A stretch of DNA of 62,674 nucleotides, filler included, from Basidiobolus meristosporus CBS 931.73 (lineage: Eukaryota; Fungi; Basidiobolomycota), in assembly GCA_002104905.1 (NCBI GenBank). It is 3 parts of 3 records of this genome, joined end to end, with 100 filler letters (N's around TTAATTAATTAA, not from the genome) between each part and the next. Parts side by side here need not be neighbours in the genome. Positions count along the whole stretch, not along the records: positions 32,315 to 62,674 come from MCFE01000851.1; 2 more parts are not named here. One strand, given 5' to 3'. Both the position numbers and the translations under genes were made by a program. Below the pieces are notes generated by a model. The model saw nothing but the letters and a program-made list of their open reading frames with translations. It was not told the origin of the DNA and made no database searches. This document shows, one piece after another, positions 1 through 62,674 of the stretch; position 1 is the first letter of the stretch, and every line of letters starts with the position of its first letter.

Positions 1-800
1 GCAAGGTAAATGAGTTTGCTGAAAAAGGCAATTTGTCTACCACAGCCTCCACATCCTCCATTGTTGATGGAGTGAAGATCTCACTGACCAACAAAGCTAC
101 AATGTCAAGAGCTTGAAAGACTATTACAATGCCTTCAGTGGAATTTTGAAACAGTAATAAGCAAACTCAATATTGTTTCTCTGAGAACTAAATGTTCAAA
201 AGTCCTGAGGAATGCAAAAAAAGCTGCAGTTCTTGCCAATTAACGCCGCAAGCCAGGAACAGACAGAATCCCATCATAGCCAAGAAGAATTACCAACAGG
301 AAAACAGCTGTTTTTGCAAGAGTTGGCAGCGCAGCCAGTTGAGCTACACTCCAGCAAGGTAGATGAGTTTGCTGAAAAAGGCAATTCATCTACCACAGCC
401 TCCATTGTTGACAGAGTGGAGATCCCACTGACAGACAAGGCTATAATGTCATGAGCTCAAAAGACTATTACAATGCCTTCAGTGGAATTTTAGAGCATTA
501 ATAGGCACACCAAGAGGTTGCTGCACTTCTTCAAGAGCAGTGCTCAAGAAAATGCACTGGAATATTGCAAGGATTTATTGCAAAGACTGGCAGATGTGGT
601 GCTAGACCTTGTAGTGCTGGCTGAAGACCAGGACATGTAGGAACCAGTGAATGAACAGTGGCATAAAGCCATTGGGTTTTTGCCAAAGTTGTGGAACCAG
701 AGTGTTACAGCAGAAATATTTATTGAGTGATGGACTTTAATGGAGTTGCTTGTTGAATGTGGGGTTGGGCTTAATGTTAGTGTAGGGTATAGAGACTTGT
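1..800. repeat. Unclassified degenerate interspersed repeat with an internal tandem duplication; homologous to 28700-29260
   Basis: GCAAGGTA(A/G)ATGAGTTTGCTGAAAAAGGCAAT occurs at 1 and ~354. The same block and its downstream sequence recur at ~28830-29260. No intact ORF; CpG-poor. Confidence 0.6.
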
Positions 801-1005
801 ATAGGTCAATACAATTGGCAATTGAGGTACAACTGAAGTTTCAACAGAAATAAATCAATTTGTATCCATGAAAAGTAAGAGAAACGGTTGAGTCAGGAAG
901 TAAGGAGTGTGAAAAAGAGGCAATAGCCAATCAATTCACATAAACATAGGAGGCAATAGAGTGTCTGGGATCAGAAAGTGAGCAAATTGGCAGGGAACCT
1001 GCTCA

Positions 1006-1600
1006 AAAGCCACTTATACATTGTTGTGATGAAAAATTTTGACAAAGTTTTTTGTGAAATCTGGGGTGCAATTATTTTTCAACAGTCTCTGGACAGTGTC
1101 CTGACAAGATCAGCACCTCTTAGTCATGGGACATTAACTTTGTGACAGCCTTTTGACAGGATCATCTCAATAATTTTTCATGGGGACCCTCTTGACAATA
1201 AATCATTATCTGTTGTATTGATATTCTGGCATGTTGATTTGTGTGATGACTGCTGCTTGCCACTACCTGAGCCTCTACTCTCAGACCACAGTACACACAC
1301 AGGAAACTGTGCTGATAGCCAACTGACCTTGGAGGCATTACATGTGAGGAATACTCAGGGTAGGCAGATTAATCAATGTACTGAACTATAGTAGTCAATT
1401 TAGTGTCAGAGATTCAATTAAAAGCCACTTATGCACCCCTGTAATGAAAAAATTTGACTAAGTTTTTATAAGATCAGAGGTGCAGTTTTTTTTAGCAGTC
1501 TTTGCATGGTGTCCAAATTGTGTCAACACCTCTTAGTCATGGGATGTAAACTTTGTAACAGCCTTTTGATGGGATTATCCCAATCATTTTTCATAGGGAT
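1006..1600. repeat. Degenerate direct duplication (~414-bp period) with a short Gypsy-1 LTR fragment between the units
   Basis: AAAAGCCACTTAT...GATGAAAAA.TTTGAC.AAG at ~1006 and ~1420. Positions ~1315-1365 match LTR sequence at 24125-24175 and 32365-32410. Confidence 0.5.
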
Positions 1601-1619
1601 CATATTGCAGCAGATGAGC

Positions 1620-2174
1620 ATATTTTTAGACACTTAAAAGGAGCTGCCAATATCTACTTAAGGTACACCTATAAGTATTCAGAACAGGATCTTTTGTGAT
1701 ACTCTGATGCAGGTTGGGGACAGAATTAGAAGATAGAAGATCTACCACAGGATACCCCTTTCTGCACTGTAAAGGAGCATTTTTGTGTAAATCAAGAAAG
1801 CTATCAACTGTAACACTTTGCACCACAGAGGCAGAGTATATGGCAGTCTGTGAGGCTATAGAAAAATCAATGTGCTTAATAAAGATGCTTAATGACTTGG
1901 GCTTGTATCAAAGAGTCCCTATTACATTATTTCATAATAACCAAAGATGTATAGAATCAAGTAGAAGCTCAGCACTTGATGCTAGAACTAAGCACATAGA
2001 TATTTGACATATTTTCATATATGAGGCTATGGAGAGCAACTTAGCTAGCTTAACTTACTGTCCTACAGATGAAATGATTGCAGGCATATTTACCAAACCA
2101 TTAGCCAGACACCAACTTGAATATCTCAGATCACAGTAAGGACTAGTTAATATGGATATTTAGTTAAGTGGGAG
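1620..2174 (+). mobile_element. Ty1/Copia pol 3' end relic (RNase H) and polypurine tract
   Basis: Motifs DRRSTTGY, TTEAEYMAVCEA, RTKHIDI, MIAGIFTKPL with in-frame stops; purine tract AAGTGGGAG just before the LTR. Confidence 0.85.
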
Positions 2175-2522
2175 TATTGTAAGAGTTTAAAATTGCACCT
2201 GAACATTGACCTAGGTTAGTTACTTAAGTCATACCTTCAAATTTTAGAGAATTCTGACCGAATTCCTTGTCAGGATATACTTAGAATGCTATCACCAAAA
2301 CATCAGGAATACAGAACATGTGAATTCTCAAAGATGTCCAAAGAGCCCCAAACTTTGCACACATGCTCTTGAGACCTTTGCAAACATATTATATGTGTTT
2401 TTTTTGCCACAATCATGTAAAAGTATAAATACTACCTTTACATTCAATGAATCACTAAGGGAAAACCACATAATCTACTTGTTCTCCCAATCACTTCCAA
2501 TATTTCCAAAGCTCTTACAACA
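2175..2522 (+). repeat. Copia 3' LTR (~348 bp)
   Basis: T(A)TTGTAA...TTACAACA ends. Homologous in sequence and length to 46883-47231. Confidence 0.7.
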
Positions 2523-3615
2523 GAAAGTGCTCTGCGCTCAACTGCTTTGGCAGAATTCATCTTGCATGAGTACATTGGATGCTCATACAGATACTAACTA
2601 TCACATCTAATCTGCTATTTTGTCATATGAATGACTTCTCTCACTACTTGTCCTCTGAACTTAACATACTGCAGGCAATATGTAGTGGCCCCTCAACCAT
2701 CATCTTATAGAGATTATTCTCCCTGGCGCAGCCCTTCTTAGGTTTAAAATTCAAGGCTACAAGAGCAAAGGTTTAGAAACGGCTTAGGGGTGATCGTTAG
2801 GTGAATGTGTTACCCGCATATTTGTACCCTAGGGTGACAAATTAATCGGTGATTAAAATTGATCCACCAAACGCCAAAGTCAAATCGGCATGATACGGTT
2901 GAACCATGTTCATACCATTCAAGCGGTCCAAACGTTCTGGTATTTCTGCTTCCTGTATTAATGCAACTCGCCATGACCAAGTGTTTCGCCCAAGAGCGGG
3001 TTGCAAATGGCTTCATTTGGATGATGACCCCGCACAACAAAATGCGCGCATTTCACGACAAGAAAACATGGTCGACAACCACTTGTCCACAAACGTTGGG
3101 GATAGCCAGGTCCCGACGGCTGCGAAAAAAACGAAAGCAAATTCGCGGCACGTACAAGGAGGTTGGGGCATCTCATTATTCCACGATCGTCCAGCATGTC
3201 TCGTGCTCAGATCCATGCATCGCAACCATTACCGTTGATTTACATATCCTACAACGCGAGGGACAAAAGCCAGGAAACCCGGCCAATGGATATCAAGTGT
3301 AACACTTTTATGCACCAGTTGTCGTAACTAGCATAAAACAACAATTGGTAATCTGATCCGCACTGAAGGAGGCTATTCCTTAATGGAGAAATAGCCTTGG
3401 TCACTAAATCCAACCCTTATCAGATTCAGAGGCAGACTGTTGGTAACTGAAAATAGCCTACAACTCTAACCGATAGCCGATAGACAATTGGTTGAAACCC
3501 ATGCATTATGGACCATCTGCATACGTTCCCAAATCCGTCCAGAATCTGATATATATATATCGTCCTGGCTATATTCTTCAAGTGTCACTTCTCATTTGAT
3601 CCTCTAACCACTGCC

Positions 3616-5880
3616 ATGATCTCAAATACCGACGCCCGTCTTGCCTCAATCAAGGCCCACATCGGGCCCAAGAAGCACACCTCCAATGTAAACACTCAGC
3701 AACCACCCAGGTAACCTAACAGCGGAAGAACACTTGGGAGCATTGGCGCTAACCAACGACTTCTCTGTAGACCCACCGAAAGCATCGCTGCTGAGCGTGC
3801 CAATCCCTCCTTCCCAGTGCGGGAATTAACCTACTACTTGGACGGCGGCGAGGAGGAGACCAAGGTTTGTTCGAGCACCAGACTAATCTTTACTTGTTCC
3901 ATAAGCGAAGCCTAATCCCTTCCCACCTGGCATTAGCTGATGGAGAAGTTCATGTTTCAACTGGAAAGAGACCCACTATGGAGAATGGATGGTCACTACA
4001 ACCTGTCCCTTCCAGAAGTGAGAGAACGCACATTGCTGAAACTTCGAAACGTTCTTCCTTATTTGGCCAATGAGTCGATGGAGTCTTTCCGAAAGCGGTT
4101 TGTTTTGATGGGTTTGGTTGATCCCGCCTTTAATACTAGGCTCGCCGTTCACATTAGCTTGTTCTTCAGCACCATCCAAGGGCAGGCCACTCCCGCCCAA
4201 TATGAATACTGGTTCAAGAGGGGGGCTCTGGCCTTGAACGGAGTTATCGGCTGCTTTGCCATGACCGAGCTCGGACATGGATCTAATGTGGCTGGACTTG
4301 AGACCACCGCCACTTTCGATGAAGCTACCGACGAGTTCATCGTTCATACGCCCACCGTCACCGCCACCAAATGGTGGATTGGTGGTGCGGCCCATACAGC
4401 AACCCACACAACCGCCTTCGCTCAGTTGATCGTGAAGGGCAAGAACTACGGCGTCAAACCATTCGTAGTCCCTCTTCGCGATCCCAAAACATTCAACCTG
4501 CTGCCAGGCATCAACATCGGGGATATTGGCAAGAAGATGGGTCGAGATGGTATTGACAACGGTTGGATCCAGTTCACACACGTCCGCATTCCTCGACAAA
4601 ACATGTTGATGAAGTACGCACAGGTCACCCGCACTGGTAAGGTCATCCAGCCCCCACTCGCCCAGCTTGCCTACGGTGCGCTCATTGGTGGCAGAGTCTC
4701 CATGGTCCGAGACAGCGCCAATTTCGCCAAGAAAGCCCTCACCATTGCGCTGAGATATGCTGCGGTCCGTCGCCAGTTCTCCTCCAACCCTAAGCAGCCG
4801 GAGACCAAGATCTTGGATTATGTGATCCACCAGAATCGACTGCTGCCTCTGTTGGCCGAGGCAGTGGCCGTGAACTTCACCAGCTCTGAGGTCCAAAAGC
4901 TGTACAACCAATTGATGGATCAGTTAGAGAATGCCCGCCCGGGCCAAGATCTCTCTGAAACCATCGAGCTCCTCAAGGAGACCCACGCTACCACCGCTGG
5001 ACTCAAGGCGTTCTGTACATGGAACTGTCTGAGCGCCATTGAGCAGTGTCGCCAAGCGTGTGGTGGTCACGGGTACTCTGGATACACTGGATTGGCATCA
5101 ATGTATTCCGATTTCGCCATTCAATGCACCTGGGAAGGGGACAACACCATCCTGACCCTTCAAACCGGCCGTTCCCTGATCACCGCATACCTTGATATCA
5201 AGCGAGGAAAGAACGTCTCCAAAGGATTCAGCTACCTCAAGAACGCTGGACAGTTGAGCGCCTTGAAATGTCCAGGCGATGATGTCGCATCCATCGCCAA
5301 CCTGGATACCATCTCTGAGGCATGGAGTGTAGTTGCTGCCAATGCAGTCAAGATCTCGGCCGACATTTACGAGGCAGCCAAGGCCAAGGGAATCAGTAAA
5401 GATGCCGCCTTGGAGAGCTGCGCAGTTGAGCGTCTGCATGCCGCCCGTATGCACAGCTATGGCTACATCTTCAATCGCTTCGCGGATGCCGTACGCCAAG
5501 CGCCTGAGAGCATTCGTACCGTGCTGACCAACCTCTGCCTACTCTACGGTCTCCACAGCATCAAGCAAAATGCCGGGGAGTTCCTCAGCTGTGAGTACTT
5601 CACCGCATCCCAGCTTTCGGTCATTCGTGAGCAAGTCAACCATCTGTGCTCGGTGATCCGCAAGGATGCCATCCCACTGGTCGACTCCTTCAACTACACC
5701 GATTACATCATCAACTCCCCTCTGGGCAGATACGATGGAAACATCTACGAGGCCTACTTCAACCTCGTCAAAGCCAATAACCCTCAGCAACCAGTGCCCT
5801 ACTTCGAGTCCGTCATCCGACCCATCCTCTCTGCCAACTATAAGCAAACCGAAATCCCTGATCTTGAGATTGATCAGTAG
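3616..5880 (+). CDS. POX1: Peroxisomal acyl-CoA oxidase, copy A (exons 3616-3710, 3771-3864, 3937-5880; 710 aa) with N-terminal PTS2-like RLASIKAHI
   Basis: ACOX motifs GCFAMTELGHGSNV, TKWWIG, GRDGIDNG, CRQACGGHGYS, CTWEGDN. Hand-spliced GT-AG introns give an open 2133-nt CDS. Confidence 0.95.
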
Positions 5881-6558
5881 AATCCTAGCATTTATTTATG
5901 TCTCACTTCATCCATTCACCAAATAAACATGTTGTACCCATCCACTCATCTAATAGGAAGCAATGTTGCTTAATGCTCAGGGCTCATGATCATGGAGGAC
6001 TTGAGTCCCATCTGGTTTCACCAACTTCAAGCCTATCCATGATTTAACTTAAAAATATTACATGCAGTATGAAAATCTCCAAATCTGACTGATCCTGTTG
6101 TTTATTTAGTCAGGAACCTTGCTACTTGGCCTTGACCCATCAACAACTTCTTGTAGTCAGCTTATATTATTACATATAATTGGTAAGTTATTTCCTAGTG
6201 TCACACTTGAATGATTTTTTTGTGACTAAAGTCTCCAAGGATGCTGAACTAATCACCTGGAAACAATTCCAAGTCAGGGAATGATTTTCTGACAAGGATC
6301 GGTGGTAAACATAGGAATTCAAGTGTTGAGAAGTGGCTTAAAAATCAGCCCGGTCAATGAAAAGGCATGAAAGCTCTAAACCTCCATATTATGCCCTTGA
6401 TAAACCCATCCCTTCTTGAAATCACCAATGATCATGGGTTGACGTGCTGAGTCATGGAATTGGGAAGTGACTGTTGCGGTTATCAATCAGTCTCCTTATC
6501 ACAGGTTACCAAGGTTGTCAGCAACCCGCTGTTTTCATACGTCCGCATATTTTTCGGG

Positions 6559-8323
6559 ATGCCAGGCTCTAACAGATCCTTCTCACCAGCCAAAATGCCC
6601 TACTCCCAATCCGCCCCTACTTCACCCACCACACCGCTGCTGAGTCGCTCGCTTCCCAATCAACTCTACGGGACACCGGAAGTGGAACTAAGAATCAATG
6701 TGATCGAAGAGGAGGACGACCCCGAGTTTGTGCCAGCTTATGTTGCCTTTAATATCGAGGACGGGAACTTCGACTCAGCAAGCGCTCTTTCCCACGATGA
6801 CGTTTGCTTGCCTCCAGAAGTTGTCCCCTCCGGCGAAGAAGGGATTGATTTTGAGGCGCTCAAGGGATACTTGGAAGAAAAAACCCAAGAAGAGGTGGCT
6901 TCGCCCACCATCCAGCCAACCTTACCCACCAAGCAGACGACCTTCAAATCCCAGGCCCTCTCGTTCAAAAGCCAGGTAACCACGTCTAATCCTTTCCCCG
7001 CTTCGTCTTGGACCAAGCTCACACTTTTCCAGGAAACCCGCTATCGGTTCACGTTTTTTTCCGACACCACGGGGATCGTCTATTCCCGCTCTTTCCACGA
7101 AATCGCTACCGACAACGAAAGTCTACCTGAACTGCTTAGAGATCACTTCTGGCTGGACGTACTGGATCCAACCGACGCTGAACTCAAGGCAATGAGTAAG
7201 GTTCGTGGATTTTCAGAATCCCGAGTAATCCTTCCAACCCCTCACCCCACCCACAGGTCTTTAGGATCCACCCCCTTACTACGGAGGATATCCAGGGGGA
7301 AGAAACGCGAGAAAAATTCGAGGTTTTCACAAATTATTATTTCATCTGTTACCGAACATTCGACCAAGATCCCAACAGCTCCACCTACATGGAGCCCATC
7401 AGCATATACAACATCATCATGCAGGAAGGAATCCTCACGGTTGGTACTCTGATGGTCCGATCCATTGCCCCACTGAATCTAACGTGTCTATCCCCGGCCC
7501 AGTTCCATTTTCGCTCGATCCCACATGTGTCGAATGTACTTCGGAGAATCCGACATTTGAAGAACATCATCAAGGTCACGCCAGGTTAGTGGATTGTTGG
7601 CGGTGGCGATTCGTTTTTACCAGCACAGCTTTACTGATATTGCGCTAGATTGGGTCAACTATGCCATCATCGACGATGTTACCGATGCATTTGGACCCCT
7701 GATTCAGAACATCGAGTTCGAGGCGGACTCCATCGACGAGCTAGTGCTCATCCTGAAAGAAACCGAGCAGGCGGACATGTTACGCCGGATTGGATACGCC
7801 CGCAAAGTGGTCATGGGCCTGCTACGGCTGCTCGGGCCCAAGGCGGATGTGGTGAAGAGGCTAATCAAACGATGCAAAGAATACAACTCTTTGCCTAGCC
7901 CGGTGGCCGACATCGGACTGTACTTAGGGGACATCGAAGGTAACCACAGTCACGGCGCTGGCATTAACCGATTGCTAAACTAGGCCCTCCTCTCCCTATA
8001 ACTTAGATCACATCCTGACCATGTTACAAAGCGCAAACCACTACGAGAAGATCCTCTCCCGATCCCACGCCAACTATCTGGCTCAAATCAACATCGAAAT
8101 CACCCAAACCGCCAACCGTACCAACGACGTTATGGCCAAGATGACCCTACTCGCCTCGGTGATTGTCCCGATGAACATCATCACCGGGTTGTGGGGGATG
8201 AATGTAAAGGTCCCTGGCCAGGATGATGAAGAAAGTCTTGGCTGGTTTTATGCCATCGTGTGCTTCATGTCGATGTTAGGGGTGTTCTTGGTGTGGATGG
8301 CGCGTAAACTGGGCCTTATTTGA
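6559..8323 (+). CDS. CorA-family Mg2+ transporter, fungal ALR1/MNR2-like (exons 6559-7200, 7257-7439, 7503-7584, 7649-7939, 8007-8323; ~504 aa)
   Basis: FWLDVLDPT, IHPLTTEDI, YAIIDDVTDAF and the GMN signature (LWGMNVKVPG) between two C-terminal TM helices; splicing keeps the frame. The start codon could instead be 6595. Confidence 0.9.
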
Positions 8324-8742
8324 TTGATCCAATCCATCAATATTTATATTTCGTTTACCACCTGATCCTTGTACATTTAATGGCCAGAATCACGTGCCTG
8401 CTGTGTGATATACGTATAAATGTGATTCTCAGTAACTAAATCGAATGACTAATACGAAACAAATGTTCCTAGACATGATGGGATTCCCGTGGACCAACTC
8501 CAATCTCAAATAAAAGAGGGCTTACACACTGGAATGCCGCAATTGGTTGAAGCCCAGGGGATCCATCTCAGTGTTACCAATTTGGGTTACGTTGGCTCAC
8601 ATCATTGATTTTCTTTGTCATCTGAATTCGCTGCTGCCTAAACCCGACCCGATTCCGATGTATATATATAAATCGACCATACTGTACCCATCTGTACTAA
8701 AGTTCCCCTTCGCACCTGTTCTATAACCCACCAACCGCTTTC

Positions 8743-11000
8743 ATGACTCCAAATACCGATACCCGTCTTGCTTCTATCAAGGCCCATTTGGAGCCTAAAA
8801 AGCAGACCTCCACTGTAAATAAGAGTCAACCACTTAAGTAAGCCACAAATCCAGGGGTACTATCGAGTGTTCGTACTAACCAATGGATTCACTTTAGACC
8901 TACCGAAAGCCTCGCTGAGGAGCGTGCGAACCCCTCCTTCCCCATACGCGAGCTAACCTACTATTTGGACGGTGGCGAAGAGGAGACCAAGGTTTGTCCC
9001 ATCAGTTGTTTCCGGTACCATGAACGAAGCCTAATACTCCGGCTTTCACCCATTAGCTGACCGAGAAATTCATGTTTCAACTGGAAAGAGACCCACTATG
9101 GAGAATGGATGATCATTACAACTTGACCCTTCCGGAAGTGAGAGAGCGCACATTGCTGAAACTCCGAAACGTTCTTCCTTATTTGGCCAATGAATCCAAG
9201 GAGTCCTTCCACAAACGAATGATTCTCATGGGATTGGTTGACCCCGCTTTTTACACCAGACTTGGTGTCCACACTGGCCTATTCTTCAGCACAATCCAGG
9301 GCCAAGCCACCCCTGCCCAATATGAATACTGGGTCAAGAGGGGGGCTCTGGCCTTGAACGGAGTTACCGGCTGCTTTGCCATGACCGAGCTCGGACATGG
9401 ATCTAATGTGGCTGGACTTGAGACCACCGCCACTTTCGATGAAGCTACCGACGAGTTCATCGTTCATACGCCCACCGTCACCGCCACCAAATGGTGGATT
9501 GGTGGTGCGGCCCATACAGCAACCCACACAACCGCCTTCGCTCAGTTGATCGTGAAGGGCAAGAACTACGGTGTCAAACCATTCGTAGTCCCTCTTCGCG
9601 ATCCCAAAACATTCAACCTGCTGCCAGGCATCAACATCGGGGATATTGGCAAGAAAATGGGTCGAGATGGTATTGACAACGGTTGGATCCAGTTCACACA
9701 CGTCCGCATTCCTCGACAAAACATGTTGATGAAGTACGCACAGGTCACCCGCACTGGTAAGGTCATCCAGCCCCCACTCGCTCAGCTTGCCTACGGCGCG
9801 CTCATTGGTGGCAGAGTCTCCATGGTCCGGGATAGTGCAAACTACGCCAAGAAAGCCCTCACCATTGCGCTGAGATATGCTGCAGTCCGTCGCCAGTTCT
9901 CTTCCAACCCTAAGCAGCCGGAGACCAAGATCTTGGATTATGTGATCCACCAGAATCGACTGCTGCCTCTGTTGGCCGAGGCAGTGGCCGTGAACTTCAC
10001 CAGCTCTGAGGTCCAAAAGCTGTACAACCAATTGATGGATCAGTTAGAGAATGCCCGCCCGGGCCAAGATCTCTCTGAAACCATCGAGCTCCTCAAGGAG
10101 ACCCACGCTACCACCGCTGGACTCAAGGCGTTCTGTACATGGAACTGTCTGAGCGCCATTGAGCAGTGTCGCCAAGCGTGTGGTGGTCACGGGTACTCTG
10201 GATACACTGGATTGGCATCAATGTATTCCGATTTCGCCATTCAATGCACCTGGGAAGGGGACAACACCATCCTGACCCTTCAAACAGGCCGTTCCCTGAT
10301 CACCGCATACCTTGATATCAAGCGAGGAAAGAACGTCTCCAAAGGATTCAGCTACCTCAAGAACGCTGGACAGTTGAGCGCCTTGAAATGTCCAGGCGAT
10401 GACGTTGCATCCATCGCCAACCTGGATACCATCTCTGAGGCATGGAGTGTAGTTGCTGCCAATGCAGTCAAGATCTCGGCCGACATTTACGAGGCAGCCA
10501 AGGCCAAGGGAATCAGCAAAGATGCCGCCTTGGAGAGCTGCGCAGTTGAGCGTCTGCATGCCGCCCGTATGCACAGCTATGGCTACATCTTCAATCGCTT
10601 CGCGGATGCCGTACGCCAAGCGCCTGAGAGCATTCGTACCGTGCTGACCAACCTCTGCCTACTCTACGGTCTCCACAGCATCAAGCAAAATGCCGGGGAG
10701 TTCCTCAGCTGTGAGTACTTCACCGCATCCCAGCTTTCGGTCATTCGTGAGCAAGTCAACCATCTGTGCTCGGTGATCCGTAAGGACGCCATCCCACTGG
10801 TCGACTCCTTCAACTACACCGATTACATCATCAACTCCCCACTGGGCAGATACGATGGAAACATCTACGAGGCCTACTTCAACCTCGTCAAAGCCAATAA
10901 CCCTCAGCAACCAGTGCCCTACTTCGAGTCCGTCATCCGACCCATCCTCTCTGCCAACTATAAGCAAACCGAAATCCCTGATCTTGAGATTGATCAGTAG
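8743..11000 (+). CDS. POX1: Peroxisomal acyl-CoA oxidase, copy B (exons 8743-8837, 8898-8991, 9057-11000; 710 aa) with N-terminal PTS2 RLASIKAHL
   Basis: Same motifs and intron positions as copy A; near-identical over most of exon 3. Confidence 0.95.
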
Positions 11001-11578
11001 AATCCTAGCATTTATTTATGTCGCATTTCATCCATTCAACTAATAAAAGGAAATGTTGTAAAAAGCGTATATAGCGTATGTAGCGTATACAGACATGGGG
11101 TGGCTTATGTGCTCAACCAACCACCCATAGATTAACGAACCATTCTCGAGCGTCCACAGGTGGACAGTATCAGCGTGTAACGAATACAGCATGATCCATA
11201 TAGACTCCACATCCGGATGGAATACAGTTTCACGATCCCATCCAAAACGAGCTGTTGGAAAATGAAGGTTACACCTTGTTTAAGCTTAATCGAGAGGCCA
11301 GTTTGGGGATCATATCCATCGGACTGATACTCTTTTTGGACGGTGTGCGTGCTCATTGGAGGGCAATGGGTTGATGGATTGAGTGGGGTGATGGTTATTG
11401 CTCAATGGGGTGGGAGAAATCCGGTTTGAAACGAGGTACGGTATCTACCGTGCGCGTCGATAATCTTGAAATCAGCGACCTTTATGTACATTGAGATTAG
11501 AGAGAGAACACGAGTAATGCTGATACACTGGAATATATACATGAGGGTATACATGTTGGAAGTAAGGGTCGAAGGTGA

Positions 11579-12256
11579 CTACTGGGAAAACCTACGAGAG
11601 GGCTCGAAGTAAGTGACCGGGAATTTGGTGGTGATGGGGAATCTCTGATTCAAAGAATCAAACGCCTCCAGGATCTTTCTGCAGCTCTCCTCCACGCGAT
11701 AATGTCTCTGACGGCTATCGACTCGGGCGAATCCTCGATTACAGACGATGCAGTGGTAGGGCTTGTCGCCGGTGTGAAGACGCACATGCCGTTGCAAGTC
11801 GTGTTTACGTGTGAAGGCGCGCTCGCAGTGATCACACTGGAAGGGCCTGTCGGCAGGATCAGAGGACGAGGCTGTGGAGGAACGCCGGCTACTGGGCTTA
11901 GAGCTTTTCTTGGGCCAGGATTCCTTCCTCGGGCGAGGCTTCTTGCTCTCCACCACCGGTTGAGTCATTTGGAAGGGCGCGTAGCACTCGAGTGGATTTG
12001 TCATGTCAAGTATATTAGGTTGTAGATTGAGGGAAGGGTTCAGCGAGGCCACCAAGGGGTCGTACTGGGCGAGGAAACTATCGTGCATCAGCTTGGGGAC
12101 TTCGGAGATCGGTAGGTCGGGTGCATCGCTTAAAGAGACCATGCGATCTTTCAGAGTAGAGAAGATCTGCGATTGTTGTTGTTGGACGTCACCGACTCCG
12201 TAAAAGAACCCGTTGATGTCGGGGAACCATGGATGATCAGGTACATAAAACGACAT
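11579..12256 (-). CDS. C2H2 zinc-finger transcription factor with two fingers (225 aa)
   Basis: FQCDHCERAFTRKHDLQRHVRLH-TGDKPY-HCIVCNRGFARVDSRQRHYRVE, preceded by a basic NLS-like KKPRPRK; ATG at 12256. Confidence 0.9.
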   Translation of the reverse strand: MSFYVPDHPWFPDINGFFYGVGDVQQQQSQIFSTLKDRMVSLSDAPDLPISEVPKLMHDSFLAQYDPLVASLNPSLNLQPNILDMTNPLECYAPFQMTQPVVESKKPRPRKESWPKKSSKPSSRRSSTASSSDPADRPFQCDHCERAFTRKHDLQRHVRLHTGDKPYHCIVCNRGFARVDSRQRHYRVEESCRKILEAFDSLNQRFPITTKFPVTYFEPSRRFSQ

Positions 12257-13078
12257 ATTCGTTCGAAGCTGAGAGGACGAGGTTGAGCGGACTCCCAAAG
12301 CGCCTTAAATACTGGTGCTGAGCAACGGCCGTCTAGATTTGCCCTGGATTAATTTAGTAAGGGACATCGTCATTCGCACCTCATATTAACTTTGATCTGA
12401 GTGGATCTAGTAAATGAACGGCTCCTGTGTTGTTGAAGATGCAAGAGCAATTATCCTAAATCGATAGCAATGATTCAGTTGCTGATTGGCGAGCATCAAG
12501 GGTGTCAAGCTCTTCGTCAACGCGACAAACACTTGCCAATCGATATTAGCTGATCGCATATTAATGGATTAATGATCGGTAGCTAAATATTTCTGGGTTA
12601 AATTAATATTTCCCCATCACGTCACCGCGTAGATAGGAGTCGATTTGGTGCAGAGAACAGTAATGGATTACTTGATTTGTAGGCTCCCTCAGTACTTCGC
12701 TCAACGGGGATTTAATCTGGATTATTCAAGAGTTAAATCACGTTAGAGTAATCCTGAAATACCTCCACCCTTCACACGGACAACCATTGCTTCCACTAAC
12801 GAAAAGGCAATGGCTTATCATGACTTGGAACAACATATTCGTAGATGGATTGCTGTTTATTGGTTCACGCACACCAGCCTATTAGTCAGTCAATAGTTAC
12901 TATTTATAGACCAATCTAACCCTAACCGTCTTACTGTTGGAGTTAAGGTGATCGCTTCAAAAAAGGTTTGCCGATGGATGTAAGTATACACAGGTTAGGT
13001 TTATTGTCTAGAAGGGTAGTGGAATGGCGTGTAAGAGTGGGTGTTCAAAAAATGTTGACAAATGCTTCCAGGTCCTAA

Positions 13079-14268
13079 TTAAACAGCATTGTGGAAAAGG
13101 TAGGAGATCGATTCACCGTTGTGAATACGGCGGATGGCCTCGGCAAGACTGCCAGAGATATCGATGACTTGGAGCTTGGTGCTCATGGCACGCTTCTCCG
13201 CAGGGACGGCAATGGTGTTGGTGATTACAACCTGGTAGACGCTGTTAGACTTCTCGAGCTTGGTCAGCGAGTCACCGGAGAGAATTCCATGAGTAGCTAC
13301 GATGTAAACACGCTGAGCACCACAGTTTTGCATCAAGTGGTCAGCGGCCTTGAGGAAGCTCTTGATGCTGTCAATCATGTCATCCTACAGGCAGATAGAC
13401 TTAGCCAAAATCTAGTAAATCTCGGGTACTAGGACTGCTTACCAAGAGGAAGACAACTCGGCCCTTGACGTCACCAACCAAGGTAATACCCTCATCGTCT
13501 TGGGATGTAATGCAGTTTTGGGTCTCGGATTCACATGACTGGTGGAAGCGGACCTTGGGATCCGAGTGAATCAATGCAAAGTCCACATTCAAACGATCGG
13601 CGAGAGATGTGACTCTATAAATTATCCAGCATTCTTAGTTTAGCCAAACTACAGGCAGCTTCTCCGTCATCACTCACCTTTTAGCACCGCCAGCGTTTTT
13701 GGACACGACAACACCGTCCTTGTAGTCAGGAACGTTCTCCATAATCCACTTGGCGATATTTGGCTCGGCAAAGAGATTGTCGACAGGCTTGTTGAAGAAG
13801 CCTTGCATTTGCGAAGCGTGAAGGTCAAGGGTAATGATGTGGTCAACACCAGCAACAGTAAGCATGTTGGCGATCACTAGATAACCAAAAGGATTAAAAT
13901 TCAAGGCGTTTCACCCATCATTATACGGTCGACTCACACTTGGCAGTGATGGCGCTGCGAGACTTCTTCTTGGATTGCTTAGAATAGGGGAAAGCAGGCA
14001 TGACAGCGGTGATACGCTTGGCCGAGGCAATCTTACAGGCGTTGATCATGATAAGAAGCTCCATAAGATGGTCGTTCACATTTCCGCAACCTCCCGACTG
14101 AATGATGAAGACATCCTGGTTACGCACAGAGACACCGATTTCGATGGAGGTCTCGCGATTGGAGAACTTCTTCAAAGCGACAGGGGAGGTTTTCTCTCCC
14201 AAGCGCTGAGTGATCAACTCAGCAAGCTCAGGATGAGAGGTACCGGAGAAGATTTTTGTTTCACGCAT
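13079..14268 (-). CDS. PRS5: Ribose-phosphate pyrophosphokinase, Prs5-type (exons 14268-13938, 13876-13678, 13614-13443, 13384-13079; 335 aa)
   Basis: [60 protein letters not shown] resemble yeast Prs5 rather than Prs2/3/4. Confidence 0.85.
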
Positions 14269-15462
14269 GCTTGGAAAATACTCGGCTGCCGTTGCCCTGA
14301 GGTTGGGTTGATTCAAGCTACTGTTAGAAAAAAAAAGATAGAAATGACAAGCTCGATCACGTGCGCTCACAAAAGTTTTCCAATGTCTCAGCTCACCTTT
14401 CAGGGATTGATTGGCTCAAGATCTATGATGATCTTGATTTTGATTTAGCAAACAGACGGTGTCTTGTCAATGCATGAGTTGATGGGTATGTTGATTAAAA
14501 TCTGGAGTGTGTATAGTCCGGGTGATTATGATAAACCATCGCCATCCCGATGATGACAGCAATATGTGGGATGTGGGATGTGGGATGTTCACCCAAAATT
14601 TCATTTCCCTGGAGCAGCTGAATAAATTGGGGTGTCAATAAGCATGATTCAGCGGGAAGTAATGTGGGTGATTTCTTCTCACCAATATCGATGGTTTCCT
14701 GGGGTAAAAATTTACTTGATGATACGGGGGCTTGTGATTGGAAGATAGATACGAACAAAACATACGAAACACTCTTGCGAGGACGTAAGCACTAGGAGTG
14801 CTTGCCGTCGCCATTCCACTGCTGCCTGTAAATGAGGCATATATTCAGCCCCGAGAACGTGCGGGGGGCCTCGCCTCTTCGATGAAACCAAGTGAACAGA
14901 CGGCTGGTTATTGCTCATGAGGTCACCGCCAATTCATCTGTTTTTCACTCTGATGCTGGCTGAGAGCAACTCAGGGTCTTGTATTCGTATTCCACGTGTT
15001 TTGGGAAAAATGGGAAGGATTATTCATTACGACTCCTATTTTAAAATAGTCTATTCATTGATCTCTAATATAAGAAATCATCGATAATCACAGGTCCAGA
15101 CATTGTGTGGCCTTTAATTATCTGGCTCTTCCTCTCACTGAGCGCTGTTTTCCTCGTTCTTTGCCCCTTTGTCCTTCACTTGTTTTTTTCTCCATTCGAT
15201 TACCTTTTCCTCTGAGCCCTTGGCAGCGGGTCGCACTTATCGTCTTTTCTGCTAGAGTTCTATTGGTACGTTATAGTCATAGTTTTGCTGATGAACCTAC
15301 AGGAAATGCTGGATTCCTTTTAGTCATCGTTCTTGATCGAAAATATGAATTGGCAGTTTGGAAATGTTTCCTACCCTCGACTTAACTACACTCCATTCGT
15401 ACGAATACTTACCAAAAGTTTTCACTTTTCAAGTTTATTTAAGGGTGTTAAGCGCACAGAAA

Positions 15463-15988
15463 ATGTCTAAATCTCCGACTCCCGATCCTCTTCGGGGGTT
15501 ATCAACTTCACCATCCATGTCTTCTCCGACAGGAATACCCGAGAGACTTCTTTCGAAAAGGTATTCTTCTTTTTCCTAGTTTCCTAGGTCGAAGGAATCC
15601 TGGGTTTCTCTGAGTTTTGTGCTGATTGCAACCGATGATTTGTAGAACTATGGAAATCCAAGCTGAAGAAGGCATATTGCCCTATCGTTCTCCCACTCAT
15701 ACTTCTTCAGTCAACTCCTTACTTGGATCATATAATGGCTCTCTTCTTGATGAAGGCTCTCGTTCTAAAACCCCAGAGTCTAAGCTTGGCCTCTCATTAT
15801 TAGACTCTCTTTCTGGTTCTTCGGGGCTTAGTTCTAGCAGTTTCCCTACTACTAGAAGAGCACGTGCAGATACCATGCCTTCTTCACTGTCCAGATATCC
15901 TTTCCGTAGTGTATCTCCTGGCACTTCTTCCGAGGCTTCCCCAATCGGAAGCATTATCCTACTTCAGGCACTACTCCCACACGAATGA
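15463..15988 (+). CDS. Ser-rich 5' part of an unidentified gene, possibly a Puf1/Puf2-like RNA-binding protein N-terminus; ends just before the gap
   Basis: ATG at 15463 and plausible intron 15561-15645 joining MSKSPTPD..KR to TMEIQ..RRARADTMPS. The motif recalls RRARAGT(V/M)PS of fungal Puf1/2 proteins (from memory). Stop at 15988. Confidence 0.3.
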
Positions 15989-16003
15989 GTAGTGGGAATA
16001 CTG

Positions 16004-16103
16004 NNNNNNNNNNNNNNNNNNNNNNNNNNNNNNNNNNNNNNNNNNNNTTAATTAATTAANNNNNNNNNNNNNNNNNNNNNNNNNNNNNNNNNNNNNNNNN
16101 NNN
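16004..16103. other. Assembly gap (N run with TTAATTAATTAA pad)
   Basis: N run; identical pad in the second gap. Confidence 0.95.
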
Positions 16104-19100
16104 TCTTCACAACTCCTAGCAGCTCTCTCTTAATCTGTGAGTATCTTTGTTCTCTAGGAGAGAATAGGCAGCTCTCATATCTGCAGGCATAGTGGTTGCC
16201 ATCTTCATCATTTTGGCCAAGTAGTGCTCCAGCCCCTATAGGGCTTGCATCCACTGTCAAAATAGGTGGGTATTCAGTGTTCTGAGAGTTAGGAGGTCTT
16301 AGAGCCGGTGGAGATACTAAGGCCTCTTTTAGTAATTGCAAGGCTTCTTCTTGCTCTTCTCCCCAGATAAATGGGGTATTCCTTCTCTGTAGTTGGTAGA
16401 TTGGTTTTGCAATCTCAAAATATCTTGGGATCCAGATCCTAAAGAACCCACAAGCTGCCGCAAAGCCACAAGCTTGTGTTAGATTTGTGGGGGTAGGCCA
16501 GTTGCATATCTTTTGTGTTTTGGAGTCTCCAGGTGAACAACCAAAGATGTTGCATTTTTGTCCAGCAATAGATATCCCTAATTCACCAAAGCTGCTTTTC
16601 TCACCACTGATGGTGAGTCCAGCTCCTTCAATGCCTCCAAATATGGCATCATTGTCTGAAATATGGTCATAGAAAAACTTTCTTACTCCAGGCATAACTT
16701 TGGTGGTGTCCTGGAATTTTGGTCCTTTGAAGCCTATGTCATCAACAAAGAGAGCAAGTTTCTCAGAGATAAACTGGTACAGCACATTCACCATGCATCT
16801 CTGGAGCTGAGCCACAGAGTTTGAAGCCCCTTGGCTGAGTCTTGTCATCCTTAACAGTCCAAATGGTGGCTGGAGTACAAACGTATCTCTTGATGTCTCA
16901 TCAAGGGGGAACTGGTCATATCCTGAGTAGAGATTGTATGTTGAGTAGATGCAGTGGCCACTAAAGCTTTCTGCAGAGTCATCAATAGATGGAGATATAT
17001 CAGCATCTCTGATAGTGACAGCATTTGCAGGTTGCATGTTTTAATGAATTGCAGCTTTTCATTCTTCTTTTTGGTTACAAACCATCTGTTAGCATAATGT
17101 CCATGGCAAGGTTCTAGGATACCAGCTTCTATCTTCTTCTTAAGTTGGTCATGCACATCAGCTTGGAGCCCTCTGGGCAGTGGGTAAGGCTTAAATGACC
17201 AGGGTGTGTGGGGTACTGTATGAATCTTGATAGGTTTTTCAACCAATGTCTTTAAGAGTCCCATCTCCTTATCATTATATGAGAAGACCTTATCATGCCT
17301 TGTCAAGGTTTCTTCAAATAATAGTATCTCCTCTGGTGTTAGGTTTCCATTTCCAATAATAAGTTGCTTAAGTCTCTCAGGTGTAAGTCATATATCTTCT
17401 GGTGTTTCTTGTAGTAGTCTAATGTAATCGGCAGGTTGAGATCCATCAGTCAGAGGTGTAAGTGATGGTCTAATCTTCTGTTCTAGTGTCTTGTATTTTG
17501 TTTGAACCATAGCTGTCTGCTCCTGTATACCTAATGAGCAGCTCCAAATGTTGGGGTGTATATTGTCAGGCTCCTCATCTTCTTCTATAACACGATGTGT
17601 CTTTTGGCAAGCAGTATGTGTCCTCTTATTGTTGGGTGTTATACCACAGAATGTTGACTGTAGTCCTAGCTTGGATCCTTTTATGGTGTAACATACTGAA
17701 CCTTCAGAAAAGTTGGTAGTTATAGCCTTGGTACTGGTTTCCCATGGTCTACCTAGCAGATGGTCAAAGTTTGCCTTCTGGCAGATGAAGAGGGGAAGCC
17801 AGACCTTGATTCCTTGTACCCCAATAGGGAACTTGTGCACTACACCATAGCATGGACTAGATCCTGAGTTTGCATCAGTCATGTTCCATCCAACATCTCT
17901 ATCAACAGGCAGCAGCTCCTTGCTTCTAAGTGTCTTCCAGAAGTCTAGCAGCATAACACAAATCTCTGAGCCACTGTCAATATGGCAGTCGAGAGGGTCA
18001 TCATATATATACCCTTTCACCACAGTAGTTGCAACTGAGTAAAAGGTCTTATATTCAGTAGTGTTGTCATCCTTTTGGTGGTCTTCATGGCTTGTTTGAA
18101 TTATATGGGTGTCCATACGTTCAATGGCTTGTTGTCATGTTCTAAGCTGCTCATCAAAGGTCTTCCTGACAGATGGGGATAAACTCATGATTTCTCCAAC
18201 CAACAAAGTGAGGTTCTGCTTCAGCAGCTTCTCAGTAATTAGTTGAGGGCTTGAATAGCTTGCTATCTTTGAAGTCATCTGAAAGTGAGGCAATGGATCT
18301 TGGGTGGGCAGCATACTTGGCCTCTTGTCAATAACAACTTCAGGTTCTTCAAATTGTGGTCTTCTAAAGATGGGTTTGGCAGGTTCTTCAGGGAGGTGTC
18401 TTTTAGTAGCAAAGGCATCAACTTTGTATTATCTGTTGTCAGGGCTACTTAGATTCACTGTATGAGTCCCAATAGGGGCATCAGCAGTAAACTTTCTGGT
18501 TGCTGAGTCAGATTTCTGGAGAAGGGCTCTCATCTCTCCACTTTGGAAATTAGTGGAAATCAATCTTCCTTCCTTGTCAGCAAGCATTCCATCAGCATCA
18601 AACTGCACTGCTCCTTCTCTGAGTAGCTGACTAAGCTCTGAGCATTCTTGTCTGGCATGCTGAGTAGAGCCACACCAGATGTAGTGTCTGGGCAAAGGTC
18701 TTTGGCCCTCAGTAGCTACCTAAGCTGAGCCATTAATCTTGAGGGCTAGCTTTTGTAGCTGTTCAGCAAGTTGGTCAATTCTGTTGGTAGTATAGGTCTG
18801 ATTGTCAGCAACAGCACTCCTTGGCTCCTTGGTTGGCTGGTTTGCCAGATTAGATGTCAGGAGTCTCATAAAGGTGGACATTTGCTTTGCCTCTAGGAGA
18901 ACATGTTTCATCTCTGCAAAGCAAGGAATGCCAGACTTGTCATCCTTGGCTGCATGTAAGTCAACTTTCCTTGCCAAGTTCTGGGGAAGCCTTTGTGCCA
19001 GGTGAAGTGTCATGATAAACTCAGTTATAGTCTGGGACTCTAGGAGTGGCTTGGCCATATCTTTATACTGTTAAATGAACTCTTCAAGTGGTAGCTTGGA

Positions 19101-19533
19101 TAGTCCAGTCCTTCCAAAGTGTCTGAGGTCTTCAATTCCATAGTATATCTGGGGTCTACCATACTTGGTCTGTGGGTAGGTCTTCATTAAGGCCCAGTCA
19201 GTGAGAGTGTCTCCTTGTCTGAGAAGCTTAGTGGTAATATGATTGGTACAGTAGTAGGGGAAGTCTTCAGCCATTTCTTGTTCAGATAGGCTGCACATGT
19301 TGCAGAGCTTCTCCCATTTGAATATGAAGCTTTCCACAGTTGCTCCATCAAACTGTGGGGCTCCATGTGAGAATGGTAATGGCATAGAGTTCATTTTGGC
19401 CAGGTAAGTTGGTGTTGTAATCTTGATAATATTGATAGTCTCTTTTCAATAAGTATATAACAGCTCAAATCTTCTGGTAAACCCTGTTGGTCCTAGGGAG
19501 CTTGTATGAGCCCCCCATGTTGGGAGCCAAATA
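16104..19533 (-). mobile_element. Degenerate Ty3/Gypsy retrotransposon (Gypsy-1) internal region: gag, Zn knuckle, protease, RT, RNase H
   Basis: gag PQFDGATVESF; knuckle IWCGSTQHARQEC; protease HIDSGSEICVM; RT DLYSGYDQ-like and FVDDIG; RNase H LTVDASPIGAGALL and YSQIKRELLG. Broken by stops and frameshifts. Confidence 0.9.
19508..19529 (-). promoter_or_regulatory. Primer-binding site of Gypsy-1, tRNA-Lys(CUU)-like
   Basis: Minus strand TGGCTCCCAACATGGGGGGCTC lies 4 nt inside the LTR end and resembles the canonical Lys PBS TGGCGCCCAACGTGGGGCTC. Confidence 0.6.
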
Positions 19534-20602
19534 TGTGGTGGTGTAAAAGTCCAAAGGAGAGATACATCCAGCACTCTGGAATGTTTTGTGTATGGGATGC
19601 TCACTGGGTGCAATAACCTCTGGCAAATGCTTGCTAGGAATATTTGGGTTCTGTCTCTAATCTAATGTGATGGAGAATAAAGCTACAAGCTTGTCAAGGG
19701 AAGACTATTGAGCTACAATCCCCAACTTAGTTGGTGTCTTAACAATAGTATGTGCTGGGTACAGCACCCTTTCAAATGACAATGTACTAAAGCTTCCAAA
19801 GGCAAAACAACTGTAAACTCCACCAGCAGGGTCTTGATAAGAATACAGCTGTGGTCAATAGACTTGTTCCATTGTACCGTGCCAGGGCGCGCGGCGCAAT
19901 CTGCGGTTGTAAAGAACAATTGGGCGCGATATCATAGCTACCAGAAGGCAAGATTGTTCTTGGACGATTTTGCACTATGCAGGACAATCTTGCACACTAT
20001 GGCACAATCTGACACGATGAGGTTGGCACAGATGATTGCGCCAACTCGTAATGTTTGCATCACGTGCGCAATTGGATACCGCTATAATGGCAGGTAAAAT
20101 CCGGTATTTGGATATGTTTCTTTAATGTAAATGGAAATAAATGTGTATCACACTATAAACTACACTGATACTTACCATTTTGGTTACCCTCACTCCAATT
20201 GGACGGTATCTCAGTGGTTAATTGGTCCAAAAGTATCCTGAATCTGGCAGCCCCCAATTGGCTCATTGACTACTGAAAAAGCTACCTGATTCACCATCAA
20301 ATATCCCATTTTGCCCATTGAGCAAGTAAATCCCTGATCCTAGTGATTGGACAAGGTGTCATAGCTAGCACGCAAGCAATTGTGTAGGTGCAAGACAGAT
20401 CCAATAGCTGCACTGGTATTACAGATGATGTATATATATGCAGGGTGTTTATTTATAGGGGTTCTGTCTCATATGTGAGACAACCTTGATATTACTTATA
20501 TCAAAAATTTGATGATCACTGATTTGCGATGGCTCAATTTGGATCGCAAAAAAAAAGGGTTGTTGGGATCATTACAAATGTAAGCAATTCAAAGCAATTT
20601 CA

Positions 20603-22525
20603 TCATCTTCTCCTGGGTTTTTTTCTCACAGGGATTACTACTGAAGTATTTGGTAGTGACTCACTTTGCACACCTATACTACTTCCTGGCTGACTATCAT
20701 CTTGGCTACTTGTGTATTTGTAGTCAGTATTTTGCCTCCTAGTTGATGAGTGCAATGCTGCAGCTTTGCCGCACTGAATTGCTCCAACTGAACTAACTGA
20801 ACCAGCCTGTAGTGCCACGCGCTGATGCGTTCTTTTACTTGCCAAGGGCTCTGGTGGTTGAGGCACTTCATGTTGGTCATCATCAGTCAGTTCACCAGAA
20901 GTAACTTGCTGATGGTCAGGCAAAACAGCACATGCAGGCGCACCTTGACGCATTAAGATGGCCCTTGGCTGAGTTCAATGTGATGCTGCATGTTGACGCA
21001 ACTCGGTCCGCTCCAATGGACTTGTGTCTAAATGAGCAGTTTGGCAAGTTCTTGTAGTTTTGCTCTGAAGCACGCTGTGGTGGTGTAGAGGTACTCCTGG
21101 GAGAAGCTACACAACTCAAGGTGTGTGAGGTGTCTGATGGGTGCAATAACCTCTGGGTCTAAACTGCTGGTGTCTTTGTCAGTATGTCTCTATGGTAAAA
21201 GCTCCTGCTTCTCTAGCTTCCTAGGTGCTCCAAGTGTCTCCAAAGGCCTCTGTGTGTCTTGTGCACTACCCTGAAAAGCTCCTTGATGGCAGGTCTGAGA
21301 TGTACTGTTGAAGGCAGGTGCAGTGATCAACTGCTAATCAATAAGGTAGAAGTGTTACTGATAGAAGGGATGATTTATTGATGAGGGATTGCTTTCCCTT
21401 AAATACTTTTCCCGATTGCCAAGTGATTACTAATGACAAGGTTCTAGAAGATTCTAGGTATGAGTGGAATTCTTGATGACATCACTATGAGCTGAAAATA
21501 TGCCAAGAATGTCCTGGAAGGTTCTAAAAGGCACAGCACTCTCAACCAATCAGGAATCAGTAGTCAGAAACCTGTGCAACATACAAATACCATATATGGT
21601 ATTGAAATGGTAGGGATGGTAACACAGACCTAGGTCATGTGTCACGGGTACTGACGCGGGTACTTGCCTTATATAGATACATCTACTGATCACAAAGCTG
21701 AATAACATCTGGGATAACTAATGCTAATAACTAATCAGGGTAAACATCAGATGGGGATAATACTGATAATATGGGCAAAAGAAGAATGGGATAATACTGA
21801 TAAGATAAAATATGGATAAGTATATCATAATGACTATATGAATAAACTTGTCTGTGGGAGGTATGTTTACCCTACCACAGCGCGCGTTGACTCAACGCGG
21901 GGTGTTCTGGTAAAGGGTGTTGGCGTGGTCTGGACTGACGTGCGCTGGCGTGCTGTGGTTGCAAGAGATGGCACGATCTGGACGATGTTGCTTGTGGTCT
22001 GTATTCTTCCTCCTGAAGCTCACCATCTGATTCCTCATGGTATTCACTTACCCTCTGTCTGATACTTTGGAGCTGTTGCCTGGATAAGTCTTGTGTAAAT
22101 TGCTCTCGGAAGCCACTTAGCTCTACTAATATATCACATAGTTCATTAGTCATTTGAGGCAAAAACTCATTCAAAATCTCTTTGGTTCCCAAAGTTGAGG
22201 CACAAACGGACGCGTCCGGCCTGTACTGTGCAAATTGCGCGCAAAATCGTTCCCGCACAGCTTCTTTGTCAAATCCCCTCACTCTCAGCTCATTCTTGAT
22301 TTAAATACTTGTCTTGTTATATATCTTTTTACATACATTGGCTGGCATCTTGATGTAGAACTCATGCCACAGCTTTCTACTCAAATTCTTCCATCTTTGT
22401 CAACTCTCTGAGGTATCTAGTTCTGCCAGATTAATCAGCAGTGCCCAAATATCTGTATGAAAGCTCATCATAGACACTTGGGCCATACTAAAATCATTTG
22501 GCAAGAACTCAAACGGATCCAACAT
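20603..22525 (-). pseudogene. Harbinger ORF2 (Myb/MADF-like) of copy 1, disrupted
   Basis: Homologous to 41277-42440; in-frame TAA (~22302, where copy 3 has GAA) and a solo LTR insertion. Confidence 0.85.
21076..21879 (-). mobile_element. Solo LTR (804 bp) related to Gypsy-1, inserted in ORF2
   Basis: TGTGGT...ACCACA ends; 4-bp TSD GCGC (left copy ACGC by CpG decay) deduced from the empty site in copy 3. Confidence 0.85.
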
Positions 22526-22977
22526 TGACTTCTCCGGTCCGGACCGTGCCTGTGAGCTGGGGGATGGGTTTTGTCTGGGTTGTACTAAAGATGAGTTGAG
22601 GCTTGGTATGGGGACCATAGCAACGGATTTGGATACTTATACAGCAGTATATTGGCATCAACCTGGTCTTATATGAAATATATATGAAAACTAATGTGAT
22701 TGTTGAATTTTCCATATATTATGCATGATGCATCTTGGATCGCGTTGACACGGATCAGATCACATCAATTGCAGATTTCCTATTTGATTATAGACCTATG
22801 AGTAAAGCATCAATAAAAATACCAAGGCATTGTTTGCGGATGATTTTTGCAACATAATGATGGGATACATGGCAATTGATGGAGATTTAACCATAATGTA
22901 TTAAAAATCAGATAAATAACGTAGATTGCGCCAAATCAATTCAAACCACCTTCACACGATCATCCATCAATTTTAAT

Positions 22978-23862
22978 ATGACTTATTCATCTGAATGGTC
23001 TTTTCTCATCAATCCCATCACTACCACTGAATTTCCTTTTGACACACTAGAGGAGATATACTCCAAGTACTGTGGACCATCAACCCCAATCTACTTAAGG
23101 AGATCCCTTGTTAAGCTTCTCTGCTATTACAAGAACTATTGCCCTACAAGGTTTCATCCCACCATCCATGGCAACAAAAGTCCTAGAAGCTTTCATTCCC
23201 AGCTGACAGCAATGGAGAACCACCTTGCAGAGGGTATGAATGACTTAGAGCAAGCTTGGAATACTAGGTTCAGAAGCTCCAATAGACTTCCATATCCCAG
23301 AGTGTTCAGCAACAGGTTCCATATCAGGAGTATTTTGGATACCTTCCCAGTGAGGATTAACAGACCTTCTAGAGGGCAGAGGCACTTTTATTCTGGCAAG
23401 TACAAGGCACACTGTGTGAAGTTTCAAGCACTGTCTGACATTGAGGGTAACATCATCTGGTTTAGAGGGCCATTTGCTGGAAGTAGGCATGACAAAGCAC
23501 TCTGGGTAGAGAATCATCCTGAATTCAGTAGAGGGGAGAAACGTATGGCAGACTTAGCCTATATAGGAGAGGATTGTCAGAGATTAGGATGTATTACAGC
23601 TTATAGGAAGCCAAGAGATGGTGTGCTTAGCAGGAAGCAGAAGCTCTACAATGAGATATTTAATCATTTCAGAGTAAGGGTAGAGCACACATTTGGATAT
23701 CTGAAGAGATTCAGCATATTGGCAGGTAAATACAGAGGAAAGTCATATATAGGAGAAAACAGCAGCATAGGTAAAATAGTTAAGATACTTATTAATGCAC
23801 AGTATGTTCATACAAGAAGACATCCACTGAGAGAAATGTGTCTGGAGCATTATGAAGAGTAA
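22978..23862 (+). CDS. DDE transposase, DDE_Tnp_4/Harbinger-ISL2EU-like, intact (294 aa)
   Basis: ILDTFP..RP, FYSGKYKAHCVKFQ, GSRHD, MADLAY, YN..F...RVRVEHTFGYLKRFSIL; the D-D-E triad is present. Confidence 0.9.
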   Translation: MTYSSEWSFLINPITTTEFPFDTLEEIYSKYCGPSTPIYLRRSLVKLLCYYKNYCPTRFHPTIHGNKSPRSFHSQLTAMENHLAEGMNDLEQAWNTRFRSSNRLPYPRVFSNRFHIRSILDTFPVRINRPSRGQRHFYSGKYKAHCVKFQALSDIEGNIIWFRGPFAGSRHDKALWVENHPEFSRGEKRMADLAYIGEDCQRLGCITAYRKPRDGVLSRKQKLYNEIFNHFRVRVEHTFGYLKRFSILAGKYRGKSYIGENSSIGKIVKILINAQYVHTRRHPLREMCLEHYEE

Positions 23863-24785
23863 ATAAAGCAAGGAAAGCACTATTCTGAGCAACATAAGTA
23901 AGATTGAGTAAAATTACCAGTAACTGTATCATACCACTGGCATCATGGTAGAAATTATAGTGCCAGATGGTGCCGTAGAGTGCCTGATTGATCCGGCACC
24001 ATAAACAGGCTGGCACTATGTGGCACTATCCAACGGAACAAGTCTAATAGTTATAAAGACAGAAAAGTATCGTTTCCTGTACAAGAACAAACTTGGGAAA
24101 GAATCAAATATAATAAAAGATACCTACTCTGAGTATTCCTCACAAGTAGTGCCTCCAAGGTCAGTTGGCTGTCAGTGCAGTTTCCTGGGAGTGACCTGTG
24201 GTTGGAAGTTCAGGTAGCAGCAGGTAGCAGTGATTGCACTAATCAACAAGTCAGTATATTGATAAAATGGATGATGACTTATTGTTGAGGGATAGCCTCC
24301 CTTATAAACTTTTCTCACTGGCTAAGTGATTACTACTCATGGTGTTCCAGAAGGTTCCAGAGATTGATAGAAATCTTAATGACATCAGAATAAGCTAAGA
24401 GTAATATAAGTAGGTGCTGGAAGGTTCTAAGAGTCACAGCACATCCAACCAATCAGGAATTGGTATTATGAAACCTGTGTAACATAGGGATACCATATAT
24501 GGTATGACGATGATAGGGATGGTGACACAGGTTGATCATATGTCACAGGTACTGGTGTGGGTACTTGCCTAATAAAGAGGCACTTACAGCAAGTATTCTT
24601 ACATAAAGTGTGGGATAACTTATGCAATAAGGTAAGCAGGTGTGATAGTCAACTGGCTTATGGGATAGTACTGATCAGGTAAGACAAATGGGATAAAACT
24701 AAAATAAGTGTAGTAGAGATATAGGGAAGTAGAGAATTTGGGAATGGGCACATCTGTCAGTGGGTGTCACTGTGACCCTACTACA

Positions 24786-27700
24786 CTGGTATTTGGATAA
24801 ATTACTCAATATAAATGGAAGTAAATGCATATCACACTATAAACTACACTAATACTTACCGTTTTGGTTACCATCTCTTCAATTGGATGGTATCTCAGTG
24901 AATAATAGGTCCAAAAGTATCCTGAAGCTATCAGCCCCCTATTGGCTCTTTGACCAATACACAAGCTACCTGATTTGCCATCAAATATCCCATTTTGACC
25001 ATTAAGCAAGTAAATCCCTGAGCCTTGTGATTGGACAAGATGCCATAGCTAGAACTCAATCAATTGGTTTGGTGCAAAACAGATCAAATGGCTGCACGGG
25101 TGTTACAGATGATGCATATATATGCAGGGTGTTCATTTATAGGGGCTTTGTCTCAAATGTGAGACAACCTTGATATTACATATATCAAAACTTAGTGATC
25201 ACTGACTTGCAATGGCTTGATTGAGATTGCAAAAAAAAGCGGTATATGGATGATGACAAATAATAGCAATTCAATGTAAATGCGTCATCTTCTTCAAGGT
25301 TTTTTTCTCAAAGGGATTACTACTGAAGCATTTGGTAGTGAGTCACTTTGCACACCTAAGCTACTACCTGGTTGCCTATCATCTTGGCTACTTGTGTGTT
25401 TATAGTCAGTATTTTACCTCCTAATTGATGAGTGCAATGCTGAAACTTGGCCACACTTAATTGCTTCAGATGATGCTACTGCAATGGCCTGCAGTGCTAA
25501 GCACTGATGAGTCCTTTACTTGCCAAAGGCTCTGGTGGTGAAGGCACTTCATGTGGGTCCTCATGAGTCAGTTCACCAGAAGTAACTTGCTGATGATCAG
25601 GTGTATTGGCATGTGCAGGTGCAACTTGATGTGTTGGCATGGCCCTTGGCTGAGTTTGATGTGATGCTGCTTGTTTACACAGCTTGGCCCACTCCAGTGG
25701 ACTTGTGTCTAAATGAGCAGTTTGGTGAGTTCCGGTGGTTTTATTCTGAAGCATGTGCCTTGACCCAGCACATGTAGAATCAATGCAGGGCACTCTTGTA
25801 AAGGGCGTTGGTGTAGTTTGGATTGACGTGTGCTGGCACGCTGAAGTCTTAAGGGATAGTAAGGAATCCAGCAAAGTGTGCTAGTGCAATCTGGATGCTG
25901 TTGCTTGCGGTCTGTATTCTTTTTCTTGAAGCTCACCTTGTGATTCCTCAAGGTATTCACTTACCCTCTGTTTGATACTTTGGCACTGTTGCCTGAATGA
26001 GTCCGGGGCATATTGCTCTTGGAAGCCACTTAGCTCTACTAATATATCATGTGGTACATTAGTCATTTGAGGCAAAAGCACATTCAAAATCTCTTTGGTT
26101 CCCAAAGTTGAAGCACAAACAGACACATCTGGCCTGTACTGAGCAAATTGCGTGCATAATCATTCCTGGGCAGCCTCCTCATCAAATCCCCTAACTCTCA
26201 GCTCATTCATCTACTGGCATCTTGATGTAGAACTCCTGCAACAGCTTTCTACTCATGTTCTTCCATCCCAGTTGACTCTCTGAGGTATCCAGTTTGCTAT
26301 ATTAATGAGTAGTGCCCAAATATCTGTATGAAGGCTCATCATAGACACCTGAGCCATATTAAAATTATTAGGCAAGAGCTCAAACAGATCCAACAGTGAC
26401 TTCTCTGGTCCAGGCTGCACTTGTGAGCTGGGGGATGGGTTTTGTCTGGGTTGTACTAAAGATGAGTTAAAACTTAGTATTCAGACAATAGTGATAGATT
26501 TGGATACTTACACAGTAGTGTATCGGTATCAACCTGGTCTTGTACAAAATATATATGAAAACTAAGGTGATTGTTGAATTTTCCATATATTGTGCATGAT
26601 GCATCTTGAATTGCATTGAAACAGATTGGATCACATCAATCAGAGATTTCCTATTTAATTATAGACTTGTGAGTAAAGTATCAATAAAAGTACCAAGTCA
26701 TTGTTTGAGGAGGATTTTTGCAACATAATGATGGGATACATGGTAATTGATGGAGATTTAGTAATAATGCATGAAAAACAGATAAATAAAGCTGATTGCA
26801 CCAAATCAATTTGAATCTTCTCAGCCCAATCACCTTCCAATTTGAATATGACCTACTCATCTGAATGGTCTTTTCTCATCAATACCATTGCTACCACTGA
26901 ATTTCCTTTTGACACACTATAGGAGATCTATACCAAGTACTGTGGGCCATCTACCCCAATCTACTCAAGGAGATCCCTTATAAGGCTTCTCTACTATTAC
27001 AAGAACTATTGCACTACAAGGTTTCATCCCACCATCCATGGCAACAAAAGTCCTAGAAGCTTTCATTCCCAGCTGACAGCAATGGTGAACCACCTTGCAG
27101 AGGGTATGAATGAATTAGAATAAGCTTGGAATACTAGGTTCAGAAGCTCCAATGGACCACCTTATTCCAGAGTATTCAGTACCAGGCTAAGTATAAGGAG
27201 TATTTTGGATACCTTCCCAGTGAGGATTAACAGACCTTCTAGAGGGCAGAGGCACTTTTATTCTGGCAAGTACAAGGCACACTGTGTGAAGTTTCAAGCA
27301 CTGTCTGACATTGAGGGTAATATCATTTTGGTTTAGTGGGCCATTTACTGGAAGTAGACAAGACAAAGCGTTCTGGGTAGAGAATCATCCAGAATTCAGT
27401 AGAGGGGAGAAATATATGACAGACTTGGCTTATATAGGAGAGCATTCTCAGAGATTAAGATGTATCACAGCTTATAGAATGCCAAGGGATGGTGTGCCTA
27501 GCAAGAAGCAGCAGCTCTACAATGATATATTTAATCATCTCAGAGTGAGGGTAGAGCATACATCTGGATATCTGAGGAGATTCAGCAAATTGACTGGTAA
27601 ATACACAGGAAAGTCATATATAGGAGAAAACAGCAGAATAGGTAAAATAGTCAAGATACTATCAATGCACAGTATATTCTCACAAGAAGACATTCACTGA

Positions 27701-27913
27701 GAGAAATGTGTCTGGAGCACTATGAAGAGTTAGTAAGGCAAGAAAAGCACTATTCTGAGCAACATAAGTAAGAATGAGTAAAATTACCAGTGAGTATATC
27801 CCACCTCTGGCATTAGGGTAAAATATAGTGCCAGATGGCGCCCTAGAGTGGCTGATTAATCTGGCACTATAAACAAGCTAGCATGATGTGGCACTCCCCA
27901 GCAGAACAAATCT
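24786..27913 (+). mobile_element. Harbinger-like transposon copy 2, old and degenerate; left ~240 bp removed by the Gypsy-1 insertion
   Basis: Collinear with 20101-24045; ORF2 and transposase (26848-27731) both have stops or frameshifts; decayed TIR CAGCAGAACAAATCT followed by AAA. Confidence 0.85.
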
Positions 27914-29260
27914 AAAGCCCACAGAAATGCCTATCACCGCATAGAAGGGGGAAAATGCAGTGTTCATACCAAAGCCAAAAAAACAAAAGACATTGAAGAT
28001 CTGTGAAGCTGCTCTGTGCAATAATAAAGAGTGGGTTGATATGCAGGTGGCTGTTAGGAGTCTAGCATGTCAACACCTTAAGGCAGAATGCACTTGACTT
28101 GCTCCATGAGTATTGTCCTGGATTCCAACCAGCAAACTTTTGAGTCAGCATTGGCATGCTAAGAAAGTATGTGAAGAATTTCACACTCTATCACAGGTAG
28201 AAGAACAAGGGTGGAATGCCTAAAAACCAGCAGTTTCCTTTAAAGCCTGTTACAAGCCAAGCCAAAAGGTCCAAACAAGTGTCAAAGAGGCATCAGATAG
28301 CTGGAAAGGTGCCAATAAGGGAAAAGCTGGCAGCTACAAATGCACCAGCACAACATTTACCAAGGAAAAAGGGTGCTTCTACTCAAGAAACACTCAGTCA
28401 CAGTAGGATTGAAGGATCTGGCAGTGATTAAATTATGTTGATACCTCAGGAGCCTGTCTCAGTATGGGCTGAATGCTCAAAACAAGTGTGAAAGAAATGG
28501 CAGGTTGCCTGCAGAGTGCCAGCAAGCGACCAGCAGGCCTAACAAATGCATTAGAGCATCATTCATAGAGGAGAAAATGTAGTTCAGTACAAGAAGCACT
28601 CAGACAAAGTAGCAATGAACAACCTGGCAATGATTGAGGACAAGGTAAAGGGGAGAAAGTCCACCCAAGCCACAGACAGGTAAGGGTAAGAGAAAAGCTA
28701 CAGGTCTTGCCAATTAATTCTGTAAGCTCAGAACAGACTGAGTCCCATCATAGCCATAAAGAATTACCAATAGTAACACAGCTTTTTTGCATGAGTTGGA
28801 AGTGTAGTCAGTTGAGCTACACTCCAGTGAGGTAGATGAGTTTGCACAGAAAGGCTATTTATCTACCACAGCCTCCATATCTTCCATTGTTGACAGAGTG
28901 GAGATCCCACTAACAAACAAAGTAACAATGTCTAGAACTCCAAAGGTTATCACAATGCCTTCAGTGGAAGCTTGGAACATTAATATGCACACCAAGAGGT
29001 TGCAGCATTTCTTCAAGTGCAGTGCTCAAGAAAACACATGTAAATATTGCAAAGACTGGCATATGAGGAGCTAGACCTTGCATTACCAGCTGAGGACCGG
29101 GATGCATGCAAACCAGTGAATTAACAGTAGCATAAAGCCATAGGGCTCTACCAAAGTCATAGAAACAAAGTGTTACAGTAGAAATACTTATTCAGTGTAG
29201 GATTTAAATGGAGCTACTTGTTGAGGGTGGGGTTTGAAGTAATGTTAGTGTTGGGTATAG
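27914..29260. repeat. Unclassified degenerate repeat, same family as 1-800
   Basis: 28700-29260 aligns by eye with 250-790; no intact ORF. Confidence 0.55.
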
Positions 29261-29628
29261 TGTTACAAGTCTTGGTATAAGAGTTGTAGAGGAATAGGGA
29301 GTTTAGCTAGTATTGTATTCACTAAAACTTGAACTGATTTTTATTGAGGTTCCAGCAGCTCCTTATATACATTTTGCCAGATCAATTGCTGACTAATTGT
29401 ATTTCCTAATGTAGGTTGTGGCTGATGACTCATTTGATTGCATCATCATCACCCAATAAGATCCTACTTAATATATCTTTTTCTGTCTGATAAGGATCTG
29501 CTGATTCATTTGCTGACTAATGCTACTGATTTCATAGATAATACTGATATACTGATAACCTAAACATATACTAATTGATTTGACTAAAAACTGATCTAAC
29601 TTAAACATTCAAGCGGCAGATCATAACA
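29261..29628 (-). repeat. Gypsy-2 3' LTR (368 bp), with PPT (GGGGAGAA on the minus strand) at 29629-29636
   Basis: TGTTA...TAACA ends, immediately after the pol stop. The host repeat at ~790 shows the empty site after GGGTATAG. Confidence 0.8.
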
Positions 29629-29638
29629 TTCTCCCCTA

Positions 29639-32214
29639 CTAAAGTTGAGAGAGTTCTCCTGAATCTCTTTTCTTGTGATACCAATATCTTGATGGTTCAG
29701 TATTATCAGCAAGTCTTGCAAGCTTGAGTCTGTCCCTATGCACTAAGTCTTCCCGGATATTACCTTGCTTGTCCACCAGTTGGTAAGTTGCAAATGGACA
29801 TTCTCTGATGATCTTGAATGGTCCTGTCCATTGTGGCTCAAACTTCTTCCGAGTGTTGTTTCTTAGCAATACAAAGTTCCCAACTGTCAATGCTTCTGGT
29901 GCTATAGTCTTATCAAATCTCTGCTTCATCTTTTCTGCACTTTGAGATACTTTGGTCTGTGCCTCTTGACGTCTTTGTTCCAGTTGCTGGTGTCTACTTG
30001 GCTGACTAAGTTCATCTTCTAAGGCATCTGTAAGCTTGGGTTGTGTGAGATCTCCTGGAATCCTAGGTTCACATCCATAAACTAAGTAAAATGGTGATTG
30101 CTGGGTGGTGTTGTGTACTCTGACTCTGCATGCAAAGAGTGCTTGGTCTATATACTCATCCCATCTACTGACAACTCCATTTGCATACTTAGTCAGCATT
30201 TTTCCAAATAATCCATTAAACCGCTCAGTGACTCCATTAGTTCTGGGGTGATATGCCGAGGTTTTCAAGTGTCTGATCTGCTGCATTTCCAGGTAAGCCT
30301 CTAATGTCTTTGCCATAAAGTTTGCACCTCTATCGGATAAGATCTCCACAGGGCATCCAAACTTCATCAGGATCTCATGGTAAATGAAACTTGCAACTTC
30401 TTGTTCACTGGCTATTGGTACGGCTTTAGCAACTGGCCATTTAGTGGCATGGTCAATAGCTACTAGGATCCAACGGTTACATTTCCTGGTAGTTGGCAGT
30501 CTTCCAATAAAGTCAATTCCCCATCTCTCAAATGGTCTTACAGGCTCCAAAGGGAAGAGTTCGGCAATTCTTTGTGGCTGGCCTTGATTGATTTGGCAGT
30601 TTGGGCATGTTTTTACTAGCTTCTCAATGTCTTGTTTCATTCTGGGCCACCATGCTCTGGCTTTTACAAGGCTATAGGTTCCTTCAATCCCAAGATGTCC
30701 ATATCCATTGTGTAGCTTATGTATTAAATCCAGGCGAGCAACATAAGGACAATAGGCAATAGGGCTTCCATCAACAATTTGGTAGAGTGTTTCATCCTGT
30801 ACAACAAATTTGCTGGCTTCATCCCGGATTATCTTCTTGATATCTTCATCCACCTCATTAGGAATGGCTTGGTCCTCCAAGTACTTTGGTAATAGGCTAG
30901 GCCAATCTGATTCATGCACCAAGTTGAGTTGTGCAACTTGATCTAATCTTGATAAGGCATCAGCAACCGTGTTGTTTTTTCCAGGGCAGTAGACAATCTC
31001 CAGGTCAAATTGCTGAATGTATTCACTCCATCTTGTCATTCTTCTAGAGAGTACCTTCTGAGTAAATATATACTTGAGGGAGGCATGATCAGTCTTCACA
31101 GTGCATTTGACTCCTTCAATATAGCATCTCCATGTCTTCAAACAGTGTATTATAGCAAGCATCTCCTTCTCATGGACTGGATAGTTTTGTTCTGCTGAGT
31201 TCAGTTTCTTGGATTCAAAGGCAACAGGGTAGTCCTTTCCCTCGTGTTCTTGGCTCAGCACTCCACCAATTGCATAATCTGAAGCATCTGTGCATAGAGT
31301 GAACTCTTTTCTGAAGTCTGGTATTCTTAAGCTTGGTAACTTAGCAAGTTCATTCTTTAGCGTCTGGAAGGCAGTCTCACAAGCTATGTCCCACTTGTAG
31401 GTATTCTCTTTCTTGAGGATATCAGTTAAAGGGGCTGCAATACTTGCAAATGACTTGACAAATCTCCGATAATAGGAAACCATTCCAAGGAAGGATCTGA
31501 GTTCTGATATGCTATGGGGCTGCTTCAAATTCTTGATTACTTCCACCTTCTTGGGGTCTAAGGTTACTCCTGTGCTAGTCACTATGTGTCCCAGATATTC
31601 TACGTGTTCCTTGAAGAATTCACACTTGGCTAGCTTGCCGTATAGCTTGTTCTCTCTTAGTTTCTTCAAGACCTTTTCAATGTGCACCATGTGATCCTTT
31701 TCTGTCTTGCTGTATATCAATATGTCATCCAGGTAGATTATCACAAACTTGTCTAAGTACTCCTGAAAGACAGTCTGCATCAGCGTCATGAATGTTGCAG
31801 GGGCATTAGTGAGGCCAAAACTCATGACTAAGTACTCGTAATGTCCATATCTGGTCCTGAATGCTGTCTTAGGGATATCTTCTGGTTTCACCCTAATCTG
31901 GTTGTATCCTGACATGAGGTCGATCTTGCTGAAAATAGTGGCTCCATTAAGTTGGTCCAAAAGCTCATCAATCCGAGGTATGGGGTACTTATTCTTGACG
32001 GTAACTGAGTTCAGGGCTCTGTAGTCAATGCACATCCTAAGTGTTCCATCCTTCTTTTTCACAAAAAGCACTGGTGCTCCCCAAGGTGACTTGCTGGGCC
32101 TGATGTATCCTTGCTCCAATAGCTGATCAATTTGTTTCTTCATTTCCTCCAATTCCAATGGACTCATTCTGTAAGGTGTCTTGCTCACTGGAGGGCTATC
32201 TCCTGTGTCAATGG
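29639..32214 (-). mobile_element. Ty3/Gypsy (Tf2-like) pol, open RT-RNase H-integrase frame of at least 849 aa, truncated by the gap
   Basis: [45 protein letters not shown] (H..GHLG..CPNC), GIDFIG/LSDRG/TERFN; no stops and no chromodomain. Confidence 0.95.
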
Positions 32215-32314
32215 NNNNNNNNNNNNNNNNNNNNNNNNNNNNNNNNNNNNNNNNNNNNTTAATTAATTAANNNNNNNNNNNNNNNNNNNNNNNNNNNNNN
32301 NNNNNNNNNNNNNN
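32215..32314. other. Assembly gap (N run with TTAATTAATTAA pad)
   Basis: N run. Confidence 0.95.
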
Positions 32315-32816
32315 TACCTGAACTTCCAGTCCCAGACCACAGGACACTCCTAGGAAACCATGCTGACAGCCAACTGACTTTGGAGGCACTACTTGTGAGG
32401 AATACTCAGAATAGGTACCTTTTATTATAATTGATTCTTTTCCAAGTATGTTCTTGTACAGGCAAAGATACTTTTCTGTCTTTGTAACTATCGACCACAG
32501 CTGCATTCTTATCAAGTCCCTGCTGGTGAAGTTTACAACTGTTTTGACTTTGAGAGCTTTAGTATATTGTCATCTCAAAGGATGCTGAGCCCAGCACATA
32601 CTTTTGTCAAGATGCCAACTAAGTTGGGGATTGTAGCTCAATGGTTTTCCCTTGACAAGCTTGTGGTTTTACTCCCCATCACATTGGATTAGAGACAGTA
32701 CTCAAGTATTCCTAGCATGCTTTTGCCAGAGGTTATGGCACCTTGTGAGCACCCCAGAATCATCACACTTGAGAAGTGTTGGACATATCTCTCCCTTGGG
32801 CTTATGCACCACCACA
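32315..32816 (+). repeat. Gypsy-1-family LTR (solo or 3' LTR), truncated by the gap
   Basis: Reverse complement of 19534-19859 plus 24046-24210; ends ACCACA with no PBS after it. Confidence 0.8.
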
Positions 32817-34300
32817 CCAGATATATTCTGGCAATATTGTGTCTAAAGAAGCTCATGCTGTCCAGAATATTCTGCAAAGCTATAAAGTACCACACTCAGT
32901 ATCAGTTAAGTGCAAACATACCCAATATACTCTATGGCAAACATTGCAAATAGCTAAGATGCAAAGGCAACTTTGAAGGTATGTATGGCCATGCCTTTGC
33001 TTTAGCACTTGATGGATTCTCATTAAACAAGTACCCTACCAGCAAATCCTGCTGTGCACCAATTCTTGACAACCCAAATCTGCAGCCTATCTTATAGTAT
33101 CCGAGCCAAAATTTGATCATATTTGCACTGGTATCTGGACCTAAATTGCCATCCAACCTGGATAGCTACCTGTATCTATTGCTGGATAAGTTGTGTATGC
33201 TTTCCAGCAGGATAAAAGCTAGTGACCATCATGTCAAAGCACATATTATTATCTGCATTGGAGATACCCCAGCCATCAGCAAGATAGCAGGTTTTTTTGG
33301 GCACAAGGGACAGTATTGCTGTGAAATGTGTGAGATCCAGAGGATTTACTCCATAACCAACACGCATTATTATTACCCAAACACTAACACTAAAAACATT
33401 ATTTTCCCACAGATAGAACATACCAAAGTCAGCATGCATTTGCAGCAAAGTTGGCAAGCCATAGGCAATTGGCCAGAATATAGAATCAATTGGAAACCTG
33501 AAATACTTAAGATAGAGGGTATCTCTTGAAGCAAAAGCTTTCCACTAGCAACAATACATTTGCTTTTTGACAATATCCCTACACTGATAACCAAGTTGTA
33601 CATGGGGCATTTTGAGCTAAATGGGCCCTTCAACATACTGGAGAAATTTGAAAGAATTGGGATGATAATAACAAGTATCCATTATCCTAAGTACTTCTCA
33701 CAGGTTCCAATCAATATTCATATGCATATGCAACAATATAGATGCAAAGACTGAATGAACTAGATAAGTATCTATTGAAGTGAAACTCTGAAGCCATTCC
33801 TACCATGAGTACATTGGAAGCATTGGAAGTCATATGTAGACATTATAGGGATATTTATCCAGAAGCAGATCACCAATGCCAACTTGACACATTTACAGCT
33901 GTTGTGCAAGGAGTTTGTAGTGGGACTTGAGCAACTATACTACAAATATAGAGCTGAACACATAGATCTTGGTGGCTACTGTATTCATTCTCTACTCCAT
34001 CTTGCTCTGCTTGTGGAGAATATTGGGCCTTTGATTTATCTTTTTGGAGTTTCCTATGGAGCAGATGTAAAGGGAGATAGACAGATGAATCAAGTTGCAG
34101 GTACTACCATATCCCAATCTTATCAGGAATATTACCTTCAAGTCTACCATGGATGTGATGAGTTGACACATGGTGGCCAGTCAGAAAGTGTTGGTAAATA
34201 CTAAGGACAAATGTGCACATGGAGGCACCTATGCCTATGGCACTAAGAAGCTAAGCAGCCCCAATGTGTAGGTAATCAGTAAAGTAATGCAAAGTTGGGT
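32817..34300 (+). mobile_element. CACTA/En-Spm (Transposase_21-like) transposase relic
   Basis: SGPKLPSNLDSYL, IGDTPAISKIAGFFGHKGQYCCEMC, IHSLLHLALLVENIGPL; fragmented. Confidence 0.7.
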
Positions 34301-35199
34301 TGGGTGCAAAAAGCAACTAATTTTTATCAGAGAACTCTACCAAGGTATGCCGGATTTCTCATGGTCACAAGCCAACTTCTACACCATTCAATACAGAATT
34401 CACACAAACAAGAGTCAGAGCGCACCTATAAGGGGGACTAGTATCCAGCAGGGAGAAGGAAAATATTGGCCAAATGCCTAGATGTTTATTGCTGATACTC
34501 AGGAGGTACTCATGGCAGAAGTGGGAACAACCAAGCAAATGTTTACAAGCTGTATAGATTACTAGCAGTACAAGGTATATGGCAACTTTGCAAGTATCAC
34601 ACTAAAAAGCTGTAAAGTTGCAGTAATAGAAGTATGTGAATTACAACAGGTGTGCAAGTTTGTAGAGGTTAGTAAGCAGGAGGCCATAGTATTTTTTGAC
34701 TCAAACTATATGTGAAATACCCAAGGTAGTACTGGATAAGCAAATAAATAGGGGTGTTTCTATGGTGGAATATATGAATTGCACAAGGGGAGGTTGAAAA
34801 AGGAAATAACATATGGTAAATTGGTGTGGTAGCATTGTACAGAGCTAGTGGTAGGCTGCAATACTGCCATGACAATGCCATTGGAGCCTTGGCAAGAGAC
34901 TGTCAATACACTCTCAAGTTTTTTGCCATATAAGGCAATTGGATGTACTGGCTGCTTAGATCCATTCAAAGTAGTTGTAGAGTGCATTAGGACTGCTACA
35001 ATGCCATGCAATTATTGCTACAGCACCAATCAAACCTCATCAAGTTTTTGAAATTTATTGGGCAGTAAAATTAGCTAAATGCCATTGTGATCCCTTCAAA
35101 AGATCATTAAGAGGGTGAATAGTTCCAAGCTGCTGGTAGTATGTTGGTGTCCAAATGGGATCCTGACAGCTGATCTGGACTGGATTCACCTGCAGGGCC

Positions 35200-35465
35200 A
35201 AGTTATTTTTCATAGCAAGAATTGCCCTGCTGTTGGATGAGATGGAATATGTGGGTGTACCAACTGCTGATGAGGATAAGATAGTAATCATTCTGAATAG
35301 CCTGACAGACAAATTTCAGCGCCTTGTATCAGCCCTAGAGTCCAGAACTGAAGATTTGACCTTAAATTATGTACATGAAAGGCTCCTGGATGAAGAAGTA
35401 ACAAAATCAAGAGCCAACAAGAAGGAAGAAGAAAATGCCTTAATAAGCAATGCTAACCAACAAAG
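35200..35465 (+). mobile_element. Copia gag fragment (UBN2-like), 5' part of the Copia continuing at 43322
   Basis: ILNSLTDKFQRLVSALE..LTLNYVHERLLDEE; the gag zinc knuckle CNYCKRKGH resumes just after 43321. Confidence 0.7.
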
Positions 35466-35775
35466 TGTCATGATTACATGACAACCATGAATATGCATGC
35501 CAAGTTTCAGCTTCCTAGCTCAATTTCTAAGAGATTCCTTCTGGAACCTTCTACCACCTTCCAGAAAGTTCCTGTCCATTCCAAGCCACTGTTGCACAAT
35601 GGAACATTCCATGGAAGCTTCCCATTGTATTTCTCATAGTTCAGTGCCATATGTGGAAATAGCAGGTCACTTACTAACTATGTTATTAACAGATAGAAAC
35701 TTCAATAGCTCATTCTACGAACCAGCAGGAGGTGGAGATCCAATCTTATATCAGCATCTTTTCTGGTTTTTCGGT

Positions 35776-37787
<2,012 letters not shown>

Positions 37788-37795
37788 TAAATGGC

Positions 37796-37850
37796 AGGCC
37801 CCCCCTGATGGGGCGGGCGGTGGGGGGGGGCTCTTATGGAGCCCCCCCCC
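37796..37850. repeat. Mitochondrial GC-cluster / double-hairpin element
   Basis: Perfect 12-bp stem G9CTC-TTATG-GAGC9 (37822-37850), preceded by a smaller GCCCC..TGAT..GGGGC hairpin. Confidence 0.7.
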
Positions 37851-37860
37851 TTAACGAAGA

Positions 37861-39329
37861 GCTTACACCCACCCAGTCCTCAAGTCTTGTCACCCCTTCA
37901 TTCCTAGTAGGGATATCAGAATCTCAAGCCTCTGATAGAACTTCCAGTACCATCAAGAAATATCTGGAATCCCCAGTTGGGCCCCCTCACAAGTTCCCAA
38001 TCATCCAGAACCTGCATTTGGTAAACAACCTCATCTACCACAAGCAGCAGCTCTATGTCCCAGACCTTGCCACCCAGCTATACATCATTAAGTCTTGGAA
38101 TGATTCAATGGCTGCAGGCCACTTTGGTACTGGCAAAACCTTGAATGCTATCAAAGGAGACTTCTGGTGGCTTAGAATGATAACTCTTATCAAAGAGTAC
38201 ATTCTGACTTGAGATATTTGCAACCGTGCAAAGCCAGCCAGACACCAGCCCTATGGACTTCTCCAGCCCTTGCCTATCCCAGAACACCAATGGAGATATA
38301 TATCTATGGACTCCATTACTGACCTCCCTAAGTCCTGTGGCTTCAATGCAATACTTGTAGTAGCTGACCAACTGACCAAGATGGCCCACTTTATCCCTTG
38401 CAGTAAGAACACTGATGCAAACAAAACTGCTGCATTAGTCCTGAAGAATATTTTCCGCCTTCATGGTATCCCCAGTGATATTGTGTCAGATAGAGGCCCA
38501 CAGTTTGTGTCCAAGTTTTGGAAAAACTTCATGCAATGCCTTGGTGTTCAAGTCAAGCTCTCTACTGCCTTCCATCCACAGTCTGATGACCAGACTGAAA
38601 GAATCAACCAGATTCTAGAACAATACCTCCAGTGCTATATCAATTACCAGCAAGACAATTGGGTTGATCTACTCCCTGTTGCTGAGTTTGCCTACAACAA
38701 CTCAAGCCATAGTGCAACCAGCTTTACACCATTCTATGCAAACTATGGATTCCACCCTCAGTTTGATATCCAGATTCCAACAAACCCAATGAGCCCACAT
38801 GCGGCTGAACATGCCCAAGCAATACCAGGACATCCAGAATACCCTCAAGGAAGAGCTATCCTTAACTCAGGAAAGCTACAAGAAATTTGCCAATCTAAAA
38901 CCACATCCCAGCCCAGATCTTAATGAAGGAGATTCTGTATGGTTGCTCAGAAGAAACATCAGCACCAACTGCCCTTGTGACAAATTGGAATTCAAGAAAC
39001 TTGGTCCCTTCAAGATCAAGAAGAAGCTTAGCCCTATAGTATATCAGCTACAGTTACCAGCATGTATGAAAATCCATGATACTTTCCATGTGTCCCTGCT
39101 GGAGCCATATTGTAGGAACACCTTGCCAAACCGGCAAGAAGCAAAGCCCCAAGCCATCCAGGTAGACCAACATCACAGATTTGATGTTAAACAGATTCTA
39201 GACTCCAAGTATATCCGGTCAAAGCTGTACTACTTAGTAGACTGGATTAGTCATGGTCCAAGTGACCAAAAATGGGAACCAGCTACCCATCTCACTAATT
39301 GTCAAGAACTACTTACCCAGTTCCACTAG
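37861..39329 (+). pseudogene. Chromovirus integrase plus chromodomain, disrupted
   Basis: AAGHFG, WRYISMDSITDLP, IVSDRGPQFVSKFW, HPQSDDQTE, GPF motif; chromodomain FDVKQILDSK..YYLVDW..WEP; stop at ~38210 and frameshift at ~38815. Confidence 0.9.
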
Positions 39330-39940
39330 CAATATCCGGCAAAACCTGCCCCAAAGGGAAACCAAGCTTCCCCTTGAAGAGGAGAATAGTGTCATGATTA
39401 CATGACAACCATGAACACCCATGCCAAGTTTCAGCTTCCTAGCTCAATTCTAAGAGATTCCTTCTGGAACCTTCTACCACCTTCCAGAAAGTTCCTGTCC
39501 ATTCCAAACCATTGTTACACAATGGAACATTCCATGGAAGCTTCCCATTGTATTTTCCATAGTTCAGTACCATATATGGATATACCAGGTCACATGACTT
39601 GGTAACATGATCAGGTGACCCAGCCCATTTCCCCATCTGGTTTCAGTACCATGTCATCTATGTAATTATCCCCAGCACCATTGCTGTTCCTTACCCCACA
39701 ACCCTATTAGTATTAGCCTATATCTCTTGGCATCAGTATAGCCGGAAAGTATATAAAAGACTTGTTCCGTTGGATAGTGCCACATAGTGCCAGCCGGTTT
39801 ATAGTGCCGGATCGATCTGGCACTCTACGGCACTATCTGGCACTATAATTTCTACCATGATGCCAGTGGTATGATACAGTTACTGGTAATTTTACTCAAT
39901 CTTACTTATGTTGCTCAGAATAGTGCTTTCCTTGCTTTAT

Positions 39941-40825
39941 TTACTCTTCATAATGCTCCAGACACATTTCTCTCAGTGGATGTCTTCTTGTATGAACATA
40001 CTGTGCATTGATAAGTATCTTAACTATTTTACCTATTCTGCTGTTTTCTCCTATATATGACTTTCCTCTGTATTTACCTGCCAATATGCTGAATCTCTTC
40101 AGATATCCAAATGTGTGCTCTACCCTTACTCTGAAATGATTAAATATCTCATTGTAGAGCTTCTGCTTCCTGCTAAGCACACCATTCCTTGGCTTCCTAT
40201 AAGCTGTAATACATCCTAATCTCTGACAATCCTCTCCTATATAGGCCAAGTCTGCCATACATTTCTCCCCTCTACTGAATTCAGGATGATTCTCTACCCA
40301 GAGTGCTTTGTCATGCCTACTTCCAGCAAATGGCCCACTAAACCAGATGATGTTACCCTCAATGTCAGACAGTGCTTGAAACTTCACACAGTGTGCCTTG
40401 TACTTGCCAGAATAAAAGTGCCTCTGCCCTCTAGAAGGTCTGTTAATCCTCACTGGGAAGGTATCCAAAATACTCCTGATATGGAACCTGTTGCTGAACA
40501 CTCTGGGATATGGAAGTCTATTGGAGCTTCTGAACCTAGTATTCCAAGCTTGCTCTAAGTCATTCATACCCTCTGCAAGGTGGTTCTCCATTGCTGTCAG
40601 CTGGGAATGAAAGCTTCTAGGACTTTTGTTGCCATGGATGGTGGGATGAAACCTTGTAGGGCAATAGTTCTTGTAATAGCAGAGAAGCTTAACAAGGGAT
40701 CTCCTTGAGTAGATTGGGGTTGATGGTCCACAGTACTTGGAATAGATCTCCTCCAGTGTGTCAAAAGGAAATCAAGTGGTAGTGATGGGATTGATGAGAA
40801 AAGACCATTCTGATGAGTAAGTCAT
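39941..40825 (-). pseudogene. DDE transposase of copy 3 with TGA at codon 18
   Basis: Near-identical to 22978-23862, but TGA at 40774-40772 where copies 1 and 2 have GAA; open from Met79 (40591). Confidence 0.85.
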
Positions 40826-41276
40826 ATTAAAATTGATGGATGATTGTATGGAGGCGTATTGAATCGATTCGGCACAATCTGCGTTATTTATCTGATTTTT
40901 AACACATTATGGTTAAATCTCCATCAATTGCCATGTATCCCATCATTATGTTGCAAAAATCATCCGCAAACAATGCCCTGGTACTTTTATTGATGCTTTA
41001 ATCATAGGTCTATAATTAAATAGGAAATCTGCAATTGATGTGATCTGATCCGTGTCAACGCGATCCAAGATGCATCATGCATAATATATGGAAAATTCAA
41101 CAATCACCTTAGTTTTCATATATATTTCATATAAGACCAGGTTGATGCCAATATACTGCTGTATAAGTATCCAAATCCGTAGCTATGGTCCCCATACCAA
41201 ACCTCAACTCATCTTTAGTACAACCCAGACAAAACCCATCCCCAGCTCACAAGTGCGGTCCGGACCGGAAAAGTCG

Positions 41277-42440
41277 ATGTCGGATCCATTTGAGTTCTTG
41301 CCAAATGATTTTAGTATGGCCCAAGTGTCTATGATGAGCCTTCATACAGATATTTGGGCACTACTGATTAATCTAGCAGAACTAGATACCTCAGAGAGTC
41401 GACAAAGATGGAAGAATTTGAGTAGAAAGCTGTGGCATGAGTTCTACATCAAGATGCCAGCTGATGTATGTAAAAAGATATATTACAAGACAAGTATTGA
41501 AATCAAGAATGAGCTGAGAGTGAGGGGATTTGACGAGGAAGCTGCACGGGAACGATTTTGCGCGCAATTTGCACAGTACGGGCCGGACGCGTCTGTTCAT
41601 GCCTCAACTTTGGGAACCAAAGAGAATTTGAATGAGTTTTTGCCTCAAATGACTAATGTACTACGTGATATATTAGTAGAGCTAAGTGGCTTCCAAGAGC
41701 AATATACACAGGACTCATCCAGGCAACAGCTCCAAAGTATCAGACAGAGGGTAAGTGAATACCTTGAGGAATCAGATGGTGAGCTTCAGGAGGAAGAATA
41801 CAGACCGCAAGCAACATTGTCCAGATTGCGCCAGCACGCCTTGCTGGATTCCCTACCATCTCTGGCAGCCACAGCGCGCCAGCACACGTCAGTCCAAACC
41901 ACGCCAACACCCTTTACCAGAACGCCCCGCGTTGAGTCAACGCGCATTGAGTCAACGTGCGCGCTTCAGAGCAAAACTACCAGAACTTGCCAAACTGCTC
42001 ATTTAGACACAAGTCCATTGGAGCGGACCGAGTTGCGTCAACATGCGGCATCACATCAAACTCAGCCAAGGGCCATCTCAACGCGTCAAGGCGCGCCTGC
42101 GCGTGCCGTTTTGCCTGACCATCAGCGAGTTACTTCTGGTGAACTGACTGATGATGACCAACATGAAGTGACTCAACCACCGGAGCCCTTGGCAAGTAAA
42201 AGAACGCGTCAGCGCGTGGCACTACAGGCCGGTTCAGTTAGTTCAGTTGGTTCAGTCGGAGCGATTCAGAGCGGCCAAGCTGCAGCATCGCACTCATCAA
42301 CTAGGAGGCAAAATACTGACTACAAATACACAAGTAGCCAAGATGATAGTCAGCCAGGAAGTAGTATAGGTGTGCAAAGTGAGTCACTACCAAATGCTTC
42401 AGTAGTAATCCCTGTGAGAAAAAAACCCAGGAGAAGATGA
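41277..42440 (+). CDS. Harbinger ORF2, putative Myb/SANT/MADF-like DNA-binding protein with a disordered C-terminus and NLS, open frame
   Basis: DIWALLINLAELDTSESRQRWKNLSRKL resembles MADF helices 2-3 (W..I......C..RWKNLR); C-terminal RKKPRRR. An upstream in-frame ATG exists at 41088. Confidence 0.65.
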   Translation: MSDPFEFLPNDFSMAQVSMMSLHTDIWALLINLAELDTSESRQRWKNLSRKLWHEFYIKMPADVCKKIYYKTSIEIKNELRVRGFDEEAARERFCAQFAQYGPDASVHASTLGTKENLNEFLPQMTNVLRDILVELSGFQEQYTQDSSRQQLQSIRQRVSEYLEESDGELQEEEYRPQATLSRLRQHALLDSLPSLAATARQHTSVQTTPTPFTRTPRVESTRIESTCALQSKTTRTCQTAHLDTSPLERTELRQHAASHQTQPRAISTRQGAPARAVLPDHQRVTSGELTDDDQHEVTQPPEPLASKRTRQRVALQAGSVSSVGSVGAIQSGQAAASHSSTRRQNTDYKYTSSQDDSQPGSSIGVQSESLPNASVVIPVRKKPRRR

Positions 42441-43321
42441 TGTGATCGCTTTGAATTGCTCACATTTGTAATGATCCCAACAACCCTTTTTTTGCAATCC
42501 AAATCAAGCCATTGCAAATCAGTGATCATCAAATTTTTGATATAAGTAATATCAAGGTTGTCTCACATTTGAGACAGAACCCCTATAAATAAACACCCTG
42601 CATATATATACGTCATCTGTAATACCAGTGCAGCTATTGGATCTGTTTCGCACCTACACAATTGCTTGCGTGCTAGCTATGACACCTTGCCCAATCACCA
42701 GGATCAGGGATTTACTTGCTCAATGGGCAAAATGGGATATTTGACGGCAAATCAGGTAGCTTTTTCAGTAGTCAATGAGCCAATTGGGGGCTGCCAGCTT
42801 CAGGATACTTTTGGACCAATTAACCACTGAGATACCGTCCAATTGGAGTGAGGGTAACCAAAATGGTAAGTATCAGTGTAGTTTATAGTGTGATACACAT
42901 TTATTTCCATTTACATTAAAGAAACATATCCAAATACCGGATTTTACCTGCCATTATAGCAGTATCCAATCGCGCACGTGATGCAAGCATTACGAGTTGG
43001 CACGATCATCTGCGCCAACCTCATTGTGTCAGATTGTGCCATAGTGTGCGAGATTGTCCCGCATGGTGCAAAATTGTCCAAGAACAATCCTGCCTTCTGG
43101 TAGCTATAATATCGCGCCCAATTGTTCTTTGCAACCGCGGATTGCGCCGCGCGCCCTGGCACAGTACAATGGAACAAGTCTAAAGTCCTATCCCCCCTTA
43201 AGTATTCCTTAGTCTGATACACACAGGTCTTGAATAAGTAGCCTTGCTTTGGAAATCCGCCTTGCCTTGTTGATCCACACCTAAGTCCTTTCCTGGTCCT
43301 GCCTTGTGTCTATTCATAACA

Positions 43322-46300
43322 CCAATGATATACCTAAGACCTTTTAAAGGCAGTCCAACCTGTTGTGCAACTACTGCAAAAGGAAAGGACACACATCAGA
43401 CTGGTACTTCAAAAAGAGAGAAAGTCAGCTGAAATAGCCTAAACATAGGTATACTGCAACAACCAAAGATAAACTATTCATATCTACACCAAATATGACC
43501 ACAAGCAAGGATTCTCAGACATGGTATATACACTCTGGAACAACTCAATACTTTACAACCAAAAGATTTCTCTACCCAATATTAAAAAATTCCAATTGAG
43601 AAGACTTTTATAGCTGACAATAGAGCACATGATGCAGTGGGACAAGGAAATATCCAAGTAAACCTTAGGAGCAGTGAAGGAAGCCATACTCTTACCTTCA
43701 AAGAACTACTCTATTTACCAGAAATAGCCAAGAACCTACTATCTGTAAGCAAGGCCTCAGCAGAAGGACTCCATTTCAACTTTGACAATTCTGGAAGCAG
43801 GATCACTAATCAAAATGTAGCTCTTATCTCTTCAGGTAGCAGAGATCCAAATCTGTATAAAATGACTTATTTCCATCATATCTAGAAATCAATACAAGTA
43901 ACTCAAATGAAGAAACACTAATACTTTGGCACAGGAGATTTGGACACATCAATTTTGATTATTTACACAAAATGATCAAAGATCAGCCAATTTCTGGAGT
44001 AAAATTTGTTCCCTAGCTGATTTGGAGCACTATGAAGCTTGCATATATGGGAAACATGTCAGACAACCATTCAAGAGCTCCAGTTCAATTAAGACTAGGA
44101 AACAATTTAATCTACTCACTTAGATCTGTGTGGACTTGTGCAAAATTTATCCCTAAGTAGGATGAAGTGTTTAATCACTGTTATTGATGATTATACAAGA
44201 TACATGTGGGTCTATTTCACTGAGAGTAAGAAAGAAGCTCTGTCAAAGCTAAGGGTGCTTAAAGTTGTGGCAGAGAGAGAAACTAGTGAAAAAATCAAGA
44301 AAATACTCTCTGACAATGATGGAGAATATACCTCAGAACACTTCATCCACTTCTGCAAAACTCATGTGACAAGGCAAGAGACTACTGTGCCATACTCCCC
44401 ACAGTAAAACAGAGTAGCAGGACATGCAAGCGGATCAAAAGTTGATAAGGCAAGATCCTGAGTCCATGCTCTTAAGTTATTGTATAATTTTGGGAGGAAT
44501 CAGATGCCACAGCTGTAAACCTGAAAAATAGGGGTTATAGCAGAATACTTTGTGAATCTACTCCATTTGAAACATGGTATGGATACAGACCAAGTGCAGT
44601 ATATTTAAGAATACTTGGATGCATAGCTCATGCAAACATACTTCTCAGAAATCAGTCAAATTTCAAGCCAAAATGTGTAAAAAGAACATTTTTGGCCTAC
44701 TGCAAAGAGATTAAAGCATACAAAGTTTAAAATATTGAGGCAAAGAAGCTGATCAAGTTCAGGAACTTCTTATTTGATGAAAATTCATGATGTTGACAGA
44801 AAATGACATCAAATGATGACAAAAATCTGATCTTAAGTCCACTAGTTGTTAGGATTGAATCAGAGCAAAACAATGAAAGTCTTTTCACTCCAAAGGACCC
44901 TACAACCATGGTTCAGCCTGAAGCAGTGCTCAGGAATATCCCAGAAGTGATTATTCTGGCATCAAATGCCCAAAGATCCAATCAAACAAGAAATAGCTCA
45001 TGCTATTTTATCAGTGGGGGTACAAACTTAGCCTATGCCTATTCAGTCCATATTGATGAGCCCCAGACTGTAAGAGAGGCCCTAAATAGCCCTCAGGCAA
45101 TGTTTTGGAGATCTGCAATGATTTAGGAATATTAGGCCCTTATGGAAAATCAAACTTGGGACTTAGTCAAATTCCAACTCAACCAAAAATCAATTGATTG
45201 CCCAAGGGTCTTTAAGACAAAATACAAGGCCAATAGTACAAGTGAGAGATGCAATGCAAGACTTGTGGCCAAAGGATACTCTCAAACAAAAGGACTTGAT
45301 AATACTGAGACCTTTGCACCAGTAGCTACAATTAATTCCATCAGATTAACATTGGCTATCGCAGCCAAATATTAGTTTTGTATACATCTAATGGATGTAA
45401 ACTGCATTTTTGAATGGACAACTGGATGAGAATGTGTATATGAACCAGCATGATGGGTTTGCTGACCAAGATTACCCCCATTTGGTGTGCAAGCTTAAAA
45501 AGTCTCTATATGGACTCAAACAATCATTAAGAGCCTGGAGTTGCAAAAAAGATTTTTATTTGGAACCTTTGAGTTTGAAATGAAGTAATGCTGACTATAG
45601 TACATACTATAGGCCAGATAGAACAAGCCCAGCTCTATTAGCTCTATATGTGGATGATCTTATTATAGTCACCAATAACCTAGAAATACTGCAGAGACTA
45701 AATCCAGCCTATCCCTTGGGTAAAGATGTCCAATCTAGGAGAACTCATTTATTGCTTAGGGATAAGTTCTCTATACACAGAAGTACCCAGACTATCACCC
45801 TAGCCCAGTCCAAATATATTCAAGATATACTAAAGAAGTACCAAATAGATGAATGTAAACTGGCTGCTACCCCAGTAGAGACAAACCTTAACTTGGTCAA
45901 AACTCAACCAAATCAAGAGAGCTTAGTGCCATCTGAAAGCCCTGACTTATCTTAGCAATCTATGATTGGCAGGCTGATGTATATCATGCTTGGAACACAC
46001 TCAGATATCTCTCATTCAGTGGGAGTTGTTAGCCAGCATGATCAGAACAATGGATCTGATCATATTGCTGCAGTTAGTAGATTTTCAAATACCTAAAAGA
46101 AACTGCTGATATCTGCTTAAGTTACACTTATAAGGATTCAGAACAGGGTTGTGTGGGGTTCTCTGATGCTGATTGGGGACAAACCTAGAAGACATATGAT
46201 CCACCAAAGGAAACACCTTTCTTTACTGTAAAGGAACAATTTCATAGAATTCAAGAAAGCAACCAACCGTAGTACTTTCTACCACAGAGGCAGAGTATAT

Positions 46301-46633
46301 AGCAGCCTGTGAAGCTATAAAAGAAGCAATGTGGATAAGGAAGCTTTTTAAAGATCTAGGCCTATGTCACAAAATGCCTATTACTTTATTTCAAGATAAT
46401 CAAGGATGTATACAATTAGGTAGAAATCCTTCTTTTAATGCTGGAACTAAGCACATAGATATTAGACATCATTTCATATGTGGAGCTTTAGAGAACAACT
46501 TAGTTAACTTAGCTTACTGTCTTACAGATCAAATGATTGCAGACATATTCACCAAACCACTAGCTATAGACAAGTCTGCATATCTTAGGTCAAAATTAGG
46601 ACTAGCCAGTATAAGCACTTTGCTGAGTGGAGG
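43322..46633 (+). mobile_element. Degenerate Ty1/Copia: gag knuckle, protease, integrase, RT, RNase H
   Basis: CNYCKRKGH, WYIHSG, IDDYTRYMWVYF, LSDNDGEYTS, ARLVAKGYSQ, LYVDDL, STTEAEY, TKHIDIRHHF, MIADIFTKPL; many stops. Confidence 0.9.
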
Positions 46634-46882
46634 TGTTGTAAAAATTTGTGATTCCAGCTAAATACTAACCTAACTTAGTCACTTATATCACAGACACTAA
46701 GCACATATATATTAGATATTGTATCATATGTGAAGCTATGGAGAATAACCTTGTAAACCAAGCTTACTCTCCTACAGATTAAATGCTTGTAGATATATTT
46801 ACTGAAGCATTAGTTAGAGATAAATAGATTAACTTTGGTCACAGTTAGAACTAGTCCATATGTGCATATAGCTGAGTAGTAG

Positions 46883-47231
46883 TGTTGTAAAAATTTGTAA
46901 TTCCACTTATATATTCACCTTATGTAGACACTTAGATCATCACCTTCAAATCCTAGAGAATACTAACCAAAATGCTTGTTGGGATTTACTTAAAATATTT
47001 TCATCAAAATATCAGGTACCCAGAGCATGAAAATTCTCAAAGTTGTCCAAACAGCCCCAAACTCTGCACACATGCTCTTAGGACCTTTTTAAACCTATTC
47101 TACTTGCTTATTATGCCAAGACCATGCAAAAGTATAAATACTACTTTTACATTCAATTAATCATTAAGTGAAATACACATAATCTACTTGCTCTCCCAAT
47201 CACTTCCAGCATATCCAAGACTCTTACAACA
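46883..47231 (+). repeat. Copia 3' LTR (349 bp), preceded by a ~249-bp tandem duplicate of RNaseH end/PPT/LTR start
   Basis: TGTTGTAA at 46634 and 46883; TTACAACA end; homologous to 2175-2522. Confidence 0.75.
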
Positions 47232-50200
47232 CAAATGGGGTAGGAGAGCATAACAAGCCAGCTCACAGGAGCTTTGACAGCCACAGAAGATTCAATCAGA
47301 AACCATACCAATGGATATAGATGTAATATGGTAGTACTTAACATAGGTGGAATGCTGGAAGCATATGTTTTGCCTCTACTTTTTGTAGAAAGGGCCCTTG
47401 CTAGATACTGTGCTCCATAGACAGAGAGTTGGCAACTGACCAGCAGCCTTAGTCTCACTGTCAGAGCAACCCCCTTGAAATAGGAAAATGACTTGTACCA
47501 AGACACATATCTTGTATTGAAATTAATATAGAGAAACAGCCCTGATGCATTGCAACTGACAGCAGCTATTGTGTTCTGATGATCCCCCAACTTGGGCAAC
47601 AGCTAACATCATATTAGCCACAGGCACTTTATACATCATTAGCTTGGGACAGCTTGCTCAAAAGCTGGAATTAGCACTTGCATCTTCATATATGATCACA
47701 AAAGTATCAGAAGCCATCAGAGACAAAGAGGCAAGTTTGTACAGCAAGAACTAACATTGCAGGGAGCCCCAAGCAGGAAGCACAAAAATACCATCAAGTG
47801 GAAAGAGTGCCAGAAAGCAACATGCCAATAGCAGTCCTAGCATAACCAGACCTATACAAAGAAACATGTATAACAGGATGCAAGATTCATCCTGTCTAAG
47901 TGGCAGTCTTGGTTCTGATACTGTCAAAGATAAAAGAAACGGTAAATGCTCAGAGGGGCAAGACAATTACTGAAGCTTGCAAATGTGTGCATTGGTGCTA
48001 TGCTTTGCAACCTGGGTATCTGGCGTTTTGGTCAAGTAGAGTATGCAAATCACAACCAGTAGTTTGGCCAGAATACTCCAGGATTTGCTGCCCCATGAGA
48101 AATCTCCAACTTGGAGCTATCTGATAATCTTCAAACATTTTGCTGCTTCTCCATAGGCATTTTTGCAGGCATTCTGCTGGTGCTTTTCCTTCCTATTTGG
48201 CTCCAATACCTGGTGGATATAGTCAGCAGCTGATTGCCAAATTTGGTATGAGCTCCAGTTGATTTTGTGTCCTAAAGTAAGATATATCTGCTTGTCTGCC
48301 AAATGGCTAGTCCAGGATATGCCCAAAGTTGTCAGCTTTGAGAAAGCTGGAACTCAGGTGATATCATGATGGTAGGCTACTAGCCTTTTGTTAGGCTTTT
48401 TCTCTTTGGGTTCACTATGATCTGAGCAACTATTTATGTCTATTTTCAGCTGATATCACAAAATCTGTCAAATATCATGACCAATCTAAGAGAGCTAACC
48501 TACTACTTGGAGAATCAGTTCTCTTTAGACTAAAGTAGCTCCTTGATCACTTCAAGCCAGTCCAAGGATGAATATGATATACTCAATGAGGAATAGCCTG
48601 GTCTTGTTGGTAGATCTAATCCAGATGAAGCATTCATATCATGTATTACAGCCTTAATAATGTGAGCAACAAGGAATTCCTAACTTTATAATGGAGTAGT
48701 TGGAGCATTTTGGTAGTGTTATGCAGACTAGACAGCTTAATATAGCATAAACCTAATAGTGTTTTGACAGCCTTATTGCAAGGTTTTGATGGTAACAATG
48801 ATTCTATTACAGCCTACATTTCTTTAATAGAGCCCAACCTGCCAGTACATTGGATTGCCATTTATGATAGATATTAGAAGTTATGCAGGGCATCATTTGA
48901 TGTGCCCAGCTTTATCATCAAGTTAGACTAAGCCCACATAGAGAGCCATAAACCAGGTAGATTATTCTGTGACTAATTAATATCCTACTCTAAGAAAGCT
49001 TTACAGTGAGTGGTCCTCATGGTTTAACATCATCTGGAGAAACCCTGTATTGCTAGCAATCATCAGGACTCCACCAGTTTGGGGGATTAATAATGGCCTG
49101 CCAAACTATTAGTTGTTGAATGAATATTTAGTTTGCCTGTGACAAAATGGATAACAAAGAATGGTGAGTTGATCAAGTATCAGCTACATTGTTCAATTAC
49201 TATTTAACAATCTTTGATATACTGAATTTGTTATACCTACATAGTAGCCTTGCACTGTTAAGTGGATGACAGTGAGAGCACAATATACTGGTCAACTTTT
49301 ACCTTATCATTGAAATATACCTAATCTTTAGATGGATATTGATATGTGCATGATTTGGCTTAGTATCCCCCAAGAAAAAAATAGATAACAGGCCAGCAGA
49401 TTACCATCATAATATCAGCTGAATTCCTGCCTTCTCAAAACTGGCAACTCTCCAAAACTCAGGTTCTGGCTTTTAGGCAGACTAGCAGACATATTTCCCA
49501 TGAGGAGACAAGGCCAATTATCATTCATACCAAACATGGTGATCAGCTGCTCACTACTCCCACCAAAAATTGCAACTGAAAATCAGAATGGAAAACACCA
49601 GCTGAGCTTCAGGCAAAAATCAGATGATTTTCAAGGGTGAGATTTTTCATAGGGATTGGTTGTATATTGGCTAAAAGCATGGGCTTTTACCCCCCCCCCA
49701 AACACTACCCAGTGCATAGAGCTATACTTGCCTAGTTGCAGATATTTTGGTAATTAGCCTGAGATTCATTGATTATGGGAAGGTGGGGACTTGGCAAACC
49801 TCAAAAATATTGCTGTAGATATTTGTATGTCCACCAGTCATATCACATTGAGGAAGAAATTTTAGGGGCTTCTTTGGCGGCCATAATGGTTGGTGACGCA
49901 ACTGGGGGGCATATCAAAGCCGGGACATCCGTAGCTCAAAAACACATCCTAAAGTAAGCCAGATTATCTTTGAAAAGCTCAAGATAGCCCTGTATATTGA
50001 GCCAACAACTCAACGAAAATACTCTATGACAGTATACCAAGCCATTCAAAGATCTGGATGTCTGGATGCGACCGATGAAATCTCCTACAATCCATGCCCT
50101 AGCGCACGCAGAGGGGAAATATTGACCTGTAGCAACCTACCCTCTGTACATCGGAATCCAATGATGGGATCCCATGATCTCCGCGTGCTGAAACCAGGTA

Positions 50201-50650
50201 AACCGGAACTCAACGAGGCGCCATCGAGAGTTGGAAGAACACCACATCAGAGGAAGTGAGGGATTCATCGGACGTAATCATTACATGGTGGGAGGGTGAT
50301 GGATTTAACTTTTTTCGGCGTGACACCAGAGTGGTCAGTATGGTGGTCATCCATGATGTCAGTCCATTGGTGGCGGACCCGGAACGGGCAGAATCCAGTT
50401 GGCGATGGCCCGAGGCTAAGACGAAAAAAGCCAGGAAGAGAAGCGGTGATGTCGCACGGCATGATCCATTCGGTAGGGAATCTTGATGGTGTGGGTTGAT
50501 GTGGATGTGTACATCGGTGCGTAGGTGATTTGTTACGGGCGCATATATATACAGGAGATCGGTTTGACGCTTGCCGCTTCCTACATTCCCATCCCTGACC
50601 TGACTGGCCCTCAGTCTCTATCTTGTCCCCCCCCCTTACGCCAAACACCC

Positions 50651-52299
50651 ATGCTAAGCCCGGTGAAGAATTGGTGGAAAAGAGTCGACTTGGACGACTT
50701 ACTTGGGTAGGTTTTGGAACGCAGTGGTTTGGCTCGCACGCCACCCTTGGCACTGGTTAACTCCCATTTTCAGTTACGACACCTTCAAGGTGGTCCACGT
50801 TCGGGACCGGCGGTTAGGCTTCACTTTCCACGGTTTTCAGATCGCCATCTTCGCCTACATCATTTACTCGGTCATACACAACCAGCTTTATCTTAAAAAG
50901 GAGTCCCCGGTTCCAGGTATAGCCTCGCTGGACGGAAACCTTACGCCCCTAGCCAACCCCATTCTACCAAGCTAACGTTGTATTGACCGTGTCTAGGGGC
51001 GATCAGGGTGTCGCTGTTAGAGCCCACCGGTGAACTTCAAACCTCCCCATACTGCCAACAAAAACCGTGCGTCTTCTGGGGAGCGAACCAGATATTGTAT
51101 GTGGAAGAGAGTTGAACGAGGAATTCCCAACCGGACTGATCCCCTTCCATTTAGATATGACCCTGGTGATCAGGGGGCCACTTTTCTGACCACCCGTATC
51201 TCCACCAAAGTGTTCCCAGCCAGAGAGGGGTGCGATTTTCAGCTGCCCACCAATGCCGCCTGCAGATACAATCTACAACCATCCACCGTCTCTCCCGAGT
51301 ACTACATCACGGACCTGGATCGATACACCGTACGCGAACTTCCCTCCATCTTTCTAGTCGCCCCTCGGAACTGATCTTTCCCTCCACACAGCTTATGATC
51401 GAGCATTCAGTTCGCGGCACCGCCACGGGCATCTCCATAAGAAACGGGGAGATGTCTGGCCGACTGCTGATCACGAAGGCCAACAACCCGTATTACCAAA
51501 ACGAGACCGAACTTCACTTCAGCCCCCAAACCCGGCCTCCGAGAGTTCCCGGGGACATCATTACCGTTGGGCAGCTCTTACGTGCCTCAGGAGCCGTACT
51601 GGATGGTAGGTGGAGTCCCCATGGTCGCTAATGGTCCCATTACTCACCGATTCGCACTAGCCCCCTCGGACGCACCAGGTGCGGATCAGTCCAAGGGAGA
51701 AACGTACCGTTCCTCCGGGATCGTGCTCAGCGTGGTGATCGAGTACGACAACGACGGGAGCACGAACTTCAAGTACTCCTACTCAGCGAATTACATCAAG
51801 GGAAACGAGTTCAAGGTCGAGGAAACCATATTCAACCCGACCGATGGATCCATCACCGAACTAAACCGACACGGGTAAGCGCGGTCCAGTCAGACCCACC
51901 TTCCACCACCCTGATCCTCACCCAACCTCCTGTAGGATCCGGATCGTCTTTTCGCAGACGGGGAACATCGGGAAGTTCGACTTCATGTCCCTGCTGACGA
52001 ACCTGGTGGCCTCGATAGCGCTCCTCAAGACGGCCACCTTGCTGGTGGAGATATTCATGCTGAAGTTCCTACCGCAGCGGAAGATGTACTACGAGGCGAA
52101 GTACGAGCTTACCGAGGATTTCGACGACCTTCGTAAACGTCGGAATGGAGAGGATATCGATTTGGAGGGTCGGAAAAAACCCACCACCCTTGGACCTGGT
52201 GTCGAGGTCACCCAGCCCTCACCATGCCACACCCACTTCTCGGCGGAGCCCCTGGTCGAGCATAGAGATGACCACGTGGGCCCATCCAAAGCTGTGTGA
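50651..52299 (+). CDS. P2X purinoceptor-like ion channel, Dictyostelium/algal type (7 exons: 50651-50706, 50774-50916, 50997-51096, 51155-51329, 51392-51605, 51661-51874, 51936-52299; 421 aa)
   Basis: N-terminal YDTFKVVHVRDRRLG (YxTxK), TM1, Cys-bearing ectodomain, RHGIRIVFSQTGNIGKFDF, TM2, LPQRKMYYEAKY (YxxxK); all six introns are GT-AG and keep the frame. Confidence 0.9.
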
Positions 52300-52689
52300 A
52301 GGAACGAGGAACCCGAGAAATTTTGACAATCATAATAACCCCACCCCAACCATGTATTCCGCACCTTAGAACCAGAATCCCTCCGAATAAATACCTCTTT
52401 GACCCCTATCTACGTCGTTCTCACCTTTTAGTACACCACCTGGTTCAACCGGATGATCCGGTAAAGATAGCAGTGCTGTTGAGGTGCCAGGAGGATTTCA
52501 TAAGTAGGCAGCGGACCAGGCCCTTTACCCCTCGTCCCCTATCCAATCCTCATACGATACCATGTACATACAATGGGAATATATTAATTGGAATAGCATG
52601 TTTATTGGTATACATCTTTGCGATCCATTGGAATGATTCAATCGGAGGCAGTACCAACAAATTACAATCAACCTATCCGGTGGCATGAC

Positions 52690-54219
52690 TCACTGCGCCC
52701 TCTTCAAGCAGATGTTCACATCGGCCTTGATGAGGCCAAGCACCTTGGCGCGTGCGACAATGTCATCGCACGACCACTTATCGGCGTCTCCCTTGGACCA
52801 GTCACTGGCTCCCTTCACCCCAAGGCAGACGTTCGCGCGGATTTTGAGTCCGAGGATGTTCAGGCGAGCCACGATGTCGTTGCACTCGTCGGAGTCGCTG
52901 TCCTCGTCACCACCTAGTCTTCCACCGCGGAGGGTGTTCTTGAGGCAAATGTTGACGTCGGCCTTGATGAGACCAAGCACCTTGGCGCGTGCAACAATGT
53001 CATCGCACGACCACTTATCGGCATCTCCCTTGGACCAGTCACTGGCTCCCTTCACCCCAAGGCAGACATTGGCATCCACTTTGAGACCAAGCAGGCGGAG
53101 GCGAACCACGATGTCATCGCACTCGTTGTGTTCTCCATCGCCGCCACTTGGCCGTCCACCGCCGAGGACGTTCTTCAAGCAGATGTTGACGTCGGCCTTG
53201 ATGAGACCAAGCACCTTGGCGCGTGCAACAATGTCATCGCACGACCACTTGTCGGCATCTCCCTTGGACCAGCCACTGGCTCCCTTGATTCCAAGGCAGA
53301 CGTTGGCGTCCACTTTGAGTCCAAGCAGGCGAAGACGAGCCACAATATCTTCACATTCATCGTAGTCTCCGTCACTGCCGCTGCTTGGCTGCACACCACC
53401 AAGGACATTCTTCAGGCAGACATTGACATCAGCCTTGATCAGGCCAAGCACCTTGGCGCGTGCAACAATGTCATCGCATGACCAGTTGTCGGCATCTCCC
53501 TTGGACCAGCCCCTGGCTCCCTTGATTCCGAGGCAGACATTGGCGTCCACCTTGAGCCCAAGTAGGCGCAGGCGGGCCACGATATCGTCACACTCATTGT
53601 AGTCGCCATTATCGCCACCGTGACCATTCTCTGGAAGGATTGACACCAAGCCATCGTTGCTACCTAGTATCGGACCAAGACACACCTTGGCGTCAACCTT
53701 GATCCCAAGAAGGCGACCAACGCGGACAAGATCCTCGCATGACCACTTGGAGTAATCGTCGTCATCATCGTGCCCGCTGCTCAGCACCCCCTTCTCTATC
53801 TTCCTTCCGAGGCACACGTTCACGTTCGCCCGGACCTTCAGCAACTTGAGTCTGGCCACGATGCCGCGACATCTGCGCTCACTCTCCTCCTCGTCGTAAT
53901 CATCGCCACGTTTCTTCAATCCTCCAATACACACATTCGCGTCGACCTTCACCCCGAGGGCCCGAACTTTGGCCACCAAGGCATCACACAACAGATCAGC
54001 TGGATCGTACAGATCTGCCTCGTCGCTACCCCCATCTCCACCGGGACGACCCTCGCACAGGTCGAGCCCGAGGTTCGCGTGGTAACGGGTATTCAGATGG
54101 GATAACAAATCCTGGCAGTAATTCAATCCACCTGGGGGGACGTATCCTCTCTCCACGACCAAGCTGGATGCAAGAAGCGCACTGGACAGAACTAACAAAA
54201 GGCAGTTGGCGGAGAACAT
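52690..54219 (-). CDS. Secreted Cys-module repeat protein A (509 aa, 12 C-x18/19-C modules); family not recognised
   Basis: Signal peptide MFSANCLLLVLSSALLASS; four ~79-aa double-module repeats; intronless. Confidence 0.85.
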   Translation of the reverse strand: MFSANCLLLVLSSALLASSLVVERGYVPPGGLNYCQDLLSHLNTRYHANLGLDLCEGRPGGDGGSDEADLYDPADLLCDALVAKVRALGVKVDANVCIGGLKKRGDDYDEEESERRCRGIVARLKLLKVRANVNVCLGRKIEKGVLSSGHDDDDDYSKWSCEDLVRVGRLLGIKVDAKVCLGPILGSNDGLVSILPENGHGGDNGDYNECDDIVARLRLLGLKVDANVCLGIKGARGWSKGDADNWSCDDIVARAKVLGLIKADVNVCLKNVLGGVQPSSGSDGDYDECEDIVARLRLLGLKVDANVCLGIKGASGWSKGDADKWSCDDIVARAKVLGLIKADVNICLKNVLGGGRPSGGDGEHNECDDIVVRLRLLGLKVDANVCLGVKGASDWSKGDADKWSCDDIVARAKVLGLIKADVNICLKNTLRGGRLGGDEDSDSDECNDIVARLNILGLKIRANVCLGVKGASDWSKGDADKWSCDDIVARAKVLGLIKADVNICLKRAQ

Positions 54220-56600
54220 TTTGCACAAGTCTATCGTCTAAGGCAGAGGCGGAGGCGGAGGAGGGGGAGGAGGATACGCTTGGTTGTTGTGTGAGGAATG
54301 AACCACCAGATGGCCGCGTTTTATACCGGACCCATCAGGCAACACCGCCCCTTAGCGCCGCGTCCAACATGACTCTAGATAATACCCGATTGGAATGCGG
54401 AGAAGCACCGATATGGTCTAGTAGAAATGAAATAATCGCCGTTCATTATGTAGCGTACTTACAATGGAAAGGCTTCTCATTCATCACTAAAGTGACTTGC
54501 ATCATATAGATGGGATTCGTTCCAACTCCCCGAGGTCCACACTAATGCACTGCGCTAGGGCACATCGGTACAAATGGAGGGATGCATACTCCACCGGTAA
54601 TAGGGGAAAATCAAGATCCCCATTATCCAGACTATTGCCATCTCCCTCATGATCATGGCGGCGGTGTACAGCAGTTGGAAAGCTTCGTGAGATTCTTCAT
54701 CATGAACCCAACGTGACCCCGTCCCTAATTCACCATATGCATCACCTCGCATCCCACCACCAACCGATGCGCTTCATTTCTAACCAGCTGGATTCCCCGC
54801 CGACTGGCACGGTTTGGGAGCTTGGGGACGGTCACACCAGGGGGATGCGTCAAGTGGCATTATCGGGGCTATGAATTCCCTCTGCATAAGTGTACAGCGG
54901 GCAATAAGCATTGAGCCGAGTCTGGTCTAATGCAAGATCCATTGGAAGCCCACATTTGGCTTCGTCCGGTGATGATCAGGGAGGTGCGTGGGTGTGTCGG
55001 CCATACCGGAAAGCCAATGGCCCATCTGAAACCCCGATGGTGGTTAGGATAATGGTTGGGTGATAATGGTAAATTAAAGCAAGGGGATACGCCACATTGG
55101 ACAATTAGTCTCTCTTTTCTGCTAGACCATATCGGTGCTTCTCCGCATTCCAATCGGGTATTATCTAGAGTCATGTTGGACGCGGCGCTAAGGGGCGGTG
55201 TTGCCTGATGGGTCCGGTATAAAACGCGGCCATCTGGTGGTTCATTCCTCACACAACAACCAAGCGTATCCTCCTCCCCCTCCTCCGCCTCCGCCTCTGC
55301 CTTAGACGATAGACTTGTGCAAAATGTTCTCCGCCAACTGCCTTTTGTTAGTTCTGTCCAGTGCGCTTCTTGCATCCAGCTTGGTCGTGGAGAGAGGATA
55401 CGTCCCCCCAGGTGGATTGAATTACTGCCAGGATTTGTTATCCCATCTGAATACCCGTTACCACGCGAACCTCGGGCTCGACCTGTGCGAGGGTCGTCCC
55501 GGTGGAGATGGGGGTAGCGACGAGGCAGATCTGTACGATCCAGCTGATCTGTTGTGTGATGCCTTGGTGGCCAAAGTTCGGGCCCTCGGGGTGAAGGTCG
55601 ACGCGAATGTGTGTATTGGAGGATTGAAGAAACGTGGTGATGATTACGACGAGGAGGAGAGTGAGCGCAGATGTCGCGGCATCGTGGCCAGACTCAAGTT
55701 GCTGAAGGTCCGGGCGAACGCGAACGTATGCCTCGGGAAGAAGTTGGAAAAGGGCGTGCTGAGTAACGGGCACGACGATGACGACGATTATTCCAAGTGG
55801 TCATGCGAGGATCTTGTCCGCGTTGGTCGCCTTCTTGGGATCAAGGTTGACGCCAAGGTGTGTCTTGGTCCGATACTAGGTAGCAACGATGGCTTGGTGT
55901 CAATCCTTCCAGAGAATGGTCACGGTGGCGATAATGGTGACTACAATGAGTGTGACGATATCGTGGCCCGCCTGCGCCTACTTGGGCTCAAGGTGGACGC
56001 CAATGTCTGCCTCGGAATCAAGGGAGCCAGGGGCTGGTCCAAGGGAGATGCCGACAAGTGGTCATGCGATGACATTGTTGCACGCGCCAAGGTGCTTGGC
56101 CTGATCAAGGCCGATGTCAACGTCTGCCTGAAGAATGTCCTCGGTGGTGTGCAGCCAAGCAGCGGCAGTGACGGAGACTACGATGAATGTGAAGATATTG
56201 TGGCTCGTCTTCGCCTGCTTGGACTCAAAGTGGACGCCAACGTCTGCCTTGGAATCAAGGGAGCCAGTGGCTGGTCCAAGGGAGATGCCGACAAGTGGTC
56301 GTGCGATGACATTGTTGCACGCGCCAAGGTGCTTGGTCTCATCAAGGCCGACGTCAACATCTGCTTGAAGAACGTCCTCGGCGGTGGACGGCCAAGTGGC
56401 AGCGATGGAGAACACAACGAGTGCGATGACATCGTGGTTCGTCTCCGCCTGCTTGGTCTCAAAGTGGATGCCAATGTCTGCCTTGGGGTGAAGGGAGCCA
56501 GTGACTGGTCCAAGGGAGATGCTGACAAGTGGTCGTGCGATGACATTGTTGCACGCGCCAAGGTGCTTGGTCTCATCAAGGCCGACGTCAACATCTGCTT
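52700..56600. repeat. Large inverted repeat (arms ~52700-54421 and ~55121-56600, spacer ~700 bp)
   Basis: Promoter, 5' UTR and coding sequence are mirror images; identical ORFs appear on both strands in the ORF track. Confidence 0.9.
55217..55223 (+). promoter_or_regulatory. Putative TATA box of secreted protein B (mirror copy at ~54320 for protein A)
   Basis: GTATAAAA about 105 nt upstream of ATG 55324. Confidence 0.45.
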
Positions 56601-57072
56601 GAAGAATGTCATCGGTGGTGGCCGGCCAGTTGGTGGTAATGATGGAGAGCACAGCGAGTGCGATGACATTATAGTACGCCTTCGACTTCTTGGACTGAAG
56701 GTAGATGCCAACGTCTGTCTCGGAATCAAGGGAGCCGGAGATTGGAGCAAGTCACGTATCGAGAACTCCAAATGTGAGGACATCGTCTCACATGCCAAAG
56801 TGCTCGGGATCATCAAGGCTGATGTAAACGTGTGCCTAAACAACGCCAGCCGCCCAGACCAAATTGCCGAACACTTCAACGAATGTGATACCATCGTGGC
56901 CAGACTTCGCGTACTCGGTATCCCTGTCGCCGCCAACATCTGCCTCAACATCAAGGTCGACGGCAAGCTCACCAAAGAGGAGATCGACAACATGAAGTGC
57001 GAGGAGATCACCGCTCACGCCAAAGCCCTTCACATCCTGAAGGCGGATGTCGAGGTGTGCCTTGTAAAATAG
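55324..57072 (+). CDS. Secreted Cys-module repeat protein B (582 aa, 14 modules)
   Basis: Same signal peptide as A; 28 mature Cys in 14 regularly spaced pairs; one KKR dibasic site. Confidence 0.85.
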   Translation: MFSANCLLLVLSSALLASSLVVERGYVPPGGLNYCQDLLSHLNTRYHANLGLDLCEGRPGGDGGSDEADLYDPADLLCDALVAKVRALGVKVDANVCIGGLKKRGDDYDEEESERRCRGIVARLKLLKVRANANVCLGKKLEKGVLSNGHDDDDDYSKWSCEDLVRVGRLLGIKVDAKVCLGPILGSNDGLVSILPENGHGGDNGDYNECDDIVARLRLLGLKVDANVCLGIKGARGWSKGDADKWSCDDIVARAKVLGLIKADVNVCLKNVLGGVQPSSGSDGDYDECEDIVARLRLLGLKVDANVCLGIKGASGWSKGDADKWSCDDIVARAKVLGLIKADVNICLKNVLGGGRPSGSDGEHNECDDIVVRLRLLGLKVDANVCLGVKGASDWSKGDADKWSCDDIVARAKVLGLIKADVNICLKNVIGGGRPVGGNDGEHSECDDIIVRLRLLGLKVDANVCLGIKGAGDWSKSRIENSKCEDIVSHAKVLGIIKADVNVCLNNASRPDQIAEHFNECDTIVARLRVLGIPVAANICLNIKVDGKLTKEEIDNMKCEEITAHAKALHILKADVEVCLVK

Positions 57073-57639
57073 ATGGGCCACCCAGCGCCCAGTCGATATC
57101 CTCCCTGGAAGGAAGCATATTCAGGGAGGGAGCAGGAATGTTTGCGATATAGCGAAACAATTTTACCACCTTCTTGTGATTTTGATTTTACTCGAATAGA
57201 ACTTTCAAACTCATAAGATACCATACCAATAAAGGGCGAAGTTATCGTACACGAAGTGCCGCACCATCTCTTCATCCTAACCATACTCCCAAGGTGGCTT
57301 TTGTTATGTGGAATCTTGATAACCATATACGTTGAGGCTATGGAGGGCTTAGGTTCCAATGTGATGGCCATTCCTGTCTGTGCAGTGCTACAGGTATCAT
57401 CGATGGGGACTGTGAAACGAGAGAGCCCTGATGTGTCTTTCATGAAAGTGGTTTATTTTTGGTACTTCCTACGAATCCATGAAAAGAGATGGGGGAAAAT
57501 CCGAGGGAGAGTATGCATGATGAAGATGATGTGAAGTGAATGTCATGAAGCGGAGCAATGTTTGAAGCGGAATTTACAGTGGATATGTTTCATTAAGCGT
57601 TGGAAAATCAGTACCTAAACATTCTCCTGGGTTTGATGC

Positions 57640-60128
57640 TTAGTTGTTAGCTTCAGCCATCTTGTTCAATGCAGAACCGGCCTTGAACCACTCGATTTGG
57701 TTCTCGTTGAAGGTGTGGTTGACGGGGATCTCGATCTTCTCGCCGGACTCGCGGGTGACGCGAAGGGTCAATGGCTTGCCGGGGGTGAAGGTGGTGAGAC
57801 CGACGATGGACACCTTGTCGGAGGGCTTGATCTTCTCGTAGTCAGCGGGGTCAGCGAAGGTCAAGGGAAGAACACCTTGCTTCTTCAAGTTGGTCTCGTG
57901 AATACGAGCGAAGGACTTGGTAATGACGGCGATACCACCCAAGTGACGAACTTCGAGGGCGGCGTGCTCGCGGGAAGAACCTTCACCGTAGTTCTCGTCA
58001 CCGACGACGACCCAGCTGATGCCCTTGGCCTTGTAGTCTCTGGCAACGGCGGGAACGGCTCCGAATTCACCGGTCAAGACGTTCTTGATGTTGTTGGCTT
58101 CTCCGTTCTCGGAGTTAATGGCACCGATCAACATGTTGTTAGAGATGTTGTCCAAGTGACCACGGTACTTGAGCCAGGGACCGGCCATAGAGATGTGATC
58201 AGTGGTGCACTTGCCCTTGACCTTGATCAAGACGGGAAGATCTTCGGCGTCCTGGCCGTTCCACTTGGCGAAAGGCTCAAGGATTTGAAGTCTGTTACTC
58301 TCGGGGGATACCTCAACCTTGACGGTGGAGCGGTCCTCAGGGGGGGCTTGGTAGGTGTTCTCACCAGCGTCGTAACCGCGAGGGGGAAGTTCGGCACCGT
58401 GGGGAGGAGTGAACTTGAACTTCTTGCCGTCGGCGCCAGTAAGCTCATCAGTGATGGGGTTGAAGCAAAGGTCACCGGCGAAGGACATGGCAGTGACGAG
58501 CTCAGGGGAAGCAACGAAAGCGTGGGTGGCAGGGTTACCGTCGTTACGTCCGGTGAAGTTTCTGTTGTAGGAGGTGATGATGGAGTTCTTGTCACCCTTC
58601 TTGATGTCTTGACGATCCCATTGACCGATGCAAGGACCGCAGGCGTTGGCGAGAACGACACCACCGGCCTTGTCGAAGACCTCCATTTGTCCGTCACGCT
58701 CGATGGTGGCACGGATTTGCTCGGAACCAGGGGTGATGGTGAACTTGGACTTGACTTGGAGTCCGTGGTCAAGAGCCTCTTGGGCAAGGGAGGCGGAGCG
58801 GGACATATCTTCATAGGAAGAGTTGGTGCAGGAGCCGATGAGACCGACCTTCAATTCACTGGGCCAGTTGTTCTTCTTGACGGTTTCGGCGAACTTGCTC
58901 AAGGGAGTGGCAAGATCGGGAGTGAAGGGTCCGTTGATGTGTGGCTCCAATTCGGAAAGGTTGATCTCGATGACGTGATCGTATTTGGCACCCTCATCAG
59001 CACGGAGGTTGTGGGCGAACTCCTCAGAAGACTTGGCGATGTGAGGACGGCTGGTGGCACGGAGGTAGTCACCCATACGCTTGTTGAAGGGGAACACGGA
59101 GGTAGTGGCACCGATTTCGGCACCCATGTTACAGATGGTAGCCATACCAGTGCAAGACAAGCTCTCAACACCAGGGCCGAAGTATTCGACAATAGCACCA
59201 GTTCCTCCCTTGACGGTCAAGATACCAGCAACCTTCAAGATGACATCCTTGGCGGAGGTCCAACCGCTGATTTGGCCGGTGAGCTTAACACCAATGACCT
59301 TGGGGCACTTGAGTTCCCATGGGATGTCGGCCATGACGTCAACAGCATCGGCACCACCAACACCGATAGCGCACATACCCAAACCACCAGCGTTGGGGGT
59401 ATGGGAGTCAGTACCGATCATGAGACCACCGGGGAAAGCATAGTTCTCGAGGATGATTTGATGGATAATGCCGGATCCTGGCTTCCAGAAACCAAGACCG
59501 TACTTGGCGGTGGCGCTGGCCAAGAAGTCGTAGACTTCCTTGTTGATGTCCTTGGCTCTGGCCAAATCCTTGGGGCCACCCAACTGAGCCTCGATCAAGT
59601 GATCGCAGTGAACGGTGGAGGGGACGGCAACTGTGGGAAGACCAGCGGAGATGAATTGAAGAAGAGCCATTTGGGCGGTGGCATCTTGGCAAGCAACACG
59701 ATCAGGTCTGAGCTTGAGGTAGGAGGAACCACGCTCGATGTCTTGGTTCTTGGCATCGTCCAAGTGACCGTAGATAATCTTCTCAGCAAGAGTAAGGGGA
59801 TGGTTCAAACTGTAGAGCAACCGTTAGTACGAATGTAGCAGGGATCCAGTTCAACCAGGGTACTTACCGATCTCTGATGATGGCCAAGTTGTCCTCAATT
59901 CTTTGGTAGTTGATGTACTTGTCCTTCTCCAAGTTGGAGATGGACACCTTTTGAGGAGCAACACCACCGGTAGCGGTAGCTAAGCCTCTGGCAGAGACTG
60001 CCTTGCGTACAATAGGAGAGAAGTTCTACAGGAGAAGAATCGGCGGTGGTTAGACTCGGGGGGTATGCAACAGAGAGGAGGCATTGAATTGAACATACTC
60101 TAGAAGCACGACTGAAAGTAGACATCAT
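57640..60128 (-). CDS. ACO1: Mitochondrial aconitase (exons 60128-60099, 60025-59868, 59809-57640; 785 aa)
   Basis: Presequence [28 protein letters not shown]; [53 protein letters not shown]. Confidence 0.97.
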
Positions 60129-61519
60129 CTTCGTTGGATGATGAAAGAGAAGCAGACAGGGTTGTCGGAAATGAGTGTGGGGTGTGGCTATTTGTAGGTT
60201 TTTCGAGATGCTTTCGTTCCACCAATCAGCAGATCGTTGGAAAAATTTTAAATCCTCATTATCTATGGATAAGACCGATTGATACCCGGGTAAAATAGCA
60301 TCAACTCAACCATCGTCACGCGGCACGGTAACGTCGCTCTAAAGAGCAGATAAACCTGATTGTCAACATACGTACTACAATACCCAATGGCATATTTCTG
60401 GTGTGAATGCACAGGGATTCTGCCGTCCGTGGCTACAGGATTGTCATTCCACTGAGCCAGTTGTGATTAACTTGTGCGCCCCGAAGGTCAGCTGCAGCAG
60501 GTATATTATTCACCTTCAAATTCGGGTCATTTAGCGAGGTGGTGTCTGGCAAGTGAATGCACGTGCTGACGAAAACGAAATTTCGATTACTTAATAGCCA
60601 GTGTTGACACACACCTCAAAACGGAAGGGGTTAAGAAAAATTAGCACTTAACCCCTTCCTATTCGGATGCTGGAGCAGCGAGCCAATCAACAGCCTCCAA
60701 ACCGGATGCCCATTTCCATCAAAATGCTCTGTTTCTCCGCGCCTTAATAGGTTAAATATATATTGTATCCAGAGTCACAGGATGGTAATACCTAACGAAT
60801 CCTAGTGGCTTTGAGCATTCCCCTCCCCCAAAACCACGCCACCTTCCCCCAGAAAATTCTGCTTGCATTATTTTCCACTCACCCACCCATGCTTGCTTTC
60901 ATGCCCGCTAGGCCAGCGCCGAAAGTCTGGTAGAGAGTAGTGAAGTGTGTCGGATGTGACGTACCGTTATTTGATGATTTCCATTTGGCACTGTGAGAAT
61001 GGATGCTCGGATAAATTCGTCTGACACTTATTTCATCGGTGCCCCATAAATTTCACTACATTACGTCGGGATATGGTCTCGGGCTTCTAATTTGACAGCT
61101 CATTTATTGAGGCCCAACTGTCAAATCTGTCACCGTAATCGGCTTTCCATTTGGTTTGACCACATTATTCGCTTTCCGAGACTCGGCTTTCGTTCTTTTC
61201 TATGCGCCGATTCTACGTCGACCGATGTTGGGCTTTCCTCTGCTCCTTAGTGGTTGGTACCACTAGGATACTCTGTTGAGCCCTCTTTCGGTAGTGTAAC
61301 ATGTAGTTGCTTTATTGGATACTGTTGAGCCCGAATTCGCTTTCTCTGTCCTTTTGTTCGGCTAAATCAATTGCGCTTAGCCTCCATTTATTTTTTACCA
61401 ACCGCGACCGTAGGAAGATTCATGGAATTACGTATTTCTGTATCATTGTGCGTATCTTTATTCAGGGTGTTTATCTTTATCCAAGGTATGCTAGCTATAC
61501 ACCGGTAACTCGGGCATCT

Positions 61520-62352
61520 TTAAGTGAATACAACTGGTTTGTCCATGCATGCCACACGCTTGATTGGTACCTGATGCTCCTCAAGTTTGCTTGCCACTTT
61601 GTTGCACAATTCTGGATCACCACGACCAGTTGCTTTCGAAGCGTCGAGCGAGTCGCTCTCTCCGACGCATCTCCAGGTCTGTGGCGAGAATCCTTCCGCA
61701 GTTAGTACCTGCTTGACAAGGTCGCACTTATTGATGGTCTTGGTGACCTTGTCTGTAGGATCAGCACGCTTTCTGAATTCTCTTCTCGCTTTTGTCCGCT
61801 TCTCGCAGACATTTCGATCGATTCGCACCCCCAGAATGTTCAATTGCCGAATTAGTCCATTGCAGTCATATTGTGATAGGTCATCTTCTGGGGCGTGAGT
61901 GCCACCTAGCAAAGGCTTGACCGGGTCGAGGGCGACACTGACACACACACTTACCAAGGGCTTGTGCGTGTATTGCTGAAGTCTTTGGATGATGTCTTCA
62001 CACCGGTCCTTGTACTTGCCCTTCACCTCGTCAAGAGTGCCGACATCATTCTTGTCTACCGAACAGACATGTTCATCAACAAGGACATCTCGCTCTCGAA
62101 GACCCTTCAGAAGTTCGTGGCAACCAAGACTGCTTGGGTCGGGTAATTCAGTCTCCCCAGCACTGCTGTCAGGAATGTTGAGGCATTTCTCCAGGGGAAG
62201 CTCGGCTTTGTACCGAGTGTTGAGGTGAGACACCAGATCCTGGCAGTAGTTCAACCCGACTGGGGGAGTGTACCCTCTCTCCACTACACGTAGCCCGAGG
62301 CTAGAAGAGCACTGGACAATACGAACAACAGGTTGTTGATTGAAAGCGTCAT
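61520..62352 (-). pseudogene. Divergent third member C of the secreted Cys-module family (6 modules), with a 1-nt frameshift after the signal peptide
   Basis: ATG 62352 gives MTLSINNLLFVLSSALLASGYV then TAG (62286-84); the shifted frame continues VVERGYTPPVGLNYCQDLVSHLNTRY, matching A and B. Confidence 0.8.
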
Positions 62353-62674
62353 TGGCAGCACTCGACACAATGAAGAGAAGGATACTGAAGGCACGAATGA
62401 TGTTGACGATGCTGTGGCTGGCTATTTATACAGTCCATCGGTCTGTTTATGCGGAAGACTTATCTCAGTCACCACATGGAAGTTGGTAACAATGGGAGCT
62501 TATCGAAATCACCGAAGGATCAATGAAGGCATGACGTCATCGGCAACTCCTTTTTTCCAGTTGTAATGTAGGTACGAAAGATGCCTCGATGGCCCCTGGC
62601 TTATTCTAGCTTTAGCTGGCCATAGAGTCAATGCATTGCTAGGACTGACTTCAGGAGGTTCTAATATTATCCTC

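What the first reader, a model, noticed from the sequence alone, without database searches (positions are those of the whole stretch)
50651..52299. Fungal P2X-type channel that appears to lack both ATP-binding lysines
Seen: a complete 421-aa two-TM channel reconstructed from 7 exons, invisible as a single ORF. Established: P2X receptors occur in animals, Dictyostelium, green algae and some early-diverging fungi but are absent from yeasts and most Dikarya. From my recollection of the Dictyostelium P2XA sequence, its ATP-sensitivity lysines lie in RTSLKGP and YKRHGIR. The matching segments here are RVSLLEP and LNRHGIR (K to L and K to N), and the TM2 Asp is Glu (VEIF). Inference: low ATP affinity, a different ligand, or a modulatory subunit, possibly organellar.
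Basis: partly seen in the sequence, partly recalled or inferred. Interest (0 to 1): 0.7.

Follow-up and report, generated by a model that had tools for sequence, protein, structure and literature searches.

The report
Basidiobolus P2X channel gene, Dictyostelium type
This is a real, intact, already annotated P2X-family ion-channel gene of the early-diverging fungus Basidiobolus meristosporus, and its missing "ATP lysines" are the normal state of fungal P2X proteins rather than a peculiarity of this gene.

Summary
Seven GT-AG exons at 50651-52299 (+) give a 421-aa protein. It is identical to the public protein K493DRAFT_412410 of Basidiobolus meristosporus CBS 931.73, which UniRef names "P2X purinoceptor". 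It passes Pfam PF00864 at 63.5 bits. Its AlphaFold model matches only solved P2X receptors (Z 16.8).

Leu74 sits where Dictyostelium P2XA has Lys67 and human P2X1 has Lys70. Asn298 sits where human P2X4 has Lys313 (P2X1 Lys309). The TM2 Asp is Glu339.

These features are not special to this gene. In 33 fungal homologues, 20 have no Lys or Arg at either position and none has Lys at both. Asn at 298 and Glu in TM2 are the majority residues of the alignment.

There is published precedent. Dictyostelium P2XE lacks both lysines and is still ATP-gated and ATP-selective (EC50 about 0.5 mM). Dictyostelium-type ("Branch 1") P2X receptors are already described as lacking vertebrate ATP residues.

The gene is under strong purifying selection (dN/dS about 0.04 against B. 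ranarum, all six intron positions shared).

It is most likely a low-affinity ATP-gated trimeric cation channel, possibly organellar. This is untested: I found no functional study of a fungal P2X. Novelty is low.

The parts
50651..50706 (+). Exon 1: start codon and cytosolic N-terminus (codons 1-18 plus 2 nt)
   Evidence: The product is identical to P0161. The B. ranarum orthologue has its first intron at the same CDS position, 56.
50774..50916 (+). Exon 2: YxTxK motif (Y20-T22-K24, 50775-50789) and TM1 (residues 31-54, 50808-50879)
   Evidence: Pfam PF00864 matches this exon alone at E 2e-06. The AF2 model has helix 31-54. Y20, T22 and K24 are conserved in 41-43 of 46 sequences.
50997..51096 (+). 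Exon 3: first ectodomain strand with R70 (51005-51007), S72 (51011-51013) and L74 (51017-51019), plus conserved C86 and C91
   Evidence: L74 aligns with Dictyostelium K67 and with human P2X4 K69 / P2X1 K70. S72 aligns with P2X4 K67 / P2X1 K68. R70 is conserved in 42 of 46 sequences.
51155..51329 (+). Exon 4: ectodomain with conserved C126 and C136 and the start of the YTLMIEHS strand (T158)
   Evidence: A weak profile alignment places YTLMIEHS against vertebrate FTLLVKNN (about 1 bit). T158 is conserved in 43 of 46 sequences.
51392..51605 (+). Exon 5: mid ectodomain, including the single N-glycosylation sequon N195-E-T
   Evidence: AF2 pLDDT is mostly above 90 here.
51661..51874 (+). Exon 6: invariant R246; E279-F280-K281 (51807-51815), the equivalent of the vertebrate NFR motif; N298-R299-H300 (51864-51872)
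   Evidence: The profile aligns E-[YF]-K with human P2X1 N290-F291-R292. N298 aligns with human P2X4 K313.
51936..52299 (+). Exon 7: GIR strand, TM2 (residues 317-345, 51982-52068) with E339 (52048-52050), YxxxK motif (Y352-K356, 52087-52101), poorly conserved low-confidence C-terminal tail, and the TGA stop
   Evidence: Pfam PF00864 matches at E 1.2e-08. phmmer finds human P2X4 and P2X1 chains. AF2 has helix 317-345, and pLDDT is below 50 after about residue 384.

Best explanation
The locus is the intact, conserved P2X-family gene of Basidiobolus meristosporus (K493DRAFT_412410).

Shown:
- It belongs to the Dictyostelium-type ("Branch 1") P2X lineage.
- In the named homologues this lineage is found in early-diverging fungi, and the gene tree groups them broadly by fungal lineage.
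- It has the P2X fold: two TM helices, a large Cys-bearing ectodomain, an N-terminal YxTxK motif, a C-terminal YxxxK motif and an acidic TM2 residue.
- It is under strong purifying selection.

Inferred:
- It assembles as a trimeric cation channel whose ectodomain faces an oxidising compartment, either extracellular or organelle lumen.
- It is gated by ATP at high micromolar to millimolar concentration, like Dictyostelium P2XB and P2XE.
- The ligand pocket does not use the vertebrate lysine clamp. It instead draws on family-conserved residues in the same pocket-forming strands: R70, T158/H163, E279/K281 and R299/H300, plus invariant R246.

The absence of Lys at positions 74 and 298 is a lineage-wide trait, not a loss specific to this gene.
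For: - Identity to P0161, and the record name.
- Pfam PF00864 at 63.5 bits.
- AF2 model with pLDDT 85.3. All top Foldseek and VIA hits are P2X receptors: probability 1.00, Z 16.8, rmsd 4.3 A over 263 residues.
- End-to-end 48% identity to the Syncephalis homologue.
- Tree: the window protein and its B. ranarum orthologue sit inside the clade of terrestrial early-diverging fungi, with chytrid and blastoclad sequences outside it.
- ML dN/dS of 0.044, with 75% of 4-fold sites changed, and all six intron positions shared with B. ranarum.
- Conserved residues: R70 42/46, R246 46/46, K281 41/46, R299 40/46, H300 41/46, T158 43/46, H163 44/46, C86 and C91 invariant and C126 and C136 at 90% or more.
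- Twenty of 33 fungal homologues lack a basic residue at both lysine positions.
- Literature: dP2XE lacks both lysines yet is ATP-gated with EC50 511 uM, is ATP-selective and sits on the contractile vacuole (PMC2787382). [quoted passage not shown]
Against: - I found no functional study of a fungal P2X.
- Of the vertebrate polar ATP contacts, only Thr (T158, weak alignment) and a basic residue at the NFR position (K281) are kept. Two positions become acidic: E279 for Asn, and E162 for Lys190 on a weak alignment.
- I had no model coordinates and no trimer model, so whether R70, R246, R299 or H300 actually line the pocket is an inference from strand register.
- No RNA run could be listed, so expression is not shown.
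- Localisation is unknown.
Confidence: 0.6

Rival explanations
1. The fungal clade, this gene included, has a chemically remodelled pocket and is gated by something other than free ATP. Candidates are a metal-nucleotide complex, another nucleotide or polyphosphate, or protons acting through the conserved histidines.
For: Family-wide replacement of K68, K70, N290 and K309 (human P2X1 numbering) by S/T, a variable residue, E and N. Conserved E162/D, H163, E279 and H300 in the pocket-forming strands. No fungal P2X has been assayed.
Against: Dictyostelium receptors with equally poor matches to the vertebrate pocket are highly ATP-selective. The family keeps several conserved Arg/Lys residues. Nothing here points to any alternative ligand.
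Confidence: 0.22
2. The protein is a modulatory or obligate heteromeric subunit. It works only together with the second Basidiobolus paralogue (K493DRAFT_361585, P0099), which carries Lys at the 298-equivalent position.
For: Both Basidiobolus species keep two paralogues from a lineage-specific duplication. The second copy has K at the 298-equivalent. P2X ATP sites lie between subunits (IUPHAR review PMC8199792). Ludlow et al. mention a dominant-negative effect involving dP2XC/D on ATP-gated currents.
Against: The window copy is the slow-evolving, family-typical one. The paralogue is the divergent one: branch length 1.42, Q at R70, V-Y-G in place of E-Y-K, Asn in place of the TM2 acidic residue, and Pfam only 25 bits for P0099. 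Most of the named fungal species appear here with a single homologue, and 20 of the 33 fungal sequences share the same lack of a basic residue at both lysine positions.
Confidence: 0.12
3. The gene is a decaying relic or a gene-model artefact with no channel function.
For: No expression data could be obtained. The classical ATP residues are absent.
Against: The frame is intact and all introns are canonical. All intron positions are conserved with B. ranarum. dN/dS is 0.044 with saturated synonymous sites. Family-invariant residues are retained. The AF2 model is confident.
Confidence: 0.03

Closest known systems
Dictyostelium discoideum P2XA-E (intracellular, contractile-vacuole P2X receptors; 'Branch 1' P2XR)
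   Same: Same family and the same branch-type features: no vertebrate 10-Cys pattern, S/T at the K68-equivalent, the GxxRxSL strand, the RHG(I/V)R motif, and the YxTxK and YxxxK motifs. Like dP2XE, it lacks both lysines whose mutation abolished ATP-evoked currents in dP2XA.
   Different: - About 32% identity to the D. dimigraforme P2XA-like protein.
- This protein has E-F-K where the Dictyostelium sequence has I-Y-D, and Glu in place of the TM2 Asp.
- Function and localisation are untested here. Basidiobolus is a walled filamentous fungus and, from general knowledge, has no contractile vacuole.
Vertebrate P2X1-7 (solved structures, e.g. human P2X4 9bqh, human P2X1 9xqr, human P2X3 5svk, zebrafish P2X4 4dw1)
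   Same: Same fold (Z 15-17). Recognisable TM1, TM2, GIR-strand and G-x-G-K-F motifs. An acidic TM2 residue. The YxxxK motif.
   Different: - 13-19% identity.
- ATP contacts K68, K70, N290 and K309 (P2X1 numbering) are S72, L74, E279 and N298. Only R292 is kept, conservatively, as K281.
- Four conserved ectodomain Cys instead of ten.
P2X homologues of 'basal fungi' (Cai 2012: Allomyces macrogynus, Spizellomyces punctatus, Batrachochytrium dendrobatidis)
   Same: Same fungal clade. The Allomyces protein (P0026, UniRef 'P2X purinoceptor') is 40% identical and also has Q and N at the two lysine positions.
   Different: The window gene comes from Basidiobolomycota, a lineage not named in the passages I read about that report. 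The Cai paper itself was not held, so I know it only through citing papers.
Ostreococcus tauri OtP2X
   Same: A cloned P2X receptor from a unicellular eukaryote with low ATP potency (EC50 about 250 uM).
   Different: OtP2X keeps the lysines equivalent to rat P2X2 K69 and K308 and lacks the YxxxK motif. The window protein is the reverse on both counts.

Membership tests
P2X receptor family (Pfam PF00864) | Significant match to the family profile above the curated threshold | tested here: met
   63.5 bits against a cut-off of 27, E 2.3e-17 for the whole protein. The TM1 and TM2 exons each hit separately.
P2X receptor family (Pfam PF00864) | P2X subunit fold: two TM helices flanking a large beta-rich ectodomain | tested here: met
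   AF2 pLDDT 85.3 with helices 31-54 and 317-345. Foldseek's top 50 hits are all P2X at probability 1.00. VIA gives Z 16.8, rmsd 4.3 A, 263 residues aligned.
P2X receptor family (Pfam PF00864) | N-terminal YxTxK/R and C-terminal YxxxK motifs | tested here: met
   Y20-D-T22-F-K24 and Y352-Y-E-A-K356.
P2X receptor family (Pfam PF00864) | Conserved acidic residue in TM2 (Asp in vertebrates and in DdP2XA) | tested here: met
   E339 aligns with the human P2X4 TM2 Asp and with D329 of the Dictyostelium proxy. Glu is the majority residue of the alignment (31 of 46).
P2X receptor family (Pfam PF00864) | Trimeric assembly and ATP-gated cation current | not testable with these tools
   Only a monomer model without coordinates was available, and there is no electrophysiology.
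Vertebrate-type ('Branch 2') P2X receptors | ATP-coordinating K68, K70, R292 and K309 (human P2X1 numbering) plus N290 | tested here: not met
   The equivalents are S72, L74, K281, N298 and E279.
Vertebrate-type ('Branch 2') P2X receptors | Ten conserved ectodomain cysteines | tested here: not met
   Only C86, C91, C126 and C136 lie in the ectodomain. These four are conserved across the fungal and amoebozoan set.
Dictyostelium-type ('Branch 1') P2X receptors (PMC10620158) | [quoted passage not shown] | tested here: met
   Every named homologue I looked up among the representative-search hits is from fungi, Amoebozoa or other protists, and a motif scan found no vertebrate-type sequence among the 165 proteins fetched by then. 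Three of the four residues are absent. Caveat: no Branch 2 sequence was in my tree, so branch assignment rests on hit ranking and motifs, not on a rooted phylogeny.
Dictyostelium-type ('Branch 1') P2X receptors (PMC10620158) | Intracellular (vacuolar) localisation and low-potency ATP gating | not testable with these tools
   Known for Dictyostelium only. No data exist for fungi.

The most novel reading that the evidence does not exclude
Fungal P2X proteins as a clade have swapped the vertebrate lysine clamp for a conserved set of residues: E162, H163, E279, K281, N298, R299 and H300, plus R70 and R246. They might therefore recognise their ligand in a different way. One option is metal-bridged or protonation-dependent ATP binding suited to an acidic organelle lumen. 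Another is a ligand other than ATP. Basidiobolus would be a culturable filamentous fungus in which to test this.
Probability: 0.25. Interest if true: 0.6.

Novelty: new member of a known kind. Interest (0 to 1): 0.25.

Why it matters
P2X receptors are major drug targets, and how they bind ATP is understood almost entirely from animal receptors. The Dictyostelium-type branch, which includes all the fungal homologues seen here, binds ATP without most of the canonical residues, and nobody knows how. No fungal member appears to have been assayed.

This gene does not open that question. It is one more example of a published pattern, and it is already named a P2X purinoceptor in UniRef.

The survey made here does give a concrete residue list for mutagenesis. 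Of 33 fungal sequences, none has both lysines. Conserved R70, R246, K281, R299 and H300 are the candidates to test.

Tried and rejected
- **Exon 6 against solved structures.** Searched alone, it gave only chance hits to GFP-like proteins (E above 0.1). A single 70-aa ectodomain exon is too divergent, so these hits were rejected.
- **The NFK motif at 265-267.** I first took it for the vertebrate NFR motif. The profile alignment and the 17-residue spacing to the K309-equivalent place NFR at E279-F280-K281 instead.
- **Papers not held.** Fountain 2007 (PMC3942652) and Cai 2012 (PMC3286542) could not be read. Their content is cited only through Ludlow 2009, Fountain 2013 and Prole & Taylor 2012.
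- **RNA evidence.** The look-up of sequencing runs listed no RNA run. Splice junctions rest on homology and on conservation in B. ranarum.
- **dN/dS methods.** NG86, LWL85 and YN00 failed because synonymous sites are saturated. The ML estimate is quoted and should be read as "well below 0.1".
- **Vertebrate comparison.** No vertebrate-type P2X was among the fetched proteins, so I ran no profile-profile alignment and built no rooted Branch 1 / Branch 2 tree.
- **Genome contigs.** Not used, because it holds only bacteria and archaea.
- **Pocket geometry.** The structure tool returns no coordinates and only monomers, so pocket distances could not be measured.
- **Joined sequence.** Exons were searched one by one by reference. 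The join was made only inside scripts from window.fa. Whole-protein tools were given P0161, the database record that proved identical to the model.

Full report
**1. Is the thing there?**

Yes. Reading 50300-52700 and joining seven exons in a script gives a 1266-nt open frame of 421 codons plus TGA. The exons are 50651-50706, 50774-50916, 50997-51096, 51155-51329, 51392-51605, 51661-51874 and 51936-52299, all on the + strand.

The six introns are 55-80 nt. All begin with GT and end with AG, and several carry CTAAC- or CTGAT-like branch sites. No single ORF covers the gene; the longest ORF piece is 133 aa.

Pfam P2X_receptor (PF00864) matches the TM1 exon (E 2e-06) and the last exon (E 1.2e-08). 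The last exon alone finds human P2X4 and P2X1 chains in the PDB. Against 1.84 billion representative proteins it gave 409 hits at E up to 0.001.

**2. Whose gene is it?**

The joined model aligns end to end (residues 1-373, 48% identity, E 5e-118) with a Syncephalis fuscata protein.

A search with that protein returned P0161. This is hypothetical protein K493DRAFT_412410 of Basidiobolus meristosporus CBS 931.73. It is 421 aa, lies on a 30360-bp contig (exactly the length of this piece), and is named "P2X purinoceptor" by UniRef.

P0161 is identical to my model. The contig is MCFE01000851.1 of GCA_002104905.1, with the gene at record positions 18337-19985. The gene is therefore already annotated and named.

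From this point the whole protein could be used by reference:
- Pfam PF00864 scores 63.5 bits against a cut-off of 27.
- An AlphaFold2 model built on a 46-sequence alignment has mean pLDDT 85.3. It shows helices 31-54 and 317-345 around a beta-rich ectodomain, and a disordered tail after about residue 384.
- Foldseek's best 50 PDB matches are all P2X receptors, at probability 1.00.
- VIA-align gives Z 16.8, rmsd 4.3 A over 263 residues, to human P2X1.

**3. Are the ATP lysines really missing?**

Yes, and this was tested rather than recalled. Among the hits is P0060 from Dictyostelium dimigraforme (377 aa). Its K67, K288 and D329 match the published D. discoideum P2XA residues K67 and K289.

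Equivalences for the window protein:

| Window residue | Aligned partner | Basis |
|---|---|---|
| L74 | Dictyostelium K67; human P2X4 K69 / P2X1 K70 | MAFFT; family profile |
| S72 | human P2X4 K67 / P2X1 K68 | family profile |
| E279-F280-K281 | human P2X1 N290-F291-R292 | family profile, ungapped; 17 residues to the next site in both proteins |
| N298 | Dictyostelium K288; human P2X4 K313 (P2X1 K309) | MAFFT; phmmer |
| E339 | Dictyostelium D329; human P2X4 TM2 Asp | |
| T158, E162 | vertebrate T186, K190 | weak alignment of about 1 bit, YTLMIEHS against FTLLVKNN |

The L74 equivalence reproduces the one published by Ludlow et al. 2009.

Of the vertebrate polar contacts, only a basic residue at the NFR position (K281) and probably the Thr survive.

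**4. Is that special to this gene?**

No. In the 46-sequence alignment (33 named fungal sequences; the rest are three named protists, namely Dictyostelium, Paradermamoeba and Lithocolla, and ten unnamed sequences) the counts are:
- Position 298: N 28, D 7, E 5, K 3.
- Position 74: Q 18, K 12, L 7, R 6.
- Position 339: E 31, D 13.

Twenty of the 33 fungal sequences have no Lys or Arg at either position. None has Lys at both.

The gene tree groups the fungal sequences broadly by lineage: blastoclads together, chytrids together, and then a well-supported clade of Mucoromycota, Zoopagales and Basidiobolus. Within that picture, Asn298 looks ancestral to the fungal clade. Leu74 is a Basidiobolus-lineage state at a site that changes freely.

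What the family does conserve in the ectodomain:
- R70 (42/46)
- T158 (43/46)
- H163 (44/46)
- R246 (46/46)
- K281 (41/46)
- R299 (40/46)
- H300 (41/46)
- Four cysteines: C86 and C91 invariant, C126 and C136 conserved at 90% or more

Most of these lie in the very strands that build the vertebrate ATP pocket. R70, S72 and L74 are spaced i, i+2, i+4 in a predicted strand (65-74). They should therefore face the same side, which makes R70 a candidate substitute. That is an inference; I had no coordinates.

**5. Is the gene functional?**

The B. ranarum orthologue is P0162, on JASJQH010000565.1. I reconstructed its CDS exactly from its locus. All six introns sit at the same CDS positions: 56, 199, 299, 474, 688 and 902.

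Over codons 1-368 the proteins are 84% identical, while 75% of four-fold sites differ. ML gives dN 0.087, dS 1.97 and dN/dS 0.044. L74, N298 and E339 are shared by both species. This is strong purifying selection and rules out a relic.

No RNA run could be listed, so expression is not shown.

Both Basidiobolus species also keep a second, fast-evolving paralogue (P0099 / P0176) that arose by a lineage-specific duplication. It has K at the 298-equivalent. It has also lost R70, the E-Y-K motif and the acidic TM2 residue.

**6. What is known**

- P2X homologues in "basal fungi" were reported in 2012 (Cai, cited in PMC3853471 and PMC3410928). As of the 2013 review (PMC3853471) their function had not been shown experimentally. 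My searches found no later assay.
- Ludlow et al. 2009 state that dP2XB lacks the first lysine and dP2XE lacks both. Both are nevertheless ATP-gated (EC50 266 and 511 uM), selective for ATP over 17 other nucleotides and nucleosides, insensitive to PPADS and suramin, and located on the contractile vacuole.
- Baines et al. 2013 confirm ATP gating of P2XA, B, D and E under K+ and acidic conditions.
- The 2023 Clytia paper defines a deep "Branch 1" containing Dictyostelium, green algae and fungi. [quoted passage not shown]

**7. Most likely mechanism**

- **Shown:** P2X family membership, P2X fold, selection, and clade-wide pocket chemistry.
- **Inferred, about 0.6:** a homotrimeric cation channel gated by high-micromolar to millimolar ATP through family-specific residues. 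Its Cys-bearing ectodomain, with one N-glycosylation sequon, would face the exterior or an organelle lumen.
- **Rivals:** a non-ATP or metal- or proton-dependent ligand mode for the whole fungal clade (about 0.22); an obligate partner or modulator of the paralogue (about 0.12); a non-functional relic (about 0.03, contradicted by selection).

**8. Verdict**

The gene is a new, uncharacterised member of a known kind, already annotated, with a feature that is typical of its clade and has an ATP-gated precedent. Interest is low to moderate. The open and worthwhile question of how Branch 1 and fungal P2X receptors bind their ligand belongs to the clade, not to this locus.

Noticed in passing
window 35497-37790 (+): Mitochondrial-type DNA on this nuclear scaffold. 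Two cox1 fragments (PF00115; the second at E 2e-83) are separated by a LAGLIDADG homing-endonuclease ORF at 35989-36783. This is either a NUMT or an assembly chimera.
   Followed up: partly
window 37808-39326 (+) and 39944-40591 (-): Ty3/gypsy-type integrase ORFs (zinc-binding, core, SH3 and chromodomain) lie directly after the cox1 fragment. A DDE_Tnp_4 transposase ORF sits on the other strand. The annotation calls no genes in the 10 kb upstream of the P2X gene.
   Followed up: partly
window 32315-50314 versus 50315-62674: There is a sharp compositional break exactly at the P2X gene. The upstream part is about 40% GC and carries transposon-type ORFs; the downstream gene-rich part is about 54% GC.
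   Followed up: no
window 52690-54228 (-) and 55315-57072 (+): A divergently oriented pair of genes that are 92% identical. They encode proteins with signal-peptide-like N-termini and Cys-rich repeats, and match no Pfam family. In B. ranarum the P2X gene has genes of 418 and 653 aa downstream in the same orientations.
   Followed up: partly
window 57640-60125 (-): An aconitase gene (PF00330 / PF00694), called as a 784-aa product in the public annotation.
   Followed up: no
P0099 (B. meristosporus K493DRAFT_361585) and P0176 (B. ranarum): A second, fast-evolving Basidiobolus P2X paralogue. It has K at the 298-equivalent, Q at R70, V-Y-G in place of E-Y-K, and Asn in place of the TM2 acidic residue. 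It could be a regulatory or degenerate subunit.
   Followed up: partly
P0079, P0031, P0046, P0024, P0048, P0047 (P0079 is from Mortierella; the others cluster with it and were not looked up): These P2X homologues are 1000-1700 aa long. The four scanned (P0079, P0031, P0048, P0047) have C-terminal extensions after the channel domain with no Pfam match. This is either a lineage-specific fusion or merged gene models.
   Followed up: partly
NCBI names of P0079, P0020, P0022, P0011: Several fungal P2X homologues (Mortierella, Haplosporangium, Gonapodya, Gaertneriomyces) are named 'cytochrome c oxidase subunit 1' in NCBI. The one scanned here (P0079) matches only PF00864, and the others are listed with PF00864 where precomputed Pfam is shown. 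This looks like a propagated annotation error.
   Followed up: no

Follow-up and report, generated by a model that had tools for sequence, protein, structure and literature searches.

The four-cysteine repeat proteins of the fungus Basidiobolus form a real family that is new as a sequence family and whose members are predicted to be secreted. Here we describe three loci of this family (genes A, B and C), found on a 30-kb scaffold of Basidiobolus meristosporus CBS 931.73 within a 62,674-nucleotide stretch of DNA (the window, along which all coordinates are given). Basidiobolus is a phylogenetically isolated associate of the amphibian and reptile gut and an occasional human pathogen, and to our knowledge almost nothing has been established about its surface proteins. 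Because the family is genus-specific and apparently secreted, with no relatives found among about 15 billion proteins and no predictable fold, this multi-copy domain family is a candidate new small disulfide-stabilised domain and a candidate for lineage-specific wall, spore or adhesion biology, possibly also for a diagnostic antigen. Fungi commonly possess orphan secreted repeat families, however, and this one is at present best regarded as a well-delimited lead.

A conserved head-to-head gene pair

Gene A (52690..54219, minus strand, stop codon included; open reading frame 52690–54228, ATG at 54219) encodes a 509-residue repeat protein, and gene B (55324..57072, plus strand, stop codon included; open reading frame 55315–57072, ATG at 55324) one of 582 residues. 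Both genes are intact and intron-less and lie head to head, and both begin with an N-terminus that, judged by eye, resembles a signal peptide; the N-terminus MFSANCLLLVLSSALLASS was read as a signal peptide in the same way. The divergent intergenic region (54220..55323) presumably contains both promoters. About 210 nt of it beside each ATG falls within an inverted repeat, whose 1,639-nt arms (52792–54430 and 55113–56751) are 95% complementary.

Part of a 122-kb sister scaffold (MCFE01000227.1) matches the 30-kb scaffold at 97.6–99.4% DNA identity and carries counterparts of all three loci, which are already in GenBank under the name of hypothetical proteins; A, B and C are thus previously annotated genes rather than unannotated ones. 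The length of A equals that of the deposited sister-scaffold model P0046, the database entry P0001 is identical to B, and the sister-scaffold copy of B is P0045. A and B constitute a conserved gene pair, flanked by a P2X-receptor gene and a mitochondrial aconitase gene, and the same arrangement is present in B. ranarum (synteny in two species). Exact-sequence look-ups returned genome assemblies only and no transcriptome contigs.

Counts of the cysteine spacing bear out the 12, 14 and 6 modules that the first-pass annotation had assigned to A, B and C, respectively. A comprises a C-x19-C head, three x18 modules and four x18/x19 pairs, and B comprises the head, three x18 modules and five x18/x19 units, the last of which has diverged. 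The alternation of x18 and x19 modules as a four-cysteine unit of about 79 residues, proposed from the sequence at first reading, is matched by the tandem periodicity of the 3′ parts of both genes. Tandem Repeats Finder (TRF) detected a 237-nt period, equal to 79 residues or one x18 plus one x19 module, in A (52701..53604, minus strand; 3.8 copies, score 1147, 84% matches) and in B (55943..56736, plus strand; 3.4 copies, score 1076, 85% matches), a periodicity far beyond chance.

Substitutions in both genes are predominantly synonymous: A differs from P0046 by 14 synonymous and 4 non-synonymous changes, B from P0045 by 14 and 7, and A from B over codons 1–428 by 18 and 6. A and B are thus under purifying selection. 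The N-termini of A and B are 98% identical and those of the B. ranarum pair about 51%. Over their first 1.3 kb (5′ part), A and B have thus been homogenised in B. meristosporus, and their 3′ ends differ by the gain or loss of whole units. The codon bias of A and B is near that of the aconitase gene (GC3 of 0.64–0.66 versus 0.68).

A frameshift in gene C

Gene C is not intact in this scaffold. Its body (61520..62287, minus strand, from VVERGY to the stop codon; open reading frame 61520–62368) consists of the head and five more C-x18-C modules and has no in-frame ATG upstream, whereas its signal-peptide exon fragment (62284..62352, minus strand), which begins at ATG 62352 and encodes MTLSINNLLFVLSSALLASGYV, ends at a TAG (62286–62284) out of frame with the body. 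The two lie in different frames because of a 2-bp insertion near 62288–62291, just after the signal peptide, as compared with both intact sister-scaffold copies, P0007 and P0048; the C body is 95% identical to the former and close to the latter. The deposited model of C from this scaffold (P0047, 260 residues) places an intron across the break and thereby loses the first cysteine of the head. Of the three genes first reported, each with a signal peptide, A and B therefore stand as intact, with signal peptides recognised by eye, and C is broken, its signal peptide being separated from its body by the frameshift.

The frameshift in C, along with the transposon-rich left half of the scaffold, would fit a decaying, non-functional repeat expansion or an annotation artefact. 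We consider this highly improbable, since both scaffolds carry intact open reading frames for A and B, synonymous changes exceed non-synonymous ones, the locus is syntenic in B. ranarum with modules conserved across the species, and the codon bias is host-like. Nor are the genes associated with transposons, which the first-pass annotation had named as grounds for dropping any functional claim: the transposon fragments are over 10 kb distant from the genes, in a separate block of low GC content.

The four-cysteine unit

The unit spans about 60–79 residues and contains four cysteines in two C-x18/19-C modules, plus a loop of about 18 residues. We defined the family by the two modules, the four invariant cysteines and the pattern C-x2-[ILV]-x3-[LVA]-x2-L-G-x-x-[VI]-x-A-x-[VI]-C; these features were found in an alignment of 24 units, in all of which the four cysteines are invariant, with profile E-values from 2e-245 to 8e-4. 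The shared head noted at first reading is present in the family genes here, as VVERGY[VT]PP.GLNYCQDL[LV]SHLNTRY. In alignments it corresponds to module one of other members of the family and is thus a diverged module, not a separate domain.

Conservation across species, scored as the fraction of units with the commonest residue in each column, is 0.85–0.87 in the modules and 0.62–0.67 in the linkers, and a GWSK motif is conserved across species. The initial proposal of a conserved scaffold with diverging surfaces holds in part, in that modules are conserved above linkers, as would fit divergence of the connectors. The net charge of the modules is zero (two Asp, three Arg/Lys, one Asp), and their helical hydrophobic moments are only moderate (0.31–0.37). 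Because these values resemble those of buried elements in a small folded domain, the amphipathicity of the modules appears to be no particular sign of membrane activity. Neither a C-terminal GPI-type hydrophobic tail nor a PIR-type repeat is visible in the sequences, and nothing therefore points to covalent anchoring in the wall.

Tandem repeats behind a signal peptide also raise the question of a Kex2-processed repeat protein (KEP), from which cuts at dibasic sites would release disulfide-looped signalling or antimicrobial peptides. A, B, P0002 and P0005 have a KR site after the head pair, RR occurs in some inter-unit linkers of B. ranarum, and strain CBS 931.73 has been reported as the richest of fungal strains in KEPs, with 43 (PMC7329392). 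However, the dibasic sites number three in A and two in B (residues 103 and 115 in both, and 506 in A only), none of them between the regular 79-residue units, and P0004 has no such site. Furthermore, the zero net charge of the modules is unlike that of typical cationic antimicrobial peptides, and the accessions that we looked up were not found in the supplementary text of PMC7329392. A signal peptide and repeats are thus present, but dibasic sites between the 79-residue repeats of A and B are not; KEP processing is not supported, and we regard it as quite unlikely.

Family range and database searches

When 1.84 billion representative proteins were searched with a profile of the family, 26 relatives were identified at E ≤ 1e-3, and no proteins from Dikarya or bacteria were returned. 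All 25 relatives that could be traced are from Basidiobolus, in agreement with the lineage specificity first proposed, and within the searched databases the family is restricted to this genus. Module number varies as had been suggested, being 12 in A, 14 in B, and 10 and 16 in the B. ranarum proteins P0004 and P0002, respectively. In other relatives (P0006, P0021–23, P0027 and P0035), Pro-rich, Gly/Asn-rich or Ser/Asp-rich low-complexity spacers lie beside the four-cysteine unit. P0011–P0018, which matched P0006 through Gly/Asn-rich low complexity, are not relatives.

Pfam, NCBIfam and PDB were all empty of characterised families matching this one, as anticipated at first reading. Pfam, scanned at E ≤ 10 with about 17 family proteins, returned sub-threshold noise only, for instance the unrelated Peptidase_M99_m, whose 21 bits fall short of the cut-off of 27.5; CFEM, saposin, chaplin and other Pfam cysteine-domain families were unmatched. 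NCBIfam at E ≤ 1 gave nothing above cut-off. A similarity to the SpxO anti-adapter (NF041458/PF28059) was rejected: over a 54-residue profile with a cut-off of 107 bits its segments sum to 38.2 bits, it repeatedly covers profile positions 3–19 only (17 residues), with no single stretch significant, and the precomputed match is labelled 'faint'. Searches of PDB sequences with a single protein and with the unit profile gave a best E-value of 0.13, the ESM Atlas yielded no usable match for B or P0034, and we found no paper describing the four-Cys Basidiobolus family.

One relative, P0022, is named 'Hydrophobin' in UniRef, and the LLG...VC stretch of the modules loosely resembles what we take to be a class I hydrophobin motif, so a divergent hydrophobin homologue had to be considered. 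The hydrophobin models PF01185 and PF06766 were unmatched even at E ≤ 10 in the scan of about 17 proteins (including A, B, C, P0002, P0006, P0019–23, P0027, P0030, P0034, P0035 and P0039, and thus P0022 itself), and the proteins have neither CC doublets nor the eight-cysteine pattern C-CC-C-C-CC-C. Together with the lack of Dikarya proteins in the profile search, these results make hydrophobin homology exceedingly improbable, and membership is not supported. The first-pass annotation had likewise found no match to hydrophobins, saposins or CFEM, and the Pfam scan agrees.

Predicted structure

AlphaFold2 gave a pLDDT of 39.5 for full-length B (10 sequences) and of 59.3 for one unit (24 sequences), and neither model is good enough to use. 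Of the helix followed by a β-strand that had been read into each module, the helix appears at the start of the module in both of these low-confidence models, and the strand is not predicted. Searches with the unit model gave no meaningful match, either with Foldseek against the PDB (best E-value 2.4) or with VIA-align wide (best Z 2.8). The cysteines are separated by 16–30 residues and are never adjacent. The modules of P0006 are odd in number (7) and contain two cysteines each, which fits a disulfide within each module. In the model that we infer, each module would begin with a short N-capped helix, continue in an extended segment and be closed by a disulfide between its own cysteines, two modules may pack as one small domain, and the proteins would be strings of 6–7 small domains on Gly/Asp-rich linkers.

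Possible functions

Our preferred, if tentative, reading is that the proteins may be non-enzymatic extracellular structural proteins of the cell wall, the spore surface or an adhesive matrix. They would act through a small, stable domain that associates with itself and is present many times over, and unit number would set the length. This reading gains support from the relatives that join the four-cysteine unit to low-complexity spacers, as wall and matrix proteins are usually built. Low-complexity linkers are also known in secreted effectors and adhesins, a point that counts against a structural reading, as do the low confidence of both structure models and the lack of a visible GPI-type tail or PIR-type repeat.

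It is possible, though on balance doubtful, that the proteins instead act away from the fungus's own wall, as multivalent secreted binding proteins or effectors whose units each bind a lipid, sterol, glycan, or host or microbial surface, whether in the gut of amphibians or reptiles, on the cuticle of insects or against competitors. Secretion, cysteine stabilisation, lineage specificity, tandem gene clusters and variable copy number are usual effector-like features, and the linkers diverge while the modules stay fixed. Nevertheless, the family scans revealed no recognisable binding domain, dN/dS is low, and the modules hardly vary in sequence from one species to the other, unlike many host-interacting surfaces, which tend to diversify.

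A bolder version of the surface-protein reading, which we consider unlikely, is that the four-cysteine unit represents a new fold of surface-active or adhesive protein, the Basidiobolus counterpart of hydrophobins, repellents or chaplins. Basidiobolus belongs to a lineage outside Dikarya, in which classical hydrophobins occur. If so, the unit would coat the aerial conidiophores and ballistic conidia or serve as the adhesive of the capilliconidia, and unit number would tune the layer.

Comparison with known systems

CFEM and other fungal cysteine-rich extracellular domains are likewise secreted and cysteine-stabilised and occur in wall or surface proteins with low-complexity spacers, but CFEM has eight cysteines in about 60 residues and its defined model did not match the Basidiobolus family. 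KEPs such as the Ustilago maydis repellent Rep1 are secreted fungal proteins in which tandem repeats follow a signal peptide (PMC7329392). The Basidiobolus repeats differ from theirs in being longer (79 residues) and cysteine-stapled, and their units are not separated by regularly spaced dibasic sites.

The chaplins of Streptomyces, which coat aerial hyphae, have an amphipathic domain of about 40 residues with two cysteines some 17–18 residues apart, and long chaplins contain two such domains in tandem. The Basidiobolus modules are similar in amphipathicity and cysteine spacing. However, chaplins are bacterial, no match was found in Pfam (E ≤ 10) or NCBIfam (E ≤ 1), and the profile search returned no bacterial protein; the likeness may be an analogy at most.

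Hydrophobins (PF01185 and PF06766) consist of a single domain of about 100 residues with eight cysteines and two CC doublets, whereas the Basidiobolus proteins, unmatched by hydrophobin models, are tandem arrays of 3–8 four-cysteine units with a cysteine every 18–20 residues and no CC doublets. Both are nonetheless fungal proteins that are small, secreted and stabilised by disulfides and that contain amphipathic elements, and a role in coating aerial structures, as proposed here, would parallel that of hydrophobins.

Tandem four-cysteine units

Genes A (open reading frame (ORF) 52690–54228, ATG at 54219, minus strand, 509 aa in the ORF list) and B (55315–57072, ATG at 55324, plus strand, 582 aa in the ORF list) are arranged head to head and encode secreted cysteine-repeat proteins with the N-terminal sequences MFSANCLLLVLSSALLASS/LVVERGYVPPGGLNYCQDLLSHLNTRY. 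A third member of the family, ORF C (61520–62368, minus strand, 282 codons), is the last in the gene order. The mature A, B and C proteins contain 24, 28 and 12 cysteines, respectively, and in their spacing lists all Cys–Cys gaps span 16–30 residues, with no adjacent cysteines. Including the conserved head behind the signal peptide, a C-x19-C element in its own right, the proteins comprise 12, 14 and 6 C-x18/19-C modules. In their 3′ portions, A and B form tandem arrays with a period of 237 nt (79 aa), in 3.8 and 3.4 copies with 84–85% matches. Together, the cysteine spacing and the arrays place the module pattern beyond chance, and they agree with the module counts and the 4-Cys unit of the first-pass annotation.

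An alignment of 24 two-module units representing all architectures revealed four invariant cysteines (C6, C25, C44 and C64) and one near-invariant leucine. Since exactly four cysteines are invariant over these 24 units, the repeating structural entity is the four-Cys module pair, as originally proposed. Among 22 A/B-type units drawn from B. meristosporus and B. ranarum, the per-column fraction of units carrying the commonest residue was 0.85–0.87 in the modules and 0.62–0.67 in the linkers, and the EYNEC and GWSK motifs were also conserved.

A family confined to Basidiobolus

Aside from low-complexity Gly/Asn matches, word-based searches with B, C and the relative P0006 as queries retrieved proteins of B. 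meristosporus and B. ranarum only. A ten-member profile searched against 1.84 billion representative proteins yielded only 26 matches at E ≤ 1e-3; all 25 that were traced are from Basidiobolus, in line with the suggested lineage specificity, and the 26th (P0037) belongs to a Pro-rich subgroup. Judged by sequence, the family is new to curated libraries and confined to Basidiobolus.

Besides the regular A/B type and the C type, in which the A/B head is retained and the modules have diverged, the relatives include proteins with module pairs and Gly/Asn-rich linkers (P0006, P0009, P0010, P0023 and P0024), Pro-rich linkers (P0022, P0027, P0030, P0033 and P0036) or Ser/Asp-rich linkers (P0035, P0038 and P0039). 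P0021 has about ten modules joined by short linkers, and minimal two-module proteins of 107–131 aa are represented by P0034 with four close paralogues, P0028, P0029 and P0031. Unit number differs between paralogues and between species, as the annotation had anticipated. Outside the A/B/C locus, family members form local clusters on 188-kb and 205-kb B. meristosporus scaffolds, the latter carrying P0006, P0023 and P0040, and five two-module genes, near-identical and each encoding 107 aa, carry the consecutive accessions ORY01642–ORY01647.

Predicted structure of the unit

AlphaFold2 models were of low confidence, both for full-length B (10-sequence alignment, mean pLDDT 39.5) and for a single unit (24-sequence alignment, pLDDT 59.3, pTM 0.43). 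In both, each module begins with a helix over its first half (for example, E-C-D-D-I-V-A-R-L-R-L), consistent with the helical part of the helix-plus-strand module first described, whereas neither predicts the strand. The L-K-V-D-A-N-V-C-L alternation nevertheless has a high β-type hydrophobic moment (0.65–0.80). With the unit model as the query, Foldseek against the PDB gave a best E of 2.4, and VIA-align over 48,161 chains a best Z of 2.8. Such results are expected with a weak model, and the novelty of the fold is thus not demonstrated. The ESM Atlas contained neither a model nor a neighbour.

Each module may form a helix–turn–extended hairpin closed by its own two cysteines; P0006, with an odd number of modules (seven), each with its own Cys pair, fits such within-module closure. 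Two modules would then come together through their hydrophobic faces as one small domain, with the proteins forming strings of these domains. The amphipathicity had also been read as a possible sign of membrane activity, but the modules carry no net charge and their helical moment is no more than moderate, as befits buried elements of a small domain, and they provide no specific sign of such activity.

Locus organization and the C break

In the piece at 32315–62674, the GC content steps sharply at ~50300, from 0.34–0.49 on the left to 0.47–0.56 in the gene-dense right half. The low-GC half harbours a tnp2 transposase piece (33113–33529), mitochondrial-type cox1 fragments on either side of a LAGLIDADG endonuclease ORF (35497–37790; Pfam COX1, E = 2e-83 and 4e-07), a Ty3/gypsy-type integrase with SH3 and chromodomain (37808–39329) and a Harbinger-type DDE_Tnp_4 transposase (39941–40591). 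The cox1 fragments in this nuclear-looking scaffold are either mitochondrial DNA inserted into the nuclear genome or the result of a chimeric assembly. The transposon fragments lie >10 kb from the A, B and C genes, which removes the transposon association that had been named as a reason to doubt a function.

The window segment 46046–62674 is 97.6–99.4% identical to L001, the compared part of the sister scaffold MCFE01000227.1, where position 46046 corresponds to the start of L001 as compared. L001 has the same gene order: a P2X-type ATP-gated channel gene (+; L001 5343–6991, window ~50600–52300, left neighbour of A), the 509-aa gene (−), the 582-aa gene (+), aconitase (−; window exon 57640–59820, 726 aa, Pfam Aconitase E = 2e-148) and two 276-aa C-type genes (−). 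This near-identity and shared order indicate that the 30,360-bp scaffold is either a haplotig or the product of a recent segmental duplication. In B. ranarum, P2X (+) is likewise followed by a 418-aa gene (−) and a 653-aa gene (+), so the head-to-head pair is older than the split of the two species. The P2X gene beside A is conserved in both, and a fungal P2X receptor is itself of some interest.

The first-pass annotation had assigned a signal peptide to each protein, but the C copy here is broken. Its signal-peptide frame starts at ATG 62352, reads MTLSINNLLFVLSSALLASGYV and ends at TAG 62286–62284, and the body (VVERGY...) lies in a different frame. Alignment with two intact sister-scaffold copies places two extra bases near 62288–62291. 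The deposited model P0047 (260 aa) draws an intron across the break and thereby lacks VVERGYTPPVGLNYCQ, the first Cys included. Relative to both sister copies, one more extra base occurs at 62353, directly upstream of the ATG. The break may reflect a genuine frameshift allele or an indel error in a minor scaffold; small indels in a cluster would be in keeping with the latter.

Selection and possible gene conversion

Comparison with the sister-scaffold copies identified 14 synonymous and 4 non-synonymous codon differences in A, and 14 and 7 in B. A and B differ from each other at 18 synonymous and 6 non-synonymous codons over codons 1–428, past which they diverge, with B one unit longer. Codon bias in A and B (GC3 0.64–0.66, Nc 39–41) is near that of aconitase (GC3 0.68, Nc 32.5), unlike the transposon ORFs of the window (GC3 0.43–0.44). 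The codon bias and the synonymous excess are evidence that the genes would be functional; with the B. ranarum synteny, they make it very improbable that the locus is non-functional DNA.

The inverted-repeat arms (52792–54430 and 55113–56751; 1639 nt, 95%) take in ~210 nt upstream of each ATG. Over the N-terminal 200 residues, A and B are 98% identical, as against ~51% for the B. ranarum pair, which points to gene conversion or re-duplication within B. meristosporus. The 95–98% identity of the inverted paralogues, extending upstream, suggests conversion between them. The diverged terminal unit of B (56869–57069) shares 67% identity with the terminal unit of P0004, the gene that in B. ranarum takes the position of A, not B; either this unit was present in both ancestral genes, or the ends were exchanged.

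Function and comparison with known families

Our analysis demonstrates that the family carries a secretion signal, that its scaffold is regular and capable of forming disulfides, and that a conserved unit is multiplied in tandem to varying numbers; the family is also shown to be under purifying selection and limited to one genus. From these sequences, the reading we tentatively prefer is a structural, non-enzymatic protein outside the cell, belonging to the wall, the spore surface or an adhesive matrix, given the Pro-, Gly/Asn- and Ser/Asp-rich spacers of the relatives and the absence of any enzymatic domain or recognized binding domain. The sequence shows neither a GPI-like tail at the C terminus nor a PIR repeat, so attachment to the wall, if any, would rely on disulfides or non-covalent contacts. 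That the proteins serve as multivalent binders or effectors seems rather unlikely, though deserving of some weight, and the probability left by the readings discussed here is assigned to functions not considered.

B. meristosporus is reported as the strain richest in Kex2-processed repeat proteins (KEPs) (PMC7329392), and we therefore tested whether A and B are processed-peptide precursors. However, A has three dibasic sites, B two and P0004 none, and none lies between regular units, which makes this reading improbable. The family accessions tried were absent from the accessible portion of that survey's supplementary text.

A Pfam scan of ~17 family proteins (E ≤ 10) yielded no more than unrelated matches below threshold, and none to Hydrophobin, Hydrophobin_2, CFEM, saposin or chaplin, extending the initial failure to match hydrophobins, saposins and CFEM. 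PDB sequence and profile searches likewise gave no match. In NCBIfam, the bacterial 54-residue SpxO model summed to 38 bits against a cut-off of 107; we judged this identity spurious, as it reflects a repeated 17-residue similarity with no single significant stretch, which also explains the database flag 'PF28059 SpxO (faint)'. The UniRef names 'Hydrophobin' (P0022) and 'Xylose isomerase-like TIM barrel' (P0003) were taken as automatic misnaming, neither having HMM support. Despite the name of P0022, we give hydrophobin homology hardly any credence.

Lineage-specific secreted proteins built from Cys-stabilized tandem repeats are a kind familiar in fungi, and the sister-scaffold genes already have GenBank entries as hypothetical proteins (ORX93684, ORX93685, ORX93687 and ORX93688). 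Hydrophobins are essentially known only from Dikarya; the upside of the four-Cys family would lie in its unit adopting a new fold, or in its doing the work of hydrophobins in a fungus outside Dikarya.
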